Part shown: piece by piece, positions 1 to 64,000 of the stretch
How the letters are laid out: every line of letters begins with the position of its first letter
Numbering within the stretch: the first letter of the stretch is position 1
IMG/VR virus record: IMGVR_UViG_2974588491_000001
Coordinates: 314,380 to 378,379 of that record
DNA: 64,000 nucleotides
Source: a virus
Lineage: Duplodnaviria > Heunggongvirae > Uroviricota > Caudoviricetes
Reading direction: 5' to 3' (one strand)
Position numbers and translations under genes: made by a program
Notes under the pieces: generated by a model
Database searches by the model: none
The model's input: only the letters and a program-made list of their open reading frames with translations
What the model was told of the DNA's origin: nothing

Positions 1-3
1 ACG

Positions 4-522
4 ATGACTTTTGAAATGACAGTAGAACAAATTCCGGTATCAATTGGTAGCTCATCCTTAGTTGGGGTTTCATCTGAATTTCCACGTGGTCATGGTAACT
101 ATATTAGTACTTTCAAACGTAGTAATGTAGCTACGACATATGAAATAGTAAATCTATCATATGAAGATTTGGTAGATGCCATTCATAAAGGTATCATCGA
201 CACTAACACAATGGAAGCTGAAGTTTATCACATTTCAGAAACCATGAAAGTTGCTTTTGTTATCGATAAACGTTTTCCTCCAATCTGCTTAACTCCTGAA
301 TGGTTTTATGGTAATCGTTCAAAAGTTAAAGTTGATATTGTGCGGCGGAAATATAATGTACCAGAATTGGTATGTTCGTGTGAATATGAAGATTCACGCA
401 ATGCAGCTATTATGTACAATTATTTTAGCTATAATATCCCTGATTGTATTGATATGAATGGTAAATGTATCGAATGTGGAACTTCCTATCGTTTAGTAAG
501 GAAAAAGAATTATGAAGCCTGA
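4..522 (+). CDS. hypothetical protein (possibly 5'-truncated by window edge)
   Basis: 172-aa ORF in the dominant coding orientation; Cys-rich C-terminus. Confidence 0.5.
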   Translation: MTFEMTVEQIPVSIGSSSLVGVSSEFPRGHGNYISTFKRSNVATTYEIVNLSYEDLVDAIHKGIIDTNTMEAEVYHISETMKVAFVIDKRFPPICLTPEWFYGNRSKVKVDIVRRKYNVPELVCSCEYEDSRNAAIMYNYFSYNIPDCIDMNGKCIECGTSYRLVRKKNYEA

Positions 523-640
523 ACAATGGATAATTGATGATATGCGAGCGATGCGAGCTATCAAAGAACGCACATATGAACAACAAGCGTACCTTGATTT
601 GCTTCAATGGTACTGCTCAGTACTGAACGGGAAAGCATAA
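512..640 (+). CDS. small hypothetical protein (42 aa)
   Basis: ATGA/TAATG overlaps with neighbours; AAGGA RBS. Confidence 0.3.
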   Translation: MKPEQWIIDDMRAMRAIKERTYEQQAYLDLLQWYCSVLNGKA

Positions 641-954
641 TGAGTACTAATATCGTTTTACTTATCGTTTCGGGTATGCTGGTATTTGCTGCACTTCGTG
701 TGTACTTCGGTCATAAGAAGATCGTCAATGAACTGTACGCCCGACTTGTTGAAGATTCAGCAACTGCTGGTACAAAGAAAAGTCCATACACTATTCGCCG
801 CCAACATAGTTCTTATTCTGGACGTGATTACTATTACATCTATGAAGGTGATAATGTAGTTCAGACAAAGAACTTCTACACTGCAAAAGAAGCCCAAGTA
901 TCTATGAACGAATTAGAACAATTGGGTGGATACCAGAAGACGAAGGTGGTATAA
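640..954 (+). CDS. membrane-anchored small protein, 'KSPY' paralog 1
   Basis: N-terminal TM helix; shares the motif SPY...G.W.G(Y/F)C.TK.GE..Y...LEGY with the next three genes. Confidence 0.6.
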   Translation: MSTNIVLLIVSGMLVFAALRVYFGHKKIVNELYARLVEDSATAGTKKSPYTIRRQHSSYSGRDYYYIYEGDNVVQTKNFYTAKEAQVSMNELEQLGGYQKTKVV

Positions 955-1292
955 TGACAGACATTCAAATATTAATGTTTTGTACTATAGTGGTTAGTAT
1001 CTGTGCTTGTGTAATTCATAACAGTACTAAAACAATTGCTGCACGTTTACATTGTCGTGCAATGGGTATTGAGTATGAAGCACCAAAATCTCTACCACAT
1101 AGCCCCTATGGTGTAATTCACACTAATGCTAATGATGGTTCATGGGGATTTTGTGTTACAAAGAATGGAGAAATTTATCGTTCAAGTAAATATGCTTCTG
1201 CTCCAGTGTATAGCAACATTAAAAGTGCTATCACTGTAATGAACACATATGAAAAACTCGAAGGGTACAAAATAACTGTACTGGAGGATTAA
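954..1292 (+). CDS. membrane-anchored small protein, 'KSPY' paralog 2
   Basis: tandem paralog; TAATG-coupled start. Confidence 0.65.
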   Translation: MTDIQILMFCTIVVSICACVIHNSTKTIAARLHCRAMGIEYEAPKSLPHSPYGVIHTNANDGSWGFCVTKNGEIYRSSKYASAPVYSNIKSAITVMNTYEKLEGYKITVLED

Positions 1293-1609
1293 TGACAAGT
1301 ACTTTAATTATTTGCTGTACAATAGCTTTTTGTACTATTTGTTTGATGATTTGTAATGTACGAAAAGTAACAGCTAAGGTATATGCACAAGTTGCAACAT
1401 ACGATGCTTTACCAAAAAGCCCGTACAGTTTAATCCGAACAAAAAGTAGTTCAGGTGGTATTGGTTATAGCATTACAAAAAATGGTGAAATAATCTATAT
1501 TCCTAGTACTGATGATAAACAGTATGAAGTGTTTGGTAGTTTATCTAATGCTATTTTTCATATTAATACCCTAGAAAAAATTGAAGGTTATCGTTTAACT
1601 CAAGTTTAA
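1292..1609 (+). CDS. membrane-anchored small protein, 'KSPY' paralog 3
   Basis: tandem paralog; TAATG-coupled start. Confidence 0.65.
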   Translation: MTSTLIICCTIAFCTICLMICNVRKVTAKVYAQVATYDALPKSPYSLIRTKSSSGGIGYSITKNGEIIYIPSTDDKQYEVFGSLSNAIFHINTLEKIEGYRLTQV

Positions 1610-1618
1610 GGTATCATC

Positions 1619-1918
1619 ATGCAAATTATTGCTAGTATTGTGATCGCTGTGATTGTTATTTGTGTTATGGTGTACATGAACAAACGTACTGCTGCTAAAT
1701 TGTATGCAGATTTAGTACTGGATATTGATAAACCTGCAAGCCCATATGGTGTATCTCGTGAAATCTCTGAAGGTGGTTCATGGGGTTACTGTATCACTAA
1801 AGATGGTGAAGTAATGTATAGTGGTTCTAAAGCTAAGGTTTTTGATTCAGTTAATGCTGCTGTACGTGAAATTAATAAACTGGAAGCAGTACAAGGATTT
1901 AGGAAAACTCGTGTCTAA
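1619..1918 (+). CDS. membrane-anchored small protein, 'KSPY' paralog 4
   Basis: tandem paralog. Confidence 0.65.
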   Translation: MQIIASIVIAVIVICVMVYMNKRTAAKLYADLVLDIDKPASPYGVSREISEGGSWGYCITKDGEVMYSGSKAKVFDSVNAAVREINKLEAVQGFRKTRV

Positions 1919-2114
1919 ATTTAAATTTGGAAAATGCCCTCAGTGTGGCTGTACTGGTATTCATGCTTGCATGGGTAAGCCTTTGAAAAAAGGGGTTGAC
2001 ATGTCAGAGCATTCAATGTATAGTACTTTGGAGGAAGCAATTGACCACATAAGAAAGTCAGAAGCTAAACGAAAAGGGGAACGTAAAAATGGCCGAAATG
2101 GTAGTAGTCGTTGA
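1911..2114 (+). CDS. small Cys-rich protein (CPQCGC motif), GTG start
   Basis: AGGA RBS then GTG in frame with ORF 1821..2114. Confidence 0.4.
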   Translation: MSKFKFGKCPQCGCTGIHACMGKPLKKGVDMSEHSMYSTLEEAIDHIRKSEAKRKGERKNGRNGSSR

Positions 2115-2292
2115 GCACTATGAAACACGGTACGGCTATGAAGAAAAACGTATCTTCAAAGCGTTTACCAACATTGCTTCATTTGAAGATTATTGTATCA
2201 AAAACGGCATCCAAATTTTAAAAGGTGCTTTCGGCACTACTTATTATGACGATGATTATAGTTACATTGTAAATCACGTGGAGTGTTTATAA
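2089..2292 (+). CDS. hypothetical protein
   Basis: ORF overlapping the upstream gene. Confidence 0.45.
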   Translation: MAEMVVVVEHYETRYGYEEKRIFKAFTNIASFEDYCIKNGIQILKGAFGTTYYDDDYSYIVNHVECL

Positions 2293-2327
2293 TGAAAGAT
2301 GAATTTCCTGACTACTAAGAGAAAACA

Positions 2328-2813
2328 ATGAAATTGAATCCAAACACCGTTATTAAAAAAGGTTTTGTAGTTGACATTTTTTCGTGGGAAAACGATGCTG
2401 ACGATTATAAGCATACGATCACTACAAGTCTAACTAAAGCCCAGGCTGATTTTCTGATCAACATTGCTCGTGCATTCATTTCTCGCAATGGTTCACGGAT
2501 CAACCGTAATGCAAGTGGTTTTGGTAATAATGAAATCACTCCTGAAGTTGTTGCGTTTTTGGAAGAACAAGTTGAATCACTTGGTGATGAAAAAGATTCT
2601 ATTATGGAACGCTTCGACCTTGAAGGTTATGAAGAATTCGGTGATTATGAATGGTTGGATTTCCTTCACGATTACGTACTTGGTTCACCAGTACAGTACG
2701 ATGATGATTTTTGTCGTGTAGTTGAAACAATTGAACTGAAAGAACTGACAGAAGATTTTGTTGTTCCTGATTTCAATCCACCGTTCAAACGCATTAGTTC
2801 AGAAACTTTGTAA
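2328..2813 (+). CDS. acidic hypothetical protein
   Basis: 161-aa ORF followed by an intrinsic terminator. Confidence 0.6.
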   Translation: MKLNPNTVIKKGFVVDIFSWENDADDYKHTITTSLTKAQADFLINIARAFISRNGSRINRNASGFGNNEITPEVVAFLEEQVESLGDEKDSIMERFDLEGYEEFGDYEWLDFLHDYVLGSPVQYDDDFCRVVETIELKELTEDFVVPDFNPPFKRISSETL

Positions 2814-2822
2814 TTTCTATAG

Positions 2823-2848
2823 TGCTGCATTATGCAGTACTTTTAATT
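2823..2848 (+). terminator. rho-independent terminator
   Basis: hairpin gtgctgca-tta-tgcagtac followed by a T-run. Confidence 0.5.
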
Positions 2849-2853
2849 AAGAG

Positions 2854-3132
2854 ATGGAACACATCATGTATACACCATTGTCTGAAGAACAGATCCAGAA
2901 AGTTAAGAAGTATAATGTAGATTCTGATTATGAAGCATATAAACGTGCTCAATCGATGATTGGTTGTAAAGTAATTAAAAGTTCCAAACGCCCTTTTAAA
3001 AGTACTTTAATTGTTAACACATGTAAAGGTGTTATTCGTAATCCATATACAAATCTTTGGGGAATAAAGTTCGAAGAAGATGATAGTATTGTGGATGTTA
3101 AACAAGTGAAAATTTACACTGAGACTGAATAA
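2854..3132 (+). CDS. hypothetical protein
   Basis: ORF with GAGATGG RBS. Confidence 0.55.
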   Translation: MEHIMYTPLSEEQIQKVKKYNVDSDYEAYKRAQSMIGCKVIKSSKRPFKSTLIVNTCKGVIRNPYTNLWGIKFEEDDSIVDVKQVKIYTETE

Positions 3133-3578
3133 TGAAAAAACTTCTGTTAGTACTTGCAATTTTTACCCTGATTGGTTGTGATCCTTATCCTGCACAATCT
3201 GCACAACCAGAATCATCTCAACCAAGTGAAAGCACTGCTGCAAATACTGAAGCGGCTCAGGTTGAAACTGAGGTTGATGTAGAAGAAGACACTGATGACA
3301 ATGTTATTCAGATAGCACCTCAAACTAAAGAGCAAAAGAAAGAAGCGAAACGTGTTGATTATAAAGCACAAGAAAACATTCGTGTATCTGACAAAGAAGT
3401 TATTGTGTCCAAAGGTCGCAATGATAACGTACAAACCGTAAAACGTGTTGAAGATAAAGACGCTGTTTGTTGGGTCGTTATGAACACACATGAATGGTCT
3501 GGTTCTATTAGTTGTATCCCACGTGCACAACTTGCACCATCACAATCAACTGAACCTGCACCAGTAGCACAACAATAA
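3132..3578 (+). CDS. lipoprotein (signal peptide + LIGC lipobox)
   Basis: MKKLLLVLAIFTLIGC N-terminus; TAATG coupling. Confidence 0.65.
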   Translation: MKKLLLVLAIFTLIGCDPYPAQSAQPESSQPSESTAANTEAAQVETEVDVEEDTDDNVIQIAPQTKEQKKEAKRVDYKAQENIRVSDKEVIVSKGRNDNVQTVKRVEDKDAVCWVVMNTHEWSGSISCIPRAQLAPSQSTEPAPVAQQ

Positions 3579-3625
3579 TCCAAAAGTACTCCTAAATAAT
3601 TAGCATATACAAATAGGAGTACTTT

Positions 3626-3757
3626 ATGATTCTTTTAAGTAAGATTTGGTCTATTCTAAAATCATTTTGGGCGGCTCTATGTGAAGAACCAGCCAACAAT
3701 GTTTTAGGACAGGATCTTCCACCAGATGAACCTTCAGACGAAGACCAATCACATTAA
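3626..3757 (+). CDS. small acidic protein (43 aa)
   Basis: AGGAG RBS 7 nt upstream; followed by a terminator. Confidence 0.4.
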   Translation: MILLSKIWSILKSFWAALCEEPANNVLGQDLPPDEPSDEDQSH

Positions 3758-3758
3758 T

Positions 3759-3790
3759 AAAAGGGAGCGGATTGCTCCCTGTTTTATAAT
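3759..3790 (+). terminator. rho-independent terminator
   Basis: gggagcggattgctccc hairpin followed by a T-run. Confidence 0.55.
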
Positions 3791-3811
3791 GCATAAGGAA
3801 ATGGATAAGAA

Positions 3812-4435
3812 GTGAGTGATTTAATAAACAGACACAATATTGTTGACCGATTTTTTAACAGTACTTCATTATTATCATTAAGTAAAGAAAGTACTGAAGA
3901 TGTTATGATTTTCGAAGTACCTGAGTTTTTAGAAATACGAAGATACCCTAAAGAAAACCGATATGTATTTTCCATGTTAATTAAAGGTACATTTGAAGAA
4001 GAAGAATATGATCATAACTATAGCCATTTTAATCCAGCTTCAAGGGGTAGGATAATGGTTAAGAAAACTCGTTCTAACTTAGTTGAAGTAATGCGTTATA
4101 CTGATGGTAATTTTAAAATGGTCAGTACTTCATCTGATAGTAAATGGATCGAGTTTGCTCGAAGGGCTATAATGGTTCCTGGCGGTGGCCGTCAAGTAAA
4201 AGAAGAATTAGTCAGTACTTTAGATATGGAATATACTAAGCTTCCATTAACTGAAGAATATCATTTTCAAAGGATGACAACCAATGAAGGTTTAATTCTG
4301 GAGTTAGAGTACTGTTTGAAAGTACAACAAATTATTGAATTCATTGATAGCATTGGTAGTATTATTGCTGTTGATTCAAATAACAATTTAACAATACCTC
4401 TATTGTTCACGGAAAGATTAAGCGGGGATGCCTGA
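3812..4435 (+). CDS. hypothetical protein (GTG start); 3' end overlaps tRNA-Cys
   Basis: 207-aa ORF whose last codons overlap the tRNA acceptor stem. Confidence 0.45.
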   Translation: MSDLINRHNIVDRFFNSTSLLSLSKESTEDVMIFEVPEFLEIRRYPKENRYVFSMLIKGTFEEEEYDHNYSHFNPASRGRIMVKKTRSNLVEVMRYTDGNFKMVSTSSDSKWIEFARRAIMVPGGGRQVKEELVSTLDMEYTKLPLTEEYHFQRMTTNEGLILELEYCLKVQQIIEFIDSIGSIIAVDSNNNLTIPLLFTERLSGDA

Positions 4436-4499
4436 GTTGGCTTAAAGGAGCGGATTGCAAATCCGATGTTCGTGGGTTCGAATCCCACTCCCTGCTCCA
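4422..4499 (+). tRNA. tRNA-Cys (anticodon GCA), CCA encoded
   Basis: cloverleaf with 7-bp acceptor stem (one G-U), anticodon arm GCGGA-UUGCAAA-UCCGA identical to the E. coli tRNA-Cys arm, T-loop TTCGAAT. Confidence 0.8.
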
Positions 4500-4512
4500 A
4501 TTTTGATAAGGA

Positions 4513-4878
4513 ATGTATATGCACCATTTTAATAGTTTAAAAGAAATTGCTCAGTTCTTTGATAAGAACTACTATCACTTTCTCAGATATGAAGATCACA
4601 CCATTGAGTATAACGGTATTACATACCTAATGGAACTTGATGAAGACGCACCAGTACCGCTAGTTAAGATTGGGTACTTTGATGATGAAGGTGATTTGAA
4701 TCTTCTTCTATGTGTTGTGGACTTCGGTTTACTAATCAACACGGATATTACCGATGATGAGCGTCCAGACATTTACGAGTACTGTACTATTATTCGTGAT
4801 GAATTGTTTGATTTAAATCTTTACGATCTTGCTCGCTTCAACTTTGTTTTGGAACGTGCAAAAAAAGATATGGGTTAA
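4513..4878 (+). CDS. acidic hypothetical protein
   Basis: ORF directly after the tRNA. Confidence 0.55.
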   Translation: MYMHHFNSLKEIAQFFDKNYYHFLRYEDHTIEYNGITYLMELDEDAPVPLVKIGYFDDEGDLNLLLCVVDFGLLINTDITDDERPDIYEYCTIIRDELFDLNLYDLARFNFVLERAKKDMG

Positions 4879-4930
4879 ACTGGTGTGGTTTTATACAGTG
4901 CTTAAAGTACTGAAATAAAACCACAAAACA
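4877..4930 (+). other. long hairpin (10-bp stem gtggttttat/ataaaaccac, 19-nt loop)
   Basis: inverted repeat between genes; no T-run follows. Confidence 0.4.
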
Positions 4931-4989
4931 CCTTGACAGTGGCATCCTCTCATGGCAAAATATACGCATGTTGAATGAGAGGACGAGCT

Positions 4990-5178
4990 ATGATGATTAC
5001 TCAGGAACGATTAAACGAGATTGAGCAAGAACTCTTGAAAATTCAGCTTGAACTGAATGAGGCGATTGTAACTGACAACAATTCGAAACAGTTTGGTATT
5101 ACTTTGTTTCAACGTGATTCAGTCAATAGTATTAGTCGTGCTCGTCAACACATTGGTAAGCTCTCAGAATTGTTGTGA
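4990..5178 (+). CDS. small coiled-coil protein, paralog A (ERLNEIEQEL)
   Basis: GAGAGGA RBS; paralogous to the next gene. Confidence 0.5.
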   Translation: MMITQERLNEIEQELLKIQLELNEAIVTDNNSKQFGITLFQRDSVNSISRARQHIGKLSELL

Positions 5179-5185
5179 GGATTAT

Positions 5186-5383
5186 ATGTCAAAAATAACA
5201 CCGGAACGGTTGAATGAACTCGAACAGCAGTTGATGCAAATTCAACATGAATTGCAAACCGTTGTTAGCCCTGTCAATTCAGATAATAATGTATTACTGA
5301 AGTACGCACAGGATCAGGCTGTTGGTCATGCACATAATACTCGTGTATGGGTAGAAGTACTGAAAGGTTATTTGGTCAGTTAG
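5186..5383 (+). CDS. small coiled-coil protein, paralog B (ERLNELEQQL)
   Basis: GAGGA RBS; stop codon abuts tRNA-Met. Confidence 0.5.
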   Translation: MSKITPERLNELEQQLMQIQHELQTVVSPVNSDNNVLLKYAQDQAVGHAHNTRVWVEVLKGYLVS

Positions 5384-5449
5384 TTCAGTTGGTAGAACGC
5401 TGCACTCATAATGCAGAAGTCACTGGATCGTAGCCAGTACTGACCACCA
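5374..5449 (+). tRNA. tRNA with CAU anticodon (Met or Ile-lysidine), CCA encoded
   Basis: perfect 7-bp acceptor stem GGTCAGT/ACTGACC, D-arm gttc/gaac, anticodon loop CUCAUAA; atypical T-loop. Confidence 0.7.
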
Positions 5450-5467
5450 ATTTGACGGAGTGATTAT

Positions 5468-5689
5468 ATGTTTAAAAGTTTATTTTGCAAACATCAATAT
5501 CATATCAATCTAATTTCTGTTAAAAACCACAAAAGTGCTTTTGATGCAGACATTAAGTACAAGATAACGTACAATGCAATATGCACTATATGCAACAAAG
5601 TAAAAATCAATTCATTTAATATCAAAAGTGATGAAGAATTGGTCAACTGTGCTCAATTATCTGACGAACATTTACACGGAGTTAATTAA
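5468..5689 (+). CDS. small Cys-rich protein
   Basis: 73-aa ORF. Confidence 0.45.
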   Translation: MFKSLFCKHQYHINLISVKNHKSAFDADIKYKITYNAICTICNKVKINSFNIKSDEELVNCAQLSDEHLHGVN

Positions 5690-5884
5690 ATGTCTGTATT
5701 CTTAGCAATACTGTTCATGATTATCTGTTGGGTAATTGGTTTACTTGTTTTTGCCAACTTTGGTATTGCTGCACCGCAGTACGGTTCGGATAAGTTTAAA
5801 CGCAATTATTACATAAAGTTTGTTTTGGGTTTGGTAGTACTGTTTATCGGGCTTCCTGGTCTTGGGTTTTATATTGCCCTGTAA
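5690..5884 (+). CDS. small membrane protein
   Basis: hydrophobic 64-aa ORF; TAAATG coupling. Confidence 0.45.
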   Translation: MSVFLAILFMIICWVIGLLVFANFGIAAPQYGSDKFKRNYYIKFVLGLVVLFIGLPGLGFYIAL

Positions 5885-5954
5885 TTAAATTAAAAAATAT
5901 AAAAATAAATGAAACGATAGAAAAAAATGTGGTATAATAATCACATAAAGGAAA

Positions 5955-6032
5955 TGCGGAGTAGAGCAGTCTGGTTAGCTTGCAAGGCTCATAACCTTGA
6001 GGTCGGTGGTTCAAATCCATCCTCCGCATCCA
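5955..6032 (+). tRNA. second tRNA with CAU anticodon (Met/fMet/Ile2), CCA encoded
   Basis: acceptor stem TGCGGAG/CTCCGCA, anticodon arm caagg-CUCAUAA-ccuug, T-loop TTCAAAT. Confidence 0.7.
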
Positions 6033-6098
6033 ATTATTGAGAATCAAGTAGTAGCAATCGACCACTGTATTAACGCAACTCGATGCTTGATTCGATTA

Positions 6099-6171
6099 GG
6101 GGCTATAGCTCAGTTGGGAGAGCGTCTGCCTTGCACGTAGAAGGTCAACGGTTCGAACCCGTTTAGCTCCA
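6099..6171 (+). tRNA. tRNA-Ala (anticodon UGC)
   Basis: near-identical to E. coli tRNA-Ala(UGC) (GGGGCUAUAGCUCAG...), retains the G3:U70 identity pair; 3' CCA not encoded. Confidence 0.85.
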
Positions 6172-6365
6172 CAAAGTACTATATACTTATCGTCTAAAGT
6201 TTAACTTGCATAACAGACAGCACTTGTTGTAATAGTTGAATAGGATACTGATTCGCTCGCAGGAGGTTTCGGGGATACAAGTGAAAGTCTTGTTGAGTAT
6301 ACCAATTTTAAGTAACACAAAAGTAAGTAACTAAGAAACTCAATCAAAAACCAATGAGGTATATC

Positions 6366-7052
6366 ATGCAAGTAGAATTTAAAAACGCACTTTTCGGTCT
6401 GGAAGATTACGATTTCGCAGTAGTATCTGGTGACACTCTTATCATCGCACTGAAAACTCGCGAAATTCATCTGGAATTCGAATCTGAAGAAGAAGCATTT
6501 GATGCTAAATCAGAACTCGCAGTTGTAATTGAAGCTGCAAAAGCCGATTCCATTTCGATCACTGATGTACTGGAAGAAGCAGCAAGCGTAGTAACTGGTC
6601 TGTTCGGTGGTCTGGTTAGCTCTGTAAAAGCTAAAGCTACTAAAGCATCTTCTACTGTAGAAGCTCGTGCTGCTAAAGTTGTTGCGGATCTGGAAGAAGT
6701 ACTGGATACCGTTGCACGTTCTAAAGCTGAACCACGCAATACCGCTAAAGATTCTGCTGATGCAGAAAGCGTATTCGGTACTACTCGCACTGCACGTAAC
6801 TCTGCTGCTGATACTGTAGTATCTGAACTGTCTGATAATGCACTTCGTGTTGCAATTTCTGACAAAGCTGATCATCTGGTAGAAAACGATACTCGCGTTA
6901 AAGCACTTGTTGCACAGCTTCGCACTTTCCACAGCGATGAAGAAGTTGATGACGTGATTCAGCAACATAAAGACCAGATCTTCCGTATTGCTCGTGCAAA
7001 CGACCATCTGACTGTTAACGAAGTCTTTGTTGAACTGCTTCGCGGTCTGTAA
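6366..7052 (+). CDS. Ala/Glu/Val-rich alpha-helical protein with host-optimal codon usage (likely highly expressed)
   Basis: GAGG RBS; codon usage CTG/CGT/GGT/GAA unlike the AT-rich neighbours; strong terminator downstream. Confidence 0.7.
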   Translation: MQVEFKNALFGLEDYDFAVVSGDTLIIALKTREIHLEFESEEEAFDAKSELAVVIEAAKADSISITDVLEEAASVVTGLFGGLVSSVKAKATKASSTVEARAAKVVADLEEVLDTVARSKAEPRNTAKDSADAESVFGTTRTARNSAADTVVSELSDNALRVAISDKADHLVENDTRVKALVAQLRTFHSDEEVDDVIQQHKDQIFRIARANDHLTVNEVFVELLRGL

Positions 7053-7068
7053 TCTGAATTAAAAATAC

Positions 7069-7094
7069 AAGGCAGCCATTGGCTGCCTTTTTTC
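7069..7094 (+). terminator. rho-independent terminator
   Basis: aaggcagcc-att-ggctgcctt followed by a T-run. Confidence 0.7.
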
Positions 7095-7107
7095 GTTTAA
7101 GGACTAT

Positions 7108-7647
7108 ATGAAAATAACAGAACAATATAGAAGTGTTGGTGTACAAGAGTACTATCAAAATGAAGAAACACAACGCACATATGAAAACCCACACGCTGAA
7201 TTCGTAACCAAAAGCTTCCTGACAGCCTTTCATGAGTACTTTACCGAAGATGCTACAGTACTTGATCTATGCTCCGGTAATGGCATTATAAGCTCTGTAC
7301 TGAAGTCCTGTGGAGTACAGAATATAGAGGGTGCAGACAAATATATGTATGAACGGTACACAGAAGAAACTGGTTTCGTTTGTCATCCATATTCGTTTGA
7401 AGATATAGCAGATTTCAATGTGCAATTCGAGAAGTATTATGATGTTATAGTATGTAGTTATGCATTTGATATTGTACCTGATTCATACAGGAATAAACTT
7501 CTGTACGCATTAAGTACTTATGCTGATGCATTGATCCTGATTAGGCCGAACTCACATATTCTAGAATCCGATATGTGGGAATTAAATTTTCGTACAAAAG
7601 TACATAAAAGCACTACCACTGTATACAAGAAAAAAAGGCACTCATAA
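7108..7647 (+). CDS. class I SAM-dependent methyltransferase-like protein
   Basis: motif I VLDLCSGNG; motif II-like DVIVCSYAF. Confidence 0.55.
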   Translation: MKITEQYRSVGVQEYYQNEETQRTYENPHAEFVTKSFLTAFHEYFTEDATVLDLCSGNGIISSVLKSCGVQNIEGADKYMYERYTEETGFVCHPYSFEDIADFNVQFEKYYDVIVCSYAFDIVPDSYRNKLLYALSTYADALILIRPNSHILESDMWELNFRTKVHKSTTTVYKKKRHS

Positions 7648-7664
7648 AGAGTGCCTTTTGTTTT
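7631..7664. terminator. bidirectional intrinsic terminator between convergent genes
   Basis: aaaggcactc-ataaa-gagtgccttt flanked by A-run and T-run. Confidence 0.6.
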
Positions 7665-8796
7665 ACGCTTTACCTGCAATTACAACTTTACCAGTAAAGT
7701 TATCATTACTGATTAGAGTTATATTGTCAGAATCATCAATTTCAATGGTAATAGCAACAAGTTTAGTTCCATCATACACAGACAAAGACGGTGTTGGTTT
7801 GTTGTGAGTACTGAACGGTATTACCATTTCATATTCACTTCCATTTGCAACCCATACTAATGAAGTACTGTAAACTGTAGTTTGGTCAGTTGGTCCAATA
7901 ATTACAACGTCTAAATCTTGTGCAACATCCTGTGTAATTGTAACGTTACCATTTGCATCCACTGATACATCTGGATTATAAATTACACCATTAGGACTTT
8001 GAATTTGAAGTACTAAGTCAGTACCACGATTATGTTCACTTTCATTCAATACATAACTGAATGTACCATCTCCATTATCAACAAACTGACTTGCTGCTAC
8101 TGGAACATGTGTTGTGAAATCTGAATCTGCACCACTAGGTAATACTTCAAATGGAACAGTTGCAGTATTATAATGTGGTGAAGTAACCGTAATCGTACCC
8201 ATTCCTGGAGAAACGAACTGAACATTATCAAATGTAAAGACACGATTATGTACTGTAGTAGTATACTCAACTCCTTCTGGAGTAGTTAATGTCACAATCA
8301 TACCATCTTCATTTAGAGTTCCACTTGCAGCACTTATTGAACCAGTAACAGTTGTACTGTCAACGGTTACGGTATTAACTACAATAGAACCTAAGTCTGG
8401 AGTTGGAATACTACATTCAGGTGTGTACATATCGAATAGATATATACCATTACTTAATACAACTTTATTATACAAGAAACGGATTACAAATCCGTACTGA
8501 GACATAGAATCATTATAACCACGAACAAAGAATGAGTTTACTGGAATAAGATCCAGCAACTGATCATCTGTTAAACTATAGTCAAGAACTCTATTATTTG
8601 TGTTATAACCAGTTAATTGTACTTTTTGATACACCACTTCTGATACTGGATCAATCAAATCAAATACATTAATAGAACGTTGCTTGTAAATCCTTACATT
8701 TTTCAGCTTAGTTCCATTTTTAAGTAATGCACCATCAACAATAAATCCACATATACCATATGGGTAATCATTTATACCAGCGATAGGTTTAGCCAT
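7663..8796 (-). CDS. beta-rich Thr/Ser/Val/Asn-rich protein, putative virion structural or fibre-like protein
   Basis: 377-aa ORF, lone - strand gene among + strand genes; composition typical of Ig-like or fibre domains. Confidence 0.6.
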   Translation of the reverse strand: MAKPIAGINDYPYGICGFIVDGALLKNGTKLKNVRIYKQRSINVFDLIDPVSEVVYQKVQLTGYNTNNRVLDYSLTDDQLLDLIPVNSFFVRGYNDSMSQYGFVIRFLYNKVVLSNGIYLFDMYTPECSIPTPDLGSIVVNTVTVDSTTVTGSISAASGTLNEDGMIVTLTTPEGVEYTTTVHNRVFTFDNVQFVSPGMGTITVTSPHYNTATVPFEVLPSGADSDFTTHVPVAASQFVDNGDGTFSYVLNESEHNRGTDLVLQIQSPNGVIYNPDVSVDANGNVTITQDVAQDLDVVIIGPTDQTTVYSTSLVWVANGSEYEMVIPFSTHNKPTPSLSVYDGTKLVAITIEIDDSDNITLISNDNFTGKVVIAGKA

Positions 8797-8914
8797 ATAT
8801 CACTCCCTAGTTATTATAAAGTATTTATTTTATATGACCTGTTTTTCTTGACATTTTCACCCCCTTCTAGTACTATAAAAACCAAAGAAAACATGTATTA
8901 ACGACAGATTTTGC

Positions 8915-8943
8915 TTGACAAGACGGCATTTTTTGTTTATAAT
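8915..8943 (+). promoter_or_regulatory. sigma70-type promoter (TTGACA-17-TATAAT)
   Basis: consensus hexamers with 17-bp spacer. Confidence 0.6.
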
Positions 8944-8970
8944 ATATGGACATTAATTGAGGTAACATTT

Positions 8971-9546
8971 ATGACACGTTTGATTATTCGTGAAAACAAA
9001 ATGAAGATTCGTTTGCACCAGGATGAAGCAGAATCTTTCATGGCAAAGGCAGCAGCAAAAGCTGACAAGTACAATAAACTTGCACCAGCAGGAAAGTCGC
9101 CATACGGCTTTAACCACGCACATTCACACTTAGTTGGAATGGCAGCAGAACATGCTTCGTGGATTCTGTTCAATGAGGTTGAGGCTCTGGCGGGTATTAA
9201 CCTAAACATCGATCCTGCGTTTCAGGATGACCGCCGTGAAGGTGAATGCGACATTTACGTAGCAGGTAAACGCATTGAAGTAAAGGGTATTAAGTACGGT
9301 TCTTGGTTACGTTTCGGTCCATGTATCAGTGCACGTCAGTTACCTAAAATTCAAAAGAAAGCTGACATTGTTCTTTGGGCGTTGTATAATGAACGTTGTC
9401 AGGAATTCACTTTCGAGGGTTTCAACTACGTTGATGAGATTGCAACCTTAGAAACTGTTATGACAGGTGCAGAAGGTCGTCCACTGATAGAAAACTATCC
9501 AGTACTACCTATCATCAAACCAATGCAATCGCTTAGTTTACATTAA
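8971..9546 (+). CDS. hypothetical protein, weak PD-(D/E)xK nuclease-like motif (D..EVK)
   Basis: GAGG RBS then ATG in frame with ORF 8911..9546. Confidence 0.55.
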   Translation: MTRLIIRENKMKIRLHQDEAESFMAKAAAKADKYNKLAPAGKSPYGFNHAHSHLVGMAAEHASWILFNEVEALAGINLNIDPAFQDDRREGECDIYVAGKRIEVKGIKYGSWLRFGPCISARQLPKIQKKADIVLWALYNERCQEFTFEGFNYVDEIATLETVMTGAEGRPLIENYPVLPIIKPMQSLSLH

Positions 9547-9557
9547 GAGGTCTTAAA

Positions 9558-9863
9558 ATGAAAGTGTTCGGTATTTTGTTTCTCGCGGTAGTAGCGTATA
9601 TTGCTTTTATTCGTTTCGCAGATGCAAGTACTTTACCAACAAACAAATATGCTTTTTGTTCAGGTTACGCAAGTAAAATGCACGAAGTATATCGTTTGAA
9701 ACATTACCAAAAAATGCAAGAATTTTTCGAAGCACTCATTGGTAACAAAACAGATGAATTTACATCAGAGTACTATCAGTCAGGTTCAGAAGTAGTTAAA
9801 ACTGGTCTTTCCATTAAACTGAACGTCAATGATAAGTGCGAGGTGCTTTTCCATAAAGGGTAA
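9558..9863 (+). CDS. small protein with N-terminal signal or TM segment
   Basis: ORF with GAGG RBS. Confidence 0.5.
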   Translation: MKVFGILFLAVVAYIAFIRFADASTLPTNKYAFCSGYASKMHEVYRLKHYQKMQEFFEALIGNKTDEFTSEYYQSGSEVVKTGLSIKLNVNDKCEVLFHKG

Positions 9864-9866
9864 CAC

Positions 9867-10349
9867 ATGACAGAAGGTATTATATTTTTCTTTGCGTTTC
9901 AGGTTTTATTTGCAATTGCCAGTGGTGGCCTTGCACCTCGAATCATGTACGCATTGACAGTAAGTAATGGGTTCTGGAACTTCTTACAGAACTATGCTTT
10001 ATCTTATCAGGTATCATACGATCAGATACATAGTACTGAGAAGTTTCTACCTGAAGTTAATTCTAAGTTAGAGAAACTTTTAACTTTAGCATTAATTAAT
10101 GAAGCAGGTGTCGGTATAAGTACTGACTATCGCCGTGATAATGGTATAATACTTCGCATTGAAAAACCACATACGTTCACTGGTTCTGGATATGGCAATA
10201 CCGTCCATTTTTATATGGACAATGGTATGATTGATGAAGAAAAATATGCACTATCACCAACTGTTTTTATTCTTGCACAAAAAGTGTACAAGCGTGTACT
10301 TGCCGCTAAAGAGCAGGAAAAAATTGAAAAGAAACGAAGTAAAATCTAA
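9867..10349 (+). CDS. hypothetical protein
   Basis: 160-aa ORF. Confidence 0.55.
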   Translation: MTEGIIFFFAFQVLFAIASGGLAPRIMYALTVSNGFWNFLQNYALSYQVSYDQIHSTEKFLPEVNSKLEKLLTLALINEAGVGISTDYRRDNGIILRIEKPHTFTGSGYGNTVHFYMDNGMIDEEKYALSPTVFILAQKVYKRVLAAKEQEKIEKKRSKI

Positions 10350-10408
10350 TTGACTTCAGTTTTAAATTAAGTATAATATTTTAAAATCAAATTGTGCGAG
10401 GATTTAAT

Positions 10409-10930
10409 ATGTCATCTGTACTAGCAACTAAAATCACCAAAGGTATGATCAATCGTGCTGGTTATATTCCGATTGAAACAACGATGGATAATGGTGGTTT
10501 TCTCAGCATCATGGATGATGACTTTATGTATTATACTTTCAAAGATTGTTTGAAGGTTGACCGTACCGATTTCCACAAATGGGTATGTTATTGGGATTCT
10601 TACCCATTTGCAATTGTCTGTGATGTTAAAGCTGACAAACTCGCAAACGGATATACCAAAGTTGCCATTCTCAATAAACAAATTGTTCCGGTTTCTGAAG
10701 TTGGTGAATTCCCTTCTAAACGTAATATTTGTTTTGGTTCGATGATAAAAGGCAAATTCGTAACCAACAAAGGTGTTGAGCAGTACGTTACTGACAACTT
10801 CGGCAATGTTCAGGTTAGCACACGCACCAATGTAAGTACTGGTAAAAAAGAAAAAACTGTACTTTCAAATGATGAAATCAAAAATCTAAAAGAAGAAATG
10901 CAACGCAATTGGGGTTGTACTCTAAAATAA
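10409..10930 (+). CDS. hypothetical protein
   Basis: GAGGA RBS then ATG in frame with ORF 10394..10930. Confidence 0.55.
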   Translation: MSSVLATKITKGMINRAGYIPIETTMDNGGFLSIMDDDFMYYTFKDCLKVDRTDFHKWVCYWDSYPFAIVCDVKADKLANGYTKVAILNKQIVPVSEVGEFPSKRNICFGSMIKGKFVTNKGVEQYVTDNFGNVQVSTRTNVSTGKKEKTVLSNDEIKNLKEEMQRNWGCTLK

Positions 10931-10931
10931 T

Positions 10932-10962
10932 AAATTCGGGGATTAACTATCCCCGAAACTTT
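10932..10962 (+). terminator. rho-independent terminator
   Basis: cggggat-taacta-tccccg followed by aaactttt. Confidence 0.55.
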
Positions 10963-10974
10963 TAATGGTGAAAT

Positions 10975-11445
10975 ATGAAACGTTCAACTTTTCTTGGTAT
11001 TACCTTAGCATTAATTGCAGTTGAAATTGCATATACTACTGCAAGCCTGAATGAAACATATCAATTCATGAATGGTGTACTACAAAATAAGTACTACGCT
11101 CTGTTTGCAATTTCATATATCGGGTTCGTATTATTCTCAGGATGGTTCTTTACTTTTTCAGTACCAACACTTGAGTATAAACGCCAAGTACATGGGTACT
11201 TTGAAGAAGTATTCGGACAAGAGAAATATAGTTTCCTGTATACTTATCACTTCCTTGCATTCGCGGTAGCAACATTTTATCTCAGTGCCTGGCCGTACTT
11301 TATTATGAGTACTGTTATGTGGCTATTCTGGACATGGGTACGTTCTAAGCAGAATGAATATGCGGAAGAATACGAACTCGAACGTAAGAAGGAAGAAGCT
11401 AAACATAAACCAACTGTAGTACTTGATCGTACTGATTTACTATAA
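10975..11445 (+). CDS. membrane protein
   Basis: multiple hydrophobic helices. Confidence 0.55.
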   Translation: MKRSTFLGITLALIAVEIAYTTASLNETYQFMNGVLQNKYYALFAISYIGFVLFSGWFFTFSVPTLEYKRQVHGYFEEVFGQEKYSFLYTYHFLAFAVATFYLSAWPYFIMSTVMWLFWTWVRSKQNEYAEEYELERKKEEAKHKPTVVLDRTDLL

Positions 11446-11454
11446 GAGGGAACT

Positions 11455-11904
11455 ATGTATTCACAAATGTTAACTAAGTTCTTGTTTGGATTCTTTGCTC
11501 TGTACCTTATTGCATTGTACGGTTCAGTAGCAATAACTTACAAAAGCTTACCACTAATCATTGCTTCACAATGGTATACTTTAGCATCAGTCATTGTAGT
11601 ACTTACCGCATTCTGTGCGTTATGTGCAACAGTTTTAAATGTAGGAATTATTTTTGAAGTTGATAATGATTGTAAACGCTTTAAGCTCAAGATATATGAA
11701 ATACTGAACGATAAAGTTATTAGTCCTGTATGGCATTGGATACTTGCAATCAGTATGATTGGTTTATTCCAAATTGGTCATTACGGTGATTCATTAGTAA
11801 CGCTTTGTTTATTTTCATGTATTCTAACTTTCCGTATCGCACATCAAAGTGTTGTGCGAAAAGCGAAAATACAAGTACTGAACGCAGCTATAACTAAAAA
11901 ATAA
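11455..11904 (+). CDS. membrane protein
   Basis: multiple hydrophobic helices; GAGGGA RBS. Confidence 0.55.
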   Translation: MYSQMLTKFLFGFFALYLIALYGSVAITYKSLPLIIASQWYTLASVIVVLTAFCALCATVLNVGIIFEVDNDCKRFKLKIYEILNDKVISPVWHWILAISMIGLFQIGHYGDSLVTLCLFSCILTFRIAHQSVVRKAKIQVLNAAITKK

Positions 11905-11909
11905 ATCAA

Positions 11910-11948
11910 ATACCAGTTGACTCAACGTGGGTTAACTGGTATACTTTT
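11910..11948 (+). promoter_or_regulatory. terminator hairpin carrying a promoter (TTGACT-17-TATACT), PeSL-like
   Basis: taccagtt...aactggta stem, T-run, -35 inside the stem and -10 just downstream. Confidence 0.5.
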
Positions 11949-11975
11949 CAGTATATTAAGTGATGGAGAAATAAA

Positions 11976-12221
11976 ATGAACCAGCAAGAAATTGTACAAA
12001 GCGTCAAGGAAAAAGAAGTACTGATCAACGATCATCATGTTCGCATCAAAGCGTTGTATGAAGAAATCAATACTGGTCTTCAGCAATCCGGTGGTGTACG
12101 TACTTCAGAAGTAGATGAGAAGTATAAAAAGATCGATGCTGCCTTTGGTGCTAAATCAAAACTCGAAGGTGAAGTTCGTAATCTGAAAAAGCAATTGCTA
12201 GAGATGGTACTGAGTGAATAA
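11976..12221 (+). CDS. hypothetical protein
   Basis: 81-aa ORF with GGAG RBS. Confidence 0.5.
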   Translation: MNQQEIVQSVKEKEVLINDHHVRIKALYEEINTGLQQSGGVRTSEVDEKYKKIDAAFGAKSKLEGEVRNLKKQLLEMVLSE

Positions 12222-12939
12222 ATCAAACATTGAAACCTTGATCTATAATCTCAGTGCAGTGAAGTATCAATTTGCAATTGTATGTGAAACTGCACTAGAC
12301 CAGTTGAGCCATTATTTTTGTACAATTGGTAATGCAATTAACTACGATCCTGTTCGTGGTATGATAGACTGTGATCGTTCTGGTAATTATTTTTGTATTA
12401 TCGAAAATCACATCTTCAGTTTCGATGATATTCAGGCACAACGTAAAAAATCATGCGAAGAATTGGAAGTACAGTACAATCGCTTGAAAGAAATTTTTGG
12501 CGATGAAGTACCTGAAAACATGAAGCGTTTGTACGTTGATGAAATTGAAAAACTGAAAAAACCGTTTGAAGTACTAGACGAATCATACTTTTTCAGTTAT
12601 AATGATATTGCACGTGAGATGATAGATGCCGTGCAAAAACGTTTTGAAGAAGATCGTCATCTGCGTTTACAGATTAACACTCCTGTAATCGATGAACAGT
12701 GCTCTATCATCTTTAAAGTAAAGAATACTGACAATCCACTAATTGTTAAATTGGCTATTACTACGTGTAAAGCTTGGATTGAAGTACTGGAGTATTATGT
12801 ACAAGCTGAATGGTACTTTACTGAAGAAGAAATTCAGAAGTATCAGGGAGCATCGCATTACTTTTCGTTAAGTTACATCAATACATGTATTGATAAATTC
12901 AAACAGATTGTTGAAAACCTGGAGAATCAAAATGCTTAA
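12214..12939 (+). CDS. hypothetical protein
   Basis: 241-aa ORF. Confidence 0.6.
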   Translation: MNKSNIETLIYNLSAVKYQFAIVCETALDQLSHYFCTIGNAINYDPVRGMIDCDRSGNYFCIIENHIFSFDDIQAQRKKSCEELEVQYNRLKEIFGDEVPENMKRLYVDEIEKLKKPFEVLDESYFFSYNDIAREMIDAVQKRFEEDRHLRLQINTPVIDEQCSIIFKVKNTDNPLIVKLAITTCKAWIEVLEYYVQAEWYFTEEEIQKYQGASHYFSLSYINTCIDKFKQIVENLENQNA

Positions 12940-13053
12940 ACCAATTATTCTGCTGATCGTTGTTCTCGGTATTGGTGCTGCTGGTGGTTATACTTATGGC
13001 ACAAAACATCCTACAATGGGTGATTGTGTAAATTCGGTTATTGGGAGTTAAAA

Positions 13054-13488
13054 ATGGAAATCAGTCGTAAATCCTGGCATTATCGCATGACTGCATGGTG
13101 CTGGGATCATTTTGGGAAAACACCATCTAATTCACTGTGTGGTTATTTCTGGCAGATGGTGTTTTCCCCATTTGTAGTAATTGGTATGTATGCTGCAATT
13201 CTGGTCGTAGCACTTATCATGCTAAGTTGGGGTTTGTATTTCTCTGGTGCAATGCTTTGTAATGTTCTGCACTGGATTAATGTACTTCCTGATTCTTTTG
13301 ATATGGTTCCTGGTGTATTCAACTGGCGACACATGGTAGTTTCAGTACTGATTACATCTGGTATCGCTGCAAAAGTTGCATATTCAATCTATAAAGAAGA
13401 TCATCCAAACAAAGAGCCAAACGTTATATTCGAATTTATTAAAGCGAAGAAACGTAAAATCTGCCCACTGATCGAATTTAAAGATTAA
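13054..13488 (+). CDS. membrane protein
   Basis: GGGAG RBS then ATG in frame with ORF 13024..13488. Confidence 0.5.
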   Translation: MEISRKSWHYRMTAWCWDHFGKTPSNSLCGYFWQMVFSPFVVIGMYAAILVVALIMLSWGLYFSGAMLCNVLHWINVLPDSFDMVPGVFNWRHMVVSVLITSGIAAKVAYSIYKEDHPNKEPNVIFEFIKAKKRKICPLIEFKD

Positions 13489-13494
13489 GTTTTA

Positions 13495-13530
13495 ATGTAC
13501 TACCCATTTAGAGTAGTACATTTTATTTTA
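13495..13530 (+). terminator. rho-independent terminator
   Basis: atgtactac...tagtacat hairpin followed by a T-run. Confidence 0.5.
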
Positions 13531-13541
13531 AGGAAGTTATT

Positions 13542-14069
13542 ATGTTCAAAGTTGGTAATTGGATAGTTCTTACGCTCGAAGATGCATTTAACAGGTGTCA
13601 TGCACAAAATAGGGATATTACTAATATCATTCGTGATACTCCCATTAAAGTACTGCGACTTGATAGTGATGGTGATATACGTGAATGGTGTACTCCTAGT
13701 GGTGTACGTCACTCCATGACAATTACCACACGTGAACAACTTTTTTTCACGTTACATGATAGCAGTTCAGAATATGGTTCTTTCAAAATTATCCTGACTT
13801 ATATCGAAGATGGTAAAACGATTGAAGAAGAAGGTGTAACATTTGTCTCTATGGATCACAATTCCATTGAGTACAAATACAATCGTAAGAAACTTGGCTT
13901 TATCAAATATAAAGGTGAAGTTAAGTTAAACATCGATGAACTAAAACAAATTACGATTAGTACTCCTGAAAACGAACGAGTATATCATATCGAAAATGGC
14001 GTGATTGTGCGTGAACATATTATGTATGATCATGAACGTAAATTTAAACGTTTCAAGCTGGGGAATTAA
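13542..14069 (+). CDS. hypothetical protein
   Basis: 175-aa ORF with AGGAAG RBS. Confidence 0.55.
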   Translation: MFKVGNWIVLTLEDAFNRCHAQNRDITNIIRDTPIKVLRLDSDGDIREWCTPSGVRHSMTITTREQLFFTLHDSSSEYGSFKIILTYIEDGKTIEEEGVTFVSMDHNSIEYKYNRKKLGFIKYKGEVKLNIDELKQITISTPENERVYHIENGVIVREHIMYDHERKFKRFKLGN

Positions 14070-14070
14070 A

Positions 14071-14394
14071 ATGCAAAACAATAATACGATTGGAACACCA
14101 CTGTGGATGCGAAGTCCAATGCATGAGTACTATGTAGTACAGAATGGTGCTAAGTACATTGCTATCGACCAACATAGTGGTGGTTATCCATATGACACTA
14201 ATTTTTCTTCTGCTGAACGTTATTCAACATTAGAACTAGCAGTACAATCAATGAAACGTAATTCAGGTACTGCTGTTGTTCATTGTAAAATTTACGGTGA
14301 AGTTGTTCAGCAATGTGAAATTGATCACCAGTTGCGTTTATCTGCAATTGCAAAACTTACACCTGAAGAAATTCGTGCATTGGGGTTAGGTTAA
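14071..14394 (+). CDS. hypothetical protein
   Basis: ATG after GGGGAA, in frame with ORF 14005..14394. Confidence 0.5.
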   Translation: MQNNNTIGTPLWMRSPMHEYYVVQNGAKYIAIDQHSGGYPYDTNFSSAERYSTLELAVQSMKRNSGTAVVHCKIYGEVVQQCEIDHQLRLSAIAKLTPEEIRALGLG

Positions 14395-14777
14395 TGTTGG
14401 GTTCATTGGGATTGTTCTGGAGTGAAGAAGATGGTACTATGATTCTTTCTCCATGTGATGAATCATTCCAGGAACCTAAAGTGGCGTATTTTTACATTCA
14501 AGTTGAAACTGAATCGGAATATAAGCATATTCGCATAGACAAGTGGAATACTCCTGTGCGAACCAATGACCATTTCGAATGTACCCGCTTCGATACGTAT
14601 GAAGAAGCGTTGGAAGTAGTAAAGACATTTAACCTTGTCAGTACTTCTCATGTACATAAGATTCGTCTTGCTCGTGTAACTGGTACGTACATGTGGGATG
14701 ATATAGTGTACGCTCATTGCTCCTTGAAAAATCTAGGAAATGGTAAATTTGGCCTTGCAATCAGCGAACGCATGTGA
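14394..14777 (+). CDS. hypothetical protein
   Basis: TTAATG coupling. Confidence 0.5.
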   Translation: MLGSLGLFWSEEDGTMILSPCDESFQEPKVAYFYIQVETESEYKHIRIDKWNTPVRTNDHFECTRFDTYEEALEVVKTFNLVSTSHVHKIRLARVTGTYMWDDIVYAHCSLKNLGNGKFGLAISERM

Positions 14778-14834
14778 TATATTATTTTACATCGAGGGGA
14801 GATAACCTTCCCTCCCTATTAAGTGAGAATTCAA

Positions 14835-15026
14835 ATGACAGCATATGAAATGTGTATTGCGAACATTGCTCGTAAAGTCCGTTCTACCAACCATAACACC
14901 GCTGAAGGTGTACAAATGCCATCTGCATTTGAGTATTCAGTCGGTATTGCTGCTGGCTTTTGTAAAGATCCGAAAGAAGTTGTGATGGACATTTTCAACT
15001 TCAGCGAAGATAATCATAATTCCTGA
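14835..15026 (+). CDS. small hypothetical protein
   Basis: ATG 9 nt after the conserved TTAAGTGAGA motif. Confidence 0.4.
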   Translation: MTAYEMCIANIARKVRSTNHNTAEGVQMPSAFEYSVGIAAGFCKDPKEVVMDIFNFSEDNHNS

Positions 15027-15058
15027 AGGTACATTCTAGAGAAATTTAAAAAAAATCC

Positions 15059-15086
15059 TTGACAGTACTAAACAATGTGCTATACT
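15059..15086 (+). promoter_or_regulatory. sigma70-type promoter (TTGACA-16-TATACT) at the start of the 1.2-kb non-coding block
   Basis: hexamer match. Confidence 0.5.
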
Positions 15087-16099
15087 GATAAGGTTCAAGC
15101 GGAAAGACAAGTTTTAAAAATCTTCTCGCTAAAAAGTTTAAAAAAGTACTTGACAACCACTTCGTTAGATAGTACAATGTAGTCTCTGATAAGGAACAAA
15201 GTGTTCCGAAGCTGATAAAGAGTTCAGCGTGTTAAATCTAAAAAGAGGATTGAACGCAAATGTAACAGTTAAATATTAAATTTTATAATATTGATGACTA
15301 GGAACTTTTTTGATTTTTAAATCTGGGCGAATGGTTCCCCCGATAACCGGAAAACTTTGAGGATCGCAATCATGAAGTAATTAACACTAATTGAATCTGA
15401 TCATTTAAAATATTGCCGAGTTATTAGTGGTACGGGGCGGTGTCCAGGCAAAAAACGCCGCTACCTATTATCCACGAATGAATGACATTTTGCAAAGAAC
15501 GAGTACTGCGTAAAGAGTACAAGCTGAGAGGAAACCGATACTCTTGAAATTATCAGTTATCGGCAGAGAATCTATGAAGGCTGTTCTTGTCTGACTTCGC
15601 CGTAGAAAAGTAACGGTACAAGGGTTATGTGAGATGTGTGAATCTTGCTGTAATGATGGATAACGAGTTAAGGCGTTTGATGGCTTACAGTCGGGTGATC
15701 CGGTCACAAATTAGGAGTAGAAACACAACTAACTGATCATGGTTAGATGAAGCTAAGGCAGAGCTTTCTCGTAAGTATTTGGTACGGGTACGGTGAGATG
15801 CATACCGTGAGTGTTTCAAACATGTGCGAACTGTATAGCGTAGATACAGTAACTCTTTCGAGAGTTGTTTGATTAACCGCATATGTCGAACTTTCCGAAC
15901 AAAGTTCAAAACAGAATTGAAGTACTACGAAGTTGCGTGTTATAATCAGTTCGGTGAGGACTAACACGCAGCGATTTAATTACTGTACTGAATTGTATCA
16001 TTCACAGTTTCGAGTTTGTGATGCAATAAGGTGATAGTAATAAGTTCGAGCAAAACATAGGTTGTCTGAGCAGTGAAGCTGTTAACTTCATGATAAGCC

Positions 16100-16129
16100 T
16101 TGACAATTAGGGAATAGCCGACTATAATG
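16100..16129 (+). promoter_or_regulatory. sigma70-type promoter (TTGACA-18-TATAAT) upstream of the XRE gene
   Basis: hexamer match. Confidence 0.55.
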
Positions 16130-16251
16130 TGTTTATAGATTCCCCACTACCTGTAAATGGTTAGCCCAAGTGCAGTAAAGATGTTTCGGTACGGGAGTTC
16201 ACACAAAAAGGACTCCCACCTTTTAAGTTAGCTGATTAAGTGAGAATAATA

Positions 16252-16482
16252 ATGAAAAACGCACTCAAAACCCAATTGTTCAAAATGATTAAGAGCACTG
16301 CATCTGAACGCAATATGTCTCAGCGTGACCTGGGGAAAGCGTTGCAGGTTTCTCAACCACGTATTTCTAACCTTCTTGACGAGCGTCAAGATCTGTTCAG
16401 TATCGATAAACTGCTTGAATTCGTTGATACGTTAGGGTATCATGTAGAAATCAAAGCAGTGGAAAAGGAGACAGTACAATGA
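16252..16482 (+). CDS. XRE-family helix-turn-helix DNA-binding protein
   Basis: SQRDLGKALQVSQPRISNLL HTH; TTAAGTGAGA pre-start motif. Confidence 0.65.
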   Translation: MKNALKTQLFKMIKSTASERNMSQRDLGKALQVSQPRISNLLDERQDLFSIDKLLEFVDTLGYHVEIKAVEKETVQ

Positions 16483-16628
16483 AAGAATATATTGTAGAGT
16501 ACTTCCAGAAAGGCGGTTCTAACCCGTTAGCTACTCGCCAGTTCGCACATAACGAAGCAATGGCTCGTACTAATGCGAAGAACGAAAAAGGCCAGGATAT
16601 TATTATCCGCAGCGTAAAACCTGCATAA
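16479..16628 (+). CDS. small protein (49 aa)
   Basis: ATGA-coupled; host-like codons; terminator follows. Confidence 0.4.
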   Translation: MKEYIVEYFQKGGSNPLATRQFAHNEAMARTNAKNEKGQDIIIRSVKPA

Positions 16629-16654
16629 CAAAAGCCAGTTACCCCACATTCAGA

Positions 16655-16682
16655 AAAGCCAGCTTAGCTCTGGCTTTTTTTA
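16655..16682 (+). terminator. rho-independent terminator
   Basis: aaagccagc-ttagct-ctggcttt followed by a T-run. Confidence 0.65.
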
Positions 16683-16723
16683 TTGGATAATTTTAGTTGT
16701 TGCTATTTTGTACGGAGATAAAA

Positions 16724-17716
16724 GTGAGTCCAAAAAAATTAAACTTAGATGATATTCAGGAAGATATCCTTGACGAATGTTTTGAAAAAGAAGAATTAAC
16801 TTTAGAATCACTTGTGGTAGATGATTCTGACGAGGATACAACTTCTGATGCTGATGATGTACATCACGGTTTAACAATGGATCAGATTAAAACACAAATT
16901 AAAGCTGACCAGTACATTAGCAACGAAGATCTAGTACGAAAAGTACAATCCGGCGTAGATGTAGAAGAATCAAAGAAACTACTTGTTATGTTCAACAGTG
17001 GTTTAGTGTACAACGAAGCGAAAAATTGTACTTGTAATATTCCATTCCAGGATAAAGTACAATATGGTTTCGAAGGTTTAATGAAAGCTATCTATGGTTT
17101 CAATACAACTTTCCGTACAATGTTTAGTACTTATGCAACAACTACGATCCGTCAACATATGTATCGTAACGGCAATAACGATGTTCGTATGGTAGCTCTA
17201 CCTGAACATCTGTCGGTTAACAACATTCGTATACAATCTTTTATCGAACGTTATATGAATGATAATACTGGCTATCCAACTAATGAGCAAATTGCTGAAA
17301 GTACTGGAATTGATATTCGTTCAGTAAAACGTATCATGAACTATAACAGTAATACTTTTAGTATTGATACGCCAATGAACAAAGGCGACGAAGGTTCAGA
17401 ACAAACACTAAAAGATATTATCCCTGGTGAAAGTGCTGATTATGTGGTTGATGAACGTTGTGTTGCAAAAGACTTTGTAAGTACAATGGAAGAAATCATG
17501 AATGAACTTGAAGAACATGAACGTGTTCTACTTGGATTAGTTCACGGTTTAGATGGTTATCGTATCCATACGTTTGATGAAATTATTAACACTGGATACA
17601 TTGATGGTAAAGGAAAGTTCGTAACTTCTAAAGCTACACTATCTCGTCGTTACAATGATATGATGGATAAAGTACGTCGTATTGTTGAACGTAAACAAAT
17701 CAACTTTGATCTTTAA
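16724..17716 (+). CDS. sigma-70 family RNA polymerase sigma factor (phage-encoded)
   Basis: region 2 FSTYATTTIRQ (cf. RpoD FSTYATWWIRQ); region-4-like HTH near the C-terminus; GGAGA RBS then GTG. Confidence 0.8.
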   Translation: MSPKKLNLDDIQEDILDECFEKEELTLESLVVDDSDEDTTSDADDVHHGLTMDQIKTQIKADQYISNEDLVRKVQSGVDVEESKKLLVMFNSGLVYNEAKNCTCNIPFQDKVQYGFEGLMKAIYGFNTTFRTMFSTYATTTIRQHMYRNGNNDVRMVALPEHLSVNNIRIQSFIERYMNDNTGYPTNEQIAESTGIDIRSVKRIMNYNSNTFSIDTPMNKGDEGSEQTLKDIIPGESADYVVDERCVAKDFVSTMEEIMNELEEHERVLLGLVHGLDGYRIHTFDEIINTGYIDGKGKFVTSKATLSRRYNDMMDKVRRIVERKQINFDL

Positions 17717-17728
17717 AGGTACTATTTA

Positions 17729-18439
17729 ATGACACATAAAGATAAACGTTCAGTTAGTACTGATGCACTTGATACGCTCGGTACTATCCATACTCGCGAA
17801 GAACATCGGGATGCAATTCACTTAGGTGTAGAACCAGTTATTGCTGGTGAAGATATTGCTGTAGGTGCAAACATTGGTATTGGTAAAGATGGTTTTGCAT
17901 ATGCTACCGATTACCGTTCTGATATTAAAGCAGTTGGTATTGCAGATCCATTTCTTGCGAATCGTATTCAAAAAGGTGAATCTTTCTGGCTCGTAGTATA
18001 TCCACGTAAGATTACTTCGCTACGCCATGTTTGGACTCATCCTGATTTTGATTCTGAAGAAGATCAGAAAGTACTTGACATTGCAGAAGTCTCAAGCGAT
18101 GATTTAATGGTAGAGATCCAACGCCGTTTAGCTACTAATAACATTGTACAAACGGTTCAGGAGCCGCAGCAGAAAGCCGCTGACAGCGATGAAAAGGCTA
18201 AGGCATGGGCTTGGATTAACGAATACGCAGACGGCTTAGGGCTTGATACAGACGAACTGATGGACTACGCCGATATGTGGGTTTCCTCTGAACGTCGCGG
18301 AACCTGGGGTGATTACCTTTGCAAAGGTGGTGATCTCGAAGGTGAATATGTCTCTGACGAATTTTGGGATAACTACGATATTGTCCGTGATGAAAGTACT
18401 GATACCGAACGTGGTTCCTTCTTCACGTGTTCTTGTTAA
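17729..18439 (+). CDS. acidic hypothetical protein ending FFTCSC
   Basis: 236-aa ORF immediately after the sigma gene. Confidence 0.6.
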   Translation: MTHKDKRSVSTDALDTLGTIHTREEHRDAIHLGVEPVIAGEDIAVGANIGIGKDGFAYATDYRSDIKAVGIADPFLANRIQKGESFWLVVYPRKITSLRHVWTHPDFDSEEDQKVLDIAEVSSDDLMVEIQRRLATNNIVQTVQEPQQKAADSDEKAKAWAWINEYADGLGLDTDELMDYADMWVSSERRGTWGDYLCKGGDLEGEYVSDEFWDNYDIVRDESTDTERGSFFTCSC

Positions 18440-18447
18440 GGTGTTAA

Positions 18448-18639
18448 ATGAAAGAAGAACACAAAGGAATCATTTCTGTTGGTAAAATTTTAAATCGTAA
18501 TCTGTTTGGTTTAAAAGGAAGTCGTCAGGGTTTTGGTAGTTTAGGTTTAGAGAATTTCAAAACTGAAACTATTGTTGATACTACAAAGATGACACCAGAA
18601 GAAAAGAAAGAATATTTGAAGAATTTCAACAAACAATAA
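18448..18639 (+). CDS. small hypothetical protein
   Basis: 63-aa ORF. Confidence 0.4.
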   Translation: MKEEHKGIISVGKILNRNLFGLKGSRQGFGSLGLENFKTETIVDTTKMTPEEKKEYLKNFNKQ

Positions 18640-18645
18640 TTCATA

Positions 18646-18690
18646 GGGTTGACTTCGGTCAGCCCTTTATTTTAATTAAATTTTATAATT
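18646..18690 (+). promoter_or_regulatory. PeSL-like cassette (GGGTTGACTTCGGTCAGCCC hairpin, T-run, -10)
   Basis: UUCG-tetraloop hairpin containing the -35 TTGACT. Confidence 0.55.
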
Positions 18691-18693
18691 ATT

Positions 18694-19668
18694 ATGGTTG
18701 CTAAGTTAACACAAAAAGAAGTTGAAAAGAAAGTCCAAAATAAATGCAAAAAACTGAATTATAAAGTTGAAAAGTTTGTATATACAACTGCTAAAAAAAC
18801 TAAACTATTACTTACATGCGATAATGGACATACATGGAATAGTACTTCGGTTGAAAACTTTTTAAGACTTTCTACTGGATGCCCCAAATGCAGTGGTACT
18901 AAGAAGCTGTCTCAGACTGAAGCAGAAGAAAATGTCAAATTAAAATGTTTAGAACTTAACTATACATGTGAACCATTCGATTACATATCTTCTAGAAAAA
19001 CTTTATTGACACTGACTTGTAATAACGGGCATACATGGAATACTACTACATATCACAAATTACTACAGGCAAACATAAATTATGGTTGTTGTAAAAAATG
19101 TGGTTCAATGAAATCTTCTGAAAAAATGAGGTTTGATAAAAATGATGTTCTACAAAAAATTAATTTAAGGTGTAAAGAATTAAATTATAAATGTGGTGAA
19201 TTTGAATACATTAGTAGTGTTAAAACTAAACTTCCATTAACGTGCAATAAAGGACATTCATGGAATACTACTATTTGTAGAGATTTTTTAAATGGTTCAT
19301 TATGTCCTATATGTAAAGGGCATTCACAAAAGATTGCATACATTAATTTAATAAGTGATGGTGATATTTCTATAGGATTAAAATATGGAATTGAAAGCAC
19401 TAAAGGTAGGAGATGTAAACAACAAAATTACAGTAGTTCTTTTAACATAAAAAGGATCAAAAGTTTTGAATTCGAAACTGTCGATCTTTGCAAAAATGCC
19501 GAAAGCGAATGTAAAAAAATGTTCCAAGCAGAAAACATACGTCTTATTAAGAAAAAAGGAATTTTTACAAAAAAAGAATTACCTGATGGCTATACTGAAA
19601 CTACTTATATTAAAAATATAGACAAAATAATAGAAATTTATAAAAAATACGGCGGTGTTGAAATATGA
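18694..19668 (+). CDS. protein with three tandem ~70-aa repeats, each (L/F)TC(D/N)NGH(T/S)WN...C(P/K)(K/I)C
   Basis: internal triplication visible in the translation; Cys spacing suggests zinc-ribbon units. Confidence 0.6.
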   Translation: MVAKLTQKEVEKKVQNKCKKLNYKVEKFVYTTAKKTKLLLTCDNGHTWNSTSVENFLRLSTGCPKCSGTKKLSQTEAEENVKLKCLELNYTCEPFDYISSRKTLLTLTCNNGHTWNTTTYHKLLQANINYGCCKKCGSMKSSEKMRFDKNDVLQKINLRCKELNYKCGEFEYISSVKTKLPLTCNKGHSWNTTICRDFLNGSLCPICKGHSQKIAYINLISDGDISIGLKYGIESTKGRRCKQQNYSSSFNIKRIKSFEFETVDLCKNAESECKKMFQAENIRLIKKKGIFTKKELPDGYTETTYIKNIDKIIEIYKKYGGVEI

Positions 19669-19723
19669 AATACAGTTATGATTCATTGGATTTTAATAAC
19701 GACCTTAAAAATGTATGATAAAA

Positions 19724-19756
19724 ATATTGACTTCGGTCAGCCCTTTTTGTTATAAT
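19724..19756 (+). promoter_or_regulatory. degenerate PeSL (TTGACTTCGGTCAGCCC, T-run, TATAAT)
   Basis: 18-bp spacer promoter. Confidence 0.5.
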
Positions 19757-19783
19757 GAACCTATCATATATAGAGATACAATT

Positions 19784-20080
19784 ATGTTAGATGAAATTTA
19801 TTTAAAACTGTTGAAGAATCCACAAAATGGATTAAACATTGATATTCATTTTCAAAATGGAAACAATGTTAATATTCTGTTTATCGATAACCTGTATCAT
19901 ATTTTCAGTACTAATGGTATTGTTATGTTGGATCATTGGTATAGCCGTCGATTATTGAATATCAAAAAACGATTAGAAAAACTTTATAATGAGTTTGGTG
20001 AATCGGGTGCAGTAATTACTAAAATCAATAATGATGTACTAGCCAGTTATTATCAAATAAAAGAACAAGTTGGAGTTTAA
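19784..20080 (+). CDS. hypothetical protein
   Basis: ATG downstream of the PeSL; the ORF-track N-terminus LTSVSPF is just the translated PeSL. Confidence 0.5.
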   Translation: MLDEIYLKLLKNPQNGLNIDIHFQNGNNVNILFIDNLYHIFSTNGIVMLDHWYSRRLLNIKKRLEKLYNEFGESGAVITKINNDVLASYYQIKEQVGV

Positions 20081-20255
20081 TATGAAAGATGAAAATGTTA
20101 AGAAAGGTTTAGTAGTTTCCTATAGTGTTGTTACTAAAATGAATCCTATTGAAACAAAAGTAGAGACGCTACTCTTTGAAGATATTGAAGAAGGTCGTGA
20201 GTTCGCAAAGAACCACACTACTATCAGTAAAGAAATTGTTCAGTTCGTTAAATGA
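20070..20255 (+). CDS. small hypothetical protein
   Basis: 61-aa ORF. Confidence 0.4.
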
Positions 20256-20257
20256 AA

Positions 20258-20293
20258 AAAGGGTTGACTTCGGTCAGCCCTTTTTTGTATAAT
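20258..20293 (+). promoter_or_regulatory. PeSL cassette (hairpin/terminator + TTGACT-18-TATAAT)
   Basis: GGGTTGACTTCGGTCAGCCC TTTTTTG TATAAT. Confidence 0.65.
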
Positions 20294-20320
20294 ACGGCAA
20301 TGAAATCAGGGAGTTCCACA

Positions 20321-20755
20321 ATGACACGTATTAATTTAGTTCCAGTACAAGAATTAGCCGATCAACATTTGATGGCCGAATATCGTGAATTGCCACGTGT
20401 GTTCGGTGCAGTTCAAAAGCATATTGATGCTGGTAAGAAAATTAAAGATTTTAAAATCAACCAAACTTATATTCTTGGTACTGGTCATGTAACATTCTTC
20501 TATGATAAATTGCTATTCTTATCTTTACGACATGAACAAATAGTACTTGAATGTTTAAAACGTGGAATAAAAATTAGTAATATCGATAAGTATGATGTTT
20601 CTAGTTTTCCTTCTGTGTGGTGTAATGATTATATTCCAACAGAAGCAGAAATAAGTATTTCACGTACTCGTTTGATTGAAAAGTTAAAAATTAAACCTTC
20701 TTGGTACAGGTTCAGTACTGATTCAGTTCCTAAGTATTTTGAAGAAATGCTATAA
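20321..20755 (+). CDS. denV: pyrimidine-dimer DNA glycosylase / endonuclease V
   Basis: N-terminus [34 protein letters not shown] nearly identical to T4 endonuclease V ([34 protein letters not shown]); [10 protein letters not shown] also conserved. Confidence 0.85.
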
Positions 20756-20818
20756 CTTTGACTTTTTCTCAGCACTGTCTACTATATTAATTCCTTGCAG
20801 AAAAACAGTAGGTATATT

Positions 20819-21004
20819 ATGATAAGTCAATATCTAGTAGATCGCCTGAAAGAAAAAGGTTTTAAAATTGTCAGCCAGGATGATAGTGAAGTTGTGGTGA
20901 AAGGTACACTTCATGGTTCATCCGTAGGAAACTGGACAACTGAAGAAGACGTACCACTGTACAACGACCGTGAAATTCGTAAGTTTCTGGAAGTTCACGG
21001 ATAA
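20819..21004 (+). CDS. small hypothetical protein
   Basis: ATG after AGGTA, in frame with ORF 20795..21004. Confidence 0.45.
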   Translation: MISQYLVDRLKEKGFKIVSQDDSEVVVKGTLHGSSVGNWTTEEDVPLYNDREIRKFLEVHG

Positions 21005-21014
21005 TTTTAAGAAA

Positions 21015-21049
21015 AGGGTTGACTTCGGTCAGCCCTTTTTGCTATACTC
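21015..21049 (+). promoter_or_regulatory. PeSL cassette
   Basis: GGGTTGACTTCGGTCAGCCC TTTTTGC TATACT. Confidence 0.6.
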
Positions 21050-21078
21050 TCTGTACTGTATAGTCAGAGGAAAATAAG

Positions 21079-21474
21079 ATGATTAGTACTTCTATCAATC
21101 ATGAATCGGCAATGCGTGTTCACGGTGTATTGAAAGGTAAACCAAATCTATTCATCAACGAAGAATTGCTTTTTGAAATATCAGAAGCAACTAAAATTTT
21201 AATTGAGGCTTATGCGAATCGCAACAACTCGCGTAAAGAGTACGATTACTATATCAGTATGGTAGAAACTTATCTGGTAGATTATCATCGTACTACACCA
21301 GAAGCATTCGTACATTTCATTCGTTCGATCACCGATAATAACATTTGTATTCGGTACGATGATGTACCATATTTTCGTGAAATTGTTCGGATGTATGGTC
21401 CGTTAATTCGTTATGCTCGTTGTATCAAATGGGATGAATATGAAAGTTTTGAAATGGGAGTACTAGGAGCATGA
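21079..21474 (+). CDS. hypothetical protein
   Basis: 131-aa ORF with GAGGAAAA RBS. Confidence 0.55.
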   Translation: MISTSINHESAMRVHGVLKGKPNLFINEELLFEISEATKILIEAYANRNNSRKEYDYYISMVETYLVDYHRTTPEAFVHFIRSITDNNICIRYDDVPYFREIVRMYGPLIRYARCIKWDEYESFEMGVLGA

Positions 21475-21665
21475 CTTCATTTCGTCGATTTACTATAGCC
21501 TTTTGGGGCGGTCATGTTATCGGTGCAGTTGGGTTAATCGTTGGTATGATTCTGATGGTGCAACATCAAGATTTTACATACTTAATTGGTTCAGCGATAT
21601 GTGGATTGATTGTTGCATTCTCATACGTACAACTTATGTTTAAATTCGTAAAGGTGAAATCATGA
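21471..21665 (+). CDS. small membrane protein
   Basis: two hydrophobic helices; ATGA coupling. Confidence 0.45.
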   Translation: MTSFRRFTIAFWGGHVIGAVGLIVGMILMVQHQDFTYLIGSAICGLIVAFSYVQLMFKFVKVKS

Positions 21666-21895
21666 TTTATCAATATGCTATCGTCGATGAAGAATCAGAA
21701 GAAGTAATTGGTAAGTATGTTAATACTGTTAAACCTTTTAAAATGCGTAACGTGATTTATACCCTGAAATCGCCCGATGGTGAAGTACTGTCACAAGGTA
21801 AAGCATTTCTTTCCAGGGCTGAAAAGTTTTGGGATCAGGTGAAAGATCCTCTGTACAGTGCGAATCAGAAAAACAATCTGATTATCGGTGGTTAA
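21662..21895 (+). CDS. small hypothetical protein
   Basis: ATGA coupling. Confidence 0.45.
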   Translation: MIYQYAIVDEESEEVIGKYVNTVKPFKMRNVIYTLKSPDGEVLSQGKAFLSRAEKFWDQVKDPLYSANQKNNLIIGG

Positions 21896-22569
21896 TTAAA
21901 TGAAACCACGGATTTTTTTATGGTATAATCATATAGACAATCCTGCTTGATAGGGAGAGAAATCTTCCTAATGATTGAATCCCTACTTCGATGAAAATGT
22001 AATTGGAGAGTTGAGAAGTTCAGGCAGTTCGGAGAGCAAAAGAAACCCGTTAGGAGATGGCATAGTTTGTACCACCCACGGCAATGCGGCTCTATAAAGA
22101 AGTACATCTAATCGTTACCAGTACTTCCTCGATAGACATATAAGTGCAACCTTACCAAAAACGATAAGGGAGAATATGCACCAATTTTGTACAATATAGA
22201 TCCGTCCAAAATTTGTGAATCATATTCAAGTACTTTGTTTGATTGTATAGACAAGTATTAAGTGAGCTAAGACCTCGACCGTTGTTAGAACTGAAATAGG
22301 AAGAAACAGGACAACCCGCTTCCGTGCTGAAAAGTAATTTTCAATACAATTGCCGACGACTATCATCGTCAGTTTTCATCCTCCTGCGGGGGGATGAAAT
22401 TGCCTCTACAAATCTCGTCAGTAATAAATGTGTTGAACAGTACAACGATTGAATTTTAAATATGATTTTCTTGCAGCGAAGCGTAAGAAAATCCTTGACT
22501 TGCTTCAGCAAGGCGAGTACACTACTCGAATTGAAGCATAAACAAATCATAAAATATGAGGTACATCTG

Positions 22570-23373
22570 ATGGGTACAATCCTGATGAAAGCAGAACTGC
22601 AAGATGTTTCGGTTGATAATATTAAGCAGTACTGCTTCGATCATTTAAATGGTCGTGAAGTTGAATTCTTTGCAACTCGCCCACAATTGCGTGAAGCTTT
22701 GGTCAAAGCTGACATTAGTCCATCTTTGCAGCATAGCTTGAATAGTTATAAAACTCTCACACGTGATGAGTGTATTTCTATTTTGGAAAATAGCTCGCAA
22801 ATCTGGAATTCGATTGTAACTGATTACCAGTACGATCTCGATCTTCTGTATAAAGTTGCAAATAAAATCAATTTGTCATACGTGGATTGTCAGGAAAGTC
22901 TTGACGTTGCATTTGTTAAACAATACGCAGATTCAATGGACATTTCTGATTTTGTTTCTCGCCGTATTAATAACGGCACGATTGAACAATTCTTTGAAGT
23001 TCCACAAGTAATGAACCGTTATATGCGTACTGCGGTTCGTTGGAGCATTAGCCGTCCTGAACTGGTAAGTTTTATTGCTCGTCATAAAACTGATATTCAG
23101 CGTACAGAAATTGAAAAATTTGTTGATGAACTGTATAATAAGCCGGTTAGTGAAGAAACATTGACTGCTGCATATTCAGATCATCGCCGTGCTTCTCACA
23201 GTGTTGATACTGTAGTTAGCTACTTCAAACGTAATCGTACTAAAGTTGAATACGCTACGTGGGATGATTATGTACTGGATTGTCAACGTACTGGTGATGA
23301 TGGCCTGGCTGATTGCTGGTTCCGTGATTTCTTCCGTCCAGAAATTTGTGAGTACGCTGGCATCCAAATTTAA
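22570..23373 (+). CDS. acidic protein, member 1 of a four-gene paralog family
   Basis: GAGG RBS; shares ESLDVAFVKQYADSMDISDFVSRR-type motif with 24520..25044. Confidence 0.6.
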   Translation: MGTILMKAELQDVSVDNIKQYCFDHLNGREVEFFATRPQLREALVKADISPSLQHSLNSYKTLTRDECISILENSSQIWNSIVTDYQYDLDLLYKVANKINLSYVDCQESLDVAFVKQYADSMDISDFVSRRINNGTIEQFFEVPQVMNRYMRTAVRWSISRPELVSFIARHKTDIQRTEIEKFVDELYNKPVSEETLTAAYSDHRRASHSVDTVVSYFKRNRTKVEYATWDDYVLDCQRTGDDGLADCWFRDFFRPEICEYAGIQI

Positions 23374-23382
23374 AAAATACAT

Positions 23383-23410
23383 TGACGTGGCACATTTTTT
23401 GTGCCATAAT
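23383..23410 (+). promoter_or_regulatory. promoter with hairpin in the spacer (TTGACG...CATAAT)
   Basis: gtggcacattttttgtgccat stem-loop between -35 and -10. Confidence 0.45.
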
Positions 23411-23442
23411 ATCGGTACTTTCTTAGAACAAGGCAAAAAAAC

Positions 23443-24453
23443 ATGTTAACCATTAAGTCCGAAAAAACTTCTCTCATGGATCTGAGCATCAATGAACTTT
23501 CAAATGTTGCATGGGAATATCTTGAAGTTGAAGAATTCGTTGATGATTTGAATAATCCGAACTTCCTCGCACGTATGATGTACGGCAAAAATAAAGAAGT
23601 ACTTGCATCTTTGACGAAGTGCGACAACTTCATTGCTTATGTACCAGAAGCATTTCTGGCGAAAATGATCGATGCCCGTAAAATTCAAACTGAACATTTT
23701 AAAATCGGTTCATCGATGTTCTATGATGGAAAACAATACTCAATCGAATTTCTCAATAAGTACGGTGCACACATTGACATGTACCATGTTGAAAATCAGA
23801 AAAGTATTACTCCTGAATTCCTTGAGAAATACCATGATGAAATCGATGTAAGTTCATTCTGGTCACGTTTTGATCGTACCTTTGGTATCGAAAATTTGAA
23901 ACATTTCGCTACTTATAAAAATGGTATGTTCCTTGAAGAAATTCAAGAATCTGAAGCAATTCGTTATTTGACTATTAGCGATCTCGAAAGTCTCGATATG
24001 CCAGTACCGGATTATTACCATAACGTAATGACTGAACAGCGTGTCATGAGTGGTGATCCATGTAATGATGGTCAACGTTCATTCAGTATTTGGTTGCGTA
24101 AGTATCGCCGTGTTTCAAATAATCCAACTGGATTCCCAACATGGAATGATCTTCTGGAACTTTATAAAAAGTACCCACGAATGAATCAGCACAACTATGT
24201 TGATTGGCTTCATGATCGTGCAGTAACTAATCGCGAAGATTACGTTAACGAATATCCAGAACATTTGTCCTATTCACCAAGTAATATTTCGTTCGGTGAG
24301 TATCGTGATATTGCGGGTGAAGATCATAAAGAAGAAGATTATGCCATTGAGTTTTCTGACGTACTTCAACCGGAAATTACACCGGATGTACAAGTTGCTC
24401 GCCGTGTTCCTGCACGTGATCCGGTAACTGGTCGCTTTGTTTCAGCAAACTAA
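23443..24453 (+). CDS. acidic protein, paralog family member 2
   Basis: 336-aa ORF; IDVSSFWSRFDRT motif. Confidence 0.6.
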   Translation: MLTIKSEKTSLMDLSINELSNVAWEYLEVEEFVDDLNNPNFLARMMYGKNKEVLASLTKCDNFIAYVPEAFLAKMIDARKIQTEHFKIGSSMFYDGKQYSIEFLNKYGAHIDMYHVENQKSITPEFLEKYHDEIDVSSFWSRFDRTFGIENLKHFATYKNGMFLEEIQESEAIRYLTISDLESLDMPVPDYYHNVMTEQRVMSGDPCNDGQRSFSIWLRKYRRVSNNPTGFPTWNDLLELYKKYPRMNQHNYVDWLHDRAVTNREDYVNEYPEHLSYSPSNISFGEYRDIAGEDHKEEDYAIEFSDVLQPEITPDVQVARRVPARDPVTGRFVSAN

Positions 24454-24473
24454 AAAACTAACTTAGTACTATA

Positions 24474-24503
24474 TAATGCCAAACATCGTGTTTGGCATTT
24501 TTT
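24474..24503 (+). terminator. rho-independent terminator
   Basis: atgccaaacatcgtgtttggcat followed by a T-run. Confidence 0.6.
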
Positions 24504-24519
24504 ATTAAAAGGTATTTGT

Positions 24520-25044
24520 ATGTCAACAATTACAGCAACAAAACATGTTTCAATCGATACACTCAGTGAATTACTGAATGCAATCAAAACTTATGGTAAA
24601 GATAAGGTAAGTGCTGATAATATGTATGAACTGTTTCGTGCAAGCATTAACAACATTAACACTGCCGAATGGTATGAACTAATTGAAATCGGTAGCGATG
24701 ATTTAGTTGCCAGTACTATCAGTGAACTCTTTGCACATAATCATTTCCGTACACCATTCGTAAATGCTTTTGGTGTAACTGAAGAAGAATTTACTTCTCG
24801 TCTAATCAATATTGCATTAGAACGTGATCTACATTTGTCTCGTGTTCCACCTTGCACTACAATTGAACAGCTTAATGATTTGGCTGAGCGTGACTTAGTA
24901 TCTTTGTATTTTGTTGAACATGTTGAATCAATTGATCTTGACTTTGTTCGCAAATATGCTGATGGTCTAGATTTGGGTGCTGTTGCTCGCCATTCTAATA
25001 AGCAAGATGTACGTGAATTTGCACAAGAACTATATTACAATTAA
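24520..25044 (+). CDS. acidic protein, paralog family member 3
   Basis: ESIDLDFVRKYADGLDLGAVARHS motif. Confidence 0.6.
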   Translation: MSTITATKHVSIDTLSELLNAIKTYGKDKVSADNMYELFRASINNINTAEWYELIEIGSDDLVASTISELFAHNHFRTPFVNAFGVTEEEFTSRLINIALERDLHLSRVPPCTTIEQLNDLAERDLVSLYFVEHVESIDLDFVRKYADGLDLGAVARHSNKQDVREFAQELYYN

Positions 25045-25053
25045 GGATTACTG

Positions 25054-25848
25054 ATGTATATTGAAATTACACACGATTACGATGTTAAAGAAGTTGCAAA
25101 GGATATTCGTAGTTTCTGCTTCCGTGATGATATTACAGTAAAAGATTTCATTGCTTTAGTGGAAGAACTGGAACCAGAACGTTATCTTGAATTGTTTTAT
25201 CGCAATGTTCTTGAGAATGTTAAAGGTGAGCTTCCAGATGATTTGGTTGAACTACTACTAACGTCACAACTTACTGTGGGTCATATTATTGGTTCATGTA
25301 AAGTATCCGATGCTATGGTTCAAAACATCATTGATAACCGTCTACGTGAAGTTGATAGCGAAAAACTTATCAGTACTCAAAATCTAACTTTCGAACAGTT
25401 TGAAACTGTTCTCAAAAATGGTTCAGACATTTATACTAGTTCACTTGGTTCTATGCTTGGTGATCTACGTAATGTAGAATATGCATTGTATGTAATTGAT
25501 AATTGGGATCAAATTCCATCTATTGCAGATGAAGATATTGCTGAATTCCGTTATTATCTTTTCAATGGCTTTGGTTCAGTACTGCTTTCTGATGAAGAAT
25601 GTCTGAAACTATTTGGATTTGTGCGTCCAGCATTTAGCTCCGAAGAACTTCGTGAACATGAACCATGTACAGAAGGCTGGAAACGTGCATACAAATGGGC
25701 TGGTCGTAGTGATACGAAGTACACATGGAACGAATTTATCGCCCGTCATATTCTTGCGAACCAGAATAACGTTGAAGGTGCAAAATCAGATCTAGAGTGG
25801 TTAGCTGAATCTTTATCTGATGAGCAGGATTATTTTGATCACTGGTAA
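25054..25848 (+). CDS. acidic protein, probable paralog family member 4
   Basis: 264-aa ORF in the same array. Confidence 0.55.
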   Translation: MYIEITHDYDVKEVAKDIRSFCFRDDITVKDFIALVEELEPERYLELFYRNVLENVKGELPDDLVELLLTSQLTVGHIIGSCKVSDAMVQNIIDNRLREVDSEKLISTQNLTFEQFETVLKNGSDIYTSSLGSMLGDLRNVEYALYVIDNWDQIPSIADEDIAEFRYYLFNGFGSVLLSDEECLKLFGFVRPAFSSEELREHEPCTEGWKRAYKWAGRSDTKYTWNEFIARHILANQNNVEGAKSDLEWLAESLSDEQDYFDHW

Positions 25849-25914
25849 AAGTACTTGACTTAGGTCATAAGATTTGATAGACTGGATTCCTATAATTGAA
25901 AGGAGTCCAGTTTA

Positions 25915-26481
25915 ATGTTTAAGTTAGATAATGTGTACAAAAACACATGTTGTATGTGTTGTGGTATTCCACAGGAAAGTCCACGTTTTTTTGTAAAAGA
26001 AGATGGAACTAAAGTTCGTGTAACAGTAGATCATGTTCTTTTGCGTTCACTTGATGGACCAAATACAGCAGACAACTTAGTACTTATGTGTCATGATTGT
26101 AATCAGATGCGTGGTAACTTGTTCGCTGAACTTTCGGAATTCATTGATTGGTACTGGAGCGATACTCCTTTGCCTAAAGAAAAGAACTTTTCATATTTGC
26201 GTGGTAAACATCGTGTGAATAGTAAGTTCGATAGGTATACGTTTAAAGGTAATAACTTTGTAAAATCATCTACTCGTATCTTAGATGAAAATGATAATAC
26301 TATTCGTATACAACAAAAGAATATAAATTCTAAACAAGTAATTCCAGTACTTAAACCAAAATCATCTTCGTCAGTTCTTATAGGAACGATTGAACTCAAT
26401 GGTTATGTGTACGAACAATATAAACATCCTTTATTCGGAACAAGTCTGGTGAAAGTAGAATCTCACCAACAGGAACAATAA
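25915..26481 (+). CDS. HNH endonuclease-like protein (paralog of 29038..29958)
   Basis: TVDHVLLRSLDGPNTADNLVLMCHDCNQMRGN HNH core; Cys cluster CCMCCG. Confidence 0.65.
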   Translation: MFKLDNVYKNTCCMCCGIPQESPRFFVKEDGTKVRVTVDHVLLRSLDGPNTADNLVLMCHDCNQMRGNLFAELSEFIDWYWSDTPLPKEKNFSYLRGKHRVNSKFDRYTFKGNNFVKSSTRILDENDNTIRIQQKNINSKQVIPVLKPKSSSSVLIGTIELNGYVYEQYKHPLFGTSLVKVESHQQEQ

Positions 26482-26482
26482 T

Positions 26483-26803
26483 ATGAACGCATTTGGATTT
26501 ATGGTTGGAACAGTACTGGTTAATACCTTATTCGTATTTGATGTATTCATTTCCAAATACCAACGTCGCTGGTCACTTTGGGGTTCAACAATGACTGTTA
26601 TTGTTGAGAGCTATAATGTATTCCTCGTTACTCCAATATGGACACTAATTAGTTTATGGTTCAGTGGTTTGATCTTTGGTGATTCGGTAAACATTGTGCA
26701 AGTATGTGTGAGTGTAATGTTTTGGGTATACATTGTAGTACTGTACGGTTTTAGTACTCACAAATATTACGAATGGAAAGTACCGGAGATGAAAAAAGAG
26801 TAA
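26483..26803 (+). CDS. membrane protein
   Basis: three hydrophobic helices. Confidence 0.45.
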   Translation: MNAFGFMVGTVLVNTLFVFDVFISKYQRRWSLWGSTMTVIVESYNVFLVTPIWTLISLWFSGLIFGDSVNIVQVCVSVMFWVYIVVLYGFSTHKYYEWKVPEMKKE

Positions 26804-27990
26804 TGACTTATAAAATATGGCAACCCAGGATAACCTCAATTGAAGTTCTTGGTAGCATAACTACAACAAATCATACAACAACTGATACAACACCAATACC
26901 TGTTATTAAAAGGAATAATATGATCGCGATTACCGATCCAGTTCGTTTGCAAGTAGAAGATATTCTACGTGCAAGTTTGAAATACGCTTCAAATCTACGT
27001 GTTAAAGATGTAGTACGTTATAAACTTGCCGAGAAGTTTATGAATACTCACAGCGATACTGAGTATTATGTGAATGAAAATGAAAAAGAAGGTAAGAGTA
27101 CTTTCAAACAAGTAGTTAGTACATTTTGTGAGAAACACAATTTGGGTACTATTAGTATGGGATACCAAGAACTTGTATTCAATGAAGAACAAGTAATTGG
27201 TTCAATTTCATTTGTATTCTATACTGATAAAACCTTCGGGTTTGATTACATTATGGATGAAACTCTTGTTGATGATTTCAAACTTTGCATCAAGAATCGT
27301 GAGAACTGTAATAACACTCCTATTCTTAATCGTTTGAGTCTGGACAACATGGGTCGTATGAACGAGAATAACATTCTGTTCAATCCACCTAAGATCAATA
27401 TGCCATCAGAGATCATGTATCCGTGGTTTGATTTTACACCTGAAGAACTTGCAAAAAACTTCATGGATAGTACTGCGAATGTTCTAGTACTATACGGTGA
27501 TCCAGGTACAGGTAAGACTACGTTTATTAAACGTATGTTGCAGGGTGTTGGTTTTGAAGAGAACCGTTCTATTACGGTCGTTGATACACCAGCAGTAATG
27601 CAATCACCAGAACTGGTTAATAATATCTATACGTCTAAACACAAAGATATTTTCATCTTTGAAGATGTTGACCGTCACCTTTATTCACGTGAAGAAGGTA
27701 ATGATATTATGGCTGGTCTATTGAACGCAGCAGAAGGTTTAGCATCACCTGATGTTAAGATCATTATCAGTACTAACATTAAGAATCTTAATGATATTGA
27801 TAGTGCATTGATTCGTCCAGGTCGTTGTTTCAAAACTCTTGAGTTCTTGAAACTACAAAAAGAAGAACAGATTAATGTTCGTAACTTCTTAGGTCTTGAT
27901 GTAGAAGTATGTACTTCTGCAACACAATCTCTTGCAGAAGTAATGAATGAACGTGCAACTACCGGAATGGTTGGTTCAGGTTTTCTGTAA
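26803..27990 (+). CDS. AAA+ ATPase, classic clade
   Basis: Walker A GDPGTGKTT, Walker B IFIFEDVD, second region of homology ending ALIRPGRCF (BCS1/FtsH-like). Confidence 0.7.
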   Translation: MTYKIWQPRITSIEVLGSITTTNHTTTDTTPIPVIKRNNMIAITDPVRLQVEDILRASLKYASNLRVKDVVRYKLAEKFMNTHSDTEYYVNENEKEGKSTFKQVVSTFCEKHNLGTISMGYQELVFNEEQVIGSISFVFYTDKTFGFDYIMDETLVDDFKLCIKNRENCNNTPILNRLSLDNMGRMNENNILFNPPKINMPSEIMYPWFDFTPEELAKNFMDSTANVLVLYGDPGTGKTTFIKRMLQGVGFEENRSITVVDTPAVMQSPELVNNIYTSKHKDIFIFEDVDRHLYSREEGNDIMAGLLNAAEGLASPDVKIIISTNIKNLNDIDSALIRPGRCFKTLEFLKLQKEEQINVRNFLGLDVEVCTSATQSLAEVMNERATTGMVGSGFL

Positions 27991-28001
27991 TTAATTTGGG
28001 A

Positions 28002-28026
28002 TGCTTCGGCATCCCTTTTTTCGTTT
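28002..28026 (+). terminator. rho-independent terminator (UUCG tetraloop)
   Basis: gggatgc-ttcg-gcatccc followed by a T-run. Confidence 0.65.
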
Positions 28027-28044
28027 GACATTTGGGAGTATTTC

Positions 28045-28233
28045 ATGTTATCATATGATGTAGTACTGAAAGGATTAAAAGATGGTGAAGACGTATATGA
28101 AACTATCGAACTCAAAATTGAAGCCGAAACCGAAGTTGAAGTAGATGCATTGATCGCAGATGCTATCTATCAGGTTCGTTTAGATAATATGTATTATAAA
28201 ATGAAATATGTATCTAAGGTAAAATGTGAATGA
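28045..28233 (+). CDS. small acidic protein
   Basis: 62-aa ORF. Confidence 0.45.
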   Translation: MLSYDVVLKGLKDGEDVYETIELKIEAETEVEVDALIADAIYQVRLDNMYYKMKYVSKVKCE

Positions 28234-28487
28234 CCCGAAGTGTACAATCCTATATCAATCGTTATAAAGCATCCTGGAAAACTCGTCGGGATGTAAACAG
28301 TACTATCAAACAATTGCAAGATAAATTGAACTGTCTGATGAAAACACGCTCGAAAGATTTAAGGAACTCTAAGAATCTGGATGAGAAAGTAGCAGTACGC
28401 AATCGTTATGATAACGATATTAAATTTTATGATTACCTTCTGTACATTATTAAGTTAGACTATTATGAGATTGTGAGTGAGTTATGA
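28230..28487 (+). CDS. small basic protein
   Basis: ATGA coupling. Confidence 0.45.
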   Translation: MTRSVQSYINRYKASWKTRRDVNSTIKQLQDKLNCLMKTRSKDLRNSKNLDEKVAVRNRYDNDIKFYDYLLYIIKLDYYEIVSEL

Positions 28488-28651
28488 TTTATCAAATGAT
28501 TGTAAAAGCATTGAAAGAGCTACAGGCATCCGGTACTGACATTGGAAATGCAGTTAAGTACTGTTCAGATAACGCATTCGACCTTGTGCAAAAATATGAG
28601 GAAGGAACAACTATTGATGAATTGTTAATGATTTGTATGAATCATAAATAA
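28484..28651 (+). CDS. small protein (55 aa)
   Basis: ATGA coupling. Confidence 0.4.
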   Translation: MIYQMIVKALKELQASGTDIGNAVKYCSDNAFDLVQKYEEGTTIDELLMICMNHK

Positions 28652-28683
28652 ATGAAAGGAAATCATTTATAAGGATATAAACC

Positions 28684-28956
28684 ATGATTCATCCAGATAT
28701 GAACGTCATTAAGAAATGGAATACAGTTAAAATTTCCCAGCTTGGCGACTTGCTTAAATCACAAGGTTTTCACTTTGTTAAATCATTCAGTACTGATGAG
28801 CACCGTATTTTCGTTAGCGAAGACAATTCACTAATGATTATATTTGAGCGTAATGTTGGTAAAGTGTACAATACAAAAGACCGTAAAACTGCTTTACATT
28901 CTTTTAGTGCCGTTCCTGACATGCCAAAATTAAATGACGTTAAGCGTCCACAATAA
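28684..28956 (+). CDS. hypothetical protein
   Basis: 90-aa ORF. Confidence 0.5.
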   Translation: MIHPDMNVIKKWNTVKISQLGDLLKSQGFHFVKSFSTDEHRIFVSEDNSLMIIFERNVGKVYNTKDRKTALHSFSAVPDMPKLNDVKRPQ

Positions 28957-28962
28957 CCAAAA

Positions 28963-28996
28963 AGGGGTTGACTTCGGTCAGCCCCTTTGCTATTAT
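28963..28996 (+). promoter_or_regulatory. PeSL cassette
   Basis: GGGGTTGACTTCGGTCAGCCCC TTTGC TATTAT. Confidence 0.6.
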
Positions 28997-29037
28997 GGCG
29001 GTACTGAAGCGAAAAACAACTTTTAAGAGAGAAGAAA

Positions 29038-29958
29038 ATGGAAGTACGTAACTGCCGTAACGTTAAATTCAATGGTCAATTCGTTCTTAAAAACCTGCAA
29101 GTATTACGTAAACAATATAAATTCAAATCTGGAGTTTTAACTTTAATTTCAGTTGCAACTCGTGATGGATTAAAATGCGATACTTGTCAGAATGATAAGA
29201 TTCATTTCGAATTGCACCCTGAATACGGTATGGCAATGTATGCTGGGTCAGTACGCATGACTAAGGATCATGATCTTCTTAATTCACTCGAAGGTTCAGA
29301 TGGTGCAGATAACCAGCATCTTCTTTGTGAAACTTGCAATACTTTGCGTGGGAATCGTTTTGCTGAATATAAAGAATTTAAAGATTGGTACGATTCAGTA
29401 CTGGCAAAAGGTCTTAATCCACATACTGCAATTAATAAAGTAAAACGTAATTTCTCTTATATGGATTTCCATAAGAACGGATATTCAGAATCACAACTTC
29501 CAGAAATTTTAGGTACTATTGATATAATTCCTGTTGATGTTAAAAATTCTTTAACTGAACATTTCCTAAAACACCAGGCATTCAAAGCAATTAAAGGTAT
29601 GTTTAGTTTTCACACATTACTATCATATTCTGAGAAAGCATGGAATGATTACCTTAATGAACTGATGGTTATTTTGGTAAAAACTCGTACTAAACAAGAT
29701 ATTCAAATGCGTAATACCAATTTTAATATCTACAAATACAAAAAAAGTAAAAAGAAAATTACAACATTCTTCGTTCATATTAATGAAACTATTAAAGTCG
29801 AATATCAAAAAGTTAAAAAAGACGCACACAAAGTTGGTATTCAAAAACAAATTAAAGAAGTACTGAACAACCAAGAACAATCATTTAAAGTTATTCCTGT
29901 TCGTCCGAACTTCTTCCAGCGTTTGAAGAATGCATTTCAAGTACTGGTAGCAGCATAA
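29038..29958 (+). CDS. HNH endonuclease-like protein (paralog of 25915..26481)
   Basis: MTKDHDLLNSLEGSDGADNQHLLCETCNTLRGN. Confidence 0.65.
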   Translation: MEVRNCRNVKFNGQFVLKNLQVLRKQYKFKSGVLTLISVATRDGLKCDTCQNDKIHFELHPEYGMAMYAGSVRMTKDHDLLNSLEGSDGADNQHLLCETCNTLRGNRFAEYKEFKDWYDSVLAKGLNPHTAINKVKRNFSYMDFHKNGYSESQLPEILGTIDIIPVDVKNSLTEHFLKHQAFKAIKGMFSFHTLLSYSEKAWNDYLNELMVILVKTRTKQDIQMRNTNFNIYKYKKSKKKITTFFVHINETIKVEYQKVKKDAHKVGIQKQIKEVLNNQEQSFKVIPVRPNFFQRLKNAFQVLVAA

Positions 29959-29988
29959 ATCAAAAGGGAGCCAATTGCTCCCTTTCTA

Positions 29989-30648
29989 TTATAGTAATTG
30001 TCTAACTTCGAACTCATAAATTTTGCCGTTAAAGAATGGTGTAGCAGCAGTTCCACTAAAAGCATTCTTACCTACAGTGTAGTTTTGTAGGGTATTGATA
30101 TTAAAAACTTGTGAACTTGATTGAAAAAGAACATCGTTGATGTAAACAAATGAACCTGTACTCAAAAGTTGAATTCTAATTTCCATTGGAGTATTGGCAT
30201 CATTTGTGAATGTTGATGTACTGTAGTTGTCACCTGTATTATTAATACTCATATATGTTTTAAATGGGGCTACTGCGTTTGATGTGTACCCAAATAAAAA
30301 ATAATTTCCGTTGGTTTGTATCGGTCTAGTATCCATTAGAAGTGTAAGATATTGTCCACCTCTATATACTAACCCTGATATTTTATAATAAATTTCCATA
30401 TTAGTTCCAATGGCTAATTTATTATCCTTGAAGTTAAAGTATGAAGAAGCACTCCCGTTAAAATTCATATATGTTCCATATTGGTTTAGACCAACTGTAA
30501 CATCGGCTCCACGGTTTATAGTTATATTATTATCACTTTTGTCTTTAATGTCAGAAATAGTATTAAACTCATGCATACTAAGAAGTACTTTATAGTTCGG
30601 TGGTATGATTACGTTTGCGTATTCAAATAATCTTGGGAATGGTAACAT
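29989..30648 (-). CDS. MLPF-family protein (MLPFPRLFEYAN...), jelly-roll/lectin-like body
   Basis: AAGGA RBS; conserved N-terminal dodecapeptide. Confidence 0.75.
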   Translation of the reverse strand: MLPFPRLFEYANVIIPPNYKVLLSMHEFNTISDIKDKSDNNITINRGADVTVGLNQYGTYMNFNGSASSYFNFKDNKLAIGTNMEIYYKISGLVYRGGQYLTLLMDTRPIQTNGNYFLFGYTSNAVAPFKTYMSINNTGDNYSTSTFTNDANTPMEIRIQLLSTGSFVYINDVLFQSSSQVFNINTLQNYTVGKNAFSGTAATPFFNGKIYEFEVRQLL

Positions 30649-30662
30649 GTGAATAGTTTTCC

Positions 30663-31310
30663 TTATGTTGGTCTACGAATTTCAAAACGGTAAATTTTAC
30701 CATATAAGTACGGTGCTGATGGTGCACCATTGTTAACCCACGCATTCTTACCAATTTTATATTGTTGGTTAACCATACTTATTGCTGCGGTAGTGCTAAA
30801 AAATAATGAGTCATTAACAAATAATTGTGTACCAGTACTCCTTATTTTAAATAGCATTTCAATTGGCTCAGCAGATGTGTCAGGGAATGTATTAGTACTT
30901 TGTAATTCACCAGCACTTTGATAATACATCCAAAGAGTATAAGGTGCTGGGGCGTTAGATGAATATCCAGCAACAAAATATTGCCCATTAGTACCTGCTG
31001 GTCTACAATCTATGATTTGATTTGAATATATTCCACTTCTATATGTGAAGTTGCTTATTTTAATATAAATGTCAAGTTCTCCTAAATCCAACAAACTAGA
31101 GTTAAACTCTACCCATTGTGCTTGACCAGTGAAGTTCATATAAGTACCGTATGCATCAACACCAACAGGCAAATAACCAAAAGCAGATACTGGAATTTTA
31201 TTAGGACTTCTATCAACTATGTCAGACGTACTAATAAAATCATATAAAGCAAAAACTGGAACAGAACTAAGATCATTTCCATATTGAAGCATTCTTGTAA
31301 ATGGAAGCAT
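30663..31310 (-). CDS. MLPF-family protein (MLPFTRMLQYGN...), jelly-roll/lectin-like body
   Basis: paralogous to 29989..30648 over the whole length. Confidence 0.75.
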   Translation of the reverse strand: MLPFTRMLQYGNDLSSVPVFALYDFISTSDIVDRSPNKIPVSAFGYLPVGVDAYGTYMNFTGQAQWVEFNSSLLDLGELDIYIKISNFTYRSGIYSNQIIDCRPAGTNGQYFVAGYSSNAPAPYTLWMYYQSAGELQSTNTFPDTSAEPIEMLFKIRSTGTQLFVNDSLFFSTTAAISMVNQQYKIGKNAWVNNGAPSAPYLYGKIYRFEIRRPT

Positions 31311-31353
31311 ATTATAATAACCTCATATTTTTAAAATTATTAATTATTTAGGC

Positions 31354-31382
31354 TTGACACGATGTTAAATCTTTGATATAAT
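31354..31382 (+). promoter_or_regulatory. sigma70-type promoter (TTGACA-17-TATAAT)
   Basis: consensus hexamers. Confidence 0.6.
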
Positions 31383-31409
31383 GTCAGTATTAAGTGCGAG
31401 AGGTAGAAA

Positions 31410-32192
31410 ATGATTAGTCGTCGCGAAGTACTGAAACTGCGTATCGCTGAGAATTTTGATGCGATGATGGATACGCTTGAGTGCATCCTGAATCCGTTGA
31501 ACCCAATCAAGGCTATGACCGTGACTGGAGCGAGTGGTATTGGTAAATCTTATAACCTGATTAAACGGTTAGAAGATGCTCATGATCATGGTTATTGTAA
31601 CTTCCACTATCTTAACGGTAAATGTACTGGACTTGGTTTGTATCAGGCATTATATAATGCTCGTCACTTAGGTTCAGTACTGCTGATGGATGACGTTGAC
31701 GTATTTGATACAGAAGATAAGTTGAACCTTCTGAAAGCATCTCTTGAATCTGATGATAATCGAATCATCACTTACATGAGTTCTTCACGTCACTTAGCTG
31801 ATAACGGAATTCCTACTCAGTTCGAGTTCTGTGGTAAGGTTATCTTTATCACGAACAAAGACCTAGTGAAAATTTCCGAAGCTAACTCAGCATTGTCTCC
31901 ACATGTTGAGGCATTGATGACTCGTGGTGCATTCATTGACCTTGAGATCCATGATAACGAAAGTGTTATGGTTCACATTGAGAACATCATGCGTAGTACT
32001 AACATTGTTAAAGGTCTTGGTGTTAGCAGCGATGGTGCAGAGAAGATACTGAACTTCATGTTGAAGAACAGTGCTAATCTCCGTAAGCCATCATTGCGTA
32101 TGCCAGTTCAATTGGCAGGGCTGTACTTGCAGTTCCCTGATAAATGGGAGCAACATGCAATGAAAGTATGTGTTAAATCTGTAAAGGTGTAG
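31410..32192 (+). CDS. P-loop NTPase
   Basis: Walker A TGASGIGKS, Walker B LLMDDVD. Confidence 0.65.
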   Translation: MISRREVLKLRIAENFDAMMDTLECILNPLNPIKAMTVTGASGIGKSYNLIKRLEDAHDHGYCNFHYLNGKCTGLGLYQALYNARHLGSVLLMDDVDVFDTEDKLNLLKASLESDDNRIITYMSSSRHLADNGIPTQFEFCGKVIFITNKDLVKISEANSALSPHVEALMTRGAFIDLEIHDNESVMVHIENIMRSTNIVKGLGVSSDGAEKILNFMLKNSANLRKPSLRMPVQLAGLYLQFPDKWEQHAMKVCVKSVKV

Positions 32193-32199
32193 TGTAACG

Positions 32200-32523
32200 A
32201 TGGAAATCATAGCAGTACTATCAATTATAGTTTTTATTATCATGTTCGTCGGGTACTGGACATATGCTGATTACTATACTAATTTAAAAATAGATATACG
32301 CCGAATGTATTGGGTGACTCATGTAATTATGTACGGCATTGCTGCTGAATGTATATTACTTTCAATGGGTGAACCTGAACCACTTAAAGCTGCGATAAAA
32401 GCGTGTTCCGCAGTTATAGGTTATGGTACTATTATAATTGTTGCGTCCAGTTTTGGTGCTGCACTTATTTTGTTTTTTGGTGAATCTCGTAAGTACTTTG
32501 GTCGCAAAAGAAATAAACTTTAG
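32200..32523 (+). CDS. small membrane protein, C-terminal YFGRKRNKL family
   Basis: two TM helices; conserved C-terminal motif. Confidence 0.55.
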   Translation: MEIIAVLSIIVFIIMFVGYWTYADYYTNLKIDIRRMYWVTHVIMYGIAAECILLSMGEPEPLKAAIKACSAVIGYGTIIIVASSFGAALILFFGESRKYFGRKRNKL

Positions 32524-32531
32524 GTGGTGTA

Positions 32532-32884
32532 ATGTTTCATGATTTTATGTACATCAATGGTGTATTGTGGGCTGTAGTTGGTATTATCATGATAATCGGA
32601 AATTTAACTTATGCCGATTATTATACAAAGTTGAATGAAAAATTCGTATCAAACTTTTGGGGTACTTATGCTATTTGTATGGGTGCAGCAATAGTTAACT
32701 TCGTTTTACTTTTGTTATAACGTTGGCGGTTGGTAAAACTGATGGACCAGAACCATTGAATTATGGATTAGGTTGGCTTGCAGTACTGTCCATTATAGTG
32801 TATAGTATCGGTGTTATTTGGGCTATCTGTATCGGATTTTGTAATTTAAAACAATATTTCGGTCGTAAACGTAATAAAATTTAA
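32532..32884 (+). pseudogene. frameshifted paralog of 32200..32523 (or two tiny genes)
   Basis: first ORF ends at TAA 32718-32720 and homology (DGPEPLN...QYFGRKRNKI) resumes in the -1 frame. Confidence 0.4.
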
Positions 32885-32897
32885 GGTATCAATTAAA

Positions 32898-33668
32898 ATG
32901 ATTAAACTTTGTATTGAAGATATTACACTGAATCAGTTAGAACCTAAACTGCTTCCTTTTGTTCAATGGAAATCTCTGAAAGTTTCCGATCTCGAAGGTG
33001 TCAGTGACGAAATCATTTCGAAGTACATCTTCCAAATGGCACGTCCAGTTATCAAATCTATGATCAAAAATAAGAATATAGATTTTAGTCATCTTACTGA
33101 CGATCAATGGGTTGACCTGGTACATGAAGCATACAACGATGACTATTCATTGTTTGACTACTTCCAGCTTCCGTACAGTGCATTGATGAAATTACTGGAA
33201 TCGGATCGTAATGTTAATCGCTATGCTAGTGCAATGGCAAAAACACAAAAGAATATGCCAGTACAAGAAGCATTACGTCATGCTAGTAATAGTTTCTTAA
33301 ACCATATTCTTCTGACGAATAGCAATCCTGCTCTTATGGATTATATGTTCTCTGAAGAAGGTATTGCACAACTGAAAGAGAAACGCCATTCACAGTATCT
33401 TCAGTATTTGACTTCAGAAGAAGCAAAAAAGATCGGTGCACGTAATATTAAGAACCGTCGCATTAGTCCTGAGCTTCTTCGTCGTGCTGGTGCTTGCCAT
33501 AATGGTGTTTCGTACTGTTCTAAAATGCTTAAAGAACTGAATCTGGAACAGATTACATGGGATGAAGCAATTCATACAATCCGTAATAATCCTAAACTTC
33601 AGAAACGTTCTTCACTTCTGGACTATATGGAATGGATCTATCAACGTAGCTCACACCTTCCAGAATAA
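32898..33668 (+). CDS. hypothetical protein
   Basis: 256-aa ORF. Confidence 0.6.
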   Translation: MIKLCIEDITLNQLEPKLLPFVQWKSLKVSDLEGVSDEIISKYIFQMARPVIKSMIKNKNIDFSHLTDDQWVDLVHEAYNDDYSLFDYFQLPYSALMKLLESDRNVNRYASAMAKTQKNMPVQEALRHASNSFLNHILLTNSNPALMDYMFSEEGIAQLKEKRHSQYLQYLTSEEAKKIGARNIKNRRISPELLRRAGACHNGVSYCSKMLKELNLEQITWDEAIHTIRNNPKLQKRSSLLDYMEWIYQRSSHLPE

Positions 33669-33714
33669 ATTATAAATTAAAACTCCCTACGGGGAGTTTT
33701 TTATTGAGGCTCTT

Positions 33715-34065
33715 ATGGTTCTACCTAACGTATTATATAATATTGCAGTACTTCTATTTGTACTTAATCTTTCAACATTAGTAGTACTCTTTGTTGGTTG
33801 GTTAACTCACGCTAATTACTACTATAAACTTTACGAAACTGTTGATGACGTTGCAATTTTTGTACATAGTTTATTCACTGCAATCTTTGGCTTTATTGGA
33901 ATTATTGGTTATCTAGTTGATGATAGCAAACCTCGTCTATTTGATGCAATCATTTCATTAAATGGGTTGTATGTAGCTGCTATACTATTGGTTATAGTAC
34001 TAGGCTATCTTCAAGGTTATATAATGAAGGTGCATAATTACTTCGGTAATAAAAGGGGAAGGTAA
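33715..34065 (+). CDS. small membrane protein, C-terminal YFGNKRGR family
   Basis: TM helices plus motif. Confidence 0.55.
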   Translation: MVLPNVLYNIAVLLFVLNLSTLVVLFVGWLTHANYYYKLYETVDDVAIFVHSLFTAIFGFIGIIGYLVDDSKPRLFDAIISLNGLYVAAILLVIVLGYLQGYIMKVHNYFGNKRGR

Positions 34066-34403
34066 TGGAAGCGTTACTAAGTATATCTGAATATGTTGTG
34101 TATCCATCATTAATATACATGGCACTGTATGTGTTCATCTTTGTTATGTGGTTGTTCGCAACGGACTTTTACGATGTTGTAGAAGATGTAATCGGTGATG
34201 GTAAAGCATTCTTCACTACGATGTTTGTAATAAGTATACTGAACTATATTATTGGTAAGTTCATATGGTCATGGGCTAACCCAATAAACTACTTGTTTAA
34301 CGGCATTCTCTGCATTATCCTATTGCTCATTATCGGTATTCTGTTTCTAACATTTTGTGAATCATTCAACCAGTACTGCCGAGAAAAACGAGGAAAAGAT
34401 TAA
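34065..34403 (+). CDS. small membrane protein (same family, ends CREKRGKD)
   Basis: TAATG coupling. Confidence 0.5.
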   Translation: MEALLSISEYVVYPSLIYMALYVFIFVMWLFATDFYDVVEDVIGDGKAFFTTMFVISILNYIIGKFIWSWANPINYLFNGILCIILLLIIGILFLTFCESFNQYCREKRGKD

Positions 34404-34753
34404 TGTTATATATTTTTATTAACGGTTACACAATAGTATTTTTAACATTTATTATTGTTACAGTACTGGATTGGGTTTTGGGTATTGATAAACTTAACCC
34501 ATATTTGAATGAAAAGCTTGAAGGTGTAAGTAAGAAAAACGCAGAAGTATTCTTTCCTACAATTGCTTTAACTTTATTGGGTATATTTTCTGCACTCATG
34601 TATTTGTGTACTGGATTTATATTCTTCCACGTTATATACTTCTTTGTAGTCTTTTGTGGCTTAGTGATTTTGGGAATAATAATTGCAGTTTGGGCGATCT
34701 TTAAAGTACTGTCCAGTATTCGGAACTTTATTATTTCCAAGAAAAAACAGTAA
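34403..34753 (+). CDS. small membrane protein
   Basis: TAATG coupling; several TM helices. Confidence 0.5.
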   Translation: MLYIFINGYTIVFLTFIIVTVLDWVLGIDKLNPYLNEKLEGVSKKNAEVFFPTIALTLLGIFSALMYLCTGFIFFHVIYFFVVFCGLVILGIIIAVWAIFKVLSSIRNFIISKKKQ

Positions 34754-34759
34754 TTTGGC

Positions 34760-34788
34760 TTGACTTAGGCTTTCGAACTCCGTATAAT
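34760..34788 (+). promoter_or_regulatory. sigma70-type promoter (TTGACT-17-TATAAT)
   Basis: consensus hexamers. Confidence 0.6.
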
Positions 34789-34819
34789 AGCTCCATCAAA
34801 TGATGACGAGGATTTAGAA

Positions 34820-35116
34820 ATGAACAAAGAAGATATGATTGTTGAAGCTGCAAAACGTACTCTTGTTGAACTTAAAAAACAAGTTAAGTCTACACCTCCG
34901 ATGGTTGTACCATTTGCTGTAGTCGGTCTGATTGTAGGCCATTGGTGGGCTACTGTAGTTGTGATCATTCTTATGCTTGTATGGGAAGGTTATGAGCACT
35001 ACAACGATGTAGTTGCAGAAGAAGTTGCAGGTATCAAATCTGCTTCTAAAGAAGCAGCAGACTCTGCCAACAATGTACAGTCTGAAGAAGTCAGTACTGA
35101 AAACAAAGAACAATAA
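34820..35116 (+). CDS. membrane protein
   Basis: 98-aa ORF with central TM hairpin; terminator follows. Confidence 0.55.
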   Translation: MNKEDMIVEAAKRTLVELKKQVKSTPPMVVPFAVVGLIVGHWWATVVVIILMLVWEGYEHYNDVVAEEVAGIKSASKEAADSANNVQSEEVSTENKEQ

Positions 35117-35124
35117 TAATTATA

Positions 35125-35150
35125 CCCGCCAGCATTGTTGGCGGTTTTTT
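35125..35150 (+). terminator. rho-independent terminator
   Basis: ccgcca-gcattgt-tggcgg followed by a T-run. Confidence 0.6.
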
Positions 35151-35167
35151 AATTGCGAGGAAAACAA

Positions 35168-35791
35168 ATGAAACGTACTAAAAATATTAATAAAGACCGT
35201 TTCCGTAAAGTTCATACATTCTGGAAATATAGTGCATTATTCCTGGCTATCTCAGGTAGTACTTTATTTCTGACAGGTTGCGACGATACTGAAAACGTAT
35301 CAGTTTATCAAACGATTCAGGACTGTGAACGTTCTGCTGCGAATGATAAAGCTAAAGAACAATGTGCTTTGGATTACCAAAATGCATTAGCACAAAATAA
35401 AAGTACTGCACCTAAGTACAGTTCACAACGTGATTGTGAAGATGAATTCGGTGCGAATCAGTGTACTACCACGAATAGTACTCATAGTTCTATGATGTGG
35501 TTCCCATTAATGAGCGGTTATAGTTCTTCTCATGCGAACTATCCGAGCCAGCCATTATATTCAAGTACACGTTATAGTTCACCAATGCACGGAAAATTTG
35601 TAGATGCAAAAGGTAATTCATTTGGTTCCTTTAAACCATCTGGTACTTCTTCTGTATCTCGATCAGCACTGTCAAGCAAACCAGCGGTAACAACTACAAC
35701 AACTCGTGGTGGATTTGGTAGTACTGTTTCAACTCATGCTGCACGTGCATCATCATCACATTCTTCCGGTGGTCACAGTTTCGGTGGATAA
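35168..35791 (+). CDS. lipoprotein (LTGC lipobox), Ser/Thr-rich C-terminus
   Basis: GAGGAAAA RBS then ATG in frame with ORF 35153..35791. Confidence 0.6.
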   Translation: MKRTKNINKDRFRKVHTFWKYSALFLAISGSTLFLTGCDDTENVSVYQTIQDCERSAANDKAKEQCALDYQNALAQNKSTAPKYSSQRDCEDEFGANQCTTTNSTHSSMMWFPLMSGYSSSHANYPSQPLYSSTRYSSPMHGKFVDAKGNSFGSFKPSGTSSVSRSALSSKPAVTTTTTRGGFGSTVSTHAARASSSHSSGGHSFGG

Positions 35792-35794
35792 AAG

Positions 35795-35818
35795 AAAAGC
35801 CCCAAAAGGGGCTTTTTT
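35795..35818. terminator. bidirectional terminator between convergent genes
   Basis: aaaagcccc-aaaa-ggggctttt. Confidence 0.65.
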
Positions 35819-36470
35819 AATTTGTGAGATTTAATGGTGGTGTCGGAACTGTAATAGTACTGCCACCATTATATAATGCTTTATTTGTAATCCGTATTTG
35901 ATCATAGTACGCAAGTGAATTTGTTTCATATCCACCAATGCGTAACGGAGTATTATTATCTCCCCAAATATCAGATGTTAAAGTAATTTTAAGTATACCA
36001 TTGATGTACAAATAAACATTACCTGAATGTTGAAGGATACAGAAATGTGTCCATGTGTTTAATGGTATGTTAGCACTTGACGAAACTGAACCACCTTTTG
36101 CTCTACCTTGTAGGTATAGACTTCCACTGTATATTTTCAAACCACTAGTGGTTCCTGTTCCTGAACTCATGTACCAGTTGTTTGATGTATTGTTTGTGCA
36201 ATACGCATACCATTCAAGTGTGAAATCCTGACCAGTACCAATAGTTGTATCAGCACGATCCACAGCACTGATTGTATAGTACCCGTAACGAAAATCATAG
36301 CTGTTCCCAATAATAGCGGGTGTTGTTGGTACAGGAACAGAGCCAACAGTATTAATAACCCTTGTTGGTTTAGCAATATCAATTTTGCCGTTGTTTGCAT
36401 GTAATAGGAATTTTGTAGCGTATTCAACTATTACATTTGCATATTTTATGATTCTTGCGAATGGTAACAT
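35817..36470 (-). CDS. MLPF-family protein (MLPFARIIKYAN...), ConA/LamG-like
   Basis: WTHFCILQHSGNVYLYINGILK-type laminin-G motif. Confidence 0.75.
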   Translation of the reverse strand: MLPFARIIKYANVIVEYATKFLLHANNGKIDIAKPTRVINTVGSVPVPTTPAIIGNSYDFRYGYYTISAVDRADTTIGTGQDFTLEWYAYCTNNTSNNWYMSSGTGTTSGLKIYSGSLYLQGRAKGGSVSSSANIPLNTWTHFCILQHSGNVYLYINGILKITLTSDIWGDNNTPLRIGGYETNSLAYYDQIRITNKALYNGGSTITVPTPPLNLTN

Positions 36471-36479
36471 AATAGTTCC

Positions 36480-37151
36480 TTATTTTATCTCTGTTATTTT
36501 TAATTTAGCAAGTGAACCACCAAAATAATATGGTTGCCCACCAACTTCAGCACTAACATATGATCCACCAATAGATAGCTTATATCCAATTCCGTATGGA
36601 TATAGAGGAAATGTTTGTGTATTATTGTAATAAGAACTTTTCACCGTAATACCAGAATTCTTTATATATGTGAATGTCATAGTTTCCCACGACATATGGT
36701 TAGTTCCATTCATTAAAACTCTATTATATGTTTCCCCGCTATCTAAAAAGTACTGGAAATATGTTGATGGAAATTGGTTTAATGCACATGTGATTCCTGG
36801 AATTCTTTGTGAGCTATAATTACCAGTTTCCCATAAACCTTCCATCACTGAAGTTCTGTTAGTTTTAAACTGTATTACTACCTCAAAACTTCTATTAGTA
36901 AGATCTAGTTTTGAACCACTTATAATTGGTGGTGTTACATAATATCCTGCACCACTAAATTTAAAAACGTTTTGTCCTAATTGTGGATCGTATTGGACAG
37001 AGCCAGCAGTTCCAATTGTACTAAATTGTGCTCCTGCATTATCTCTGATAAAATTGTCACCAATTGTTTGTGTACTGAAATCAATATCTAACAGTACTGT
37101 ATTTGGAGGTAAAATATTTGCATATTCTACCAATCTTGGAAATGGTAACAT
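36480..37151 (-). CDS. MLPF-family protein (MLPFPRLVEYAN...), jelly-roll-like
   Basis: conserved N-terminus. Confidence 0.75.
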   Translation of the reverse strand: MLPFPRLVEYANILPPNTVLLDIDFSTQTIGDNFIRDNAGAQFSTIGTAGSVQYDPQLGQNVFKFSGAGYYVTPPIISGSKLDLTNRSFEVVIQFKTNRTSVMEGLWETGNYSSQRIPGITCALNQFPSTYFQYFLDSGETYNRVLMNGTNHMSWETMTFTYIKNSGITVKSSYYNNTQTFPLYPYGIGYKLSIGGSYVSAEVGGQPYYFGGSLAKLKITEIK

Positions 37152-37159
37152 AATATCCT

Positions 37160-38017
37160 CTATTGAAATCTATATTGTGAATTTATTGGTGAAGTTGAAT
37201 ATCCATACATACTATATACTTTAACGCCATCTAATGATGTATATAATGCTCCGCGAGATATACCAACTGAAGTGTTAAAACCGACTTGCGACCAAGTATT
37301 AGTACTAATACTATATTTGTACAATCTTTCAGCATTAACACAGTAGATGGCATCATTATATTCATTATAAGTCATTCTACCTTGCATTGATGCCATAGAA
37401 CTCCATGTTCCAGTAGAAATTAAAAATTTCTGACCACTAGAACCTTGACAGTACAAATAATTTCCATCAGTTGTCATATCACCAGCCAACGAATTAGTAA
37501 TACTAGAACTTGTTAGTGTAGTCCATGCATTAGATGCAATGTCATATGAAAATAATTGTGAACCGCCGTCACTACCCCATAGATATAGCTTTCCATTATT
37601 TGTACTTACAAACCTACAATGGTGTCTAGCTGATGGCTTATTAGTACTCGTTGTATTTTCAGACCAAGTATTAGATGATATATCGTATATAAAAAATCTG
37701 TTTTGCATGGAACCAGTATATCCACCAAACATATATATTTTTCCATTATATCCAGCTAAACCTGAACCATGCATTGCTAATGTTCCATTAGCTAATGGTT
37801 CCCATGTTTCAGTACGAGTGTCAAATCTCCAAAATTCATTATTATAATCACTGCCAACTACTGCACCACCATACATATAACCATAGTTATCTAAACTAGT
37901 ATATCCAAAAGAAAATCGTGCACTAGGGGAAATAGTAGGTGAAATTTGGATTCTTGTTCCGGTATTATTTTCTTTTCTGATATTTCCATATTCTATCAAT
38001 CTTGGGAATGGTAACAT
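37160..38017 (-). CDS. MLPF-family protein (MLPFPRLIEYGN...), Kelch-type beta-propeller
   Basis: repeated YMYGG / IYMFGG / LYLWGS blades. Confidence 0.75.
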   Translation of the reverse strand: MLPFPRLIEYGNIRKENNTGTRIQISPTISPSARFSFGYTSLDNYGYMYGGAVVGSDYNNEFWRFDTRTETWEPLANGTLAMHGSGLAGYNGKIYMFGGYTGSMQNRFFIYDISSNTWSENTTSTNKPSARHHCRFVSTNNGKLYLWGSDGGSQLFSYDIASNAWTTLTSSSITNSLAGDMTTDGNYLYCQGSSGQKFLISTGTWSSMASMQGRMTYNEYNDAIYCVNAERLYKYSISTNTWSQVGFNTSVGISRGALYTSLDGVKVYSMYGYSTSPINSQYRFQ

Positions 38018-38721
38018 TATACTTCTCCGCTTAATTCATGTGTATATATTTTTGCAATTGTCGCATTATCTAATAGATAATCATACATCCTGTGTCCAGC
38101 AATTCCCCCAGCTAACGGTGTAGCGGTTGGGTTACTTGGATAGTACCCTAAACCAACACTACGTGCTGTTGTTGTACCAGTACCGTAACCAGTAAATGTA
38201 GGACTTACTGACTGAGTTTTTATCAATACTCCATCAGCATAAAAACGTAAAGTATTAGTACTCCTATCATAAGAATATACAGCATGTACCCATGTATTAA
38301 CAGGCATTGAGTACTGACCAAAATAAGAATTAGTAGTACTCGCAGTATTCACACAATAAAAATTCCGTACTAACGATGGAGAACCACCAGTATTGTAACT
38401 GAACCCAATATTACCAGATGCATTTATGTATGCCTTTGCAGCAGTACTAGTAGTGTATACCCAATTCATTGCAGTCCATGATGAATTTGCATAAACTATT
38501 TCATCATAGTATAATCTCTGTGCTCCATTACATACAAGAGCTTGTTTACCACCAACTGTACCTATTGTACCAGATGTATAAGTGAAGTTCGCTTGTGTAA
38601 ATTTAGGATTTGTGGTATCACCATGATTAGCAATATCAGCACGTAAGGGTAAGTACACCAATGGTGCTGGAAGAATATTTGCAGCATTTCCATATTCTAA
38701 CATTCTTGAAAAAGGTAACAT
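38017..38721 (-). CDS. MLPF-family protein (MLPFSRMLEYGN...), ConA/LamG-like
   Basis: NTWVHAVYSYDRSTNTLRFYADGVLIK motif. Confidence 0.75.
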   Translation of the reverse strand: MLPFSRMLEYGNAANILPAPLVYLPLRADIANHGDTTNPKFTQANFTYTSGTIGTVGGKQALVCNGAQRLYYDEIVYANSSWTAMNWVYTTSTAAKAYINASGNIGFSYNTGGSPSLVRNFYCVNTASTTNSYFGQYSMPVNTWVHAVYSYDRSTNTLRFYADGVLIKTQSVSPTFTGYGTGTTTARSVGLGYYPSNPTATPLAGGIAGHRMYDYLLDNATIAKIYTHELSGEV

Positions 38722-38730
38722 AATATCTCC

Positions 38731-39573
38731 CTATTTGATTTTGTAAAATTTAGTTCCGTTTACTGTCCAACCTGTATCATATGAACATGCTATAGCAACT
38801 TCATTTCCACCAGCAGGAGCAGTATTGTTAATTTTTGTCCATACATTAGTGTTTATACTGTACTGCCATAAACCCGCCGTTGGCCCAACTGCATAAATGT
38901 AATTACCCATTCTACTTATTTTATTACGTGTTCCAATTCCTGCACATGATGCAAGGGTTTGCCATGTATTACTTTCTATATGATAACGTGCAAATGAAGT
39001 ACTGTACATCATATACAAATAACCAGAACTATAAATTAAACCTACCTCATCACCATTACTGCTACCAAAAGGTAAAGTTGCTAAACCTGTGGTACTCCAT
39101 GTATTTTGTAACACACTATATCTCCACATAGCTGAACCTTTAACTGCATAAACATAATCACTATTATCATAGTTCATCGCAATACTTAAATCATACGTGC
39201 TTTGTGGTAGTACTGCCATCTGACTCCAAGTATTCAAGATTGTATCATATCTGTCAAATCTGTTCGTACTACTATATCCACCAGCACAATAGATATATCT
39301 GCTATCAGCACATATTCCAATGTTTCTAACATTTATTGGTCTTGTTGTAAGTAAGGTGACTGCACCTGAAACTGGATTCAGTTTATATATTTGGCTTGTC
39401 TGGTTAATGAAATATATATTGTCTCTGTATGTACAAGATCTTGACCCATATGTTCCAAAGGTTGAAACGGTGGTATATTCTTGTACTGTTCCTGATAATT
39501 TATTTGGGTTTGAATCATCATAATTAAACACTACTGTATTTCCGTACTCATTGATTATAGAAAAAGGTAACAT
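38731..39573 (-). CDS. MLPF-family protein (MLPFSIINEYGN...), beta-propeller-like
   Basis: repeated IYxxGG blades. Confidence 0.75.
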   Translation of the reverse strand: MLPFSIINEYGNTVVFNYDDSNPNKLSGTVQEYTTVSTFGTYGSRSCTYRDNIYFINQTSQIYKLNPVSGAVTLLTTRPINVRNIGICADSRYIYCAGGYSSTNRFDRYDTILNTWSQMAVLPQSTYDLSIAMNYDNSDYVYAVKGSAMWRYSVLQNTWSTTGLATLPFGSSNGDEVGLIYSSGYLYMMYSTSFARYHIESNTWQTLASCAGIGTRNKISRMGNYIYAVGPTAGLWQYSINTNVWTKINNTAPAGGNEVAIACSYDTGWTVNGTKFYKIK

Positions 39574-39619
39574 TTCAATCCCTCAAATTTATTAATATTA
39601 TGTATTTACTTACAAAAAC

Positions 39620-39647
39620 AGAAAAAGCCCAACCTAAGTTGAGCTTA
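39620..39647 (-). terminator. intrinsic terminator inside the MLPF array (- strand)
   Basis: agctcaac-tta-ggttgggct followed by a T-run on the - strand. Confidence 0.55.
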
Positions 39648-39650
39648 TAA

Positions 39651-40322
39651 TTAACTTATAATCTTTAATTTTAAATACTTCATGTACCCATAAAAATTAG
39701 TTGCCGTAGGAGTTTTGAAATAACCACCTACACCAAAAGACTGTCCATTAGAACATTCAAATGCAGTATACGTGGACTGATTGGCAATAACACCATTTAC
39801 ATATCTGGTAATAGTTACATTTGAATCAACTTTTCTGTACACAACTCTTTGCCAATCACTTACTAACTGACCATCAACAAAATGTCGAACAAATGTACTA
39901 GCGTTCTGTAGAAAGTACTGATCATTTCCTGCGTACTGTAATATCTGATGAGCAAATCCAGGTATGTTATTCGTTACATCTGGATAATATCCTGTACCAT
40001 AAAGTAATTGAATTGCGTTAACCGCAGAGTTTCTTTTGTACATAACATCGAACTCATAATTCTTCCCGTTCAATGAGATAGATGCATCTAGCGGGGTACT
40101 GAAAACTGCACCATTGAAATACATAACATTTGCATTCAACATATTATCCAGTACGATTTTACCCTCCAAAGAATTTAACTTAGTGAAAAGTCTATTCTTA
40201 TAACTATAATCAATTATATTAGTATCACCCAATGCTTGTCGAGAAAAATCTAAATTTATTTCATACTCATTGGAAACTACTTTTTTATTACCGTACTGTA
40301 ATAATCTTGGAAATGGTAACAT
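39651..40322 (-). CDS. MLPF-family protein (MLPFPRLLQYGN...), jelly-roll-like
   Basis: conserved N-terminus. Confidence 0.75.
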   Translation of the reverse strand: MLPFPRLLQYGNKKVVSNEYEINLDFSRQALGDTNIIDYSYKNRLFTKLNSLEGKIVLDNMLNANVMYFNGAVFSTPLDASISLNGKNYEFDVMYKRNSAVNAIQLLYGTGYYPDVTNNIPGFAHQILQYAGNDQYFLQNASTFVRHFVDGQLVSDWQRVVYRKVDSNVTITRYVNGVIANQSTYTAFECSNGQSFGVGGYFKTPTATNFYGYMKYLKLKIIS

Positions 40323-41085
40323 ATAAATTCCCCTCTATATCTTTTAATATCCTGTATTTACCATTGTTATAACTATATAAATATCTACTATCCGCACATA
40401 ACATAGAATTGTTTAATTCAGATGTTCCTAATGATGCAGTACTCCATGTGTCACTTAACATATCATATATGTACAGATTACTATTACCTATACCATATAA
40501 CTTGTAATTGTTATACGCCGTGCCAGTACTATAACTCAACTTCAACGGAGGAAATGTAAGTTCTTCCCAGGTCCACGTACTTATATCTATCCGATACATA
40601 CCATTGTATAAATCAGCAGCCCATATGTAAAAGTAATTAGTCTCACCAATATTAACAAAATATATCATCGCTTGTGATAATTTTCCTGGAGAATTCGTAG
40701 TAACAATAACATCCCATGTGTCAGATTCAATACTATATCTATACAACTTATCACTTACCTGTGTGCCATTACTATCCTTTACACCACCGTACAAGTATAT
40801 GTGAGAATTATAATACGTACTCGTTGTACCATATAAAACTTCAGGCATAGATGATAATTGATGCATGGTATTATCTATAGTACTGTACCTGTACAAATTA
40901 TTAGTTACCTGTGTACCATTCCATCCACCACATATGTATATGTCTGACTGTACTGAACATACCATATGACCATATAATTGTGTGCCACCTAGTGTAATTC
41001 CTTGCGGTTCTACAACTTCCATATCTCCATCAATAATACCAGGTGCTGAATTTCCATAAGCACTTACTATACTAAACGGTAACAT
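40288..41085 (-). CDS. MLPF-family protein (MLPFSIVSAYGN...), beta-propeller-like
   Basis: IYICGG / IYLYGG repeats; 35-nt overlap with the downstream gene. Confidence 0.7.
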   Translation of the reverse strand: MLPFSIVSAYGNSAPGIIDGDMEVVEPQGITLGGTQLYGHMVCSVQSDIYICGGWNGTQVTNNLYRYSTIDNTMHQLSSMPEVLYGTTSTYYNSHIYLYGGVKDSNGTQVSDKLYRYSIESDTWDVIVTTNSPGKLSQAMIYFVNIGETNYFYIWAADLYNGMYRIDISTWTWEELTFPPLKLSYSTGTAYNNYKLYGIGNSNLYIYDMLSDTWSTASLGTSELNNSMLCADSRYLYSYNNGKYRILKDIEGNLYVTISKIITVR

Positions 41086-41151
41086 TTTAAATCTCCTATT
41101 GATTATTTGTTAATGTATTAGGGAATGAACGATCATCTCCATAAATTATTC

Positions 41152-41184
41152 TTACAGCACCACCAATTGCGGAAAAGGTAACAT
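41152..41184 (-). pseudogene. 10-codon remnant of an MLPF-family gene (MLPFPQLVVL*)
   Basis: AAGGAGAT RBS, ATG and 10 codons of the family N-terminus, then TAA. Confidence 0.45.
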
Positions 41185-42214
41185 ACTTTTATCTCCTTCT
41201 TATTTTTTTATACGTCTCTATTATACTATGATAGAAACTAATATAGGTATTTACCCACTTTATCATTCCTAGACACTCCTTAGAACACATGCTATAATCC
41301 CCCTAGAAGCTCGTAGAACGCTCTACAACGCACGTGTTTGATTCCTGTAGTATCGCTATTGCGATATCGAAAGGATTCAAACTAGCTAAAATAGCGTTCA
41401 CGATATTCTATGTATTAATATACAGTACTGTAATAATACACAATATGGATAAGTTATCAGTACTATATGTTTGTACAGGAAAAGATAGGTTCTATCTTAT
41501 AGTACTATAGAAGTACAGTTCAGTACTGTTGACCCCTTCCGCTATATCCGTTCCTGAAGTCGAATGCGAATAGCACAAAAAGTACAGCAACCTTTTTTCA
41601 AAAATGATAACATGAGGTTGGGAAAAATCTGGAGTGATCGTGAAATCAAATACGAATCAAGGAAATTTTGGAGTACCCTTCAGACTTTTTCTGAGATCTC
41701 GAAAGTACACCAAAGTAAAGACGCATCGTAGAAATTACGTTCAATACTATAATACAAATACAAAGTACTGAAAATTTATACAGTACTGTTATTATGCACA
41801 GTGCAATATAAATTTTAAAATCAGATGAAAAAAGTACTTGACGAGGGATGATGGAATTGATACTATAGCTACAAGTTAAGGAGACAGGCAACGGTCAAGC
41901 CTCTCAGCCACGTAGCCTGGAACCTTAACAGTACTGCAATGATGGTTGCCCCCTGATTTGCAGTCCTCTTACCAGAGGTGTTCTCTTCATTGCTTAGGAA
42001 ACATTAAGTACTAAGCGTGTTAAAAATTTGAAGTACTTTATAGTACTATGCAGTGTACATTCTACTAAGTCATCCTGCCAATAACTTTTGAATGTATAGT
42101 GCTAGTACTATATCTTTTTAAGTGAGAATATTAGTACTGTATAAGTACTGATGAATTACCAAAGTACAGATACAATGAGGGTATATGTTGTCTGAATTTT
42201 GGGTGTACTATCCC

Positions 42215-42360
42215 TATCTGCTATCTTCAGATGGATAGACTTCTGGCGGTGTAGATGGCTGGATGTTTAAACGTCTAGACTGCTATCCTTCTGGATGGCT
42301 AAAAGGCTAGATGGCTATCCGTATAGATGGATAGACGTTTAGACGGCTAAATGATTTTTT
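42215..42360. repeat. iteron-like cluster (AGATGG(A/C)TA(G/T)AC and inverted variants, at least 6 copies)
   Basis: e.g. agatggatagac x2, agatggctgga, ctagatggctatcc in the 2.2-kb non-coding region. Confidence 0.55.
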
Positions 42361-42530
42361 CTGTCAAAATTCCATTAGCTCCCCTTCCGCGACTGGATAG
42401 AACCAGGCAGAATCGAAAGTCGTCTTTTCGTGTTGACAGGGATATAATACCACACTGAAAAACAATTGCAAGGGATTTTTTGCAGAAAAATAAATTTGAC
42501 AAGTGAACCAGGATTATAGTACTATATAAG

Positions 42531-42643
42531 CAAGCCAGAGAAATGGCCTAGCCCACAGGGTGCGGAGATCCGTCTATTGCTTTTTATTTGAATTTTGGAC
42601 ACAATTCCGCACCCTGTGGGTCAAGGAGTTTCGCCTCCATGTA
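42531..42643 (+). repeat. inverted-repeat element copy A (CCCACAGGGTGCGGAG...CTCCGCACCCTGTGGG), ends AAGGAG-N8-ATGTAA start-stop
   Basis: 16-bp arms with ~38-bp spacer. Confidence 0.6.
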
Positions 42644-43254
42644 AAGTATTATGCCAGTACTGCGAACATAATGCAAGGACTTTTTACGATTTTCTTTAAA
42701 AAAGTTTCCCCTTCTATATACGTATAAAGGAAGCGTTTAGAGCGTGTCAGATCCTGGGGCTTACAGTTTTGTACTTTATACTTTATAAAGCCGTGTAAAG
42801 CGTCCTATGCGTTCCTTGTACGTGTATACGTATATAGAGAAGGAAAAGCCTGTTAGAAAGAATCTTATAAAAACTTATATAAAGTACTTGCAAAGGTTTT
42901 TTGGTGTGATAGTATTAATCCCGTCGAACAGGACAACGCTCTTTAAAAACTTGCTGGTGAATACTTAAACATGCCTCCAGGTACTTTGAAAAAAGAATCT
43001 GAGAGAATGAAAAAGTACTTGACAGCAAGAATAGAAAGTGTAGAATGTTCAATATCGAAAGGCGGTAAGGTTCGCCGGATGGTAGGAAGCGGTAGCAGGG
43101 CGATAAAGTACTGCTACAGTGATAAGCCGGAAGTGCTATCACAGCGTTATAAAGGTTAACATAACTGTTAACGTCCTATCTACTGCCTTTTGATTCTTTC
43201 AGTACGGTAAAAGGTACGAAAGAATAAAGATTCAGAAAGTTATCAAAAAGTACT

Positions 43255-43282
43255 TGACGGACTGAATCGCACGATGTAAGAT
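43255..43282 (+). promoter_or_regulatory. promoter (TTGACG-16-TAAGAT) for 43344..44021
   Basis: hexamers plus upstream AAAAGTACT. Confidence 0.5.
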
Positions 43283-43343
43283 GTTAAGTAAGCCGAGTGG
43301 CTAACCCAAAATTCAAAATTTAACTTTTAAGAAGGTATATATC

Positions 43344-44021
43344 ATGACTACTACTAACAACGCTAAAGCTACCAAAGTTACCCTGAACTCTATCGTTTTC
43401 GCTCCGGCTCCGGTACTGCGTGAACTGAAAGAAGGTGAAAACTACACCAAAACCGAACTGAAAGCCCACGAAAAAGAAATGGGCGAATATCTCCGCACCA
43501 CGTCGCACGATTTGGCGATGTACCTGGTAAACAAAACCGACAATACTGATACCATTGTCAAACTGTTTGCCGCTACCGCCGAAGCGATCCCTACAGTACT
43601 GGCCGAAGTACTGAAACAGCGTGAAGAAGAAGAAGCCGCTAAACAGGCTGAACGCGAAAAAGCGGAAGAAGAAAAACGTCGCCTCGCTGAACAGGAAGAA
43701 AAAGAACTGCAAGCGAAGAAAGATGAAATGCTTAAACACATGACCGATGTTCTGGGGCTGGATCTGGATGTTGCGAAAGCTGCGGTTGAAACGGTGGCGA
43801 AAAAGCTGAACGTTGGCAACCATACTAAAAACTCTTATGAGCGTGTAACCTGCACCATTGAAGGCAATCAGTACGATGTTCCGGTGCGTGGTAATATGTC
43901 TCAGGCACTGAAAGATCTGGCGGCGAAATATGGTTTCGCTGATGACCGCGATGGATTCATCGAAAAATTCCGCGATGAACCTGCAACTGCTGATGCTGAC
44001 AAAGATACCGCCGAAGCGTAA
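43344..44021 (+). CDS. abundant-type protein of unknown function (host-optimal codons, central charged coiled coil)
   Basis: AAGG RBS; codon usage CTG/CGT/GGT/AAA/GAA; EEEAAKQAEREKAEEEKRRLAEQEEKEL segment. Confidence 0.75.
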   Translation: MTTTNNAKATKVTLNSIVFAPAPVLRELKEGENYTKTELKAHEKEMGEYLRTTSHDLAMYLVNKTDNTDTIVKLFAATAEAIPTVLAEVLKQREEEEAAKQAEREKAEEEKRRLAEQEEKELQAKKDEMLKHMTDVLGLDLDVAKAAVETVAKKLNVGNHTKNSYERVTCTIEGNQYDVPVRGNMSQALKDLAAKYGFADDRDGFIEKFRDEPATADADKDTAEA

Positions 44022-44170
44022 TATCAAAAGTAATGCGGCAAGGGGGCTAGAAAGCCCCCTGAGCCTTTCTAACAGTACTGTAATACCTTTCCTCAAAGTA
44101 CTATTAGAAACGCTTAGAATCAATCCTACAGCGTTTTAAGATGTATACTTATTAAGTGAGAATAAACGCT

Positions 44171-44440
44171 ATGGAACTAAAACCACTTTCTGAACTCCGC
44201 GATAAAAAAACCATTGTCGCCAGGACAATGATCCACACTTCCCCACGTCAAAAGGTTTTATCTGGCTATCTGGTTTTTGTGCTGGATGGTAAACTAATAC
44301 AACGTCGGATCTATGATATGGCCTATAATAGTACTTTTATGAGTGCTATGTATATAGTTTACAAAGGCGTTAACTATGCCGTAGATCTTGCATGTAAGAC
44401 GATTAGCGGGGCTTTCAGCGTCGAAACGTTGAAAGTATAA
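44171..44440 (+). CDS. hypothetical protein
   Basis: ATG after TTAAGTGAGA motif, in frame with ORF 44156..44440. Confidence 0.5.
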   Translation: MELKPLSELRDKKTIVARTMIHTSPRQKVLSGYLVFVLDGKLIQRRIYDMAYNSTFMSAMYIVYKGVNYAVDLACKTISGAFSVETLKV

Positions 44441-44449
44441 GCCTACAAT

Positions 44450-44485
44450 CAAAAGCCCTTAGAAACGTTTCTAGGGGCTTTATAT
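44450..44485 (+). terminator. rho-independent terminator
   Basis: agcccttagaaacg/cgtttctaggggct stem followed by a T-rich tail. Confidence 0.55.
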
Positions 44486-44575
44486 TTGATTTTAAAAAGT
44501 ACTAAGAAAGTACTTGCAATTTATTTTTGAATCTGTAGAATACTCGTTATTGAAACACGTAACGAGATTTAAGAA

Positions 44576-44860
44576 ATGCAAGTAACACTGAACGGATTTA
44601 CTTTTACAAAGAATGTTGATGGTACTGATAACATTCAGTCAGTACTTAAAAACAAAGATAATAAAGCATTAGGCGGGATTGTCAAAGATGCTAAGAAGAT
44701 GGCAAACTTACAACGCCTGAAACGTTCGCCTGATGTTCTGGTATTCCTGGCTAAAGTACAGGAAGAAACTGAAAAAGTTTACTTTGAACAAAAGAAACCA
44801 AAACCTTACAATAAGTACAAAAGGAAATTTAATCCTTGCATTCATTCTATAAATGTGTAG
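44576..44860 (+). CDS. hypothetical protein
   Basis: 94-aa ORF after promoter AGTACTTGCAA...TAGAAT. Confidence 0.5.
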   Translation: MQVTLNGFTFTKNVDGTDNIQSVLKNKDNKALGGIVKDAKKMANLQRLKRSPDVLVFLAKVQEETEKVYFEQKKPKPYNKYKRKFNPCIHSINV

Positions 44861-44895
44861 AATGTCTTATATCGAAACGCGACGGAGTAAACAAG

Positions 44896-45285
44896 ATGGA
44901 AAGTAAAGCGAAGTTAGAACAATACAGATTAGTACTTGATGTACTGATTCAAATGAAAGATTGTATTGACAAAGATGATACTTATACTACAGTACTGAAT
45001 AAGTCATTCAATCTTTCTCGCTCCCTGGGTATCTGCTGGCATGTATATGTTCACACTCCACCAGCGGAGATCACTGGTATCGGATCGGACTATCTTGAAC
45101 CTGCATTCATTGCGTTAGGGCTTGATCGTGAATATCCGGTTGAATGCCAGGTTGATACTGATTCGCCGCGAATCCTGCACTTTACACAACGTAACCTTTA
45201 CGATCCTGATAACGAGTGCGGAAAGTTGCGGATCAAGTTGGTTAATGATTTGATTCAGTACTTTGAACAAAAGTTATCGCAGTAA
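44896..45285 (+). CDS. hypothetical protein
   Basis: GGAG RBS then ATG in frame with ORF 44836..45285. Confidence 0.5.
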   Translation: MESKAKLEQYRLVLDVLIQMKDCIDKDDTYTTVLNKSFNLSRSLGICWHVYVHTPPAEITGIGSDYLEPAFIALGLDREYPVECQVDTDSPRILHFTQRNLYDPDNECGKLRIKLVNDLIQYFEQKLSQ

Positions 45286-45300
45286 AAATCTTTACAAAAA

Positions 45301-45339
45301 AGAGGTTGACTTCGGTTGGCCTCTTATAGTACTATATTA
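45301..45339 (+). promoter_or_regulatory. PeSL cassette variant
   Basis: GAGGTTGACTTCGGTTGGCCTC hairpin followed by TATAGTACTATATTA. Confidence 0.5.
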
Positions 45340-45340
45340 A

Positions 45341-45451
45341 TAAGCCAGAACAAAGGCGTGACCCACAGGGTGCGGAGATCCGTTCAGTGAAAAGATAATG
45401 AATTTTAGATATAACTCCGCACCCTGTGGGTTAAGGAATTTCGCTTCCATG
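45341..45451 (+). repeat. inverted-repeat element copy B, ends AAGGAATTTCGCTTCC-ATG
   Basis: arms 45362-45377 and 45415-45430. Confidence 0.6.
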
Positions 45452-45661
45452 AATAATAATATACCACTGCTGGAAAGTACTGTCAAGGAAAAAAACAGGG
45501 GAACTTTCATGTTCCCCCTAAATGCGACAAAGGCATATATCGGACTTTGTGCGAGCTTCGTTGATCGCATGAGTACTATATCACAACGGCCAGGCGAGTG
45601 CAACTATTTGATCTGTGATAAAAATATACTTTCAAACGTGAAAAGTACTTGCAAAGAATGA
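45449..45661 (+). CDS. hypothetical protein starting at the ATG built into the IR element
   Basis: ATG in frame with ORF 45398..45661. Confidence 0.35.
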   Translation: MNNNIPLLESTVKEKNRGTFMFPLNATKAYIGLCASFVDRMSTISQRPGECNYLICDKNILSNVKSTCKE

Positions 45662-45708
45662 TTAAAGGAGTATACTTAACTTATCGAAACGAACAAGAGG
45701 ATTTAAAA

Positions 45709-45981
45709 ATGGCTAGTTACAGTGCGTCAATGATTGTTAAGGATTTAGCAGGAAAGCCGTGTTTAGCTTGCGGTTCCTTTGGTAACATTGCGATAGATGG
45801 TAGATTATCTATTTCCAGGGCGATAGAGATAGCGGAGGAAAGTTTTAAGAAAGAATCCAAATTTCAAAACAGCGAATACTTGGGATTTGTAATTGAGAAA
45901 ACTTCTCGATTCGTTGAATATCGTAATCCGAGTATTATCGGTAATAAAGAAGTAAAAACTTTTAAAGAACTTGAACGATAA
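45709..45981 (+). CDS. hypothetical protein
   Basis: GAGGA RBS then ATG in frame with ORF 45649..45981. Confidence 0.5.
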   Translation: MASYSASMIVKDLAGKPCLACGSFGNIAIDGRLSISRAIEIAEESFKKESKFQNSEYLGFVIEKTSRFVEYRNPSIIGNKEVKTFKELER

Positions 45982-46044
45982 TACTTGCAAAGTGGGTAAT
46001 GGTTTAGTACTATTACCCTATCGAAACGAACTGAGGATTTAAAG

Positions 46045-46491
46045 ATGGGAACTCCAGCATGTATCGCAGTAATGAACGACAATAAAGAAGTTACTTGGAC
46101 TTATGTTAACTATGACGGTTATTTAAACGGCGTAGGTAGAATGTTGATCGAGCATTACAACGATCTGTCAATAGCTAAAAAATTAATTTCAATGGGTGAT
46201 ATTTCAACATTGAAGCGAACGATGGATTGCCCCGTTGGTCACTCATTCGCTACACCTGCACCAAATTGCACAGTATTCTATGAGCGGGATCGTGGTGAAG
46301 ATAATGTAAAACCACGTCACGGCGATTATGCTATGTTCCTGCGTTGTAATAAAGGTACAATTAGTTATATCTACACGGATGGACAATGGCACATAGTACG
46401 GGAAACAAGTAAACGCGGTGCAATTTTAGACCGTCATAAATTGTTAGTACTTGGCGAAGTGTTATCCGGTTTATATGATTTTTCGCGTTAA
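46045..46491 (+). CDS. hypothetical protein
   Basis: 148-aa ORF. Confidence 0.55.
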   Translation: MGTPACIAVMNDNKEVTWTYVNYDGYLNGVGRMLIEHYNDLSIAKKLISMGDISTLKRTMDCPVGHSFATPAPNCTVFYERDRGEDNVKPRHGDYAMFLRCNKGTISYIYTDGQWHIVRETSKRGAILDRHKLLVLGEVLSGLYDFSR

Positions 46492-46509
46492 TTAAATTGT
46501 ATATAGTAC

Positions 46510-46537
46510 TTGCAAAATTCTGCGAGTACTATATAAT
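46510..46537 (+). promoter_or_regulatory. early promoter cassette (AGTACTTGCAA-N-GAGTACTATATAAT)
   Basis: conserved extended promoter family. Confidence 0.55.
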
Positions 46538-46567
46538 TACTTATATCTTAAACGGGAGAACAAAGAA

Positions 46568-47023
46568 ATGAAAGCTATCGAATTTGAACAGAAAGTAAGA
46601 GAATCCTTTTTGAAGTACTTCCCGAACGGGCATATTCGTTTATCTAAACTTGCTTTAGGTGGCGGCTTACATATTGCTTGCGGCCTGATTGCAAACGTTA
46701 AAGAGATCACCGCAACGATCAGACAAAACGACCCGTTAAACGTTTCTATCTTTATTCATGATAACTATGTATTCAATGATTCAGAAACGGATCTTGATAA
46801 TGTAGTACTTGAATTTGATAATTCTCATGTATCGGTTATTCCTGATAATCCGCACATGTACAGCCAATCGCACAAGATCGCAGCACGTAAAATTAACGCT
46901 GCACCAGAAAAAGCACTGGTAAACCTGGATAAGTATTTTAAACGTGTTAAAGATGTTGTCACAGAGCAAGCGGCATTAAACCGGATTATCAAACAAGATA
47001 CAATCGATCCTAAGTATCTGTAA
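46568..47023 (+). CDS. hypothetical protein
   Basis: 151-aa ORF with GGGAGAA RBS. Confidence 0.55.
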   Translation: MKAIEFEQKVRESFLKYFPNGHIRLSKLALGGGLHIACGLIANVKEITATIRQNDPLNVSIFIHDNYVFNDSETDLDNVVLEFDNSHVSVIPDNPHMYSQSHKIAARKINAAPEKALVNLDKYFKRVKDVVTEQAALNRIIKQDTIDPKYL

Positions 47024-47103
47024 AATTATTATCAAAAGTACTTGCAAAATGAATGCGAGTACTTTATAATAAAGTTACATTATTAATCAAGAGGAAGTAA
47101 CAA

Positions 47104-47229
47104 ATGGTCACTATCGAAAAAGTAAAAGAAATGCTGGAAGAACTCCGCGATCAGGGTTTTGTTGTTGCTGATACTGATGACGAATTAGAAGCAGCGGCAG
47201 AAATAGCATTGACCGTTTTAAATAGCTAA
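47104..47229 (+). CDS. small acidic protein (41 aa)
   Basis: AGAGGAAG RBS with own promoter cassette upstream. Confidence 0.4.
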   Translation: MVTIEKVKEMLEELRDQGFVVADTDDELEAAAEIALTVLNS

Positions 47230-47301
47230 TTAAAAATAGTACTTGCATTAATTTGTGAGTACTATATAATTACTTATATCGAAACAGCGGAGTAACTTGC
47301 A

Positions 47302-47529
47302 ATGATTGAATTTCGCAGAACTATGGAAATGTCTATCACTATCACTGACCCACGTTATACTGAGAAAGAGATCGCGGAAGGGTTATCTGACGGCTCAATG
47401 AATATGGGCGAAGAAGATGGCGAAGATGCAGGAAAGATTTTTAATAGTGCATGGGATGAAATCGCTACTATTGATGATCTTCATGTATCGGATGTTATGA
47501 CGCCGGATGTTCAATTTTCAGTGATTTAA
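47302..47529 (+). CDS. small acidic protein
   Basis: 75-aa ORF. Confidence 0.5.
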   Translation: MIEFRRTMEMSITITDPRYTEKEIAEGLSDGSMNMGEEDGEDAGKIFNSAWDEIATIDDLHVSDVMTPDVQFSVI

Positions 47530-47543
47530 TTATCAAAAGTACT

Positions 47544-47572
47544 TTGACAATTTTGTTAGAGTACTTTATAAT
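47544..47572 (+). promoter_or_regulatory. early promoter cassette (AAAAGTACTTTGACAA-N-GAGTACTTTATAAT)
   Basis: TTGACA-17-TATAAT. Confidence 0.6.
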
Positions 47573-47602
47573 TAACTTACATTAAGCGAGAGGATTTTAA
47601 AA

Positions 47603-48025
47603 ATGTTACAAGTCAGAGGTTATGCGGAAGGTGGTTTCTGTTTCATGTTGGATGATAAAGCGGTATCAGTACATGAAGCATTATTAGCGAATGGGGGTAA
47701 GTTTCATAAGAGAACCATTAACGCTCTTAATCGTAATAACCTGGCGAACGAACAAGATCTGGCAGAGTTTGAAAAGCTGGTAAAGGTTTTACATACTGGC
47801 TTAGATGCCTTTAATGCTCGTAAAGTACTGCGTGATCATTTCAATATTGATGTATTGAAGATTGAGAACTATTATATTTTAACTAGTTCTGAAATTTATG
47901 ATCTCATGAAAGTATATGAGATCTGTAAGTACAAAGTAAGTGTAAAAAGTCCTGCACACTCAACGATGTACTATTTCTTTGAGTACTTAAACCGGAAAGA
48001 TGTTCGCCGCCTGGAAAGAACATAA
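47603..48025 (+). CDS. hypothetical protein
   Basis: 140-aa ORF after TTAAGCGAGA motif. Confidence 0.55.
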   Translation: MLQVRGYAEGGFCFMLDDKAVSVHEALLANGGKFHKRTINALNRNNLANEQDLAEFEKLVKVLHTGLDAFNARKVLRDHFNIDVLKIENYYILTSSEIYDLMKVYEICKYKVSVKSPAHSTMYYFFEYLNRKDVRRLERT

Positions 48026-48033
48026 TTCAAGAA

Positions 48034-48067
48034 AGGGGTTGACTTCGGTTAGCCCCTTCTGTATACT
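48034..48067 (+). promoter_or_regulatory. PeSL cassette
   Basis: GGGGTTGACTTCGGTTAGCCCC followed by TATACT at 17 bp. Confidence 0.6.
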
Positions 48068-48074
48068 GTATTCA

Positions 48075-48112
48075 TTGGCAGATAAAGCCGCAAGCCCATA
48101 GGGTGCGGAGGT
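48075..48112 (+). repeat. IR-element half copy (GCCGCAAGCCCATAGGGTGCGGAG)
   Basis: left arm only. Confidence 0.5.
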
Positions 48113-48206
48113 ATGTCTGTAAGAATATAAATTTGAATAAAGTACTTGCAATCTATTTTAAAAGGCGTATACTTATCTATATCGAAACAACACAGAGGAA
48201 AACGAA

Positions 48207-48542
48207 ATGGAACAGACTACCCTGGTAAATGAAGATGCAATCATTGATTGTCTCCTGAATGTAATCCTTAACGCTGGCTATTGTGTAAGCGTGAATGATG
48301 GGGAATGTACTGTTATTAATCGCAGTACTGACAAAGAAGAGATTATGTCTGAGCTTCGCGGTACAGACAGCGATTGGATCAGAATTTATAAACCTGGTGA
48401 AGCCTACCATGTTGGATCTGTTGAACTGATTTACAACAATGGATCGGACGGATTAGATCTTATCAGTAATACAGCGGCAAGTGATTTAGAAGCCCTGGAT
48501 GAATTACTTATTCCAGTATATGAATTGATTGATACGCTGTAA
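48207..48542 (+). CDS. acidic hypothetical protein
   Basis: 111-aa ORF. Confidence 0.55.
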   Translation: MEQTTLVNEDAIIDCLLNVILNAGYCVSVNDGECTVINRSTDKEEIMSELRGTDSDWIRIYKPGEAYHVGSVELIYNNGSDGLDLISNTAASDLEALDELLIPVYELIDTL

Positions 48543-48558
48543 ACATTATCAAAAGTAC

Positions 48559-48587
48559 TTGCAATTAGAAAGCGAGTACTTTATAAT
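48559..48587 (+). promoter_or_regulatory. early promoter cassette (TTGCAA-17-TATAAT)
   Basis: ACATTATCAAAAGTACTTGCAA...GAGTACTTTATAAT. Confidence 0.6.
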
Positions 48588-48611
48588 GATTATATTAAAT
48601 CAGGAGGATAT

Positions 48612-48779
48612 ATGGACGAACTTTTAAAACTCTGGCAACAATTCAGTACTGTATCAGTTAACGATGATGATGAAATTGAAGAATCATTTTTGCACTTTGA
48701 AAAGGGAACAGACAGATTAGAAGTGTGGAAATGGTTTGAGAATCAGAATCCTGATTTTAAAGTATCTGATTTAGTTTAA
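48612..48779 (+). CDS. small acidic protein (55 aa)
   Basis: AGGAGGA RBS. Confidence 0.45.
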   Translation: MDELLKLWQQFSTVSVNDDDEIEESFLHFEKGTDRLEVWKWFENQNPDFKVSDLV

Positions 48780-48862
48780 TGTAAACATTATCAAAAGTAC
48801 TTTACTTATTTTGTAGAGTACTTTATAATGATTATAGTTAATTAAGAGAGAGGGTTTAAGAA

Positions 48863-49042
48863 ATGAAATTATATGCTTATGCGTCTAATAGTGGTGAAGC
48901 TATTGCAGTTGGTAGATCTGAGCGTGGTGCTAAATCTACTGCTACTAAAAACAAAAGTACTGAAATAGGTTATATCAGTACTATTAACAATATGTACATT
49001 CCTACTCATAAAAAAATTAATAATAAGTGGGTATCAATTTAA
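48863..49042 (+). CDS. small protein (59 aa)
   Basis: GAGAGGG RBS with own promoter cassette. Confidence 0.4.
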   Translation: MKLYAYASNSGEAIAVGRSERGAKSTATKNKSTEIGYISTINNMYIPTHKKINNKWVSI

Positions 49043-49114
49043 TGTATATAAGTACTTGCAAGTTATTTGTGAGTACTATATAATGATTGTACTTTAAGTG
49101 AGAGGAAAGAAAAC

Positions 49115-49486
49115 ATGAATCCAGTATATGAAATCCAGGCAGATATTTTCAACACGTTCTCTGAGATCGTTACACGTGGTCATGATGAGGAATCATACAA
49201 AAGAGAACAGGCCAGAATCCAGAATGATATTAACCGCCTTAAATTAGTGCGGGATCGTTATGCCTGTAATACTCTTATGACTAGCATGTTTTGCAATGTC
49301 ATGTTGCGTAAAATGTGCCTGGCTTATCGTTATGAGGGTATTCTTTATTGTACGGCTAATAATGTCCCTGGCCGTCCAAATACTGACTACTTACATACAT
49401 TAAACTTAACATCGGATCAATGGGATAGTTTAAAACAATTCCATGTATGGATCAGTACTGGCGATGTATACGCTCCAGTGCCTTAA
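49115..49486 (+). CDS. hypothetical protein
   Basis: TTAAGTGAGAGGAAAG pre-start; terminator follows. Confidence 0.55.
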   Translation: MNPVYEIQADIFNTFSEIVTRGHDEESYKREQARIQNDINRLKLVRDRYACNTLMTSMFCNVMLRKMCLAYRYEGILYCTANNVPGRPNTDYLHTLNLTSDQWDSLKQFHVWISTGDVYAPVP

Positions 49487-49493
49487 TTAACTA

Positions 49494-49518
49494 TAGGGGA
49501 ACATTGTTCCCCTTTTTA
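49494..49518 (+). terminator. rho-independent terminator
   Basis: agggaacattgttcccct followed by a T-run. Confidence 0.6.
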
Positions 49519-49532
49519 AGTGAGATCCGCCT

Positions 49533-49787
49533 ATGAATATTTTTTATCAAACTAACAGGTTATGCGTTGCATTTGATTGTGATTCTGATAAAATACAATG
49601 CGTAATCTACCGGAAAGGAACGGCGGTATATGATAACTGGAAAGTACTACAATCATATACAATGCGGCGTAAAGGTTTTAAACGCCTGGATAATCGAACA
49701 CAGAAAGCGGCCTTGCGACAAATGATCAAAGCAATGCGGAACCGTCAAACAATGGCTTTAAACATTGCACTTAACAGTAAGGAATGA
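49533..49787 (+). CDS. small basic protein
   Basis: 84-aa ORF. Confidence 0.45.
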   Translation: MNIFYQTNRLCVAFDCDSDKIQCVIYRKGTAVYDNWKVLQSYTMRRKGFKRLDNRTQKAALRQMIKAMRNRQTMALNIALNSKE

Positions 49788-49791
49788 TACA

Positions 49792-49950
49792 ATGATTCAT
49801 GATGTGGTTATTACTCTGACAGTACAATCTGATAATGAAGTACTGACTAACGACGAAATTATAAAGGCGATGGAAGAAAAACTATCCCTGATGAAAGCCG
49901 AACCGCAAATGGTTAAAGAGCTTGCGGAATCCGCAGAAGTGTTTGATTAA
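49792..49950 (+). CDS. small acidic protein (52 aa)
   Basis: AAGGAATG RBS then ATG in frame with ORF 49765..49950. Confidence 0.4.
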   Translation: MIHDVVITLTVQSDNEVLTNDEIIKAMEEKLSLMKAEPQMVKELAESAEVFD

Positions 49951-49957
49951 TTAAAAA

Positions 49958-49991
49958 AGGGGTTGACATATGTTAGCCCCTTCTGTATACT
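49958..49991 (+). promoter_or_regulatory. PeSL cassette
   Basis: GGGGTTGACATATGTTAGCCCC followed by TATACT at 17 bp. Confidence 0.6.
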
Positions 49992-50002
49992 GTATTCATT
50001 GA

Positions 50003-50031
50003 AATAAATTAGCCCACAGGGTGCGGAGATG
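50003..50031 (+). repeat. IR-element half copy
   Basis: AGCCCACAGGGTGCGGAG. Confidence 0.5.
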
Positions 50032-50239
50032 TATCTATTAAAAAAGTACTGTATACTTAACCAGTACCTATCAAATATAAATTCAAACGAAAAAAGTACT
50101 TGCAATGGATGATAAAAGGAGTATAATTGTTTACATGGAAGGGCAAGAGGTGAAAGGTAATGAGTCGCAGTACTGAAATAGTTCTGTTTATCTTTGTACT
50201 AGTAGCACTATCTATTAATTTTAATTGAGAGGATTCAAA

Positions 50240-50473
50240 ATGTCTTTATATGATGTAACTGTAAACAGTACTGGTATTGGTCGTTCTGGTACTACTAAGA
50301 TGCTGGCTGTTGCTTTCTTTCCTCATATGAATGAAGCAAGACAAGGTATCAATGAGTGGGTATCAGAGAACTTTGTTGCTCCGGTAACTGTGAGTGTTGA
50401 ATTAAAATCTCACTCAAATATTATCTATCCATCAGAAGTCCAGGGATATGAGCGTATTGTAATTATTGAATAA
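50240..50473 (+). CDS. small hypothetical protein
   Basis: GAGAGGA RBS then ATG in frame with ORF 50225..50473. Confidence 0.5.
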   Translation: MSLYDVTVNSTGIGRSGTTKMLAVAFFPHMNEARQGINEWVSENFVAPVTVSVELKSHSNIIYPSEVQGYERIVIIE

Positions 50474-50488
50474 TTCATTAAAAGTACT

Positions 50489-50517
50489 TTGACAAAATGG
50501 TTAGAGTACTTTATAAT
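50489..50517 (+). promoter_or_regulatory. early promoter cassette (TTGACA-17-TATAAT)
   Basis: AAAAGTACTTTGACAAAATGGTTAGAGTACTTTATAAT. Confidence 0.6.
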
Positions 50518-50544
50518 GTAGTTATTGAGTGGGGAGGAAACAAA

Positions 50545-50655
50545 ATGCAATTTGTTTTCGGTGCAATTAGTGGTGTACTGATTTATCTGAATTGGGATGT
50601 TATCAGTCCCTGGATTGAATCAGTACTGAAATTTACATTAACCTTTTTTAATTGA
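50545..50655 (+). CDS. tiny hydrophobic peptide (36 aa)
   Basis: GGGGAGGA RBS. Confidence 0.35.
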   Translation: MQFVFGAISGVLIYLNWDVISPWIESVLKFTLTFFN

Positions 50656-50666
50656 GAGAAACAAAA

Positions 50667-50870
50667 ATGGCACAGAAAGATCGTCGTTATGCTATCGCTG
50701 CTGAGTTCACTGGTCACGCTTCTGGTAAGAAACGTTTTGTACTGCGTTTTGAAGGTACTCGCGTATCCGATCATGGTTCCCGTTATGAAGCGGAACAGGA
50801 GATCGCGAAGTACAAGAAAGCGGGTACTATCCCTAACGTGAATGGTTCACGTTTGCTGGTGGAGGCGTAA
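50667..50870 (+). CDS. small basic protein
   Basis: GAGAGAAA RBS then ATG in frame with ORF 50652..50870. Confidence 0.5.
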   Translation: MAQKDRRYAIAAEFTGHASGKKRFVLRFEGTRVSDHGSRYEAEQEIAKYKKAGTIPNVNGSRLLVEA

Positions 50871-51046
50871 TGCGGGAGTTTGCATTGTATGACAAGGTAC
50901 ACATGGAAAGGGAATATCCGTTAAGTACTAAGAAAGTACTTGATACTGTACCCGATATTTCTGATCATGAAGTTGAACGTATTATCAACATGAATGTATC
51001 AGAAAGTATTGAGATTGATAATACTATTATCATTCGTACACTGTAA
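50870..51046 (+). CDS. small protein (58 aa)
   Basis: TAATG coupling. Confidence 0.4.
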   Translation: MREFALYDKVHMEREYPLSTKKVLDTVPDISDHEVERIINMNVSESIEIDNTIIIRTL

Positions 51047-51065
51047 AAAAACATTATCAAAAGTA

Positions 51066-51095
51066 CTTGCTAATAGAATGCGAGTACTTTATAAT
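51066..51095 (+). promoter_or_regulatory. early promoter cassette (TTGCTA-18-TATAAT), copy 1 of an exact ~50-bp duplicate
   Basis: ATTATCAAAAGTACTTGCTAATAGAATGCGAGTACTTTATAATGTA. Confidence 0.55.
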
Positions 51096-51124
51096 GTACT
51101 TATATTAAGCGAGAGAATAAAGAA

Positions 51125-51328
51125 ATGAAAAGACTTCAAATTGACGTATCGGAACAAGCATTCAATCAATTGAAAGAATTGAAGGGTAAATGTGAAAGTG
51201 CTAGTTACGCAGATGTTACCCAAAAAGCATATAAAGTACTCGACTTCTTTATGAATGCAAAAGCTGATGGCAAATCTATAATTGTCGTAGATAAAGATGG
51301 TAAAGAAACGATAGTAGAAATGCTTTAA
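51125..51328 (+). CDS. small hypothetical protein
   Basis: 67-aa ORF after TTAAGCGAGA. Confidence 0.5.
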   Translation: MKRLQIDVSEQAFNQLKELKGKCESASYADVTQKAYKVLDFFMNAKADGKSIIVVDKDGKETIVEML

Positions 51329-51378
51329 CTATATTATCAAAAGTACTTGCTAATAGAATGCGAGTACTTTATAATGTA
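51329..51378 (+). repeat. exact duplicate of promoter cassette 51048-51097
   Basis: identical ~50-bp string 280 bp apart. Confidence 0.6.
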
Positions 51379-51405
51379 GTTATTGAATCAAACAGAGATA
51401 AAGAA

Positions 51406-51708
51406 ATGAAAACTCCACATCATAAAGCGTATGAATATCATTATTACTTTGTTGGTAAAGATGGTATTCCTTATGTAGCAAAAAACTATCTCGCTGTAGT
51501 TCCTGGCGTTAATGTTGAAATGCTGATTAAACGCTGGAACCTTGCTGCTGGTCATGGTCGGAAGTATGTTCTTAAAGGTGAGGTGGATCTTAAAACAGCT
51601 TTATATACTCGCGGCAGTACTGGAACTATGATTGCGAATGATTGGAAGTTACTCGATCATATGCAATTCCACGGTATTGAATTTGAAGTAAAACAAATCG
51701 CAGCATAA
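51406..51708 (+). CDS. hypothetical protein
   Basis: ATG in frame with ORF 51358..51708. Confidence 0.5.
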   Translation: MKTPHHKAYEYHYYFVGKDGIPYVAKNYLAVVPGVNVEMLIKRWNLAAGHGRKYVLKGEVDLKTALYTRGSTGTMIANDWKLLDHMQFHGIEFEVKQIAA

Positions 51709-51770
51709 TTACAAAGTACTGGTGAAATATCCAGTACTGTTTTTATGTACAGTACTATATCCATTGAATA

Positions 51771-51790
51771 CATCTCCGCACCCTGTGGGC
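51771..51790 (+). repeat. IR-element right-arm copy (CTCCGCACCCTGTGGG)
   Basis: isolated arm. Confidence 0.45.
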
Positions 51791-51934
51791 TGTAGCATTG
51801 TTCTTGCTATGTGATAATAATATACTAGTACTTATATAATGTCAAGGAAATAATTATACTTTCAAACGTGAATTTGTCCTTGCATTTATTAATTAGTACT
51901 GTATAATACTTGTATTGAATCGGGAGAACGAACA

Positions 51935-52186
51935 ATGAACAAAGATTTAGTACTGTATTCGATTGCAATGATACTGTCAAGCATAGTAGTATACGTTGGT
52001 ATCGATGAAGCAAGATCCGGTATCTTCTGGCAAGCTACGGTCATTGCAGAAAACATCAACGATACATGGTTTAACTTTATAACTCATGGTATCAATTCGT
52101 TGTTCTTTATGGTGGTATGGATCGGCGTTGGTTCAATGATTGCATTTGTTTTTCATTTAGTGTTTGACAACGAGCAAGAGTCCTGA
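51935..52186 (+). CDS. small membrane protein
   Basis: two TM helices. Confidence 0.45.
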   Translation: MNKDLVLYSIAMILSSIVVYVGIDEARSGIFWQATVIAENINDTWFNFITHGINSLFFMVVWIGVGSMIAFVFHLVFDNEQES

Positions 52187-52217
52187 TATAGTACACGAAT
52201 TGAAACGGAGAGATACT

Positions 52218-52376
52218 ATGAGAGTTCAACCGATTGCACCAATTTTTAAGTTAGCCAGCAGTACTGTTAAAGATGAATATCCGAAACATATTGTTGACAA
52301 TCCTTGTAGTACTGTAGTATCTTTGGGTCAGAAAACTTTTGCACAGTTATATGACAAACAATGTAAAATCAAATGA
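52218..52376 (+). CDS. small protein (52 aa)
   Basis: GGAGAGA RBS. Confidence 0.4.
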   Translation: MRVQPIAPIFKLASSTVKDEYPKHIVDNPCSTVVSLGQKTFAQLYDKQCKIK

Positions 52377-52384
52377 GGTTTTAA

Positions 52385-53260
52385 ATGGGTAAGTATATTT
52401 CGTGGGGTATCTTTGGGGTTATCGCCCTTGCAGTAATGGCAGCGGTATTTGGTGCATCATTCACAGTAAAAGAAACTGAGCGTACTGTACTGTTGCGTAA
52501 TGGTAAGTTCGTGGAAGTAGCACAGCCGGGTTTTCACCTTAAAATGCCTTTCATTACTGACACAAAAGCAATTCAGGTAACAGGCGAATCCCGCCGTTGG
52601 GAAAAGCTACAAGCATATTCACGCGATCAACAACCTGCGGATATGGCTGTATCTGTATCTTTCAACGTACAGCCTGGACAAGTCGAACAGTTATATAAAA
52701 AGTATAACAGCATTGACGCGATGATTTCACGTGTAATTGATCGCCAGGTGCCGCAAGCACTGGAAAACGTTTTCGGCAAGTACACAGCAATTTCAGCAGT
52801 ACAAGATCGTACTAAGCTGGTGGCTGATGTTAATAAAGCCGTTAAAGAAGCAATGGCTGATGAACCGGTAACAGTATCGAGCGTACAGATCGAAGGTCTA
52901 TCCTTCTCTGATGCATACGATAAAGCAGTTGAAGATCGTATGACTGCACAGGTTGCGGTTGAACAATCCCAGCAAGATCTGGAAAAAGCTAAGATCACTT
53001 CACAGATTGCACTGACTAACGCTAAAGCCGAAGCTGATGCAAACTTTGCGAAGTTAGACGCCGAAGCGAAAGGTATCAAAGCAAAAGGTGACGCCGAAGC
53101 ATCTGCGATTAAAGCGAAAGGTGAAGCCCTTAAACAAGCTGGTGATACTTTAGTAGCATATATTTACGCTACTACGTGGAAAGGTAATTCACCTACTACC
53201 GTAGTGCCTAATACCTCCATCACTGGCTTGAGTCTGCCAGGGCAGCAAAAGCCGCAATAA
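52385..53260 (+). CDS. SPFH/band-7 (HflK/HflC/prohibitin-like) membrane protein
   Basis: N-terminal TM anchor, SPFH core (ERTVLLRNGKF...QVPQALENVFG), C-terminal Ala/Lys coiled coil; GC-richer codon usage than neighbours. Confidence 0.75.
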   Translation: MGKYISWGIFGVIALAVMAAVFGASFTVKETERTVLLRNGKFVEVAQPGFHLKMPFITDTKAIQVTGESRRWEKLQAYSRDQQPADMAVSVSFNVQPGQVEQLYKKYNSIDAMISRVIDRQVPQALENVFGKYTAISAVQDRTKLVADVNKAVKEAMADEPVTVSSVQIEGLSFSDAYDKAVEDRMTAQVAVEQSQQDLEKAKITSQIALTNAKAEADANFAKLDAEAKGIKAKGDAEASAIKAKGEALKQAGDTLVAYIYATTWKGNSPTTVVPNTSITGLSLPGQQKPQ

Positions 53261-53275
53261 GTACTGAATACTACA

Positions 53276-53302
53276 AAAGCCTAGCAATGTCTAGGCTTTT
53301 TT
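53276..53302 (+). terminator. rho-independent terminator
   Basis: aagcctagcaatgtctaggctt followed by a T-run. Confidence 0.65.
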
Positions 53303-53399
53303 ATATTTCGAAAAATATACTTTCAAACGTGAAAAGTACTTGCACAAAATGATCTGATGTAGTATTATCTTTATATCGACAACGAACAAGGAGAAACAA

Positions 53400-53597
53400 A
53401 TGGAACAACATTATGTACATATCCCTAGCCCTCTGTTGTTTTCGAGAGAAGCTAGATTGTCTCGCATTAAGTACTTGAGCAAGGCAAAGGCAAGTACTGA
53501 GAAAGAAGATCGTGAATGGAACTTGATTATGGCGAAGATGATGAAGCGTCATGAAAAGCAATGGATGGAAGTTTACAAAGAAGACTTTCTGAAGTAA
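53400..53597 (+). CDS. small basic protein
   Basis: 65-aa ORF with AAGGAGAA RBS. Confidence 0.45.
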   Translation: MEQHYVHIPSPLLFSREARLSRIKYLSKAKASTEKEDREWNLIMAKMMKRHEKQWMEVYKEDFLK

Positions 53598-53614
53598 ACA
53601 TTATCAAAAGTACT

Positions 53615-53643
53615 TTGACAAAATGGTTAGAGTACTTTATAAT
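53615..53643 (+). promoter_or_regulatory. early promoter cassette (TTGACA-17-TATAAT)
   Basis: conserved cassette. Confidence 0.6.
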
Positions 53644-53675
53644 GATTACATCAACCACTAAGAAGGAATGTACAA

Positions 53676-53870
53676 ATGACTACTGAAGAATGGCGTAAAC
53701 TTTCTCTGCAAACATCAATAACTGAGAAAGAAAAACAGCAGAAGACTATGTTTAATAGACGTTTGAAGTATCCCCCAAGAAGTGAATTACGTCGCTTGTG
53801 CGTTCAATATTCATGGTGGTTTCGTCACGAATTAAATGATTTTCGTGTACGTTTGGCAAAAATTCAGTAA
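53676..53870 (+). CDS. small basic protein
   Basis: 64-aa ORF. Confidence 0.45.
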   Translation: MTTEEWRKLSLQTSITEKEKQQKTMFNRRLKYPPRSELRRLCVQYSWWFRHELNDFRVRLAKIQ

Positions 53871-53943
53871 ACATTATCAAAAGTACTTTACTTAATTGAT
53901 AGAGTACTTTATAATGATTACATCAAATAATGAGGAAATTGAA

Positions 53944-54267
53944 ATGAGAAATTTATTATTAGTACTGGCGGCATTTGGTACAGGTTTAATGTGTGGGAAG
54001 TTTATCTACAAAGAGAATATCTCGTTTGACTTGTTTAGTGAAACAAAGTATACTTGTTCATACAAAGCTTACAGTGAAGAATTACTTCCAATATCAGACA
54101 GTAATACTTATACTGAAAAAGAGTTGAAGAAGTATCAAGAAGGTGATAGTATTATGGGAATGAAGATTGTTAGATTGTTTCCATTCCCTGATGCGTACAG
54201 TATGTTTGTACAATCAAATACGAATCCTGAACACAGTATTTTAATTAAGTGCGAGAAGAAAAAATGA
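53944..54267 (+). CDS. secreted or membrane-anchored small protein
   Basis: signal-like N-terminus MRNLLLVLAAFGTGLMCG. Confidence 0.5.
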   Translation: MRNLLLVLAAFGTGLMCGKFIYKENISFDLFSETKYTCSYKAYSEELLPISDSNTYTEKELKKYQEGDSIMGMKIVRLFPFPDAYSMFVQSNTNPEHSILIKCEKKK

Positions 54268-54653
54268 AAACTTACGAACAACTGAAAGGTGTAGCTGGTA
54301 AGATTGTTGACAACATTCAAAAGAACAGAATCAATGAAGCAGTATTCACTACTGTAACAGGCCGCAAAACTAAAGCTATAGAGTTGGGTACTTTGGTCGG
54401 TATGGTATCTGCGGCATGTTGTGAACGCAAGATTGATACTGCGATCTTGGAATTGTACTTGCGTAATGTTCATGGGTTTGAATATCGCGGTGTCCGTAAC
54501 ATGAGCAATGCAATGTTGGACGCATACGCAATTAAAGTACTTTCACATTGTGGTGATAAAGTTTTACGGTCTGGACACTTCAAAAAGATTGAAGAACTCG
54601 CCGCACAAAATACACCAGTAGATGAAGCAGCAAAAATCATCTTAGCAATGTAA
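54264..54653 (+). CDS. hypothetical protein
   Basis: ATGA coupling. Confidence 0.55.
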   Translation: MKTYEQLKGVAGKIVDNIQKNRINEAVFTTVTGRKTKAIELGTLVGMVSAACCERKIDTAILELYLRNVHGFEYRGVRNMSNAMLDAYAIKVLSHCGDKVLRSGHFKKIEELAAQNTPVDEAAKIILAM

Positions 54654-54670
54654 TTATTATCAAAAGTACT

Positions 54671-54699
54671 TTGACAAATAAGTTAGAGTACTTTATAAT
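54671..54699 (+). promoter_or_regulatory. early promoter cassette (TTGACA-17-TATAAT)
   Basis: conserved cassette. Confidence 0.6.
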
Positions 54700-54724
54700 G
54701 ATTATATTCAACGAGGGGAATATA

Positions 54725-54916
54725 ATGAGCAAACAATTTACTCATGCACCAAAAGCTGGTGGTGGTTATGAAATCATGTTCGGTAATAATGTGATCGATA
54801 GTGCTGATACTTTAAAAGAAGCACGTAATAAAATTGCAAAGTTCAAACGTGAAATGAAATTTTCTAATCTGGTGAATAAGTACTTTAATTATTCAGACAA
54901 CTTAAAGAAAAAATAG
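54725..54916 (+). CDS. small basic protein
   Basis: GAGGGGAA RBS. Confidence 0.45.
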   Translation: MSKQFTHAPKAGGGYEIMFGNNVIDSADTLKEARNKIAKFKREMKFSNLVNKYFNYSDNLKKK

Positions 54917-54978
54917 CTTGCATCACTCGTAATTATGAAGTATAATCTTTACATCAACCACTAAGAAGGAACAACAAA

Positions 54979-55365
54979 ATGTTTACTACTCATTACTTTG
55001 AAACAAGAACCCTGGCTCGTAACAACGTTGCTGTACTGAACGGTAAATTCAAAGACTTCGGTACTGATGCACCGAAAGGCCAGCGTTGGGCTGTATTGGT
55101 TGAAGCACAAGAAGCACAACCAGTGCCGGAAGTCAAAGAAGAAATTAAAATCGAACAAGCAACAACTGATAATTCTTCTGTCAGTACTTCCATCAAAGAT
55201 CTGCATGTTGCCGCCATTGCAAATGCTATGCCAAACGTATCCTTTACGCCAGGTATGAAACGCCGCGACGATCTGAAAACGCCTAATGGTAAGCCTGTAC
55301 GCCTCATGGTACGTCGTTCGATGGTGGCTGTACGGTTGGCTCAACATATGGCTAACTACGCTTAA
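54979..55365 (+). CDS. hypothetical protein (host-like codon usage)
   Basis: 128-aa ORF with AAGGAACAA RBS. Confidence 0.55.
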   Translation: MFTTHYFETRTLARNNVAVLNGKFKDFGTDAPKGQRWAVLVEAQEAQPVPEVKEEIKIEQATTDNSSVSTSIKDLHVAAIANAMPNVSFTPGMKRRDDLKTPNGKPVRLMVRRSMVAVRLAQHMANYA

Positions 55366-55484
55366 AATTCGATTGGGGGCTTATATGCCCCCATAATTAA
55401 GTAAGGATAATACCATATGCCAATTACTCCAGTTGTTTTGTTAATTGTGGTGTGTATAATAATTTTTATATTGTTGAGGCCGCG

Positions 55485-55727
55485 ATGAAAAAGATGGTAA
55501 TTGATAATACACAATTACGCATACACTTTAAAGCAAGTACTAAAGTACTGGACAAAGCATTAAGGGTTGTGCGAGAATATACAAAAGGTGAAGTTAGACC
55601 GAGGCGATTAGGTTGTGGATTGTTTGAAGTACTGGACGTTTCGCATAATGAGCGAATCGTAATTCAAAACAGTAAACTTAACTTAATGACTCATGAACAA
55701 TATAATAAGTTCGTTGAACGCCGTTGA
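55485..55727 (+). CDS. small hypothetical protein
   Basis: GAGG RBS then ATG in frame with ORF 55452..55727. Confidence 0.45.
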   Translation: MKKMVIDNTQLRIHFKASTKVLDKALRVVREYTKGEVRPRRLGCGLFEVLDVSHNERIVIQNSKLNLMTHEQYNKFVERR

Positions 55728-55739
55728 CATAATCCCCTA

Positions 55740-55783
55740 AATATGATTATAATAAATTTATAGTCATTAGGGGATTTTTTATT
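55740..55783 (+). terminator. intrinsic terminator (long-loop hairpin aatcccctaa...ttaggggatt followed by a T-run)
   Basis: 10-bp stem. Confidence 0.5.
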
Positions 55784-56302
55784 ATGCCAGGAACATTCCG
55801 CAGTAAAAATAGTGCTACCCTAGCAGGTCACTCTGATAAATGGAGTAACTCTAATCGTAGTGCGTCAAGTCATGATGCTGGTCAAGGTAGTAGAGGAAGC
55901 CGAAACCAGGGAACAGGTATTCAAGGGAAACTAAACACTATGCCATCACAAGGCGTAGACACTTCCAAAATGAAACCAGAAGAAAAGTTAAAGTACTTTA
56001 AATCGTTGGGGTTAATGCCTGGTGCAGAACCTACACCAGAACCAGAAGTACAACCTGAACCAAAACCAGAACGTAACAAAGTACAAGCATTAACGCAAGA
56101 CCTACAGAAAGTATTTGCTAACACTCCAAACTATCTGCATAGTATTGTACAGCAGCTTAAAGAAGTGCCACCAGCACAATTTAAAAAAGCTGTATTCGCG
56201 GCGTATCGTGCAATGCAAGAAGCTACAGCACAAGCAAACGTAGATCCTAAAGCAGTACTTAAACATATAGAAGATGCAATTAACCAAAGTATCTACGATT
56301 AA
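55784..56302 (+). CDS. Pro/Glu-rich low-complexity protein
   Basis: 172-aa ORF. Confidence 0.5.
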   Translation: MPGTFRSKNSATLAGHSDKWSNSNRSASSHDAGQGSRGSRNQGTGIQGKLNTMPSQGVDTSKMKPEEKLKYFKSLGLMPGAEPTPEPEVQPEPKPERNKVQALTQDLQKVFANTPNYLHSIVQQLKEVPPAQFKKAVFAAYRAMQEATAQANVDPKAVLKHIEDAINQSIYD

Positions 56303-56365
56303 TATTTGACAGTACTCAATTCATCTGATAGTATTAAGTTATTCCAAACAACAAGGTACTATCAA

Positions 56366-56704
56366 ATGAAAAGAATTTTATTAGTCGGACTTCTGTTTGC
56401 AAGTACTGTTAACGCTCAAATGTTAACTTGCTCTAACAGTACTCTTTCTTTTCGTAATAACGATGGAAGTTATAGCGAAAAGGTAGCAACAAAACTTTCA
56501 AACATCAACGTAGAAGTACTGGAACAAGCTATAACGTTCTATGCTGGTGGAATTGATAAACTGGAATTTTGGAAAGATTACAATGAGTATCGTAATGATA
56601 CTGGTAAGGTAGTTCGCTCAGGTGATACTTTTTCATTGTATACCACTATTCCAACTGATACAAATAAAATGCAGCCTGTTAAAGTTGATTATGTCTGCAA
56701 ATAA
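56366..56704 (+). CDS. secreted small protein (signal peptide MKRILLVGLLFASTVNA)
   Basis: ATG in frame with ORF 56306..56704. Confidence 0.5.
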   Translation: MKRILLVGLLFASTVNAQMLTCSNSTLSFRNNDGSYSEKVATKLSNINVEVLEQAITFYAGGIDKLEFWKDYNEYRNDTGKVVRSGDTFSLYTTIPTDTNKMQPVKVDYVCK

Positions 56705-56714
56705 ATTCAAATAA

Positions 56715-56749
56715 AAGGTTGACTTCGGTCGGCCTTTTTTGTTATACTT
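56715..56749 (+). promoter_or_regulatory. PeSL cassette
   Basis: AGGTTGACTTCGGTCGGCCTTTTTTGTTATACT. Confidence 0.6.
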
Positions 56750-56762
56750 ACTTTATTGGCAG

Positions 56763-56792
56763 ATAAGCCGTTAGCCCATTGGGTGCGGAGTT
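56763..56792 (+). repeat. IR-element half copy (GCCGTTAGCCCATTGGGTGCGGAG)
   Basis: left arm only. Confidence 0.5.
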
Positions 56793-56946
56793 ATGTCATT
56801 TTTAAGTACTTTCTATTTTGAAAATATTATACAAAAACTTATAAAAAGTCCTTGCAGATAATTCTGATTCTGCTATTATAACCACATCAAGACGGGGCAA
56901 CGTCTTAGAAAACAAAATTCAAATATTAAGTGAGAGGCAGTACAAA

Positions 56947-57294
56947 ATGACTAAATCAATCAAAGTTAAAGCTACTAAATCAGTTCAGGCAAACAACGTA
57001 GAAAACATTAAAAGACTGCCTATTGGTACTGTAGTAGTTCATAACTATGGTGAGTTTACCCACGGTGTAATTGTAGGTCATGCAGAACATGCTTACCAGG
57101 TTTATTTTAGTGCTGATATGTCACCGATGCTTCCAAAGTATCAGGCTAATACCGATGAAGCAATTAAAGCACGTATGCGTACTATTACCCTGGGCAAAGG
57201 ATTCTTTGTAAGTCGCTTCAAAACAATTGAAGCAGTTCGTGAAGCACAACGCAAATATAAAAATCGTGGTCTGGATCTCGAATCAGCAGCGTAA
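56947..57294 (+). CDS. hypothetical protein
   Basis: TTAAGTGAGAGG pre-start. Confidence 0.55.
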   Translation: MTKSIKVKATKSVQANNVENIKRLPIGTVVVHNYGEFTHGVIVGHAEHAYQVYFSADMSPMLPKYQANTDEAIKARMRTITLGKGFFVSRFKTIEAVREAQRKYKNRGLDLESAA

Positions 57295-57306
57295 TTGAAT
57301 TTAAAA

Positions 57307-57340
57307 AGGAGTTGACAACAGTTGGCTCCTTTGCTATACT
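57307..57340 (+). promoter_or_regulatory. PeSL cassette variant (TTGACA-17-TATACT)
   Basis: AGGAGTTGACAACAGTTGGCTCCT hairpin. Confidence 0.55.
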
Positions 57341-57384
57341 ACCCATAAGAACTTAATTGAAGTACTTTTTAAAGGCATATCATC

Positions 57385-57603
57385 ATGAGAAACATTTTAG
57401 AAGAACTCCTTAAAGAACCAACCGAAGAAGAAATGCAAGCCAGTGCAGTACTGCGTGATCTCTGTATTCAAAATGAGCTTGAGTTTCCTGAACAATTGTT
57501 CATGTTGCAGTATTTTGCAGGTATTGAACCAGGTCTGATCGTTTCAAAGGTGAACGCATTAAACACGCCTTTGATTGAAAATGCAATACACGTAATGCAC
57601 TAA
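57385..57603 (+). CDS. small acidic protein
   Basis: 72-aa ORF. Confidence 0.45.
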   Translation: MRNILEELLKEPTEEEMQASAVLRDLCIQNELEFPEQLFMLQYFAGIEPGLIVSKVNALNTPLIENAIHVMH

Positions 57604-57611
57604 TTAATTCT

Positions 57612-57649
57612 ACAAAGTACTTGACTCCGGTTGAGTACTTTAGTATTAT
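57612..57649 (+). promoter_or_regulatory. PeSL variant with AGTACT in the stem (TTGACT-17-TATTAT)
   Basis: AGTACTTGACTCCGGTTGAGTACT. Confidence 0.55.
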
Positions 57650-57811
57650 ATATTCATTGGCAGATAAGCCGTTACCTACAAGGTGCATAATTGTATCTGT
57701 ATAAAAGAAAATATAAATTCAAATAAAAAACTTGCATTTATCCGTCAGTACTGTATAATGATTTACATGGATTAGGGAATGGCCTTAATCATTTTAAGTG
57801 AGAATACTATC

Positions 57812-58381
57812 ATGAAATTTGAAGAACTGAACGAGCAACAAAAAGCTAGAGCACTTGACAAACATCGTTATATTAACGTTGATTATGACGAATGGCATGA
57901 TTTTGTCAAAGACGATCATCATTCGAAACTGGAAGCCGTTGGTTTTGAAGGCGTAGAGTCGCGTTACAGTGGTTTTTGTTCCCAGGGCGACGGGGCAAGT
58001 TTTCTTGCAAGTAACGTTGACATTGAGAAGTTTCTGCGTTCACAAAAACGTTGGACGCATTATCGTGCCTTGCATGAGTTTATTCGTATCAATGAGATCA
58101 CGGCGAAAGTAGTTGCGTTACCTTCTCATTACGTACACTACAATACAACTCAAGCGGAGTTATCAGGCGATTGGTATATTGATTTTACTCCTAAGCAGGA
58201 AGCACTATATAAAGAACTCGAAGAAGAGATCGACGCATATATCACACAAGCGGGTAAAGATTATTACGCTGATCTTGAAACTGCGTACTACGATCTTACC
58301 AGTGACGAACAAGTAGAACAAACAATCATCGCGAATGATTTAGATTTTGAAGAAACAGATCATTCAGTAACTTATCTTTGA
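57812..58381 (+). CDS. hypothetical protein
   Basis: ATG after TTAAGTGAGA, in frame with ORF 57779..58381. Confidence 0.55.
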   Translation: MKFEELNEQQKARALDKHRYINVDYDEWHDFVKDDHHSKLEAVGFEGVESRYSGFCSQGDGASFLASNVDIEKFLRSQKRWTHYRALHEFIRINEITAKVVALPSHYVHYNTTQAELSGDWYIDFTPKQEALYKELEEEIDAYITQAGKDYYADLETAYYDLTSDEQVEQTIIANDLDFEETDHSVTYL

Positions 58382-58585
58382 CAAGTACTAAAACTTTATG
58401 ATATAGTACTCGCATAGAAAAAAACACGAGCAAACAACTATGCGAGTACTTAAATCACATAACGATATAATTTTCGCTACTTATGGCGATTGTTATATGG
58501 TTAAAAAAGGGAGGATGAAAATAGTTTGTAATAATCCCGTAATTGCTTTATACTATTACTGTAAACTTTTAAGTGAGAATATAAA

Positions 58586-58918
58586 ATGAGAAAACCTAAC
58601 GTAGAAATTCTTTGTGATTCGCATCATGGTGTACATATCCCGTCCATCATGATTCAACGTCTGGTAGATGCAGGTTGGCGAAACATTCCCGCCGATGCCG
58701 TAGAAGTACTTTCTTCCGTAGACAATGAAGGTTATTGGGATTGTTGGGAAGAAGTACTTAACAATGCAGAATGGCATGATGCAAGTACTGGTCAAGTATT
58801 CAAGTTGCACCAGGACGGCGATCTGTTTGCTTATTGCAAGGATAGTATGACTCCGCAAGAGTATCATCATATGTTTGGTGAATATCCAGACTGGTACAAT
58901 CAGGAAGAAGAAGCATAA
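58586..58918 (+). CDS. hypothetical protein
   Basis: TTTTAAGTGAGAATATAAAATG. Confidence 0.5.
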   Translation: MRKPNVEILCDSHHGVHIPSIMIQRLVDAGWRNIPADAVEVLSSVDNEGYWDCWEEVLNNAEWHDASTGQVFKLHQDGDLFAYCKDSMTPQEYHHMFGEYPDWYNQEEEA

Positions 58919-58930
58919 TTAAATTTAAAA

Positions 58931-58964
58931 AGTACTTGACTCCGGTCAGGTACTTTGCTATTAT
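58931..58964 (+). promoter_or_regulatory. PeSL variant (AGTACTTGACTCCGGTCAGGTACT, TATTAT at 17 bp)
   Basis: hairpin plus hexamers. Confidence 0.55.
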
Positions 58965-58975
58965 GTATACATAGC

Positions 58976-59006
58976 AAGAACAATGCTTTAGCCCATAGGG
59001 TGCAGG
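58976..59006 (+). repeat. IR-element half copy (GCTTTAGCCCATAGGGTGCAGGAG)
   Basis: degenerate left arm. Confidence 0.45.
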
Positions 59007-59127
59007 AGTGTAGTTATAGTATAAGGATGTAGTACTGAAAGAAATATAAAGTTAAATGAAAAATTCCCTTGCTTTCTTTCTTTCGTGTGGTATACTTTAG
59101 TTATTGAAACAGAGCGGAGTTTGAAAA

Positions 59128-59370
59128 ATGTCTAAATCAGGAATCGAATTTAAAGTGCGGAAATGGTCTGAGCATGGTGCAAGACGCCCATTCGATGTAG
59201 TAGCACTGGATCACGACAACAACAAACAGCACTACCAGCCAGGCTGCACTTTCAGTACTGAGGATGGGGCAGAGCGTCACGCTCAAGTACTGGCACAGCG
59301 TATTAAAGACAATGCAAACACTATTAAGTTTATTCGTGATTGCTGGCCTGTAGACGGCGGGATCGAATAA
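59128..59370 (+). CDS. small hypothetical protein
   Basis: 80-aa ORF with GGAG RBS. Confidence 0.5.
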   Translation: MSKSGIEFKVRKWSEHGARRPFDVVALDHDNNKQHYQPGCTFSTEDGAERHAQVLAQRIKDNANTIKFIRDCWPVDGGIE

Positions 59371-59449
59371 AAATTCAAATGAAAAAGTACTGGACAATCT
59401 AAGTTTAGTACTTTATAATTTAAATACAAAACGAATTGAGGAACTGATT

Positions 59450-60337
59450 ATGTTGAAAATGTATAAAGGTATCAATGGCTTGGCACTGAAAGCTAACCGT
59501 CCACTGAACAGAACTGAACTGTTAGAAGTTGTACCTTCAATTTTCGCTATCGAAGGGCATTCTTCACGTAGTTCACGTTTTGCACCAGTTGCTACTATCG
59601 ACGTGGTAGACCGCCTGGCACAAGAAAACTACTTCCCGATGTACGCGATTCAATCGCAGACTCGCGATGTATCTAAACGTGATTATACTAAACATATGAT
59701 CCGTTTTCGTAAGCCTGGCGATCGTGAAGGTGAAGCAAATGAAATCATCCTGGTTAACGCCAACGATGGTACAAGTGCGTATCAGTTAATGGCAGGTCAA
59801 TTCCGTTTTGTTTGTTCGAACGGTTTAGTTATGGGTGAAATGTCTCATAACACTAAGATCTACCATAAAGGTACTGACATTATGGATGATGTTATTGAAG
59901 GCGTTTATACAGTAGTTAAAGACTTTGACGAAATCGAACGTTATAAAAAGGAAATGAAACAGATCCAGTTAAGTACTGCACAACGTGATTCATTCGCAAT
60001 GACGGCGTACATCATGAAAGAAGGTTTACCAGAAAACGGTGATTGGGCGAATGCTGTATATCAACCACGTTTGTTACTTTCTGGTAAAGATCTTAACACG
60101 GATGATCGTTATGATAACAGTCTGTATAGTACTTTTAACACTGTACAGCAACACATGATGGCTGGTGGTCAGCGTGGATATAACCCGCAAACTGGTCGCC
60201 GTCGCTCAAGCCGTGAAGTAACTAACATCGATAAAAACATCGAACTGAATAGTAACTTATGGAAAGCTGCAATGAACATGGTTGACCAGTACGATTTACT
60301 GAAAAACGCAGATCCAGAAGAGATTCTGCAATTTTAA
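59450..60337 (+). CDS. hypothetical protein (295 aa, host-like codon usage)
   Basis: GAGGAA RBS. Confidence 0.65.
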   Translation: MLKMYKGINGLALKANRPLNRTELLEVVPSIFAIEGHSSRSSRFAPVATIDVVDRLAQENYFPMYAIQSQTRDVSKRDYTKHMIRFRKPGDREGEANEIILVNANDGTSAYQLMAGQFRFVCSNGLVMGEMSHNTKIYHKGTDIMDDVIEGVYTVVKDFDEIERYKKEMKQIQLSTAQRDSFAMTAYIMKEGLPENGDWANAVYQPRLLLSGKDLNTDDRYDNSLYSTFNTVQQHMMAGGQRGYNPQTGRRRSSREVTNIDKNIELNSNLWKAAMNMVDQYDLLKNADPEEILQF

Positions 60338-60345
60338 AAGCTAAA

Positions 60346-60380
60346 AGGGGTTGACAATTGGTTAGCCCCTAAGCTATACT
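60346..60380 (+). promoter_or_regulatory. PeSL cassette (TTGACA-18-TATACT)
   Basis: GGGGTTGACAATTGGTTAGCCCCT. Confidence 0.55.
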
Positions 60381-60412
60381 CATATCTGACAAGTAAACGG
60401 AGTAACGGAACC

Positions 60413-60751
60413 ATGAGCATGAATTTTTTCATCATGACCAATACAACGAAAGACGGTCACACAGAGTACGGCAATACTGAGTATGTAATTGTAGGGCAGG
60501 ATCGTTTAGGTCGCCGTTACCGTCTGGATTCATCAGCATTGACGAACGCAGATAAAACTGATCGTGAATGCCGTGATATACAGAACCGTCGCATTATGCG
60601 TATGCTTCAAAGTATCGCGTATGGTCAGAAGGTCGATCTTAATAACTGGACTGAGATCGAACCAGCATACGAATCTGAGGCTTTCTATAAGTTAGATACT
60701 AAGAAGCGTATCACGCTGGAACAAAAACACGTTGAGATGTACGGTGTTTAA
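60413..60751 (+). CDS. hypothetical protein, paralog of 61269..61616
   Basis: TEYVIVGQDRLGRRYRLDS ~ TEYYIIAESETGQRLRLES. Confidence 0.5.
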   Translation: MSMNFFIMTNTTKDGHTEYGNTEYVIVGQDRLGRRYRLDSSALTNADKTDRECRDIQNRRIMRMLQSIAYGQKVDLNNWTEIEPAYESEAFYKLDTKKRITLEQKHVEMYGV

Positions 60752-60775
60752 CTTATAGTACTGCAAGATCCATGC

Positions 60776-60798
60776 CAGGGCAACCAAATAACGGTTGC
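60776..60798 (+). terminator. rho-independent terminator
   Basis: gggcaaccaaataacggttgccc followed by a T-run. Confidence 0.65.
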
Positions 60799-60954
60799 CC
60801 TTTTTTGTATTCAGCGTATAATAAATTTCGGTTAAATGTTGATTTATATCAAGTTTCTTATTGCAGGTTTTGTAAATCATGCTACGGTGCTATTGACAGA
60901 TTAGGAGTAGTCTGAGATAATAGCCCTACGTTGAGCGAAGCGAGTAATAATAAT

Positions 60955-61185
60955 ATGATCAGTGTTGGCAGCAGTGAATTAGAAGCATTAAAGATCCGTT
61001 GGTATCAATTAGCCATTGACGGCAAGCCAGTTATCGGAGAAGATAAGAAGTTGTTCGACTCTTTAAACTGTTACGTACAGGACGAATTAAAAAAGGCATA
61101 TCTCTTAGGCGTTGGCGACGAACAAGAAACCTGGATGATACCACAAAATCAATCCAGTACTAATAAAGTTAGTCAAAAACAATAA
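60955..61185 (+). CDS. small protein, paralog of 62077..62253
   Basis: SSELEALKIRWYQLAIDGKPVIGEDKKLFDSL ~ LSELRTKWYNLGKAGTAIAGTDAELFNSL. Confidence 0.4.
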   Translation: MISVGSSELEALKIRWYQLAIDGKPVIGEDKKLFDSLNCYVQDELKKAYLLGVGDEQETWMIPQNQSSTNKVSQKQ

Positions 61186-61202
61186 TCCAAATTCTTCTAA
61201 AA

Positions 61203-61236
61203 AGGGTTGACTTAGGTTAGCCCTTTTTGCTATACT
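61203..61236 (+). promoter_or_regulatory. PeSL cassette (TTGACT-18-TATACT)
   Basis: AGGGTTGACTTAGGTTAGCCCT. Confidence 0.6.
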
Positions 61237-61268
61237 CTTTTTACACCAACAAATAAGAGTACTTGACA

Positions 61269-61616
61269 ATGTTAGACATTTATATCAGAAGTGACTTAGT
61301 GCCAGATGGTTGTGATGAATGCGGTACTCCAAAAGAAAAAACAGAGTACTACATTATTGCTGAATCAGAAACCGGCCAGCGTCTTAGATTAGAAAGTGTT
61401 TCCATTGTGAACCGCGATTATACGGATGAACAATGTGAAGCGTATCTTCAACCAACTGTAGATAAAATTAAAAATCATTTAGCTGGTGGCGGTAAACTTA
61501 ATCCTGATTATTGGTGCGAGATCGATCCACGTTACGGATCTAAACGTTACCAGGATTTAGATAGTACTGGCTTCTTCTATCAACGCGAGAAACGCGAAGA
61601 TACTTATCGCGATTAA
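61269..61616 (+). CDS. hypothetical protein, paralog of 60413..60751
   Basis: ATG in frame with ORF 61263..61616. Confidence 0.5.
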   Translation: MLDIYIRSDLVPDGCDECGTPKEKTEYYIIAESETGQRLRLESVSIVNRDYTDEQCEAYLQPTVDKIKNHLAGGGKLNPDYWCEIDPRYGSKRYQDLDSTGFFYQREKREDTYRD

Positions 61617-61629
61617 GTAAACACCAATT

Positions 61630-61675
61630 CAAGATAATTTCGAGTACTTGACAAATCAAATACCAGTACTCGAAA
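61630..61675 (+). promoter_or_regulatory. hairpin with embedded TTGACA (CGAGTACTTGACAAATCAAATACCAGTACTCG)
   Basis: AGTACT-containing inverted repeat followed by a T-run. Confidence 0.45.
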
Positions 61676-61815
61676 TTTTCATTTAGTGATCAGCAGTTGT
61701 CTAAATTTTCGTGAGTGCGTGAACGTGTATACGAATGCGTATGATATGTGCGTTATATACTTGCATATGTATCTGTATACGTGTATACTATCTATAATGA
61801 ATAAGGAGATACAAC

Positions 61816-62007
61816 ATGACCAAAGCACAGTTTGAAAGTAAAGTCGATGATGTTATCAACTTAGTAACTCATTCCAGTATCACAATACCAGCAGCAGTTG
61901 AAAAGGTATGCGGCGAACCCATCAATAAAGAGAATAGCGAACTGCAATTCTCATTACAAGATGCAGTTGAAAAAGAATTGCATCCTGAATGGTGGATTAA
62001 ACAATAA
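61816..62007 (+). CDS. small acidic protein
   Basis: AAGGAGAT RBS. Confidence 0.5.
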   Translation: MTKAQFESKVDDVINLVTHSSITIPAAVEKVCGEPINKENSELQFSLQDAVEKELHPEWWIKQ

Positions 62008-62076
62008 ACTTTGTACTTGACAACTATATATCAGTACTGATATACTAACCACACATTAAGCGAGAAAGGAAACATC

Positions 62077-62253
62077 ATGGTACAGGTAGATTTGTCAGAA
62101 CTCAGAACGAAATGGTACAACCTGGGGAAAGCGGGTACTGCAATTGCTGGTACTGATGCAGAACTGTTTAACTCACTCGATCCGTGGCAAAAACGGGAAC
62201 TCCGCAACGCCTACGTTGAAGGAACTACGGAAGCCCTTTCAACCGTAGCATAA
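62077..62253 (+). CDS. small protein (58 aa), paralog of 60955..61185
   Basis: TTAAGCGAGAAAGGAAAC pre-start. Confidence 0.4.
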   Translation: MVQVDLSELRTKWYNLGKAGTAIAGTDAELFNSLDPWQKRELRNAYVEGTTEALSTVA

Positions 62254-62276
62254 CTCTAACAGGCTATCTTATCATA

Positions 62277-62305
62277 AAAGTGTTGGCAAAGTCCAGCACT
62301 TTTTT
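62277..62305 (+). terminator. rho-independent terminator
   Basis: agtgttgg-caaagt-ccagcact followed by a T-run. Confidence 0.6.
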
Positions 62306-62364
62306 TCGTTTTGAAGCAAAAAAATTCCTTGACCTTCCCTGCGATATTTGAGAGAATACCTACA

Positions 62365-62465
62365 AGCCAGAACAAAGGCGTAGCCCACCGGGTGCATAGG
62401 CACGTCCAAAATTCAGTACTCAAATTTTAGATAGATCTCCGCACCCTGTGGGTCAGACCGTTACA
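62365..62465 (+). repeat. inverted-repeat element copy C (degenerate left arm, perfect right arm)
   Basis: CCCACCGGGTGCATAG ... CTCCGCACCCTGTGGG. Confidence 0.55.
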
Positions 62466-62656
62466 CCGGTTTATGTACTTATTATACATCAACCACGAAT
62501 CAATGCAATACCCTAGAGAAAATAAAATTATAAATTCAAACGAAAAAATACTTGTATTTGTTTGCTGGTGGAGTTAATATCTATTCATCGAAACAAACAA
62601 CGGCAAGACGAAACAGCCGATAACGTCAAGCCCAACTACGCCTAGAGGAATTCATC

Positions 62657-62926
62657 ATGAGAGTAACAACACTGATTAAAAAACTGTTTGGTGAAGATTC
62701 AATTGCTGATTACATGGAAACGCTTGATTCAGAGGACAAAGAATCAGTACTGGAGTTTTATACTATCCAGCGTGAAGAAGATGCAAGTGAACCAGATTAC
62801 TTTGTAAAACTTTTCACCGATGGTCTGTACCAGGTTAAAGATCTTAAAGGTAATACTATCGTTCACACTTATGATGTGAAAGAATTAAAAAAACAATTAA
62901 AAGTACTTGCACAATCTTCTAACTAA
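62657..62926 (+). CDS. hypothetical protein
   Basis: GAGG RBS. Confidence 0.5.
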   Translation: MRVTTLIKKLFGEDSIADYMETLDSEDKESVLEFYTIQREEDASEPDYFVKLFTDGLYQVKDLKGNTIVHTYDVKELKKQLKVLAQSSN

Positions 62927-62995
62927 TAGTATCTTATCTGTGTCGGACGGGAACAGGGTTACATAGTGTAACCCGCTCGCTCCAGGAGATTCATC

Positions 62996-63553
62996 ATGAC
63001 CATCATCGCCCTTCTTTCTTCTGTTGCTGCTGTTGCTAACCTAGCTGATGTTGATTCCGTTATTATCATGGACGGTGAAAACAACTACTATGATGATTCC
63101 GATTTTTACTATGTTGGTGTTAACATCAAAACAGGTGAATACTTCAAACACTATCATAGTACTACACGTGCTTACGGTTTCAGAGATCTCCCAAAAAGTG
63201 TTTGCATTAATGCCCTGGCTGACAATGTACAGGAAGACGTTAGAGCTATGTATAAACAGGCTTGCATCAATGAAGCACGTCGCCTGATGGATACTGATTA
63301 CGATTATATTATCAGTACTGGTGATACTGTTAAAGTAACAAACACTCGTGCCAGAAAGCACAAAGGAGAAACTTTTGTGGTTACTCATACCAGTACGTAT
63401 GAAGATAACTATGGTCGTACACAGACTGTTTACCTTCACGGCGGTGATGATGTTAAGACTAGCCGCACTAACTGCACTCGTATTGCAGTAGGCGATGCAG
63501 TCATTAACAAAGTAGCAGAACGCTTAGCGGTAGGGCTGGCGATTAAATTCTAA
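62996..63553 (+). CDS. hypothetical protein
   Basis: 185-aa ORF with GGAG RBS. Confidence 0.55.
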   Translation: MTIIALLSSVAAVANLADVDSVIIMDGENNYYDDSDFYYVGVNIKTGEYFKHYHSTTRAYGFRDLPKSVCINALADNVQEDVRAMYKQACINEARRLMDTDYDYIISTGDTVKVTNTRARKHKGETFVVTHTSTYEDNYGRTQTVYLHGGDDVKTSRTNCTRIAVGDAVINKVAERLAVGLAIKF

Positions 63554-63574
63554 AAGTACTAAGTACAATAGTAC

Positions 63575-63604
63575 TTGACAAATACGAAAGGCCGCTGTCA
63601 TAAT
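63575..63604 (+). promoter_or_regulatory. promoter with hairpin in the spacer (TTGACA-18-CATAAT)
   Basis: ggccgctgtcataatgacggcggc stem-loop. Confidence 0.45.
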
Positions 63605-63634
63605 GACGGCGGCTTACTTTATGGGATTAACTTT

Positions 63635-63835
63635 ATGTTTAATGTGATTGGATGTTTAGGCGTCAGTGTTGGACAGGCTGACAGTATTGATATGGCTACG
63701 CTGTTAGTACTGCGACAGATAGCAATAGGAGCTAAGAAGGTACGCACCATGCGTAACGCTCTCTCACGCCTTACCACAGGGCAGGAATACCACGTGGAAT
63801 ACGGTGGCTCAGGCTGTACCATACGCCGCTTATAA
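63635..63835 (+). CDS. small protein (GC-richer codon usage)
   Basis: ATG in frame with ORF 63575..63835. Confidence 0.35.
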   Translation: MFNVIGCLGVSVGQADSIDMATLLVLRQIAIGAKKVRTMRNALSRLTTGQEYHVEYGGSGCTIRRL

Positions 63836-64000
63836 GTGCTTACAGAAAGGATTTAAGTACTTTTATCTAAGGTCAAAAAATATTTGATTCAAAATAAAAG
63901 TACTTGACTTTTAAAATGCATAGGTAATCCCTTCATATTTCTATATGTAACATTGTTGCACTATGAAATAAATTTTTGCTTACTAAAGGCCAGTAACGCT

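Follow-up and report, generated by a model that had tools for sequence, protein, structure and literature searches.

About two dozen short cassettes, each combining an RNA hairpin with a host-type promoter, are found in the 64,000-nt stretch of DNA analysed here (the window), and we consider it likely that they are put to dual use – as a terminator or attenuator and as a σ70 promoter – while additionally serving as homology for recombination. As judged by megablast, the window is 100% identical to positions 314380–378379 of the record of Pectobacterium phage vB_PcaM_CBB (KU574722), i.e. it is the right end of this 378-kb jumbo phage with its 22.5-kb terminal repeat included. Comparison with the fully assembled record shows that the 22,456-bp direct terminal repeat at record positions 1–22456 recurs without a difference at window positions 41545–64000, which are thus its right copy. 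CBB is a RaK2-like jumbo myovirus of the genus Mimasvirus (family unassigned) and not one of the RB49-like T4-type phages referred to in the original prediction, which was drawn from the sequence of the same DNA; the portal and capsid genes of CBB are described in the CBB paper as distant relatives of the T4 superfamily. The predicted cassettes themselves are real and lie far above chance expectation: 22 are complete, all of them on the + (coding) strand, versus approximately one expected by chance.

Anatomy and placement of the cassettes

The layout of the cassette runs from an A-tract through the outer stem, TTGAC, the loop, GTYRG and the complement of the outer stem to a T-tract and the −10 box. 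The TTGAC of the −35 element constitutes the inner 5′ arm of a 10–15-bp hairpin, that is, the −35 lies inside the stem just as had been proposed, and the −10 box follows 16–18 nt downstream, a slightly wider range than the predicted 17–18 bp. Nearly all copies have an A-tract of 3–6 nt abutting the stem on its 5′ side, and TG precedes the −10 box in many. The promoter/terminator scanner detected a σ70-type promoter at every copy: with spacers of 16–18 nt, the promoter score is at least 9/12 in all 22 complete copies, and five, exact matches to TTGACA-17-TATAAT, score 12/12. The UUCG tetraloop, presented originally as part of the consensus, is indeed the commonest loop but is not universal (it is present in 6 of the 22 complete copies and, among the incomplete ones, in the 18645 hairpin and the 19724 half copy). 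[quoted passage not shown] Runs of T5–T6 follow the stem at 18645, 20255, 21011, 56713 and 61198 (the T5 at 21011 and 61198 was read by eye, because outer G·U pairs shift the reference point of the automated T count). In several copies the U-tract is short or interrupted, e.g. CCCCUAAG at 60346, and in the AGTAC subfamily it is UUUAUAAU.

Searching the window with a 22-nt core and allowing up to 3 mismatches yielded 5 matches, versus none in 100 shuffles. A structural rule that required TTGAC to be part of the 5′ arm of an unbroken stem (7 bp or more) and TAnnnT to lie 15–19 nt downstream picked out 17 sites on the + strand of the window and none on the − strand, as compared to 0.86 on average and 4 at most in 200 dinucleotide shuffles with both strands pooled. 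When a general σ70 definition that allows for −35 variants was applied, the −35 was found in a hairpin arm at 22 promoter-like sites on the + strand versus none on the − strand.

By their outer stems, 10 complete copies belong to a G-rich subfamily (GGGG/CCCC, with GAGG, GGAG and AAGG variants); all the sites listed in this and the next two paragraphs are on the + strand. The flagged cassette (20255–20293, AAAAAAGGGTTGACTTCGGTCAGCCCTTTTTTGTATAAT) has a 14-bp stem, a UUCG loop, a T6 run and the promoter TTGACT-18-TATAAT, folds at −20 kcal/mol (z = −5.4) and features in the CBB paper as the terminator Torf518 only. The copy at 21011–21048 (GGG/CCC stem, UUCG, TTGACT-18-TATACT) is similarly listed there only as Torf520, while the one at 57305–57340 (GGAG/CTCC stem, TTGACA-17-TATACT) is listed only as the promoter Porf_41. 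Three further copies are located at 28961–28996 (GGGG/CCCC stem, UUCG, TTGACT-17-TATTAT; −20.5 kcal/mol), 60346–60380 (GGGG stem; probably a weak terminator given its poor U-tract, CCCCUAAG) and 61198–61236 (GGG stem, UUAG loop, T5, TTGACT-18-TATACT). The remaining four are predicted to drive the leader RNAs described below: a long form at 45300–45335 (GAGG/CCTC stem, UUCG) and short forms at 48033–48067 (GGGG stem, UUCG), 49957–49991 (GGGG stem, AUAU loop) and 56713–56748 (AAGG/CCTT stem, UUCG, T6; Torf39 only in the CBB paper).

The AGTAC/GTACT subfamily comprises 11 copies. Nine of these were absent from the original list, and all nine have AGTAC...GTACT stems. They are found at 46500–46537 (−35 at 46510, TTGCAA), 47035–47070 (−35 at 47042, TTGCAA; the hairpin is the same as that of its ortholog at 8298 in the related phage GAP32), 47536–47572 (−35 at 47544; TTGACA-17-TATAAT, 12/12; −15.6 kcal/mol, z = −5.7), 48794–48829 (−35 at 48801, TTTACT), 49051–49084 (−35 at 49056, TTGCAA), 50481–50517 (−35 at 50489; 12/12 promoter; the crossover site of a 392-bp CBB/GAP32 indel), 53607–53643 (−35 at 53615; hairpin identical to that of the 50481 copy), 54663–54699 (−35 at 54671; 12/12 promoter) and 59384–59419 (−35 at 59391, TGGACA). 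The other two, at 57614–57649 and 58929–58964 (the latter −16.9 kcal/mol, z = −6.4), have a UCCG loop and are each predicted to drive a short-form leader; in the GAP32 ortholog of the former the stem is swapped to AGGC/GCCT. Finally, one complete copy is atypical: at 11910–11945 the stem is ATACCAGTTGACTCA-acg-TGGGTTAACTGGTAT and the promoter TTGACT-17-TATACT, annotated in the CBB paper as the promoter Porf_503 only.

All 18 positions listed originally contain the features described for them, but three of the entries are not complete cassettes. What had been called a clear copy at 18646 is a hairpin only (18645–18666, AGGGTTGAC-ttcg-GTCAGCCCT with TTATTTT after it; given as the terminator Torf515 in the CBB paper), with no −10 at 15–19 nt. 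The supposedly clear copy at 19724 (19724–19756) retains an intact promoter, TTGACT-18-TATAAT, but is a half copy that has lost its outer 5′ arm, with ATAT replacing GGG (covariance-model E = 0.044). The ‘variant’ at 61630 corresponds to a hairpin at 61639–61676 (TTCGAGTACT-(16-nt loop)-AGTACTCGAA, then ATTTTC), in which TTGACA is present, partly in the loop; as it lacks a −10, it is not a composite cassette. Two more sites belong to other subclasses of the promoter-early stem-loop (PeSL) element. At 23382–23410, the hairpin GTGGCACA-ttttt-TGTGCCAT lies in the spacer, as described, and overlaps the −10 (TTGACG-17-CATAAT; Porf_525 in the CBB paper). The site at 63575–63613 is likewise as described, a promoter (TTGACA-18-CATAAT; Torf52 in the CBB paper) whose −10 sits in the loop of GGCCGCTGT-cataatg-ACGGCGGCT.

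Across the unique genome (355,923 bp), a general scan returned 25 matches on the + strand and two weak ones on the − strand. Eighteen of the + strand matches lie in the terminal repeat (record positions 3762–19663), four at record positions 326296–343347, and three, all atypical, in the other ~316 kb. Mapping with a covariance model, a check proposed along with the original prediction, agreed with this distribution: the model, built from an alignment of 33 copies and therefore matched by its member sequences by construction, gave E < 1e-6 only in the same two clusters, and elsewhere picked up ordinary terminators at E of at least 0.02. Both clusters consist of short hypothetical ORFs, which the CBB paper regards as early genes. 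Within the terminal repeat the cassettes are intergenic, between an upstream stop codon and a downstream SD and ATG; the −35 sits 13–22 nt past the upstream stop codon in every copy, and the next ATG is 54–73 nt from the −35 in six copies and is reached via a leader (158–277 nt) in six others. One −35 is located 8 nt ahead of the annotated CBB_575 start. Going by CDS positions, the modules delimited by cassettes hold roughly 1–3 genes each and not strictly the single gene that had been proposed.

Selection on the hairpin and a proposed mechanism

The cassette RNAs fold at −13 to −20.5 kcal/mol, with z-scores of −3.9 to −6.4, and the complementary strand folds worse. For a set of 65 copies from CBB, GAP32, Erwinia phage pEa_SNUABM_49 and Xanthomonas phage XbC2, the mean folding energy is −14.95 kcal/mol for the + strand RNA versus −9.44 kcal/mol for its complement, the former being more stable in 60 of the 65, although part of this asymmetry stems from the way in which copies were selected, G·U pairs having been accepted on whichever strand was scanned. 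Even so, the reverse strand, scanned in the same way, yielded none. Among the 756 stem pairs of the 65 copies there are 106 G·U pairs, while A·C or C·A accounts for at most 6 of the 49 stem-ending mismatches; fully Watson-Crick stems are seen in 5 of the 65, so there are few true DNA palindromes.

A formal covariation count was performed on 33 copies from 7 phages that have a 4-nt loop and share one register. As the pairing registers differ between subfamilies, a single bracket string over a MAFFT alignment of 54 distinct copies was unusable, and the remaining copies were analysed in register by script. In the 33-copy set, 94.9% of cells are paired, as compared to 25–61% in slid controls, and changes on both sides of a pair affect 30 cells versus 4.6 ± 4.0 in shuffles, none of 500 shuffles reaching 30. 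TTGAC is invariant in 33 out of 33 copies. Opposite its first three bases, variation is confined to U·G/U-A and G-C/G·U, that is, to wobble-compatible transitions; the partners of its A and C are invariant, and the four outer pairs display true compensatory changes. Between CBB and GAP32 orthologs, all 15 substitutions at positions paired in both keep the pairing, and 7 of these are double; the 11910 copy and its GAP32 ortholog are distinguished by 3 double compensatory changes. Taken together, the covariation, the asymmetry between G·U and A·C and the strand-specific folding argue for RNA-level selection of the hairpin in sense transcripts. The evidence favours an RNA hairpin, one arm of which is kept fixed by σ70 recognition, and the combination of an invariant −35 arm with a wobble-tolerant partner arm makes the cassette a clear case of joint selection at the DNA and RNA levels.

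The same repeat could also be viewed as a DNA operator: an inverted repeat around the −35 to which a dimeric regulator – CBB_511, an HTH protein, or some other factor of the phage – would bind to shut off early promoters. Its centre coincides with the −35, so that a protein bound there would obstruct σ70, and genes for an HTH regulator and a phage sigma factor are present nearby, at window positions 16252–17716. However, the outer arms (GGGG, GAGG, GGAG, AAGG, AGTAC, AGGC) differ wholly yet stay complementary, whereas a protein-binding site would conserve sequence and not pairing. Both the excess of G·U over A·C with so few true palindromes and the placement of the cassettes right after stop codons further count against an operator, which we regard as improbable.

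Selection of the structure at the RNA level would equally be expected of RNA processing sites, at which the polymerase would not stop but long polycistronic transcripts of the early genes would be cleaved, be it by RNase III, by RNase E or by a RegB-like phage nuclease, and the dense early operons of T4-like phages do undergo processing. Stems of 10–15 bp are, however, short for RNase III, and the T-tract right after the stem, along with the ARNold calls, fits intrinsic termination. Furthermore, the RB49 stem-loop cuts lacZ expression about as much as the strong rrnB T1 terminator does (PMC2839356). We therefore consider it very improbable that the cassettes are processing sites.

In the favoured dual-use reading, a cassette of ~35–40 bp would be read twice, as RNA and as double-stranded DNA, both termination and initiation in CBB being deduced here from the sequence. 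Read as RNA, the transcript arriving from the upstream gene would fold into the 10–15-bp hairpin, made up of the A-tract, a GC-rich or AGUAC stem, the inner UUGAC:GUYRG and a tetraloop that is often UUCG, followed by the U-rich tract; hairpin and U-rich tract together would act as an intrinsic terminator or attenuator and would leave the 3′ end protected. Read as DNA, the inner 5′ arm would serve as the −35 and the T-tract plus the 3′ arm as the 16–18-bp spacer leading to the −10, with the upstream A-tract resembling an UP element, and the host σ70 RNA polymerase would restart transcription for the next gene. Small early genes would thus be converted into insulated units, each with its own promoter, and the near-identical cassettes would offer portable homology for adding, deleting or swapping gene modules. 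The strength of termination probably varies among copies. The T5–T6 copies (18645, 20255, 21011, 56713 and 61198) should be strong terminators, while those with the tract UUUAUAAU or CUAAG are predicted to be weak, and some copies may attenuate weakly; pairing of the A-tract with the U-tract might lower termination.

Leader RNAs and the AGTACT excess

Six of the cassettes (45300, 48033, 49957, 56713, 57614 and 58929) lead not directly into a gene but into a conserved non-coding leader, which is followed by a second σ70-like promoter with a AAAAAGTAC upstream tract. There are about 32 such leaders in four phages. In-register scripting revealed a 5′ hairpin with a purine-rich loop, for which ~10 different pairs of arms, all clearly complementary, occur among the leaders; RNAalifold applied to a MAFFT alignment of the 32 leaders recovered only a weak third helix, the registers differing between subfamilies. 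The three long forms of CBB (~110 nt) adopt three-hairpin folds with energies of −37 to −50 kcal/mol, and the alignment of nine long-form sequences from four phages contains 24 consensus pairs, 9 of which show compensatory double changes. The elements at window positions 42534–42640, 45344–45450 and 62366–62475 may be discrete small RNAs or 5′ leaders. Homologs of the leader are restricted to RaK2-like phages and are mostly unannotated, and in CBB the leader RNA is confined to the terminal repeat. An Rfam search of window positions 41000–64000 (E ≤ 1) gave no match to the leader, only sub-threshold miRNA-like matches to long hairpins. Two abundant non-coding RNAs were detected by RNA-seq in the terminal repeat of PA5oct, a distant relative that can serve as an analogy only.

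A possible, if doubtful, reading of these observations is that the leaders represent a previously undescribed family of structured leader RNAs, with a long form and truncated 5′-leader forms, and that their array would act as a terminator/antiterminator network for very early genes. The put RNAs of HK022 modify the transcribing polymerase for terminator read-through. Like the put RNAs and 5′-terminal stabiliser hairpins, the leaders are small multi-hairpin RNAs located immediately downstream of early promoters; no sequence or Rfam match was found, and the likeness to antitermination is a lead only. By analogy with HK022, the leader RNAs could modify the polymerase so that it reads through downstream cassette hairpins. 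Alternatively, they could regulate one another by antisense pairing, since there is complementarity between the short leaders and the long form's 3′ arm.

The hexamer AGTACT occurs 1,092 times in the genome versus ~103 expected (~10-fold), and 143 times in the terminal repeat versus 6.5 expected. By composition it ranks first among hexamers; its occurrences are scattered over the entire genome, and densities are similar in relatives. In the literature we found nothing on an AGTACT excess in phages, and we found no explanation for it. Both the cassette-driven structured RNAs and the AGTACT excess are targets for follow-up.

Recombination, earlier annotation and relation to known PeSLs

A role for the cassettes in recombination had also been proposed, to be checked by comparing modules with a related phage. 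The comparison with GAP32 bears this out in one clean case, a 392-bp indel with both ends inside identical cassettes, by which CBB lacks GAP32_018 and one cassette that GAP32 has. The upstream flank of the CBB cassette at 50481 matches GAP32 up to the cassette at 11183 (99.5%), the match of the downstream flank starts again past the next GAP32 cassette, at 11575 (95.5%), and the switch between the two falls within 50 nt over which none of the three cassette copies differs. Two genes specific to CBB, CBB_565 and CBB_566 (window positions 47104–47529), are flanked by the cassettes at 47035 and 47536, and the orthologs of GAP32_007 and GAP32_008 are found in swapped order beside the cassette at 45300. 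While 15 of 38 HSP ends fall within 40 nt of a cassette, versus ~10% by a rough estimate of cassette coverage, this enrichment is suggestive but confounded, as any indel the size of a gene has to have its ends between genes, and we do not rely on it.

Many near-identical copies, including the identical hairpins at 50481 and 53607, would also be left by an autonomous miniature mobile element of the MITE/REP type, spread by transposition and not by homologous recombination. However, apart from the hairpin itself no terminal inverted repeats were seen, nor any target-site duplications or associated transposase; all copies share the orientation of the genes and keep a set position with respect to stop and start codons; and the sole resolved event is a homologous crossover within cassettes. 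Transposition is therefore a very unlikely source of the copies.

The CBB paper predicts 18 RpoD-like promoters and 74 terminators genome-wide. At the sites considered here its promoters are Porf_41, Porf_503 and Porf_525 and its terminators Torf39, Torf515, Torf518, Torf520 and Torf52, with ARNold terminator calls at five cassette sites, four of them among the T5–T6 copies. No site is called composite, and PeSLs go unmentioned. The GenBank record KU574722 contains no promoter or terminator features, and in the GAP32 record orthologous sites are variously a terminator, a stem_loop or a promoter. While the CBB and GAP32 annotations thus label several sites as terminators or stem-loops only, the least likely explanation is that the cassettes are ordinary intrinsic terminators or 3′ stabilisers with incidental promoter-like hexamers, given that TTGAC does not vary in 33 of 33 copies while 3 of its 5 pairing-partner positions do, that a −10 lies at 16–18 nt in 22 copies, five with 12/12 matches, that the combination of hairpin and −10 is expected 0.86 times by chance, and that ordinary CBB terminators elsewhere lack TTGAC. 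If the cassettes are read as terminator and promoter in one, the promoter numbers are understated (18 genome-wide versus 22 hairpin-embedded ones in the window alone) because sites were annotated as one signal and never both, which also hides how the early region is built.

PeSLs were defined by Arbiol et al. (2010) in the coliphages RB49 and phi1, where promoter and terminator activity as well as mini-circles were shown experimentally; of the five subclasses one has the stem-loop overlapping the −35, and hairpins in the spacer or over the −10 are published subclasses too (PMC2839356). Comeau, Arbiol and Krisch (2014) extended PeSLs to T4/PST and KVP40/nt-1, giving for nt-1 the consensus A3-4 G3 – loop – C3 T3-4 with the promoter TTGYVH-N17-TAWWAT (PMC4122927). 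When a 55-nt cassette was used as a blastn query, 178 phage records were matched, with 6–11 places each in RaK2, K64-1, PBECO4 and G17, 7 in KVP40 and 6 in nt-1, and with further matches in Aeromonas T4-likes. Direct reading reveals that the elements of nt-1, KVP40 and RaK2 are nearly identical to the CBB cassette in both sequence and layout; compare AAAAGGGTTGAC-atat-GTCAGCCCTTTTTTGTATTCT in nt-1 and AAAAAGGGTTGAC-tacg-GTCAGCCCTTTCTTGTATTAT in KVP40 with AAAAAAGGGTTGAC-ttcg-GTCAGCCCTTTTTTGTATAAT in CBB.

Like the nt-1/KVP40 PeSLs, the CBB cassettes are intergenic, lie amid small variable genes and are associated with indels (PMC4122927). They differ in that the phage is a Mimasvirus and not a member of the Straboviridae, in that 18 of the 22 copies lie within a 22.5-kb direct terminal repeat, in the presence of the second stem subfamily, AGTAC...GTACT, and in that six copies are predicted to drive a structured non-coding leader and not a gene. 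With the RB49/phi1 PeSLs they share an AT-rich upstream region and a σ70-type early promoter fused to a GGGG...CCCC stem-loop between small ORFs, as well as recombination between elements that results in indels (PMC2839356). In RB49/phi1 the stem lies mostly in the spacer separating the −35 from the −10 or over the −10, whereas in CBB it overlaps the −35, and activities that were shown by experiment in the former are predicted in the latter. Like an ordinary terminator followed by a separate early promoter, the cassettes place a GC-rich hairpin and a U-tract after the stop codon and a σ70 promoter before the next gene. Unlike in that arrangement, however, the CBB signals share nucleotides – the −35 is the inner stem and the U-tract is part of the spacer – and the T-run is thus limited to about 3–7 nt and one hairpin arm is fixed.

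The originally proposed reading of the cassettes as PeSL-like terminator-promoters is therefore well matched, with a layout that fits the published definition and a sequence close to the nt-1/KVP40 elements. By these sequence comparisons the CBB cassettes are the same type of element as the published nt-1/KVP40 PeSL, in another phage lineage. The elements were originally described in T4-like myoviruses, to which CBB does not belong; we take this as an extension of the PeSL host range and not as failed membership. In the literature we found neither a report of PeSLs in RaK2-like jumbo phages nor a transcript map for CBB or other RaK2-like phages.

For engineering, the cassettes would be compact insulator-plus-promoter parts. 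Furthermore, they widen the range of PeSLs from T4-like phages (RB49/phi1, T4/PST and KVP40/nt-1) to RaK2-like ones (CBB, GAP32, RaK2, Eneladusvirus and XbC2), so that the same ~35-nt design, near-identical in sequence, is common to distantly related large myoviruses.

Gene content next to the cassettes

To the 5' side of the cassette (a PeSL-like element in which the inner 5' arm of an RNA hairpin is the -35 box, with a -10 downstream) at window position 20255 lies CBB_518 (20082-20255), for which the annotation gives no homolog. The 200 nt preceding this cassette share 81.5% identity with GAP32_496 of the RaK2-like phage GAP32 (positions 12121-12304 of L007, a piece of that phage's record), and GAP32 carries an additional gene, GAP32_497, between a cassette-like sequence (338295-338343) and denV. 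At the cassette at 45300, gene order is swapped: as judged by comparing window 44495-45285 with positions 5732-6530 of a second GAP32 piece, L006, the homolog of GAP32_008 precedes that of GAP32_007 in CBB, while GAP32 has 007 and then 008, and the junction of the swap adjoins the cassette. A complete cassette, AAAATGGTTGAC-ttgg-GTCAGCCATTTT with TTGACT-17-TATTGT (L007 22250-22300; GAP32 record ~348,250-348,300), falls within the annotated HNH endonuclease CDS GAP32_516 (347844-348623), which suggests that this CDS is either a wrong call or a fusion of two units.

Other promoters and the AGTACT hexamer

Two long stretches of the window, 15027-16251 and 21896-22569, carry no annotated genes. 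The former holds several strong sigma70-like promoters (15059, 15150 and, with a 12/12 score, 16100); the genes for an HTH regulator and a phage sigma factor come shortly 3' of them. Outside the window, at approximately record 288,285-288,330 (~23905-23950 of L005, a piece of the CBB record), a 19-bp hairpin, TATGCCACAAAGTTTTTGA-aacaa-TCAAAGATTTTGTGGTATA, holds a TTGAAA-18-TATAAT promoter, with tRNA-Arg (record 288346) just 3' of it; this is a different, AT-rich type of hairpin-embedded promoter.

The palindrome AGTACT is the top hexamer of CBB by composition, ~10-fold in excess over the whole genome (1,092 observed vs 103 expected) and densest in the terminal repeat (window 41545-64000; 143 vs 6.5). 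One subfamily of cassette stems is built of it; it also lies just 5' of the -35 in non-hairpin promoters and near +1 in many promoters. Its density is similar in GAP32, Erwinia phage pEa_SNUABM_49 and Xanthomonas phage XbC2. A literature search for this excess turned up no report and no explanation.

Leader RNAs and tandem promoters

Directly 3' of early promoters, mostly hairpin cassettes, we observed a structured RNA family that carries no annotation. Its long form (42534-42640, 45344-45450 and 62366-62475) folds into three hairpins within ~110 nt (-37 to -50 kcal/mol), and 9 of its 24 pairs show compensatory double changes (RNAalifold; nine sequences from four phages). Homologs were found only in RaK2-like jumbo phages, and Rfam gave no match. 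In the short form (~48076-48120, ~49994-50038, ~56757-56800, ~57658-57700 and ~58973-59017), the 5' leader is truncated and followed by a second promoter.

These second, sigma70-like promoters lie ~60-200 nt 3' of the leader-driving cassette and ahead of the annotated gene, inside the spacers 48068-48206, 49992-50239, 56749-56946, 57650-57778 and 58965-59127; they typically take the form TTGCAA-N16-17-TATAAT, with an A-rich AAAAAGTAC tract upstream. With promoters in tandem ahead of them, these genes may each have two transcription starts, yielding 5' UTRs very unlike each other.

Follow-up and report, generated by a model that had tools for sequence, protein, structure and literature searches.

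What is the role of a short peptide that stands at the start of a whole series of otherwise dissimilar phage proteins? The question is raised by an array of genes in the window, the 64,000 nt stretch of DNA analysed here, in which each product begins with almost the same 12 residues. The window has 100 % identity to Pectobacterium phage vB_PcaM_CBB (KU574722.1), and window positions are obtained by subtracting 314379 from positions in that record. The phage belongs to the Rak2-like jumbo group, with core genes that are T4-like, and is not the T4-type phage of the preliminary description.

The array and its N-terminal tag

Nine genes on the minus strand (CBB_536, CBB_537, and CBB_548 to CBB_554), encoding proteins of 215–285 aa, start with MLPF in the list of open reading frames, as does one pseudogene (Table 1). 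In the six-frame translation MLPF is found 10 times, each time at one of these nine starts or at the remnant. The pattern ATGYTNCCNTTY gives 11 matches where 0.94 are expected and 4 is the maximum in 100 shuffles; the 11th is a chance MFPF within an antisense open reading frame. The near-identity of the first 12 residues that had been described is confirmed, at 58–83 % between pairs, against bodies that are 24–39 % identical or unrelated.

Table 1. Features of the array region, in window positions
Feature	Positions	Strand	Description
Terminator-like hairpin	29962..29986	-	Ends the 537-536 unit
CBB_536	29989..30648	-	MLPFPRLFEYAN tag, ConA/LamG-like body, 219 aa
CBB_537	30663..31310	-	MLPFTRMLQYGN tag, ConA/LamG-like body, 215 aa
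Upstream of CBB_537	31311..31409	-	Late-promoter-like CTAAATA core 40 nt before ATG
Conserved module CBB_538-547	31410..35791	+	P-loop NTPase-like gene, paralogous small membrane proteins, DUF1190 lipoprotein
Terminator-like hairpin	35795..35816	-	Ends the 552-548 unit
CBB_548	35817..36470	-	MLPFARIIKYAN tag, Laminin_G_3 body, 217 aa
CBB_549	36480..37151	-	MLPFPRLVEYAN tag, ConA-like jelly roll, 223 aa
CBB_550	37160..38017	-	MLPFPRLIEYGN tag, Kelch beta-propeller, 285 aa
CBB_551	38017..38721	-	MLPFSRMLEYGN tag, Laminin_G_3 body, 234 aa
CBB_552	38731..39573	-	MLPFSIINEYGN tag, Kelch propeller, 280 aa
Intergenic 553/552	39574..39650	-	Internal terminator 39625-39646, then late-promoter-like core
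CBB_553	39651..40322	-	MLPFPRLLQYGN tag, ConA/LamG-like body, 223 aa
CBB_554	40288..41085	-	MLPFSIVSAYGN tag, Kelch propeller, 265 aa
Pseudogene remnant	41096..41184	-	Identified by frame analysis and match to C-termini of Gly-rich members
Array head	41185..41260	-	Strong RBS and late-promoter-like GGGTAAATAC 69 nt before remnant ATG

Six bodies are ConA/LamG-like (536, 537, 548, 549, 551, and 553) and three are Kelch propellers by Pfam (550, E=3.7e-32; 552; 554), which corrects an earlier count of five and four. Matches to phrog_6011 were found for 536 (E=1.8e-48), 537, 549, 551, and 553, and to Pfam Laminin_G_3 for 548 (E=2.2e-12) and 551, the latter therefore matching both. The AF2 model of CBB_549 supports the jelly roll that had been proposed, with Foldseek matches to neurotoxin Hc-N, neurexin LNS, and CBM40, and the BFVD model of CBB_536 matches it in structure (E=2.7e-9). 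CBB_548 and CBB_549 have orthologues in GAP32_530 and GAP32_531, respectively. Once the N-terminus is set aside, relatedness is detectable only within the groups 536 and 537 (39 % identity), 549, 553, and 551, and 550, 552, and 554. The suggestion that nothing but the dodecapeptide is shared therefore holds between fold classes and fails within them, where bodies are 24–39 % identical.

The upstream DNA of the CBB array genes is unrelated apart from the RBS. In L057, six identical MIPFARISKYGN tags are encoded with differing synonymous codons, therefore selection acts on the peptide itself. Both results speak against recent segmental duplication, which had been named as the explanation that would undo the preliminary description. 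Structure prediction suggests that the tag is a free arm on both LamG and Kelch folds: residues 1–10 of the CBB_549 model average a pLDDT of about 48 against a mean of 85.7, and residues 1–13 of the CBB_550 model are below 50 against a mean of 88.9.

The tag in other Rak2-like jumbo phages

A search of other phage genomes, as had been recommended, shows the same tag at the head of about 90 proteins (about 88 distinct tags) in at least 13 Rak2-like jumbo genomes, the largest array being that of Munch, with 17 genes. Its core is M-[L/I]-P-F-x-[R/K/I/Q]-[I/L/M]-x-x, then usually Y-G-N, although Y10, G11, and N12 were included in the search pattern and their invariance is partly due to ascertainment. 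Departures are seen in GAP32_002, where the tag ends in YGD, and GAP32_530, where it ends in FGV, and seven of the nine genes at the BF array locus carry MLPFPIISNT... instead.

The proteins that follow the tag are RCC1-like, Kelch, RCC1 with Kelch, at least four LamG subfamilies, Gly_rich_2, and unknowns. The tag forms a module of its own, grafted onto at least five fold types across this phage clade. At its variable positions, pairs from the same genome with different cargo are 58 % identical, compared with 33 % for pairs from different genomes with the same cargo; the variants follow the genome, not the cargo. Genome-specific variants are expected if all paralogues of one phage fit one co-evolving partner, however common descent or within-genome recombination could also produce them.

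Outside the clade, the tag is absent from LamG cargo homologues in rV5-like and other phages, and bacterial Kelch relatives of CBB_550 have signal peptides in its place. Since the rV5-like LamG homologues are single-copy and lack the tag, the tag is an add-on. Single-copy homologues without the peptide had been held to count against the proposal; they do exist among rV5-like phages, but have only partial relevance to a peptide that has been added. The close relatives CBB and GAP32 have markedly different sets of array genes, and the content varies also among coliphages of the same species, a turnover typical of host-interaction genes.

Virion association and the role of the tag

Published virion mass spectrometry shows that array proteins are virion components, in the sense of presence in the particle, which does not tell inside from outside or whether the N-terminus is retained. 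In CBB, seven of the nine were detected (536, 537, 548, 549, 551, 552, and 553), with CBB_550 and CBB_554 not seen; GAP32_001, GAP32_530, and GAP32_531 were detected in GAP32, and eight array members in phAPEC6, where coverage was low. Hair or fibre appendages are present on the tail and/or capsid in CBB, phAPEC6, and 121Q. The ConA-like fold is also found in proteins of other phages annotated as tail fibre, minor tail, or baseplate, and the CBB_549 model is similar to receptor-binding domains of lectin-like type and to CBM40.

It is probable, if by no means secure, that the tag mediates docking or incorporation, fastening interchangeable binding domains to an acceptor that they share on the virion, probably at its exterior. 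This was the first of two mechanisms put forward in the preliminary description, and it is favoured by the modular tag and its reuse on unrelated folds, the variants that track the genome, selection on the peptide, the predicted free arm, and presence in the virion. Each array product is a modular minor virion protein in three parts: an N-terminal address peptide of about 12 residues, a short linker, often Pro-rich, and a swappable beta-rich binding domain. In CBB this domain is either a lectin-like jelly roll of ConA/LamG type or a propeller of Kelch/NanM-like type, and relatives additionally use RCC1-like propellers or glycine-rich domains. The flexible arm would insert by its N-terminus into an acceptor common to all, on a virion component that is conserved and present in multiple copies; any paralogue could therefore fill one site. 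The acceptor candidates are the appendages (hairs or fibres) of tail and capsid, a gp34-like fibre, and the baseplate. A mixed, rapidly replaceable set of heads for ligand binding would then be presented, most likely on the surface of the particle, probably for reversible adhesion to glycans on host or environmental surfaces. Duplication, cargo replacement, and decay would remodel the array.

Short (7–11 aa) conserved N-terminal peptides are known to dock secondary receptor-binding proteins in the Klebsiella KP32, KP34, Menlow, and phiK64-1 groups and in K1E/K1-5/SP6 (Latka et al., 2019; PMC6872550), and a 2026 paper reports experimental validation. These share with the tag an extreme N-terminal position, a length of about 7–11 residues, conservation within a phage group and difference between groups, exchangeable host-recognition proteins on a shared virion site, and cargo swapped by recombination. 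However, their cargo is large trimeric tailspikes or depolymerases, with 1–4 partners per phage and a T4gp10-like branching domain as acceptor, whereas CBB-type arrays have 9–17 small lectin-like or propeller domains, probably monomeric, and the peptide sequences are unrelated.

A related jumbo phage has the RaK2/phiK64-1 branched tail-fibre cluster, gp526-534, for which RaK2 uses D1 head domains of about 100 aa, gp10-like domains, and depolymerase beta-helices (PMC10253068); it is likewise a multi-gene array of host-interaction virion proteins with conserved N-terminal attachment and variable C-terminal parts. Cargo-homologue searches gave no match in RaK2 and K64-1 to LamG_549 or the RCC1-like cargo, nor did these cargo searches reveal an MLPF tag in either.

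Short anchors are also found in unrelated viruses. The fibre tail motif FNPVYPY of adenovirus docks on the penton base, and T4 Hoc, like other Ig-like or lectin-like domains, is a capsid decoration. In these, a short N-terminal peptide or small domain anchors variable surface modules at a multi-copy capsid site, but there is a single gene per virus rather than an array of unrelated folds, and there is no homology. In T4, the basic internal proteins IPI-III and Alt carry a capsid-targeting leader with (L/I)xE at its end, and gp21 cleaves this leader off.

That T4 system is the model for the second proposed mechanism, in which the tag is a capsid-targeting sequence that binds the scaffolding core, with the proteins inside the head, in an inner body or injected, whether or not a gp21-type prohead protease then removes the tag. 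This is considered unlikely, although it retains some support. T4 IPI-III likewise have a leader of about 10–12 residues on unrelated small proteins at a variable locus, targeting them to the particle; CBB_255 is a T4-like prohead core scaffold/protease; and co-evolution with a scaffold protein would also fit genome-specific variants. A capsid inner body is present in 121Q and phAPEC6, and the authors of the phAPEC6 study proposed RCC1-like proteins for it. The (L/M/I)-x-E motif is present at positions 7–9 in five of the nine CBB tags, but Glu at position 9 is found in just 11 of 88 tags overall, being replaced by Lys (in 29), Gln, Thr, and others; it is absent from the 121Q-type tags and occurs in one of 17 in Munch. 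The best-conserved residues, Y-G-N, follow the proposed cut, and the T4 leader MKTYQEFIAE has no known sequence resemblance to the tag. With pI values of 4.7–9.2, the array proteins are not basic DNA-associated proteins, and their lectin-like and propeller folds are of adhesin type, with non-phage relatives secreted and phage relatives in tail or baseplate proteins. The cleaved-signal proposal is thereby weakened, whereas the tag may still be a targeting signal that stays uncleaved.

It is improbable that the tag functions in some step apart from virion docking (chaperone, the P-loop NTPase/membrane module, stability, or export) and that the cargo brings about virion association. The tag is strictly at the extreme N-terminus, and the module of P-loop NTPase-like, membrane, and DUF1190 proteins is syntenic and convergent with the array in every lineage examined. 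However, shared gene order at the end of a genome says little about function, the tag has no signal-peptide character, array proteins are present in purified virions of three phages, and each unrelated fold would need its own route to the particle.

Head-to-tail polymerisation through the N-terminal arm, donor-strand style, into the 119-nm hairs is very improbable: the arm is free in the models and hairy phages have large arrays, but one acceptor groove is impossible for LamG, Kelch, RCC1, and Gly-rich folds alike, the GAP32 virion has four such proteins with no hairs reported, and the phAPEC6 coverage is low. Finally, it is scarcely credible that the shared N-terminus is just left over from a recent duplication or gene conversion, or acts at the nucleotide level as a signal for translation, since, although 121Q-type and Munch arrays repeat a near-identical cassette of about 65 nt (terminator, promoter, RBS) with the tag codons before each gene, which could drive unequal crossing-over, upstream DNA is not conserved in CBB and L057, identical tags differ at synonymous sites, the bodies are divergent or of different folds, and the tag is conserved across genera.

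The claim that a shared address of this kind had not been described was overstated in principle, T4 leaders and docking peptides of secondary receptor-binding proteins being known; for the MLPF tag in particular, no earlier description was found in the literature.

Remnant, transcription units, and the adjoining module

The tenth copy noted previously does exist, but is larger than the 41152-41184 first given for it. MLPFPQ is joined out of frame to a C-terminus (IGGAVRIIYGDDRSFPNTLTNNQ*), the last 22 or so codons of a Gly-rich member, which matches a 121Q-type 245-aa protein and Munch_544. Judged from its reading frames, the remnant is a deletion derivative of a glycine-rich array member, formed by internal deletion.

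The internal terminators that had been noted are borne out by minus-strand hairpins at three sites. Late-promoter-like TAAATA cores are present at the heads of all three array units, that of CBB_552 being GTAAATA, 35 nt before the ATG; the late promoter motif of CBB is ATAAATA (PMC5259590). The array genes would thus be transcribed late, in three units. In L054 and Munch, too, the GGGTAAATA motif precedes array genes. The initial 35 nt of CBB_553 overlap the 3′ end of CBB_554.

The plus-strand genes CBB_538-547, with DUF1190 identified by Pfam and the other parts by annotation, converge on the array. They had been regarded as an insertion that splits it, but are instead ancestral: they are syntenic with GAP32_521-529, the same synteny is found in BF, L005, L045, L057, L021, and Munch, and the module is present in all related genomes. 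The CBB-specific addition is the CBB_536/CBB_537 pair.

The tagged gene array of CBB

The window matches Pectobacterium phage vB_PcaM_CBB (KU574722.1) with 100 % identity. This phage is a jumbo myovirus of 378 kb, Rak2-like and placed in the genus Mimasvirus, and its array (CBB_536-537 and CBB_548-554) lies directly upstream of the terminal repeat. The nine minus-strand genes with near-identical starts reported from the sequence alone are all present, each ORF beginning MLPF. In the six-frame translation of the window MLPF occurs ten times, at the nine gene starts and in a broken tenth copy (the remnant) at the head of the array, and nowhere else. At the DNA level, the pattern ATGYTNCCNTTY has 11 matches against 0.94 expected, the eleventh being a chance MFPF within an antisense ORF.

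In BLASTP comparisons, run once with the first 14 residues included and once with them removed, every pair of N-termini is 58-83 % identical, and the bodies fall into the groups CBB_536 and 537 (39 % identity), CBB_549, 551 and 553 (25-27 %), and the Kelch bodies CBB_550, 552 and 554 (24-27 %), with CBB_548 having no group partner. The division into five ConA/LamG-like and four Kelch bodies proposed in the preliminary description has to be revised, based on Pfam and PHROG, to six and three. The six ConA-like lectin or Laminin_G_3 bodies are CBB_536, 537, 548, 549, 551 and 553; CBB_548 and 551 score 47.8 and 47.9 bits for PF13385 (cut-off 27.6), CBB_553 and 536 match the CBB_549 model in BFVD, and CBB_537 is placed here only through phrog_6011 and its 39 % identity to CBB_536. 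Because hhalign aligned CBB_536 with the CBB_549 family over only the first ~65 columns, its fold assignment rests on PHROG and BFVD. Repeated Kelch beta-propeller motifs above the Pfam cut-offs are present in CBB_550, 552 and 554.

Structure modelling supports the proposed folds for CBB_549 (ConA-like) and CBB_550 (propeller), with CBB_536 and 553 drawn in through the CBB_549 model. The AlphaFold2 model of CBB_549 is a beta-sandwich (pLDDT 85.7), the best PDB neighbours of which are neurexin LNS, CBM40 and the lectin-like Hc-N domains of neurotoxins from clostridia; its viral neighbours include, besides CBB_553 and CBB_536, LamG modules of proteins that carry tail-fibre, minor-tail or baseplate-wedge annotations. 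The model of CBB_550 is an all-beta propeller of ~24 strands (pLDDT 88.9). A PDB sequence search found no solved structures of array proteins. The first residues of each model (1-10 in CBB_549, 1-13 in CBB_550) fall below pLDDT 50 and have no confident contact with the domain, from which the shared peptide of about 12 residues (the tag) is predicted to be a free arm.

The remnant is real, one frame reading MLPFPQLVVL and a stop. Another frame of the same DNA ends in IGGAVRIIYGDDRSFPNTLTNNQ before a stop, matching the C-terminus of Gly-rich array members in 121Q-type phages and Munch, and the remnant is therefore an internal-deletion pseudogene. Three minus-strand terminators bear out the earlier report of internal terminators, and there are three TAAATA late-promoter-like cores at the array (for the late motif of CBB, see PMC5259590). 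Together these split the array into three units, remnant-554-553, 552-548 and 537-536. The start of CBB_553 and 35 nt of tag-coding DNA lie within the 3′ end of CBB_554, and CBB_550 and CBB_551 overlap by one base; these overlaps suggest translational coupling within units.

The plus-strand block dividing the array (CBB_538-547), previously read as an insertion, has syntenic counterparts in GAP32 (GAP32_521-529) and in all related genomes and is therefore ancestral; the gain specific to CBB is the 536/537 pair. The block adjoins the array convergently and contains a P-loop NTPase-like gene, membrane-protein paralogues and a DUF1190 lipoprotein, DUF1190 being the only Pfam match among the plus-strand neighbour genes. 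The small membrane-protein paralogues CBB_539-545 share a C-terminal YFG(R/N)KR(N/G)K, and CBB_540 and CBB_541 (TTG start) are seemingly one paralogue cut by a stop codon. Block and array are adjacent in every Rak2-like lineage examined, including Serratia phage BF (L004), Yersinia phage fHe-Yen9-04 (L045), Salmonella phage Munch (L013), GAP32 (L059), the 366-kb metagenomic relative L057, and L005 and L021, which could reflect a functional link or simply conserved genome-end architecture.

Distribution and variation of the tag

Degenerate DNA scans of IMG/VR located multi-match tag loci almost exclusively in contigs of 350-371 kb, plus one of 109 kb; the genomes include BF, GAP32, fHe-Yen9-04 and a 121Q-length genome (L008). 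In Munch, 17 consecutive genes all begin MIPF..YGN. The suggested search of other phage genomes for tag starts was thereby productive, giving 88 distinct tags from 13 genomes (IMG/VR loci and Munch). Their consensus is M-[L/I]-P-F-x-[R>I,Q,K]-[I/M/L]-x-x-Y-G-N, in which conservation at M1, P3, F4, Y10, G/A/S11 and N12 is partly ascertainment, these having been demanded by the search pattern; in many members the linker after the tag is Pro-rich. Among members found by position, not by pattern, GAP32_002 has ...RYGD and GAP32_530 has ...KFGV, and seven of the nine genes at the BF array locus read MLPFPIISNT...; this leaves MLPFx[R/I]Φ as the core that can safely be called invariant.

MLPFPIISNT... 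represents a second tag class, without Y-G-N, found in BF, L005 and fHe-Yen9-04, where it heads most RCC1-like and Gly-rich genes alongside the R-type tag. The tags of CBB_552 (MLPFSIINEYGN) and CBB_554 (MLPFSIVSAYGN) seem intermediate between the two classes, which may correspond to two acceptor sites.

RCC1-like propellers are the commonest cargo of tagged proteins. The other classes are Kelch propellers, fusions of RCC1 and Kelch, LamG domains of at least four subfamilies, the Gly_rich_2 domain and several unknown domains; the LamG/ConA, Kelch, RCC1-like and Gly-rich domains measure 170-680 aa. Within a single genome, MLPFPQL is common to LamG-536, -548, -549, 'WY'-type and RCC1 proteins. 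At the variable tag positions (2 and 5-9), tag identity is 0.70 for the same genome and cargo class and 0.58 for the same genome and different cargo classes, against 0.33 for different genomes with the same cargo class and 0.29 where both differ. Tag variants track genome, not cargo. Cargo relatives outside the clade have no tag; for example, the LamG homologue in the rV5-like Cronobacter phage CR3 begins MNEMLMLGQAKAKAG, and Kelch relatives in bacteria have a signal peptide at the start. The tag is thus a separate graft on domains of different origin, kept matched among paralogues within each phage.

A profile built from the first 40 residues of 87 sequences gave no matches in a word-indexed search. 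With the nine window N-termini as query, an exhaustive HMM search over 1.84 billion representatives returned only four true tag proteins (RCC1-like, LamG-like or fragments), the rest being low-complexity repeats. Neither N-terminal profile search gave any sign of the tag beyond the clade, sensitivity being limited for a 12-residue motif. Single matches to the relaxed DNA pattern in small contigs were rejected as tag genes, their count being close to the hand-estimated chance number; among their products are a 185-aa protein resembling a tail collar and a 352-aa one resembling a capsid protein. The 185-aa protein, which starts MVPFSVIEYYGN, recurs in unrelated phage contigs of 10-51 kb (L018, L023, L026, L035, L037, L051) and is taken as a chance pattern match.

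Two gene models in the related genomes require comment. The annotation of GAP32_531 lacks the 5′ end of the gene, inside which the linear record had been opened; the true N-terminus of the protein is MLPFVKMIKYGN..., and the GAP32 array is therefore contiguous over the record ends, in the order 002-001-531-530. In L008, one broken array member, a 68-aa tagged ORF followed by a 341-aa untagged RCC1-like ORF, is either a frameshift pseudogene or a sequencing error.

Positions of features in and beside the tag arrays (CBB positions are those of the window, others those of the record or contig).
Genome	Feature	Position	Strand
CBB	Plus-strand block CBB_538-547	31410-35791	+
CBB	Membrane-protein paralogues CBB_539-545	32200-34753	+
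CBB	CBB_540	32532-32720	+
CBB	CBB_541	32723-32884	+
CBB	CBB_550/CBB_551 overlap	38017	-
CBB	CBB_553 start within CBB_554	40288-40322	-
CBB	Remnant	41096-41184	
BF (L004)	Array locus	2189-11724	
GAP32	N-terminus of GAP32_531	126-1	
L008	68-aa tagged ORF	3422-3628	-
L008	341-aa RCC1-like ORF	2449-3474	-

Role of the tag

It is probable that the tag drives incorporation in some form, and it would do so as an incorporation or docking peptide fitting one shared, genome-matched acceptor. The first mechanism proposed previously, a docking peptide, is favoured as to docking or incorporation by the clade-wide grafting and the genome-matched variants, with a putative acceptor. CBB_534, a neighbouring 90-aa virion protein, was rejected as a candidate acceptor, being absent from the 121Q group and so not co-occurring with the tag. 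In the CBB paper, seven of the nine array proteins (536, 537, 548, 549, 551, 552 and 553) were found in purified virions by mass spectrometry; published virion mass spectrometry also found gp001, 530 and 531 of GAP32 and, at low coverage, eight array members of phAPEC6.

With modest confidence, we infer that the array proteins are displayed externally as exchangeable binding heads, because the cargo folds are of adhesin type with relatives among secreted or tail-associated proteins, the array proteins themselves are not basic, array content turns over fast among close relatives, and short-peptide docking of secondary receptor-binding proteins is established in other phages. With 9-17 paralogues bearing one address, the acceptor would be multi-copy, or each virion would take a random subset.

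Hair or fibre appendages are present on the sheath and/or capsid of CBB, phAPEC6 and 121Q, and the CBB paper leaves the 119-nm tail hairs of CBB unexplained. An inner body is present in phAPEC6 and 121Q, to which the phAPEC6 authors tentatively assign RCC1-like proteins. A speculative extension of external display is that a universal N-terminal 'plug' in Rak2-like jumbo phages might load a stochastic mix of up to ~17 lectin or propeller heads on the hairs as combinatorial bet-hedging, with the R- and I-type tags serving two sites. If this were true, each virion would carry a different adhesin combination, the bet-hedging would cover adhesion and host range, and the multi-copy acceptor would be the unexplained hairs of tail and capsid.

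The internal proteins of T4 are small and basic, packed with DNA in the head and injected, and the T4-type leader ends in (L/I)-x-E, the site for the gp21-type prohead protease. The arrays likewise have a short N-terminal leader common to otherwise unrelated small proteins, but it does not end in a conserved (L/I)-x-E, and the pI of the array proteins is 4.7-9.2, i.e. they are not basic. The T4-type cleavage reading of the second proposed mechanism is weakened by the tags of the clade. Glu at position 9, the supposed P1, occurs in five of the nine CBB tags but is missing from all 121Q-type tags, and the full set of 88 has it 11 times, against 29 for Lys, 10 for Gln and 9 for Thr. Conservation is also stronger in the Y-G-N past the supposed cut than at the cut itself. 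An uncleaved capsid-targeting signal is a less likely alternative to docking with external display. Ranked lower still are a chaperone or export signal tied to the conserved neighbouring NTPase/membrane module, self-polymerisation of the array proteins into hairs, and a duplication relic.

That the shared N-terminus is a relic of recent segmental duplication, an objection raised at the outset, is contradicted by the DNA, in which the array starts of CBB have only the RBS in common upstream and the conserved tag residues differ in codons (TTA/CTT, CCA/CCT/CCG, TTC/TTT, TAC/TAT). In L057, six genes have the identical tag MIPFARISKYGN with varying Ser, Ala, Arg, Lys, Tyr, Gly and Pro codons. The same tag in different synonymous codons therefore points to selection on the peptide.

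In the 121Q-type and Munch arrays, a terminator-promoter-RBS cassette of ~65 nt and the tag codons are additionally repeated at the DNA level. Almost identical copies of the cassette, made up of a terminator hairpin (GCCAGTAC...GTACTGGC and a T-run), then TATTAAATATAGTATAAT, then the RBS, precede nearly all array genes in L008 and several of those in Munch, and each gene with a cassette in front is a transcription unit of its own. As long direct repeats, the cassettes may promote unequal crossing-over.

Relation to known systems and annotation

N-terminal peptides of down to 7 residues dock secondary receptor-binding proteins, the docking peptide being conserved in a phage group and different between groups (Latka 2019, PMC6872550), and a 2026 paper reports experimental validation of N-terminal peptide docking. 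The tag is similarly short, N-terminal, conserved in its group and different among groups. Those systems carry receptor-binding proteins of the tailspike or depolymerase type, and their acceptor is a T4gp10-like branching domain on the primary anchored protein (Latka 2019, PMC6872550), whereas the cargo here is LamG/ConA, Kelch, RCC1-like and Gly-rich, with no beta-helix depolymerase found among it. By analogy, the tag may resemble in function both this docking and the T4 internal-protein leader, although it belongs to neither, differing from the former in cargo type and from the latter in cleavage motif.

Earlier publications already cover the arrays, their Kelch and RCC1 labels and the virion association. 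The CBB paper noted three 'Kelch-like' proteins, listed as paralogues only 536/537 and 549/553, and made no mention of the shared N-terminus. No prior account of it was present in the literature found, though arrays, labels and mass spectrometry data are reported there; nor does that literature describe the common address over unrelated folds, the reuse of this address across the clade or its tuning to each genome, all of which are apparently new. They would explain the diversifiable surface toolkit of a giant-phage clade (CBB, GAP32, BF, fHe-Yen9, 121Q/phAPEC6/PBECO4 and Munch) and provide a concrete lead on the composition and function of the hair-like appendages, the nature and binding targets of which become directly testable. 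If the 12-residue tag suffices for virion loading, it would be a simple handle for foreign-domain display and jumbo-phage re-targeting.

The RCC1-like array members have only the RCC1-like propeller fold in common with RCC1 chromatin regulators. Their labels are name transfers from this fold. The proteins are virion components and not basic, and the present analysis would correct such widespread annotation on dozens of virion genes. In GenBank, RCC1-like members are named DNA condensation protein (array relatives in 121Q, phAPEC6 and Munch), regulator of chromosome condensation, X-linked retinitis pigmentosa GTPase regulator (RPGR), HERC1 ubiquitin ligase and GTPase regulator.

Follow-up and report, generated by a model that had tools for sequence, protein, structure and literature searches.

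What is the function of the large gene-free gap that separates two divergent sets of genes near the end of a jumbo phage genome? The DNA analyzed here (hereafter the window) is the final 64 kb of Pectobacterium jumbo phage vB_PcaM_CBB (CBB), and the region in question matches KU574722/NC_041878 at 355569-357699 with 100% identity. Coordinates below are those of the window unless a record is named. A previous sequence-only reading had described a gene-free region of about 2.2 kb between divergent transcription units and proposed that it was a replication origin or packaging region with iteron-like repeats. The gap is indeed present: 2258 bp separate the initiation codon of the Kelch-repeat gene at 40288-41085, the last on the minus strand, from that of the first plus-strand gene (ATG at 43344), and the genes on either side are transcribed away from the gap. 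In GAP32, BF, and other relatives, in-frame stops break both annotated mini-ORFs, gp001 (41564-41731) and gp002/gp424 (42971-43159), and the comparison shows that 41085-43344 encodes no protein. The segment 41400-42200 had been regarded as AT-rich and dense in AGTACT. Its GC content is 34.5%, compared with 36.3% for the window, which is at the 24th percentile of 800-nt windows, and GC in the region ranges from 34.5 to 41.8%, which is not unusually low. AGTACT is the commonest hexamer overall (276 copies vs. approximately 21.5 expected), and its 20 copies in the region correspond to 9.4/kb, which matches the 8.4/kb across all non-coding DNA of the window. AGTACT is also the most frequent hexamer of the entire genome, and its density is not a local feature.

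CBB has a direct terminal repeat of 22,456 bp, annotated in its record as a redundant repeat at 355924-378379 and 1-22456, and the region straddles the inner boundary of the right copy at 41544/41545; approximately 460 bp of unique DNA to the left of the boundary belongs to the region, and the remainder is repeat. Window positions 41545-64000 are identical to record positions 1-22456 over 22,456 bp, but the two copies were compared as deposited, and their identity is therefore not independent of the authors' assembly. Because the region spans this inner boundary, it equals the sequence at the physical left end of the genome, and the boundary is therefore also the predicted genome end and the position at which concatemers are cut. 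The packaging part of the earlier proposal stands to this extent: the terminal-repeat boundary, where concatemers must be cut, falls within the region. The boundary sequence (41533-41561) reads CCCCTTCCGCTA up to 41544 and TATCCGTTCCTGAAGTC from 41545. Its position is a coverage-based prediction, made by the authors from doubled read depth and PFGE (PMC5259590). The BF record begins at a TATC homologous to the CBB boundary base. For fEgEco12, PhageTerm and restriction digests confirmed the termini, and its end has in common with the CBB boundary the CTA that precedes it and GAAGTC at +12 to +17. Inspection of the right boundary of the CBB repeat revealed neither a shared cut-site motif nor a second copy of the array described below. 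Both sides of 41544/41545 contain conserved sequence. Just to the left, alignment identified a block on the plus strand (41300-41410, block A) containing a nested hairpin (41336-41382; GTTTGATTCC...GGATTCAAAC), which is approximately 88% identical in Kaldavass and in XbC2, where it is located at the end of the record; block A is a candidate small RNA or DNA element. To the right, the first ~170 bp of the genome (41545-41715), which overlap the annotated gp001, form a terminal block that alignment shows to be conserved in GAP32 and BF; part of this block is also kept in Kaldavass, XbC2, and fEgEco12.

The reported 11-12-bp repeats form a strict tandem array with a period of 8 bp (42229-42348, plus strand), delimited by periodicity and by the metbox matrix used below, which is located 685-804 bp from the left end of CBB. 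It consists of 15 units in one register with the unit consensus AGA(T/C)G(G/T)CT. The lag-8 identity of the array is 0.517, compared with 0.255 ± 0.039 in shuffled sequences (0 of 20,000 reached the observed value), and tops every 128-nt window of the 64 kb; Tandem Repeats Finder gave periods of 8, 16, and 32. The motif given in the sequence-only reading, AGATGG(A/C)TA(G/T)AC, occurs in only two exact copies and two copies with up to two mismatches, all of them direct and none inverted. In the left flank of the array (42208-42228), the units, as read from the sequence, are inverted (CTATCCCTATCTGCTATCTTC), and this flank is kept in GAP32 and BF. Searching the literature for the repeat sequence gave nothing but matches to unrelated primers. 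A comparison by eye with the consensus sequences of Chi, KOPS, SlmA, CsrA, and DnaA sites gave no fitting reader for the repeats or for AGTACT: the array units have at least two mismatches to GCTGGTGG, the GGA core required by CsrA is missing from most units, and SlmA needs a G before and a C after AGTACT, which are the least-used flanks of this hexamer.

We evaluated the array using the metbox matrix and site criteria of PMC3228920, in which the metbox consensus is AGACGTCT. A MetJ site is defined there as at least two adjacent 8-bp boxes in one register, each scoring at least 3.145 bits (one-quarter of the consensus), with a total that reaches the consensus score of 12.58 bits (PMC3228920). 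Thirteen of the 15 consecutive 8-mers of the array exceeded the box threshold, the total being 91.6 bits, and three stretches in the same register qualified as MetJ sites, namely, 42229-42244 (two boxes, 14.1 bits), 42253-42284 (four boxes, 31.5 bits), and 42293-42348 (seven boxes, 47.6 bits). Random 64-kb sequences yielded at most three boxes and 20.5 bits. Elsewhere in 142 kb of CBB, we detected only two 2-box matches, which is the chance level, and the array is the sole such cluster. These results suggest that the array comprises putative binding sites for the host repressor MetJ, a match that rests on the weight matrix. The boxes are asymmetric, with a strong left half (AGA) and a right half that is often GCT, not TCT, and the mean score of a passing box is about 7 bits out of 12.6; the reader could therefore be an unrelated protein with a comparable 8-bp grammar. 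There is no methionine gene near the array and, by eye and by consensus scan, no convincing promoter overlaps it; it is therefore not an operator in the regulatory sense. In short, the array has the grammar of a MetJ operator without the regulatory context of one.

Copies of a 17-mer of the array, AGACGTTTAGACGGCTA, precede metX as well as a methionine aminotransferase gene and msrA in bacterial genomes and also lie between metR and metE, and all 43 bacterial loci with this 17-mer (43/43) have two to five boxes at the site. The number of matches is near a rough chance estimate of ~70, and their information is in the met-gene context and the taxonomy, not in the count. The CBB array resembles MetJ operators in its strict tandem register of 8 bp, with a TpA step joining one unit to the next, in the fit of its units to the AGACGTCT matrix and the published site criteria, and in the 17-mer shared with the metX and metE/metR operators. 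It differs from them in having 13-15 boxes, compared with 2-5 in the bacterial sites examined, in being located on terminal-repeat DNA, and in its right half-sites, which are weaker than the consensus.

Similar arrays of 6-28 boxes are present in terminal-repeat non-coding DNA of Rak2-like, T5-like, and T7-like phages (28 boxes in AhSzq-1, 15 in fEgEco12, 12 in KIT04, and 9 in PGT2), and up to 28-36 boxes were counted in other phages or viral contigs. Among 96 phage records with such arrays, 95 name Enterobacterales, Vibrio, or Aeromonas hosts; the exception, XbC2, was deposited as a Xanthomonas phage, that is, with a host order that lacks MetJ, yet it has 14 boxes. MetJ is known only from five gammaproteobacterial orders, which include the Enterobacterales, Vibrio, and Aeromonas groups, and is present throughout Enterobacterales, with Pectobacterium metboxes being mentioned (PMC3228920). 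Arrays are found in few phage lineages (roughly four to six), and the number of independent events behind their association with MetJ-bearing hosts is correspondingly small. None of the phage records searched encodes a MetJ homologue, and no publication in the literature searched connects phage genomes with MetJ or metboxes. A scan of IMG/VR for TAGA-cored 8-bp arrays gave a heterogeneous and only partly informative set with many perfect microsatellites; perfect 8-bp TAGA-core microsatellites occur in many viral contigs, in some cases at contig ends.

The array is located approximately 800-915 bp from the left end in fEgEco12, BF17, vB_Ec-M-J, CRJP21, and ELP-22. In PGT2, it is inside the 260-bp terminal repeat and matches the CBB array at 82% over 67 nt, and in Providencia phage PR1, it is within the annotated terminal repeat, at 9.6 kb. 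In the T5-like phages KIT04, AhSzq-1, and Quinn, the array adjoins DnaA-box and palindrome elements resembling the T5 injection-stop region. It is located between the genome end and the ensuing genes in the Rak2-like phages and PGT2 and between converging genes in KIT04 and AhSzq-1; its relation to transcription thus differs between lineages. In T5 itself, no array was found within the fetched positions 9,000-11,000, which cover Repeat Region 3, and the DRD repeats of that region (TGTGCAAATCCGACA) are not the same element. The KIT04 record lacks a second terminal-repeat copy at its right end.

The remainder of the gap has the features of an early leader. In agreement with the sequence-only reading, promoter-like sites are enriched (18 in the region vs. 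7.4 ± 2.7 expected), and the promoter hexamers are conserved while the spacers vary. P1 to P5 are five predicted, conserved sigma-70 promoters of the host type, all directed rightward into the early genes; the promoters, transcription starts, and RNAs described here, all on the plus strand, are predictions. Another promoter-like site, P0 (41270-41298; TAGACA-17-TATAAT with a TG extension, 11/12 consensus), is located in the unique DNA to the left of the boundary, and XbC2, GAP32, and Kaldavass retain part of its -10 region. P1 (41838-41866; TTGACG-17-TACTAT) follows AAAAAGTAC, and its -35 and -10 are conserved in GAP32, XbC2, and BF. Its variable transcript would end at a conserved hairpin, GCTTAG...CTAAGC (41992-42016), which has two compensatory pairs in BF (GTTCAG...CTGAAC). 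Beyond the array, a block at 42370-42448 contains CCATTAGCTCCCCTTCCGCG, a hairpin CTGG...CCAG (42393-42406), and GAATCGAAAG...CGTCTTTTCGTGTTGACAGGGATATAAT. This block is near-invariant in six phages, is also present in fEgEco12, and is strongly conserved in all phages compared, the left flank of the array being conserved in some; the hairpin shows a compensatory CTAG/CTAG in BF and Yen904. Exact matches to CCCCTTCCGC occur only in this block and 2 nt to the left of the repeat boundary.

P2 (42496-42525; TTGACA-18-TACTAT, with an A-rich upstream element) has hexamers that are invariant in six phages and a spacer that varies. Its candidate transcript is the IR leader RNA element (42531-42645), which is supported by covariation; the inverted repeat had been recognized from the sequence, and its arms are a perfect 15 nt (42552-42566 and 42606-42620). 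The predicted fold has a small 5' hairpin, a stem of 12-13 bp (42551-42563 with 42609-42621) around a variable loop, and, in the 3' part, a hairpin in which AAGGAG, a Shine-Dalgarno-like sequence, is masked, with ATG-TAA after it. Ten of its 23 pairs show compensatory changes, and none of 500 shuffles exceeded the covariation score. The IR arm occurs 11 times in the terminal-repeat part of the window (0.26 expected), each time downstream of a promoter. Both reported TATACGTATA palindromes are present, at 42717-42726 and 42825-42834 (reported at 42712 and 42826), but the second is not conserved: relatives keep the direct repeat RTATAAAGGAAAG, not the palindrome. P3 (42888-42915; TTGCAA...TGaTAGTAT, an extended -10) follows AAAGTAC and is conserved in six phages. 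A boxA-like antitermination signal, CGCTCTTTAAAAA (CGCTCTTTAACAA in BF and Yen904), was identified at 42937-42949 by sequence match, with CGCTCTTTA at 42937-42945, approximately 22 nt past the -10 of P3, whose transcription start is predicted. The boxA sequence is UGCUCUUUA in rrn and CGCUCUUA in lambda (PMC2724277), and the CBB element has the sequence sought for a boxA (GCUCUUUA for rrn or CGCUCUUA for lambda, downstream of a promoter). In addition, GCTCTTTAAMAA is unique in the window, where 0.02 copies are expected, and the core CGCTCTTTAA is invariant in six phages, with the rest of the element varying at two positions. P4 (43019-43046; TTGACA-16-TAGAAT with a TG extension, 11/12 match) again follows AAAAAGTAC, and its hexamers and upstream AAAGTAC are invariant in six phages. 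Its product would be a structured non-coding RNA candidate with a closed multi-helix fold of ~140 nt (43054-43194), which overlaps gp002 and is supported by covariation: 11 of 46 pairs show compensatory changes and 94.6% of cells are paired, values that 0 of 500 shuffles reached, and slid controls gave 0-2. Indels here are not multiples of three and relatives contain stops, that is, the gp002 ORF is not conserved. Finally, scanning and alignment placed P5 (TTGACG-17-TAAGAT) and the 5' UTR of the first early gene at 43254-43343; the UTR contains a hairpin, AGCCGAGTGGCT, and a Shine-Dalgarno sequence, AAGAAGG (43329-43335), ahead of the ATG at 43344. Rfam at gathering and permissive thresholds gave no match for the IR leader or the P4 RNA; it found four tRNAs elsewhere in the window and only meaningless microRNA matches in the region.

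This arrangement shares features with several known systems. Lambda cosB contains the IHF site I1, and the CBB array is conceptually similar as a host-protein site in a terminus-proximal cis-acting region; the candidate protein and the geometry differ, with 685 bp separating the array from the cut site. Promoter-early stem-loop (PeSL) cassettes of T4-type phages may resemble the early promoters of the CBB terminal repeat, which are embedded in hairpins and followed by the recurrent IR leader. The left end of T7 consists of the terminal repeat, short repeat arrays, the host promoters A0-A3, boxA, a processing hairpin, and the first gene. Like it, the CBB left end has an untranslated leader, strong inward-reading promoters for host RNA polymerase with a boxA downstream (PMC3709561), and hairpin RNA elements preceding the first gene. 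By contrast, the CBB terminal repeat is 22.5 kb rather than 160 bp, its 1.8-kb leader contains several predicted structured RNAs, its short-repeat array is of the metbox type, and CBB has no T7-type RNA polymerase. CBB also resembles T5 Repeat Region 3, the injection-stop region, in having a large untranslated repeat-rich part of a long terminal repeat ~0.5-0.8 kb from the boundary. Repeat Region 3 carries sites for a host protein, namely, DnaA boxes, and the T5-type injection stop signal is characterized by paired DnaA boxes in inverted repeats, IRD'-spacer-IRC' (Davison preprint). CBB lacks such pairs, whereas KIT04 has them beside the array, and in the T5-like Vibrio and Aeromonas phages, the metbox array is directly beside DnaA boxes and palindromes. 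The array is near the left repeat boundary in CBB and near the right (inner) boundary of the left repeat in the T5-like phages.

Could the region be a replication origin, in which the repeats are iterons for a phage initiator beside an AT-rich unwinding region? It is a long non-coding stretch between divergent units with clustered direct repeats, as in iteron origins, and with clustered promoters. There is a local minimum of cumulative GC skew near 41-42 kb, and its strong promoters could in principle supply transcripts to prime an R-loop origin, as in T4-type phages. However, the repeat period is 8 bp (super-periods 16 and 32), compared with 17-22 bp for iterons and units of ~20 bp in iteron origins, and no initiator or DNA-binding domain is encoded by the flanking genes: Pfam gave no significant match for the seven genes to the right (within 43344-46491), and the left neighbor is the Kelch-repeat protein. 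The region contains a single, isolated TTWTNCACA DnaA box, at 41792, rather than a cluster, and no AT-rich unwinding element was found. The GC-skew analysis that had been suggested as a check covered 141 kb (40% of the unique genome) and showed no polarity switch, the skew being about +0.1 to either side of the site; the only dip, that is, the minimum, coincides exactly with seven minus-strand genes (35817-41085), and the CBB paper makes the same point (PMC5259590). The origin of T5, moreover, does not lie in the corresponding repeat-rich part of its terminal repeat (Davison preprint). We found no origin signature in the region. The repeats do look like protein-binding sites, as had been proposed, but they fit the operator grammar of the host repressor MetJ and not that of an initiator, and we consider an origin very improbable.

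Even as a protein-binding site, the array may be read in different ways. It could be a site for a small terminase or another phage protein, such as a ribbon-helix-helix protein, that resembles metboxes by chance. Ring-shaped small terminases and ribbon-helix-helix proteins frequently read short tandem repeats, and such a protein would suit an array that is always in terminal-repeat DNA near the boundary, has strongly conserved sequence to its right, and consists of asymmetric, sub-consensus boxes. Nevertheless, phages with unrelated packaging enzymes, such as PGT2 and CBB, share the unit grammar and even the order of variant units, the identical 17-mer lies within genuine met-gene operators, arrays are almost confined to phages of MetJ-bearing hosts, and 685 bp to the cut site is far for a cos/pac-type site; we therefore regard a phage protein as an unlikely reader. 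Alternatively, replicating phage DNA could act as a sponge that titrates MetJ and de-represses metK, metE, and other genes, the terminal position being incidental. Methionine and S-adenosylmethionine (SAM) would then feed phage protein synthesis and the three DNA methyltransferases of CBB, which include adenine and cytosine enzymes. In length, phage arrays exceed each of the 43 bacterial metbox sites examined by a factor of 2-7, which would raise capacity, and each genome has two array copies because the array lies in the terminal repeat. In PA5oct, a related jumbo phage, host RNA polymerase is used for the whole of the infection, and host transcripts persist early. Titration would leave unexplained the constant terminal-repeat location in three lineages and the conserved block to the right of the array; T5-type and T7-type infections also involve early shut-off or destruction of host DNA, and de-repression of host genes would therefore be of little use there. 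This makes titration as the main function distinctly unlikely in our judgment. A functionless minisatellite, generated by replication slippage in non-coding terminal DNA, would agree with the array indels among relatives, which are multiples of 8, and with the perfect TAGA-core microsatellites of many viral contigs. Yet the units are degenerate and their order is conserved across genera, the position of the array is conserved from Mimasvirus to Asteriusvirus, and the metbox score has survived the observed substitutions far better than it would survive random mutation. Relatives retain this score at 8-19% divergence, and the BF array, which differs at 23 of 120 positions, still has 12 boxes and 99 bits, compared with 6.4 boxes and 18 bits expected under random mutation (P < 0.001). 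Slippage without function is hardly credible.

The conserved sequence to the right of the array and its constant location in terminal-repeat non-coding DNA of three unrelated lineages argue for a nucleoprotein site. From this analysis, the array is most likely the host-factor part of a terminus-proximal cis-acting nucleoprotein site for the entering or packaged DNA end, to which IHF at lambda cosB and the DnaA boxes at the T5 injection-stop region would be analogues. Host MetJ dimers with SAM would bind one per 8-bp box and polymerize cooperatively along the array, and MetJ would thereby coat ~120 bp of DNA ~0.7 kb from the repeat boundary. Titration of MetJ, de-repressing methionine and SAM supply, would be a secondary or alternative effect of such a site. 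Early transcription would proceed rightward from P2-P5, with P2 and P4 driving the conserved structured RNAs, and P3 transcripts may become resistant to termination through boxA and Nus factors, as at the T7 left end. The account as a whole, a left-end untranslated leader with a MetJ-type array as a terminus-proximal site and no origin, is in our view probable, although far from certain. The more specific proposal that a MetJ filament on the arrays arrests, anchors, or licenses the entering genome end, or marks the boundary for concatemer processing, is speculative and, in itself, rather doubtful.

These results correct the annotation of the region, which is now a terminal-repeat boundary followed by an early leader, with two doubtful ORFs removed, and they add predicted promoters, a predicted boxA, and predicted non-coding RNAs to a poorly annotated jumbo phage. 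It was unexpected that the supposed iterons carry the grammar of a MetJ operator. If MetJ binds the array, phages would be using a host metabolic repressor in a new way, whether by having it serve structurally as a host factor at genome ends or by titrating it as a methionine/SAM switch; the MetJ-filament reading, if true, would tie phage DNA entry or packaging to the SAM status of the cell. In T5-like phages of Vibrio, Aeromonas, and Providencia, the array would then be part of the long-sought injection stop signal. The array would also be a concrete candidate for the terminus-near cis-acting signals, including the T5-type injection-stop region, that have resisted explanation.

A megablast search matched window positions 41190-43320 to Pectobacterium phage vB_PcaM_CBB (KU574722/NC_041878, 378,379 bp) at record positions 355569-357699 with 100% identity, and the window is therefore the final 64,000 bp of the CBB record (record = window + 314,379). 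The record annotates a "redundant repeat" at 1-22456 and 355924-378379; given this offset, the right copy of the direct terminal repeat starts at window position 41545 and extends to the window end, and direct comparison showed that record 1-22456 and window 41545-64000 are identical. The authors of the CBB paper predicted the repeat from doubled read depth, with PFGE in support, and discussed neither the non-coding region at 41085-43344 nor any origin (PMC5259590). The CBB boundary reads ...CCGCTA/TATCCGTTCCTGAAGTCG, where the slash marks the junction, and the verified boundary of the Rak2-like phage fEgEco12 reads ...CCCACTA/AGTAGGCAGAGGAAGTCTG; CTA/ and GAAGTC at +12 to +17 are common to both. 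In a six-phage alignment (CBB, GAP32, Kaldavass, XbC2, BF, and fHe-Yen9-04), the first bases of the BF record are the TATC homologous to the CBB boundary. The likeness to fEgEco12 and the start of the BF record provide a degree of independent backing for the CBB boundary, which was predicted from coverage. The studied region spans the left physical terminus of virion DNA, the position at which concatemers have to be cleaved.

The sequence CAGTACTG lies approximately 17-28 nt upstream of the boundaries of CBB (41533-41561), BF (L004, 1-20), and fEgEco12 (L115, 470-520; L numbers denote fetched sequence stretches), and the common CTA/, GAAGTC, and CAGTACTG pattern may represent a signature of terminase cutting sites. 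Where the CBB repeat begins (41562-41571), GAATGCGAAT is reminiscent of T5-type injection-stop repeats. The loop of the inverted repeat contains an inserted GCGAATGAGAATCATTAC in BF (L004, 1040-1060) and fHe-Yen9-04, the T5 counterpart of which is AAATGAGAATCATT. XbC2, in which the match lies at the extreme end of the record, and Kaldavass both show approximately 88% identity to the unique DNA directly left of the boundary (41300-41410). This block is predicted to form a nested hairpin and has a promoter-like site upstream. Copies of the motif ATCGAAAG occur at 41366, 42412, and 43054.

The non-coding gap spans 2,258 bp, from a minus-strand Kelch-repeat gene (40288-41085) to the ATG at 43344 of the first plus-strand gene. 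Two small ORFs annotated within it carry stops or frame-breaking indels in the aligned relatives, even in GAP32, which is 86-93% identical in the region; this bears out the sequence-only reading, which saw no convincing ORF there. Its inverted repeat and TATACGTATA motifs were confirmed as well, and promoter-like sites are indeed in excess. The 41400-42200 segment, described there as AT-rich, is not notably so, with a GC content of 34.5% versus 36.3% for the window (24th percentile). AGTACT is frequent as described (20 copies, 9.4 per kb), but this is a genome-wide property rather than a local feature. It is the commonest hexamer both in the window (276 copies versus approximately 21.5 expected; 8.4 per kb in non-coding and 3.4 per kb in coding DNA) and in record 1-100000 (413 copies versus 33 expected), and the density therefore belongs to the genome, not to this locus. 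Its favoured context is [A/C]AGTACT[G/T]; some copies belong to an early-promoter form, AAAGTACTTGAC, and most lie within genes. The hexamer reaches 6.6-8.6 per kb at the corresponding loci of GAP32, BF, XbC2, Kaldavass, and fEgEco12 and is almost absent from those of the T5-like and T7-like phages. We found no mention of AGTACT in papers on Rak2-like phages in the searchable literature.

The iteron-like 12-mers, reported as direct and inverted, are present as two exact and two degenerate copies, all direct. They belong to an array of 15 tandem 8-bp units at 42229-42348, which reads AGATGGAT AGACTTCT GGCGGTGT AGATGGCT GGATGTTT AAACGTCT AGACTGCT ATCCTTCT (units 1-8) and GGATGGCT AAAAGGCT AGATGGCT ATCCGTAT AGATGGAT AGACGTTT AGACGGCT (units 9-15). 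Its lag-8 identity of 0.517 (0.255 ± 0.039 when shuffled; 0 of 20,000 shuffles as high) is the highest among all 128-nt windows of the 64 kb, and Tandem Repeats Finder reported periods of 8, 16, and 32. Operators of the methionine repressor MetJ are tandem 8-bp "metboxes" with the consensus AGACGTCT, each bound by one repressor dimer; repression needs at least two adjacent boxes and the cofactor S-adenosylmethionine (SAM) (PMC3228920). With the weight matrix and thresholds taken from that study, we predicted four metbox sites in the window, three of which (2, 4, and 7 boxes) are the array in one register; the fourth, with two boxes, is at chance level. Thirteen of the 15 consecutive 8-mers in the array pass the threshold, for a total of 91.6 bits, whereas the maximum in 100 random 64-kb sequences was three boxes and 20.5 bits. 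Record 1-100000 contains only one further two-box site. The array far exceeds the sequence requirements published for a MetJ site.

The best conserved 17-mer of the array, AGACGTTTAGACGGCTA, occurs at 43 loci in bacterial genomes, which by a rough estimate is about the number expected by chance. The loci cluster in Pasteurellaceae and further gammaproteobacterial groups, where they immediately precede a -35 element, and the flanking genes are metX (NF001209, E = 1e-143), divergent metR/metE, a methionine aminotransferase gene, and msrA. This position and met-gene context are the signature of MetJ operators. In all 43 loci, the site containing the 17-mer has 2-5 boxes.

Sensitive blastn searches found the array in all Rak2-like jumbo phages and, unexpectedly, in T5-like Demerecviridae of Vibrio and Aeromonas and in the T7-like phages PGT2, phiKT, and KPV811. 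The predicted boxes number 28 consecutive in AhSzq-1 (221 bits), 15 in fEgEco12, 12 in KIT04, 9 in PGT2, 2 + 4 + 8 in both XbC2 and Kaldavass, 2 + 4 + 4 + 3 in BF, 4 + 8 in Quinn, and 4 + 2 in KPV811; a matrix scan of T5 positions 9,000-11,000 detected no metbox array in that segment. In the relatives, 8-19% of array positions differ from CBB, and the metbox score is kept or higher. The BF array has 23 differences in 120 positions, yet retains 12 boxes and 99 bits, where random mutation at this divergence would leave 6.4 boxes and 18 ± 15 bits (P < 0.001). Array indels are multiples of eight (-24 in fHe-Yen9-04 and +8 in pEa_SNUABM_12). As judged from these comparisons, the array is under selection for the metbox property. 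PGT2 and CBB have in common the order of the variant units as well as the motif (82% identity over 67 nt), and the module is therefore homologous across families.

A blastn search with the AhSzq-1 array as the query returned 96 phage records, which represent only about four to six array-bearing lineages; the hosts were Escherichia (36), Vibrio (33), Erwinia (7), Aeromonas (5), Salmonella (4), Providencia (4), Pectobacterium (2), Cronobacter (2), Serratia (2), and Xanthomonas (1). MetJ is confined to Enterobacterales, Pasteurellales, Vibrionales, Aeromonadales, and Alteromonadales (PMC3228920). We found no MetJ homologue in phage records, as the three tblastn matches were two bacterial contigs and a 1.4-kb fragment. 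Given MetJ-bearing hosts and no phage MetJ, the reader of the array is most simply the host protein. XbC2 was deposited with Xanthomonas as its host, and the order of that stated host, Xanthomonadales, lacks MetJ; yet this phage has 88% identity to CBB here and a 14-box array (L008, 648-775). Either its natural hosts include Enterobacterales or the array functions without MetJ.

Array matches in phages very often lie within a few hundred bases of the record end. The CBB array is 685-804 bp from the left end, and those of BF17, vB_Ec-M-J, CRJP21, and ELP-22 are at about 808-916. PGT2 has an exact terminal repeat of 260 bp, with the array at its positions 38-109, and the array of Providencia phage PR1 lies at 9.6 kb, within the annotated terminal repeat. 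In the T5-like phages KIT04, AhSzq-1, and Quinn, paired DnaA boxes and palindromes resembling the T5 injection-stop region (Davison) immediately precede the array, and CCTGCGCC, similar to the T5 nick site annotated at 9661-9668, comes after it. In AhSzq-1 (L006, 3935-3960), a palindrome GAATGCGAAT...ATTCGCATTC adjoins the array. Some uncultivated viral contigs in IMG/VR have even longer arrays of metbox type. L047 has 36 boxes (7257-7544; 356 bits) no more than approximately 100 bp from the end of the fetched stretch, and the arrays of L035 (156-275) and L039 (4854-4981) comprise 15 and 16 boxes, respectively. At the ends of IMG/VR contigs there are also many further 8-bp microsatellites with a TAGA core, which may be assembly artefacts.

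GAP32 and BF retain the left flank of the CBB array, GAATTTTGGGTGTA with a few inverted units; Kaldavass and XbC2 do not. The right flank consists of CCATTAGCTCCCCTTCCGCG and, after it, a hairpin showing compensatory changes, and this flank is near-invariant in all six aligned phages. Only two places carry the exact 10-mer CCCCTTCCGC: the sequence right of the array and a point 2 nt to the left of the repeat boundary. At 42433-42448, an invariant GTGTTGACAG..TATAAT places -35-like and -10-like hexamers just 4 bp apart, a spacing too short for a normal promoter, and is conserved in the six phages.

The rest of the gap has the features of an early leader. Five predicted sigma-70 promoters, P1 (41838-41866), P2 (42496-42525), P3 (42888-42915), P4 (43019-43046), and P5 (43254-43282), are all on the plus strand and have conserved hexamers with variable spacers in the alignment. 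Most contain the AAAGTACTTGAC form, which has nine copies in the window, all on the plus strand. In the related jumbo phage PA5oct, host polymerase transcribes terminal-repeat genes early, and the repeat also contains the loci of two abundant non-coding RNAs (PMC7318152). P3 is followed by a boxA-like CGCTCTTTAAAAA (CGCTCTTTAACAA in BF and fHe-Yen9-04), a pattern unique in the window (0.02 expected) with the core CGCTCTTTAA invariant in 6/6 phages; it matches the boxA elements of rrn (UGCUCUUUA) and lambda (CGCUCUUA) (PMC2724277). A similar layout exists in T7, where a boxA antitermination element lies downstream of the left-end host promoters A0-A3 (PMC3709561). Downstream of P4, 43054-43194 is a candidate closed multi-helix RNA of approximately 140 nt with 46 predicted pairs, 11 of them compensatory, and 94.6% of cells paired, and the inverted-repeat leader downstream of P2 (42531-42645) has 23 pairs, 10 of them compensatory; with only 6-8 sequences from three clades, this covariation is suggestive rather than conclusive. 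None of 500 shuffles reached the values of the P4 candidate, and slid controls gave 0-2 compensatory pairs. The candidate, which covaries in the six phages, has no Rfam family; the annotated ORF gp002/gp424, disrupted in the relatives, lies across it. The arm of the inverted-repeat leader has 11 copies in the terminal-repeat part of the window (0.26 expected), each downstream of a promoter embedded in a hairpin. Leader elements with the arm CCCACAGGGTGCGGA occur at 45362-45430, 48095, 50013, 51775, 56775, 58992, and 62384-62452, three as full inverted repeats and the rest as single arms, approximately 20-35 nt downstream of sigma-70 promoters within TTCG-loop hairpins (GGTTGACTTCGGTTGGCC). The arrangement resembles terminator-promoter cassettes with a cis-acting 5' leader RNA after each. 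The annotated ORF gp419 (45337-45510, minus strand) runs antisense over one such element and a promoter and is probably spurious. Elsewhere in the window, 4422-6172 contains four tRNA genes (Cys, Met, Met, and Ala), part of the large tRNA set of the phage.

Phages with a T4-type replisome can start replication from promoter-derived R-loops and by recombination at genome ends, and a start in this region is possible, but no sequence evidence singles it out. The sequence-only reading had proposed an iteron-type origin, none of whose defining features was found: the repeats recur every 8 bp and lack an iteron period, the neighbouring genes encode no initiator or DNA-binding domain, and the region holds a single DnaA box rather than a cluster and no AT-rich element. 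GC skew is approximately +0.1 on both sides of the junction over 141 kb; its sole dip coincides with seven minus-strand genes (35817-41085), as was also remarked in the CBB paper (PMC5259590).

To read the region as a terminal repeat and leader is ordinary, and the CBB paper already implies part of this; a metbox super-array on phage termini is apparently unreported, and we found no paper in the searchable literature linking MetJ or metboxes with phage genomes. Adjacent MetJ dimers bind cooperatively, and MetJ with SAM would coat the array in this manner. The main alternative for its role is that the array titrates MetJ and so raises methionine and SAM supply, an idea that fits the three DNA methyltransferases in CBB. 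Against any role of MetJ stand the asymmetric, sub-consensus boxes and the anomalous host of XbC2, and the match to MetJ is one of sequence. We favour, more speculatively, a role in which the array supplies the host-factor component of a cis-acting complex near the terminus, because its location in the terminal repeat is constant in three lineages and a conserved block follows it. Such a complex would serve entry, anchoring, or repeat-boundary processing, and this role is compatible with titration.
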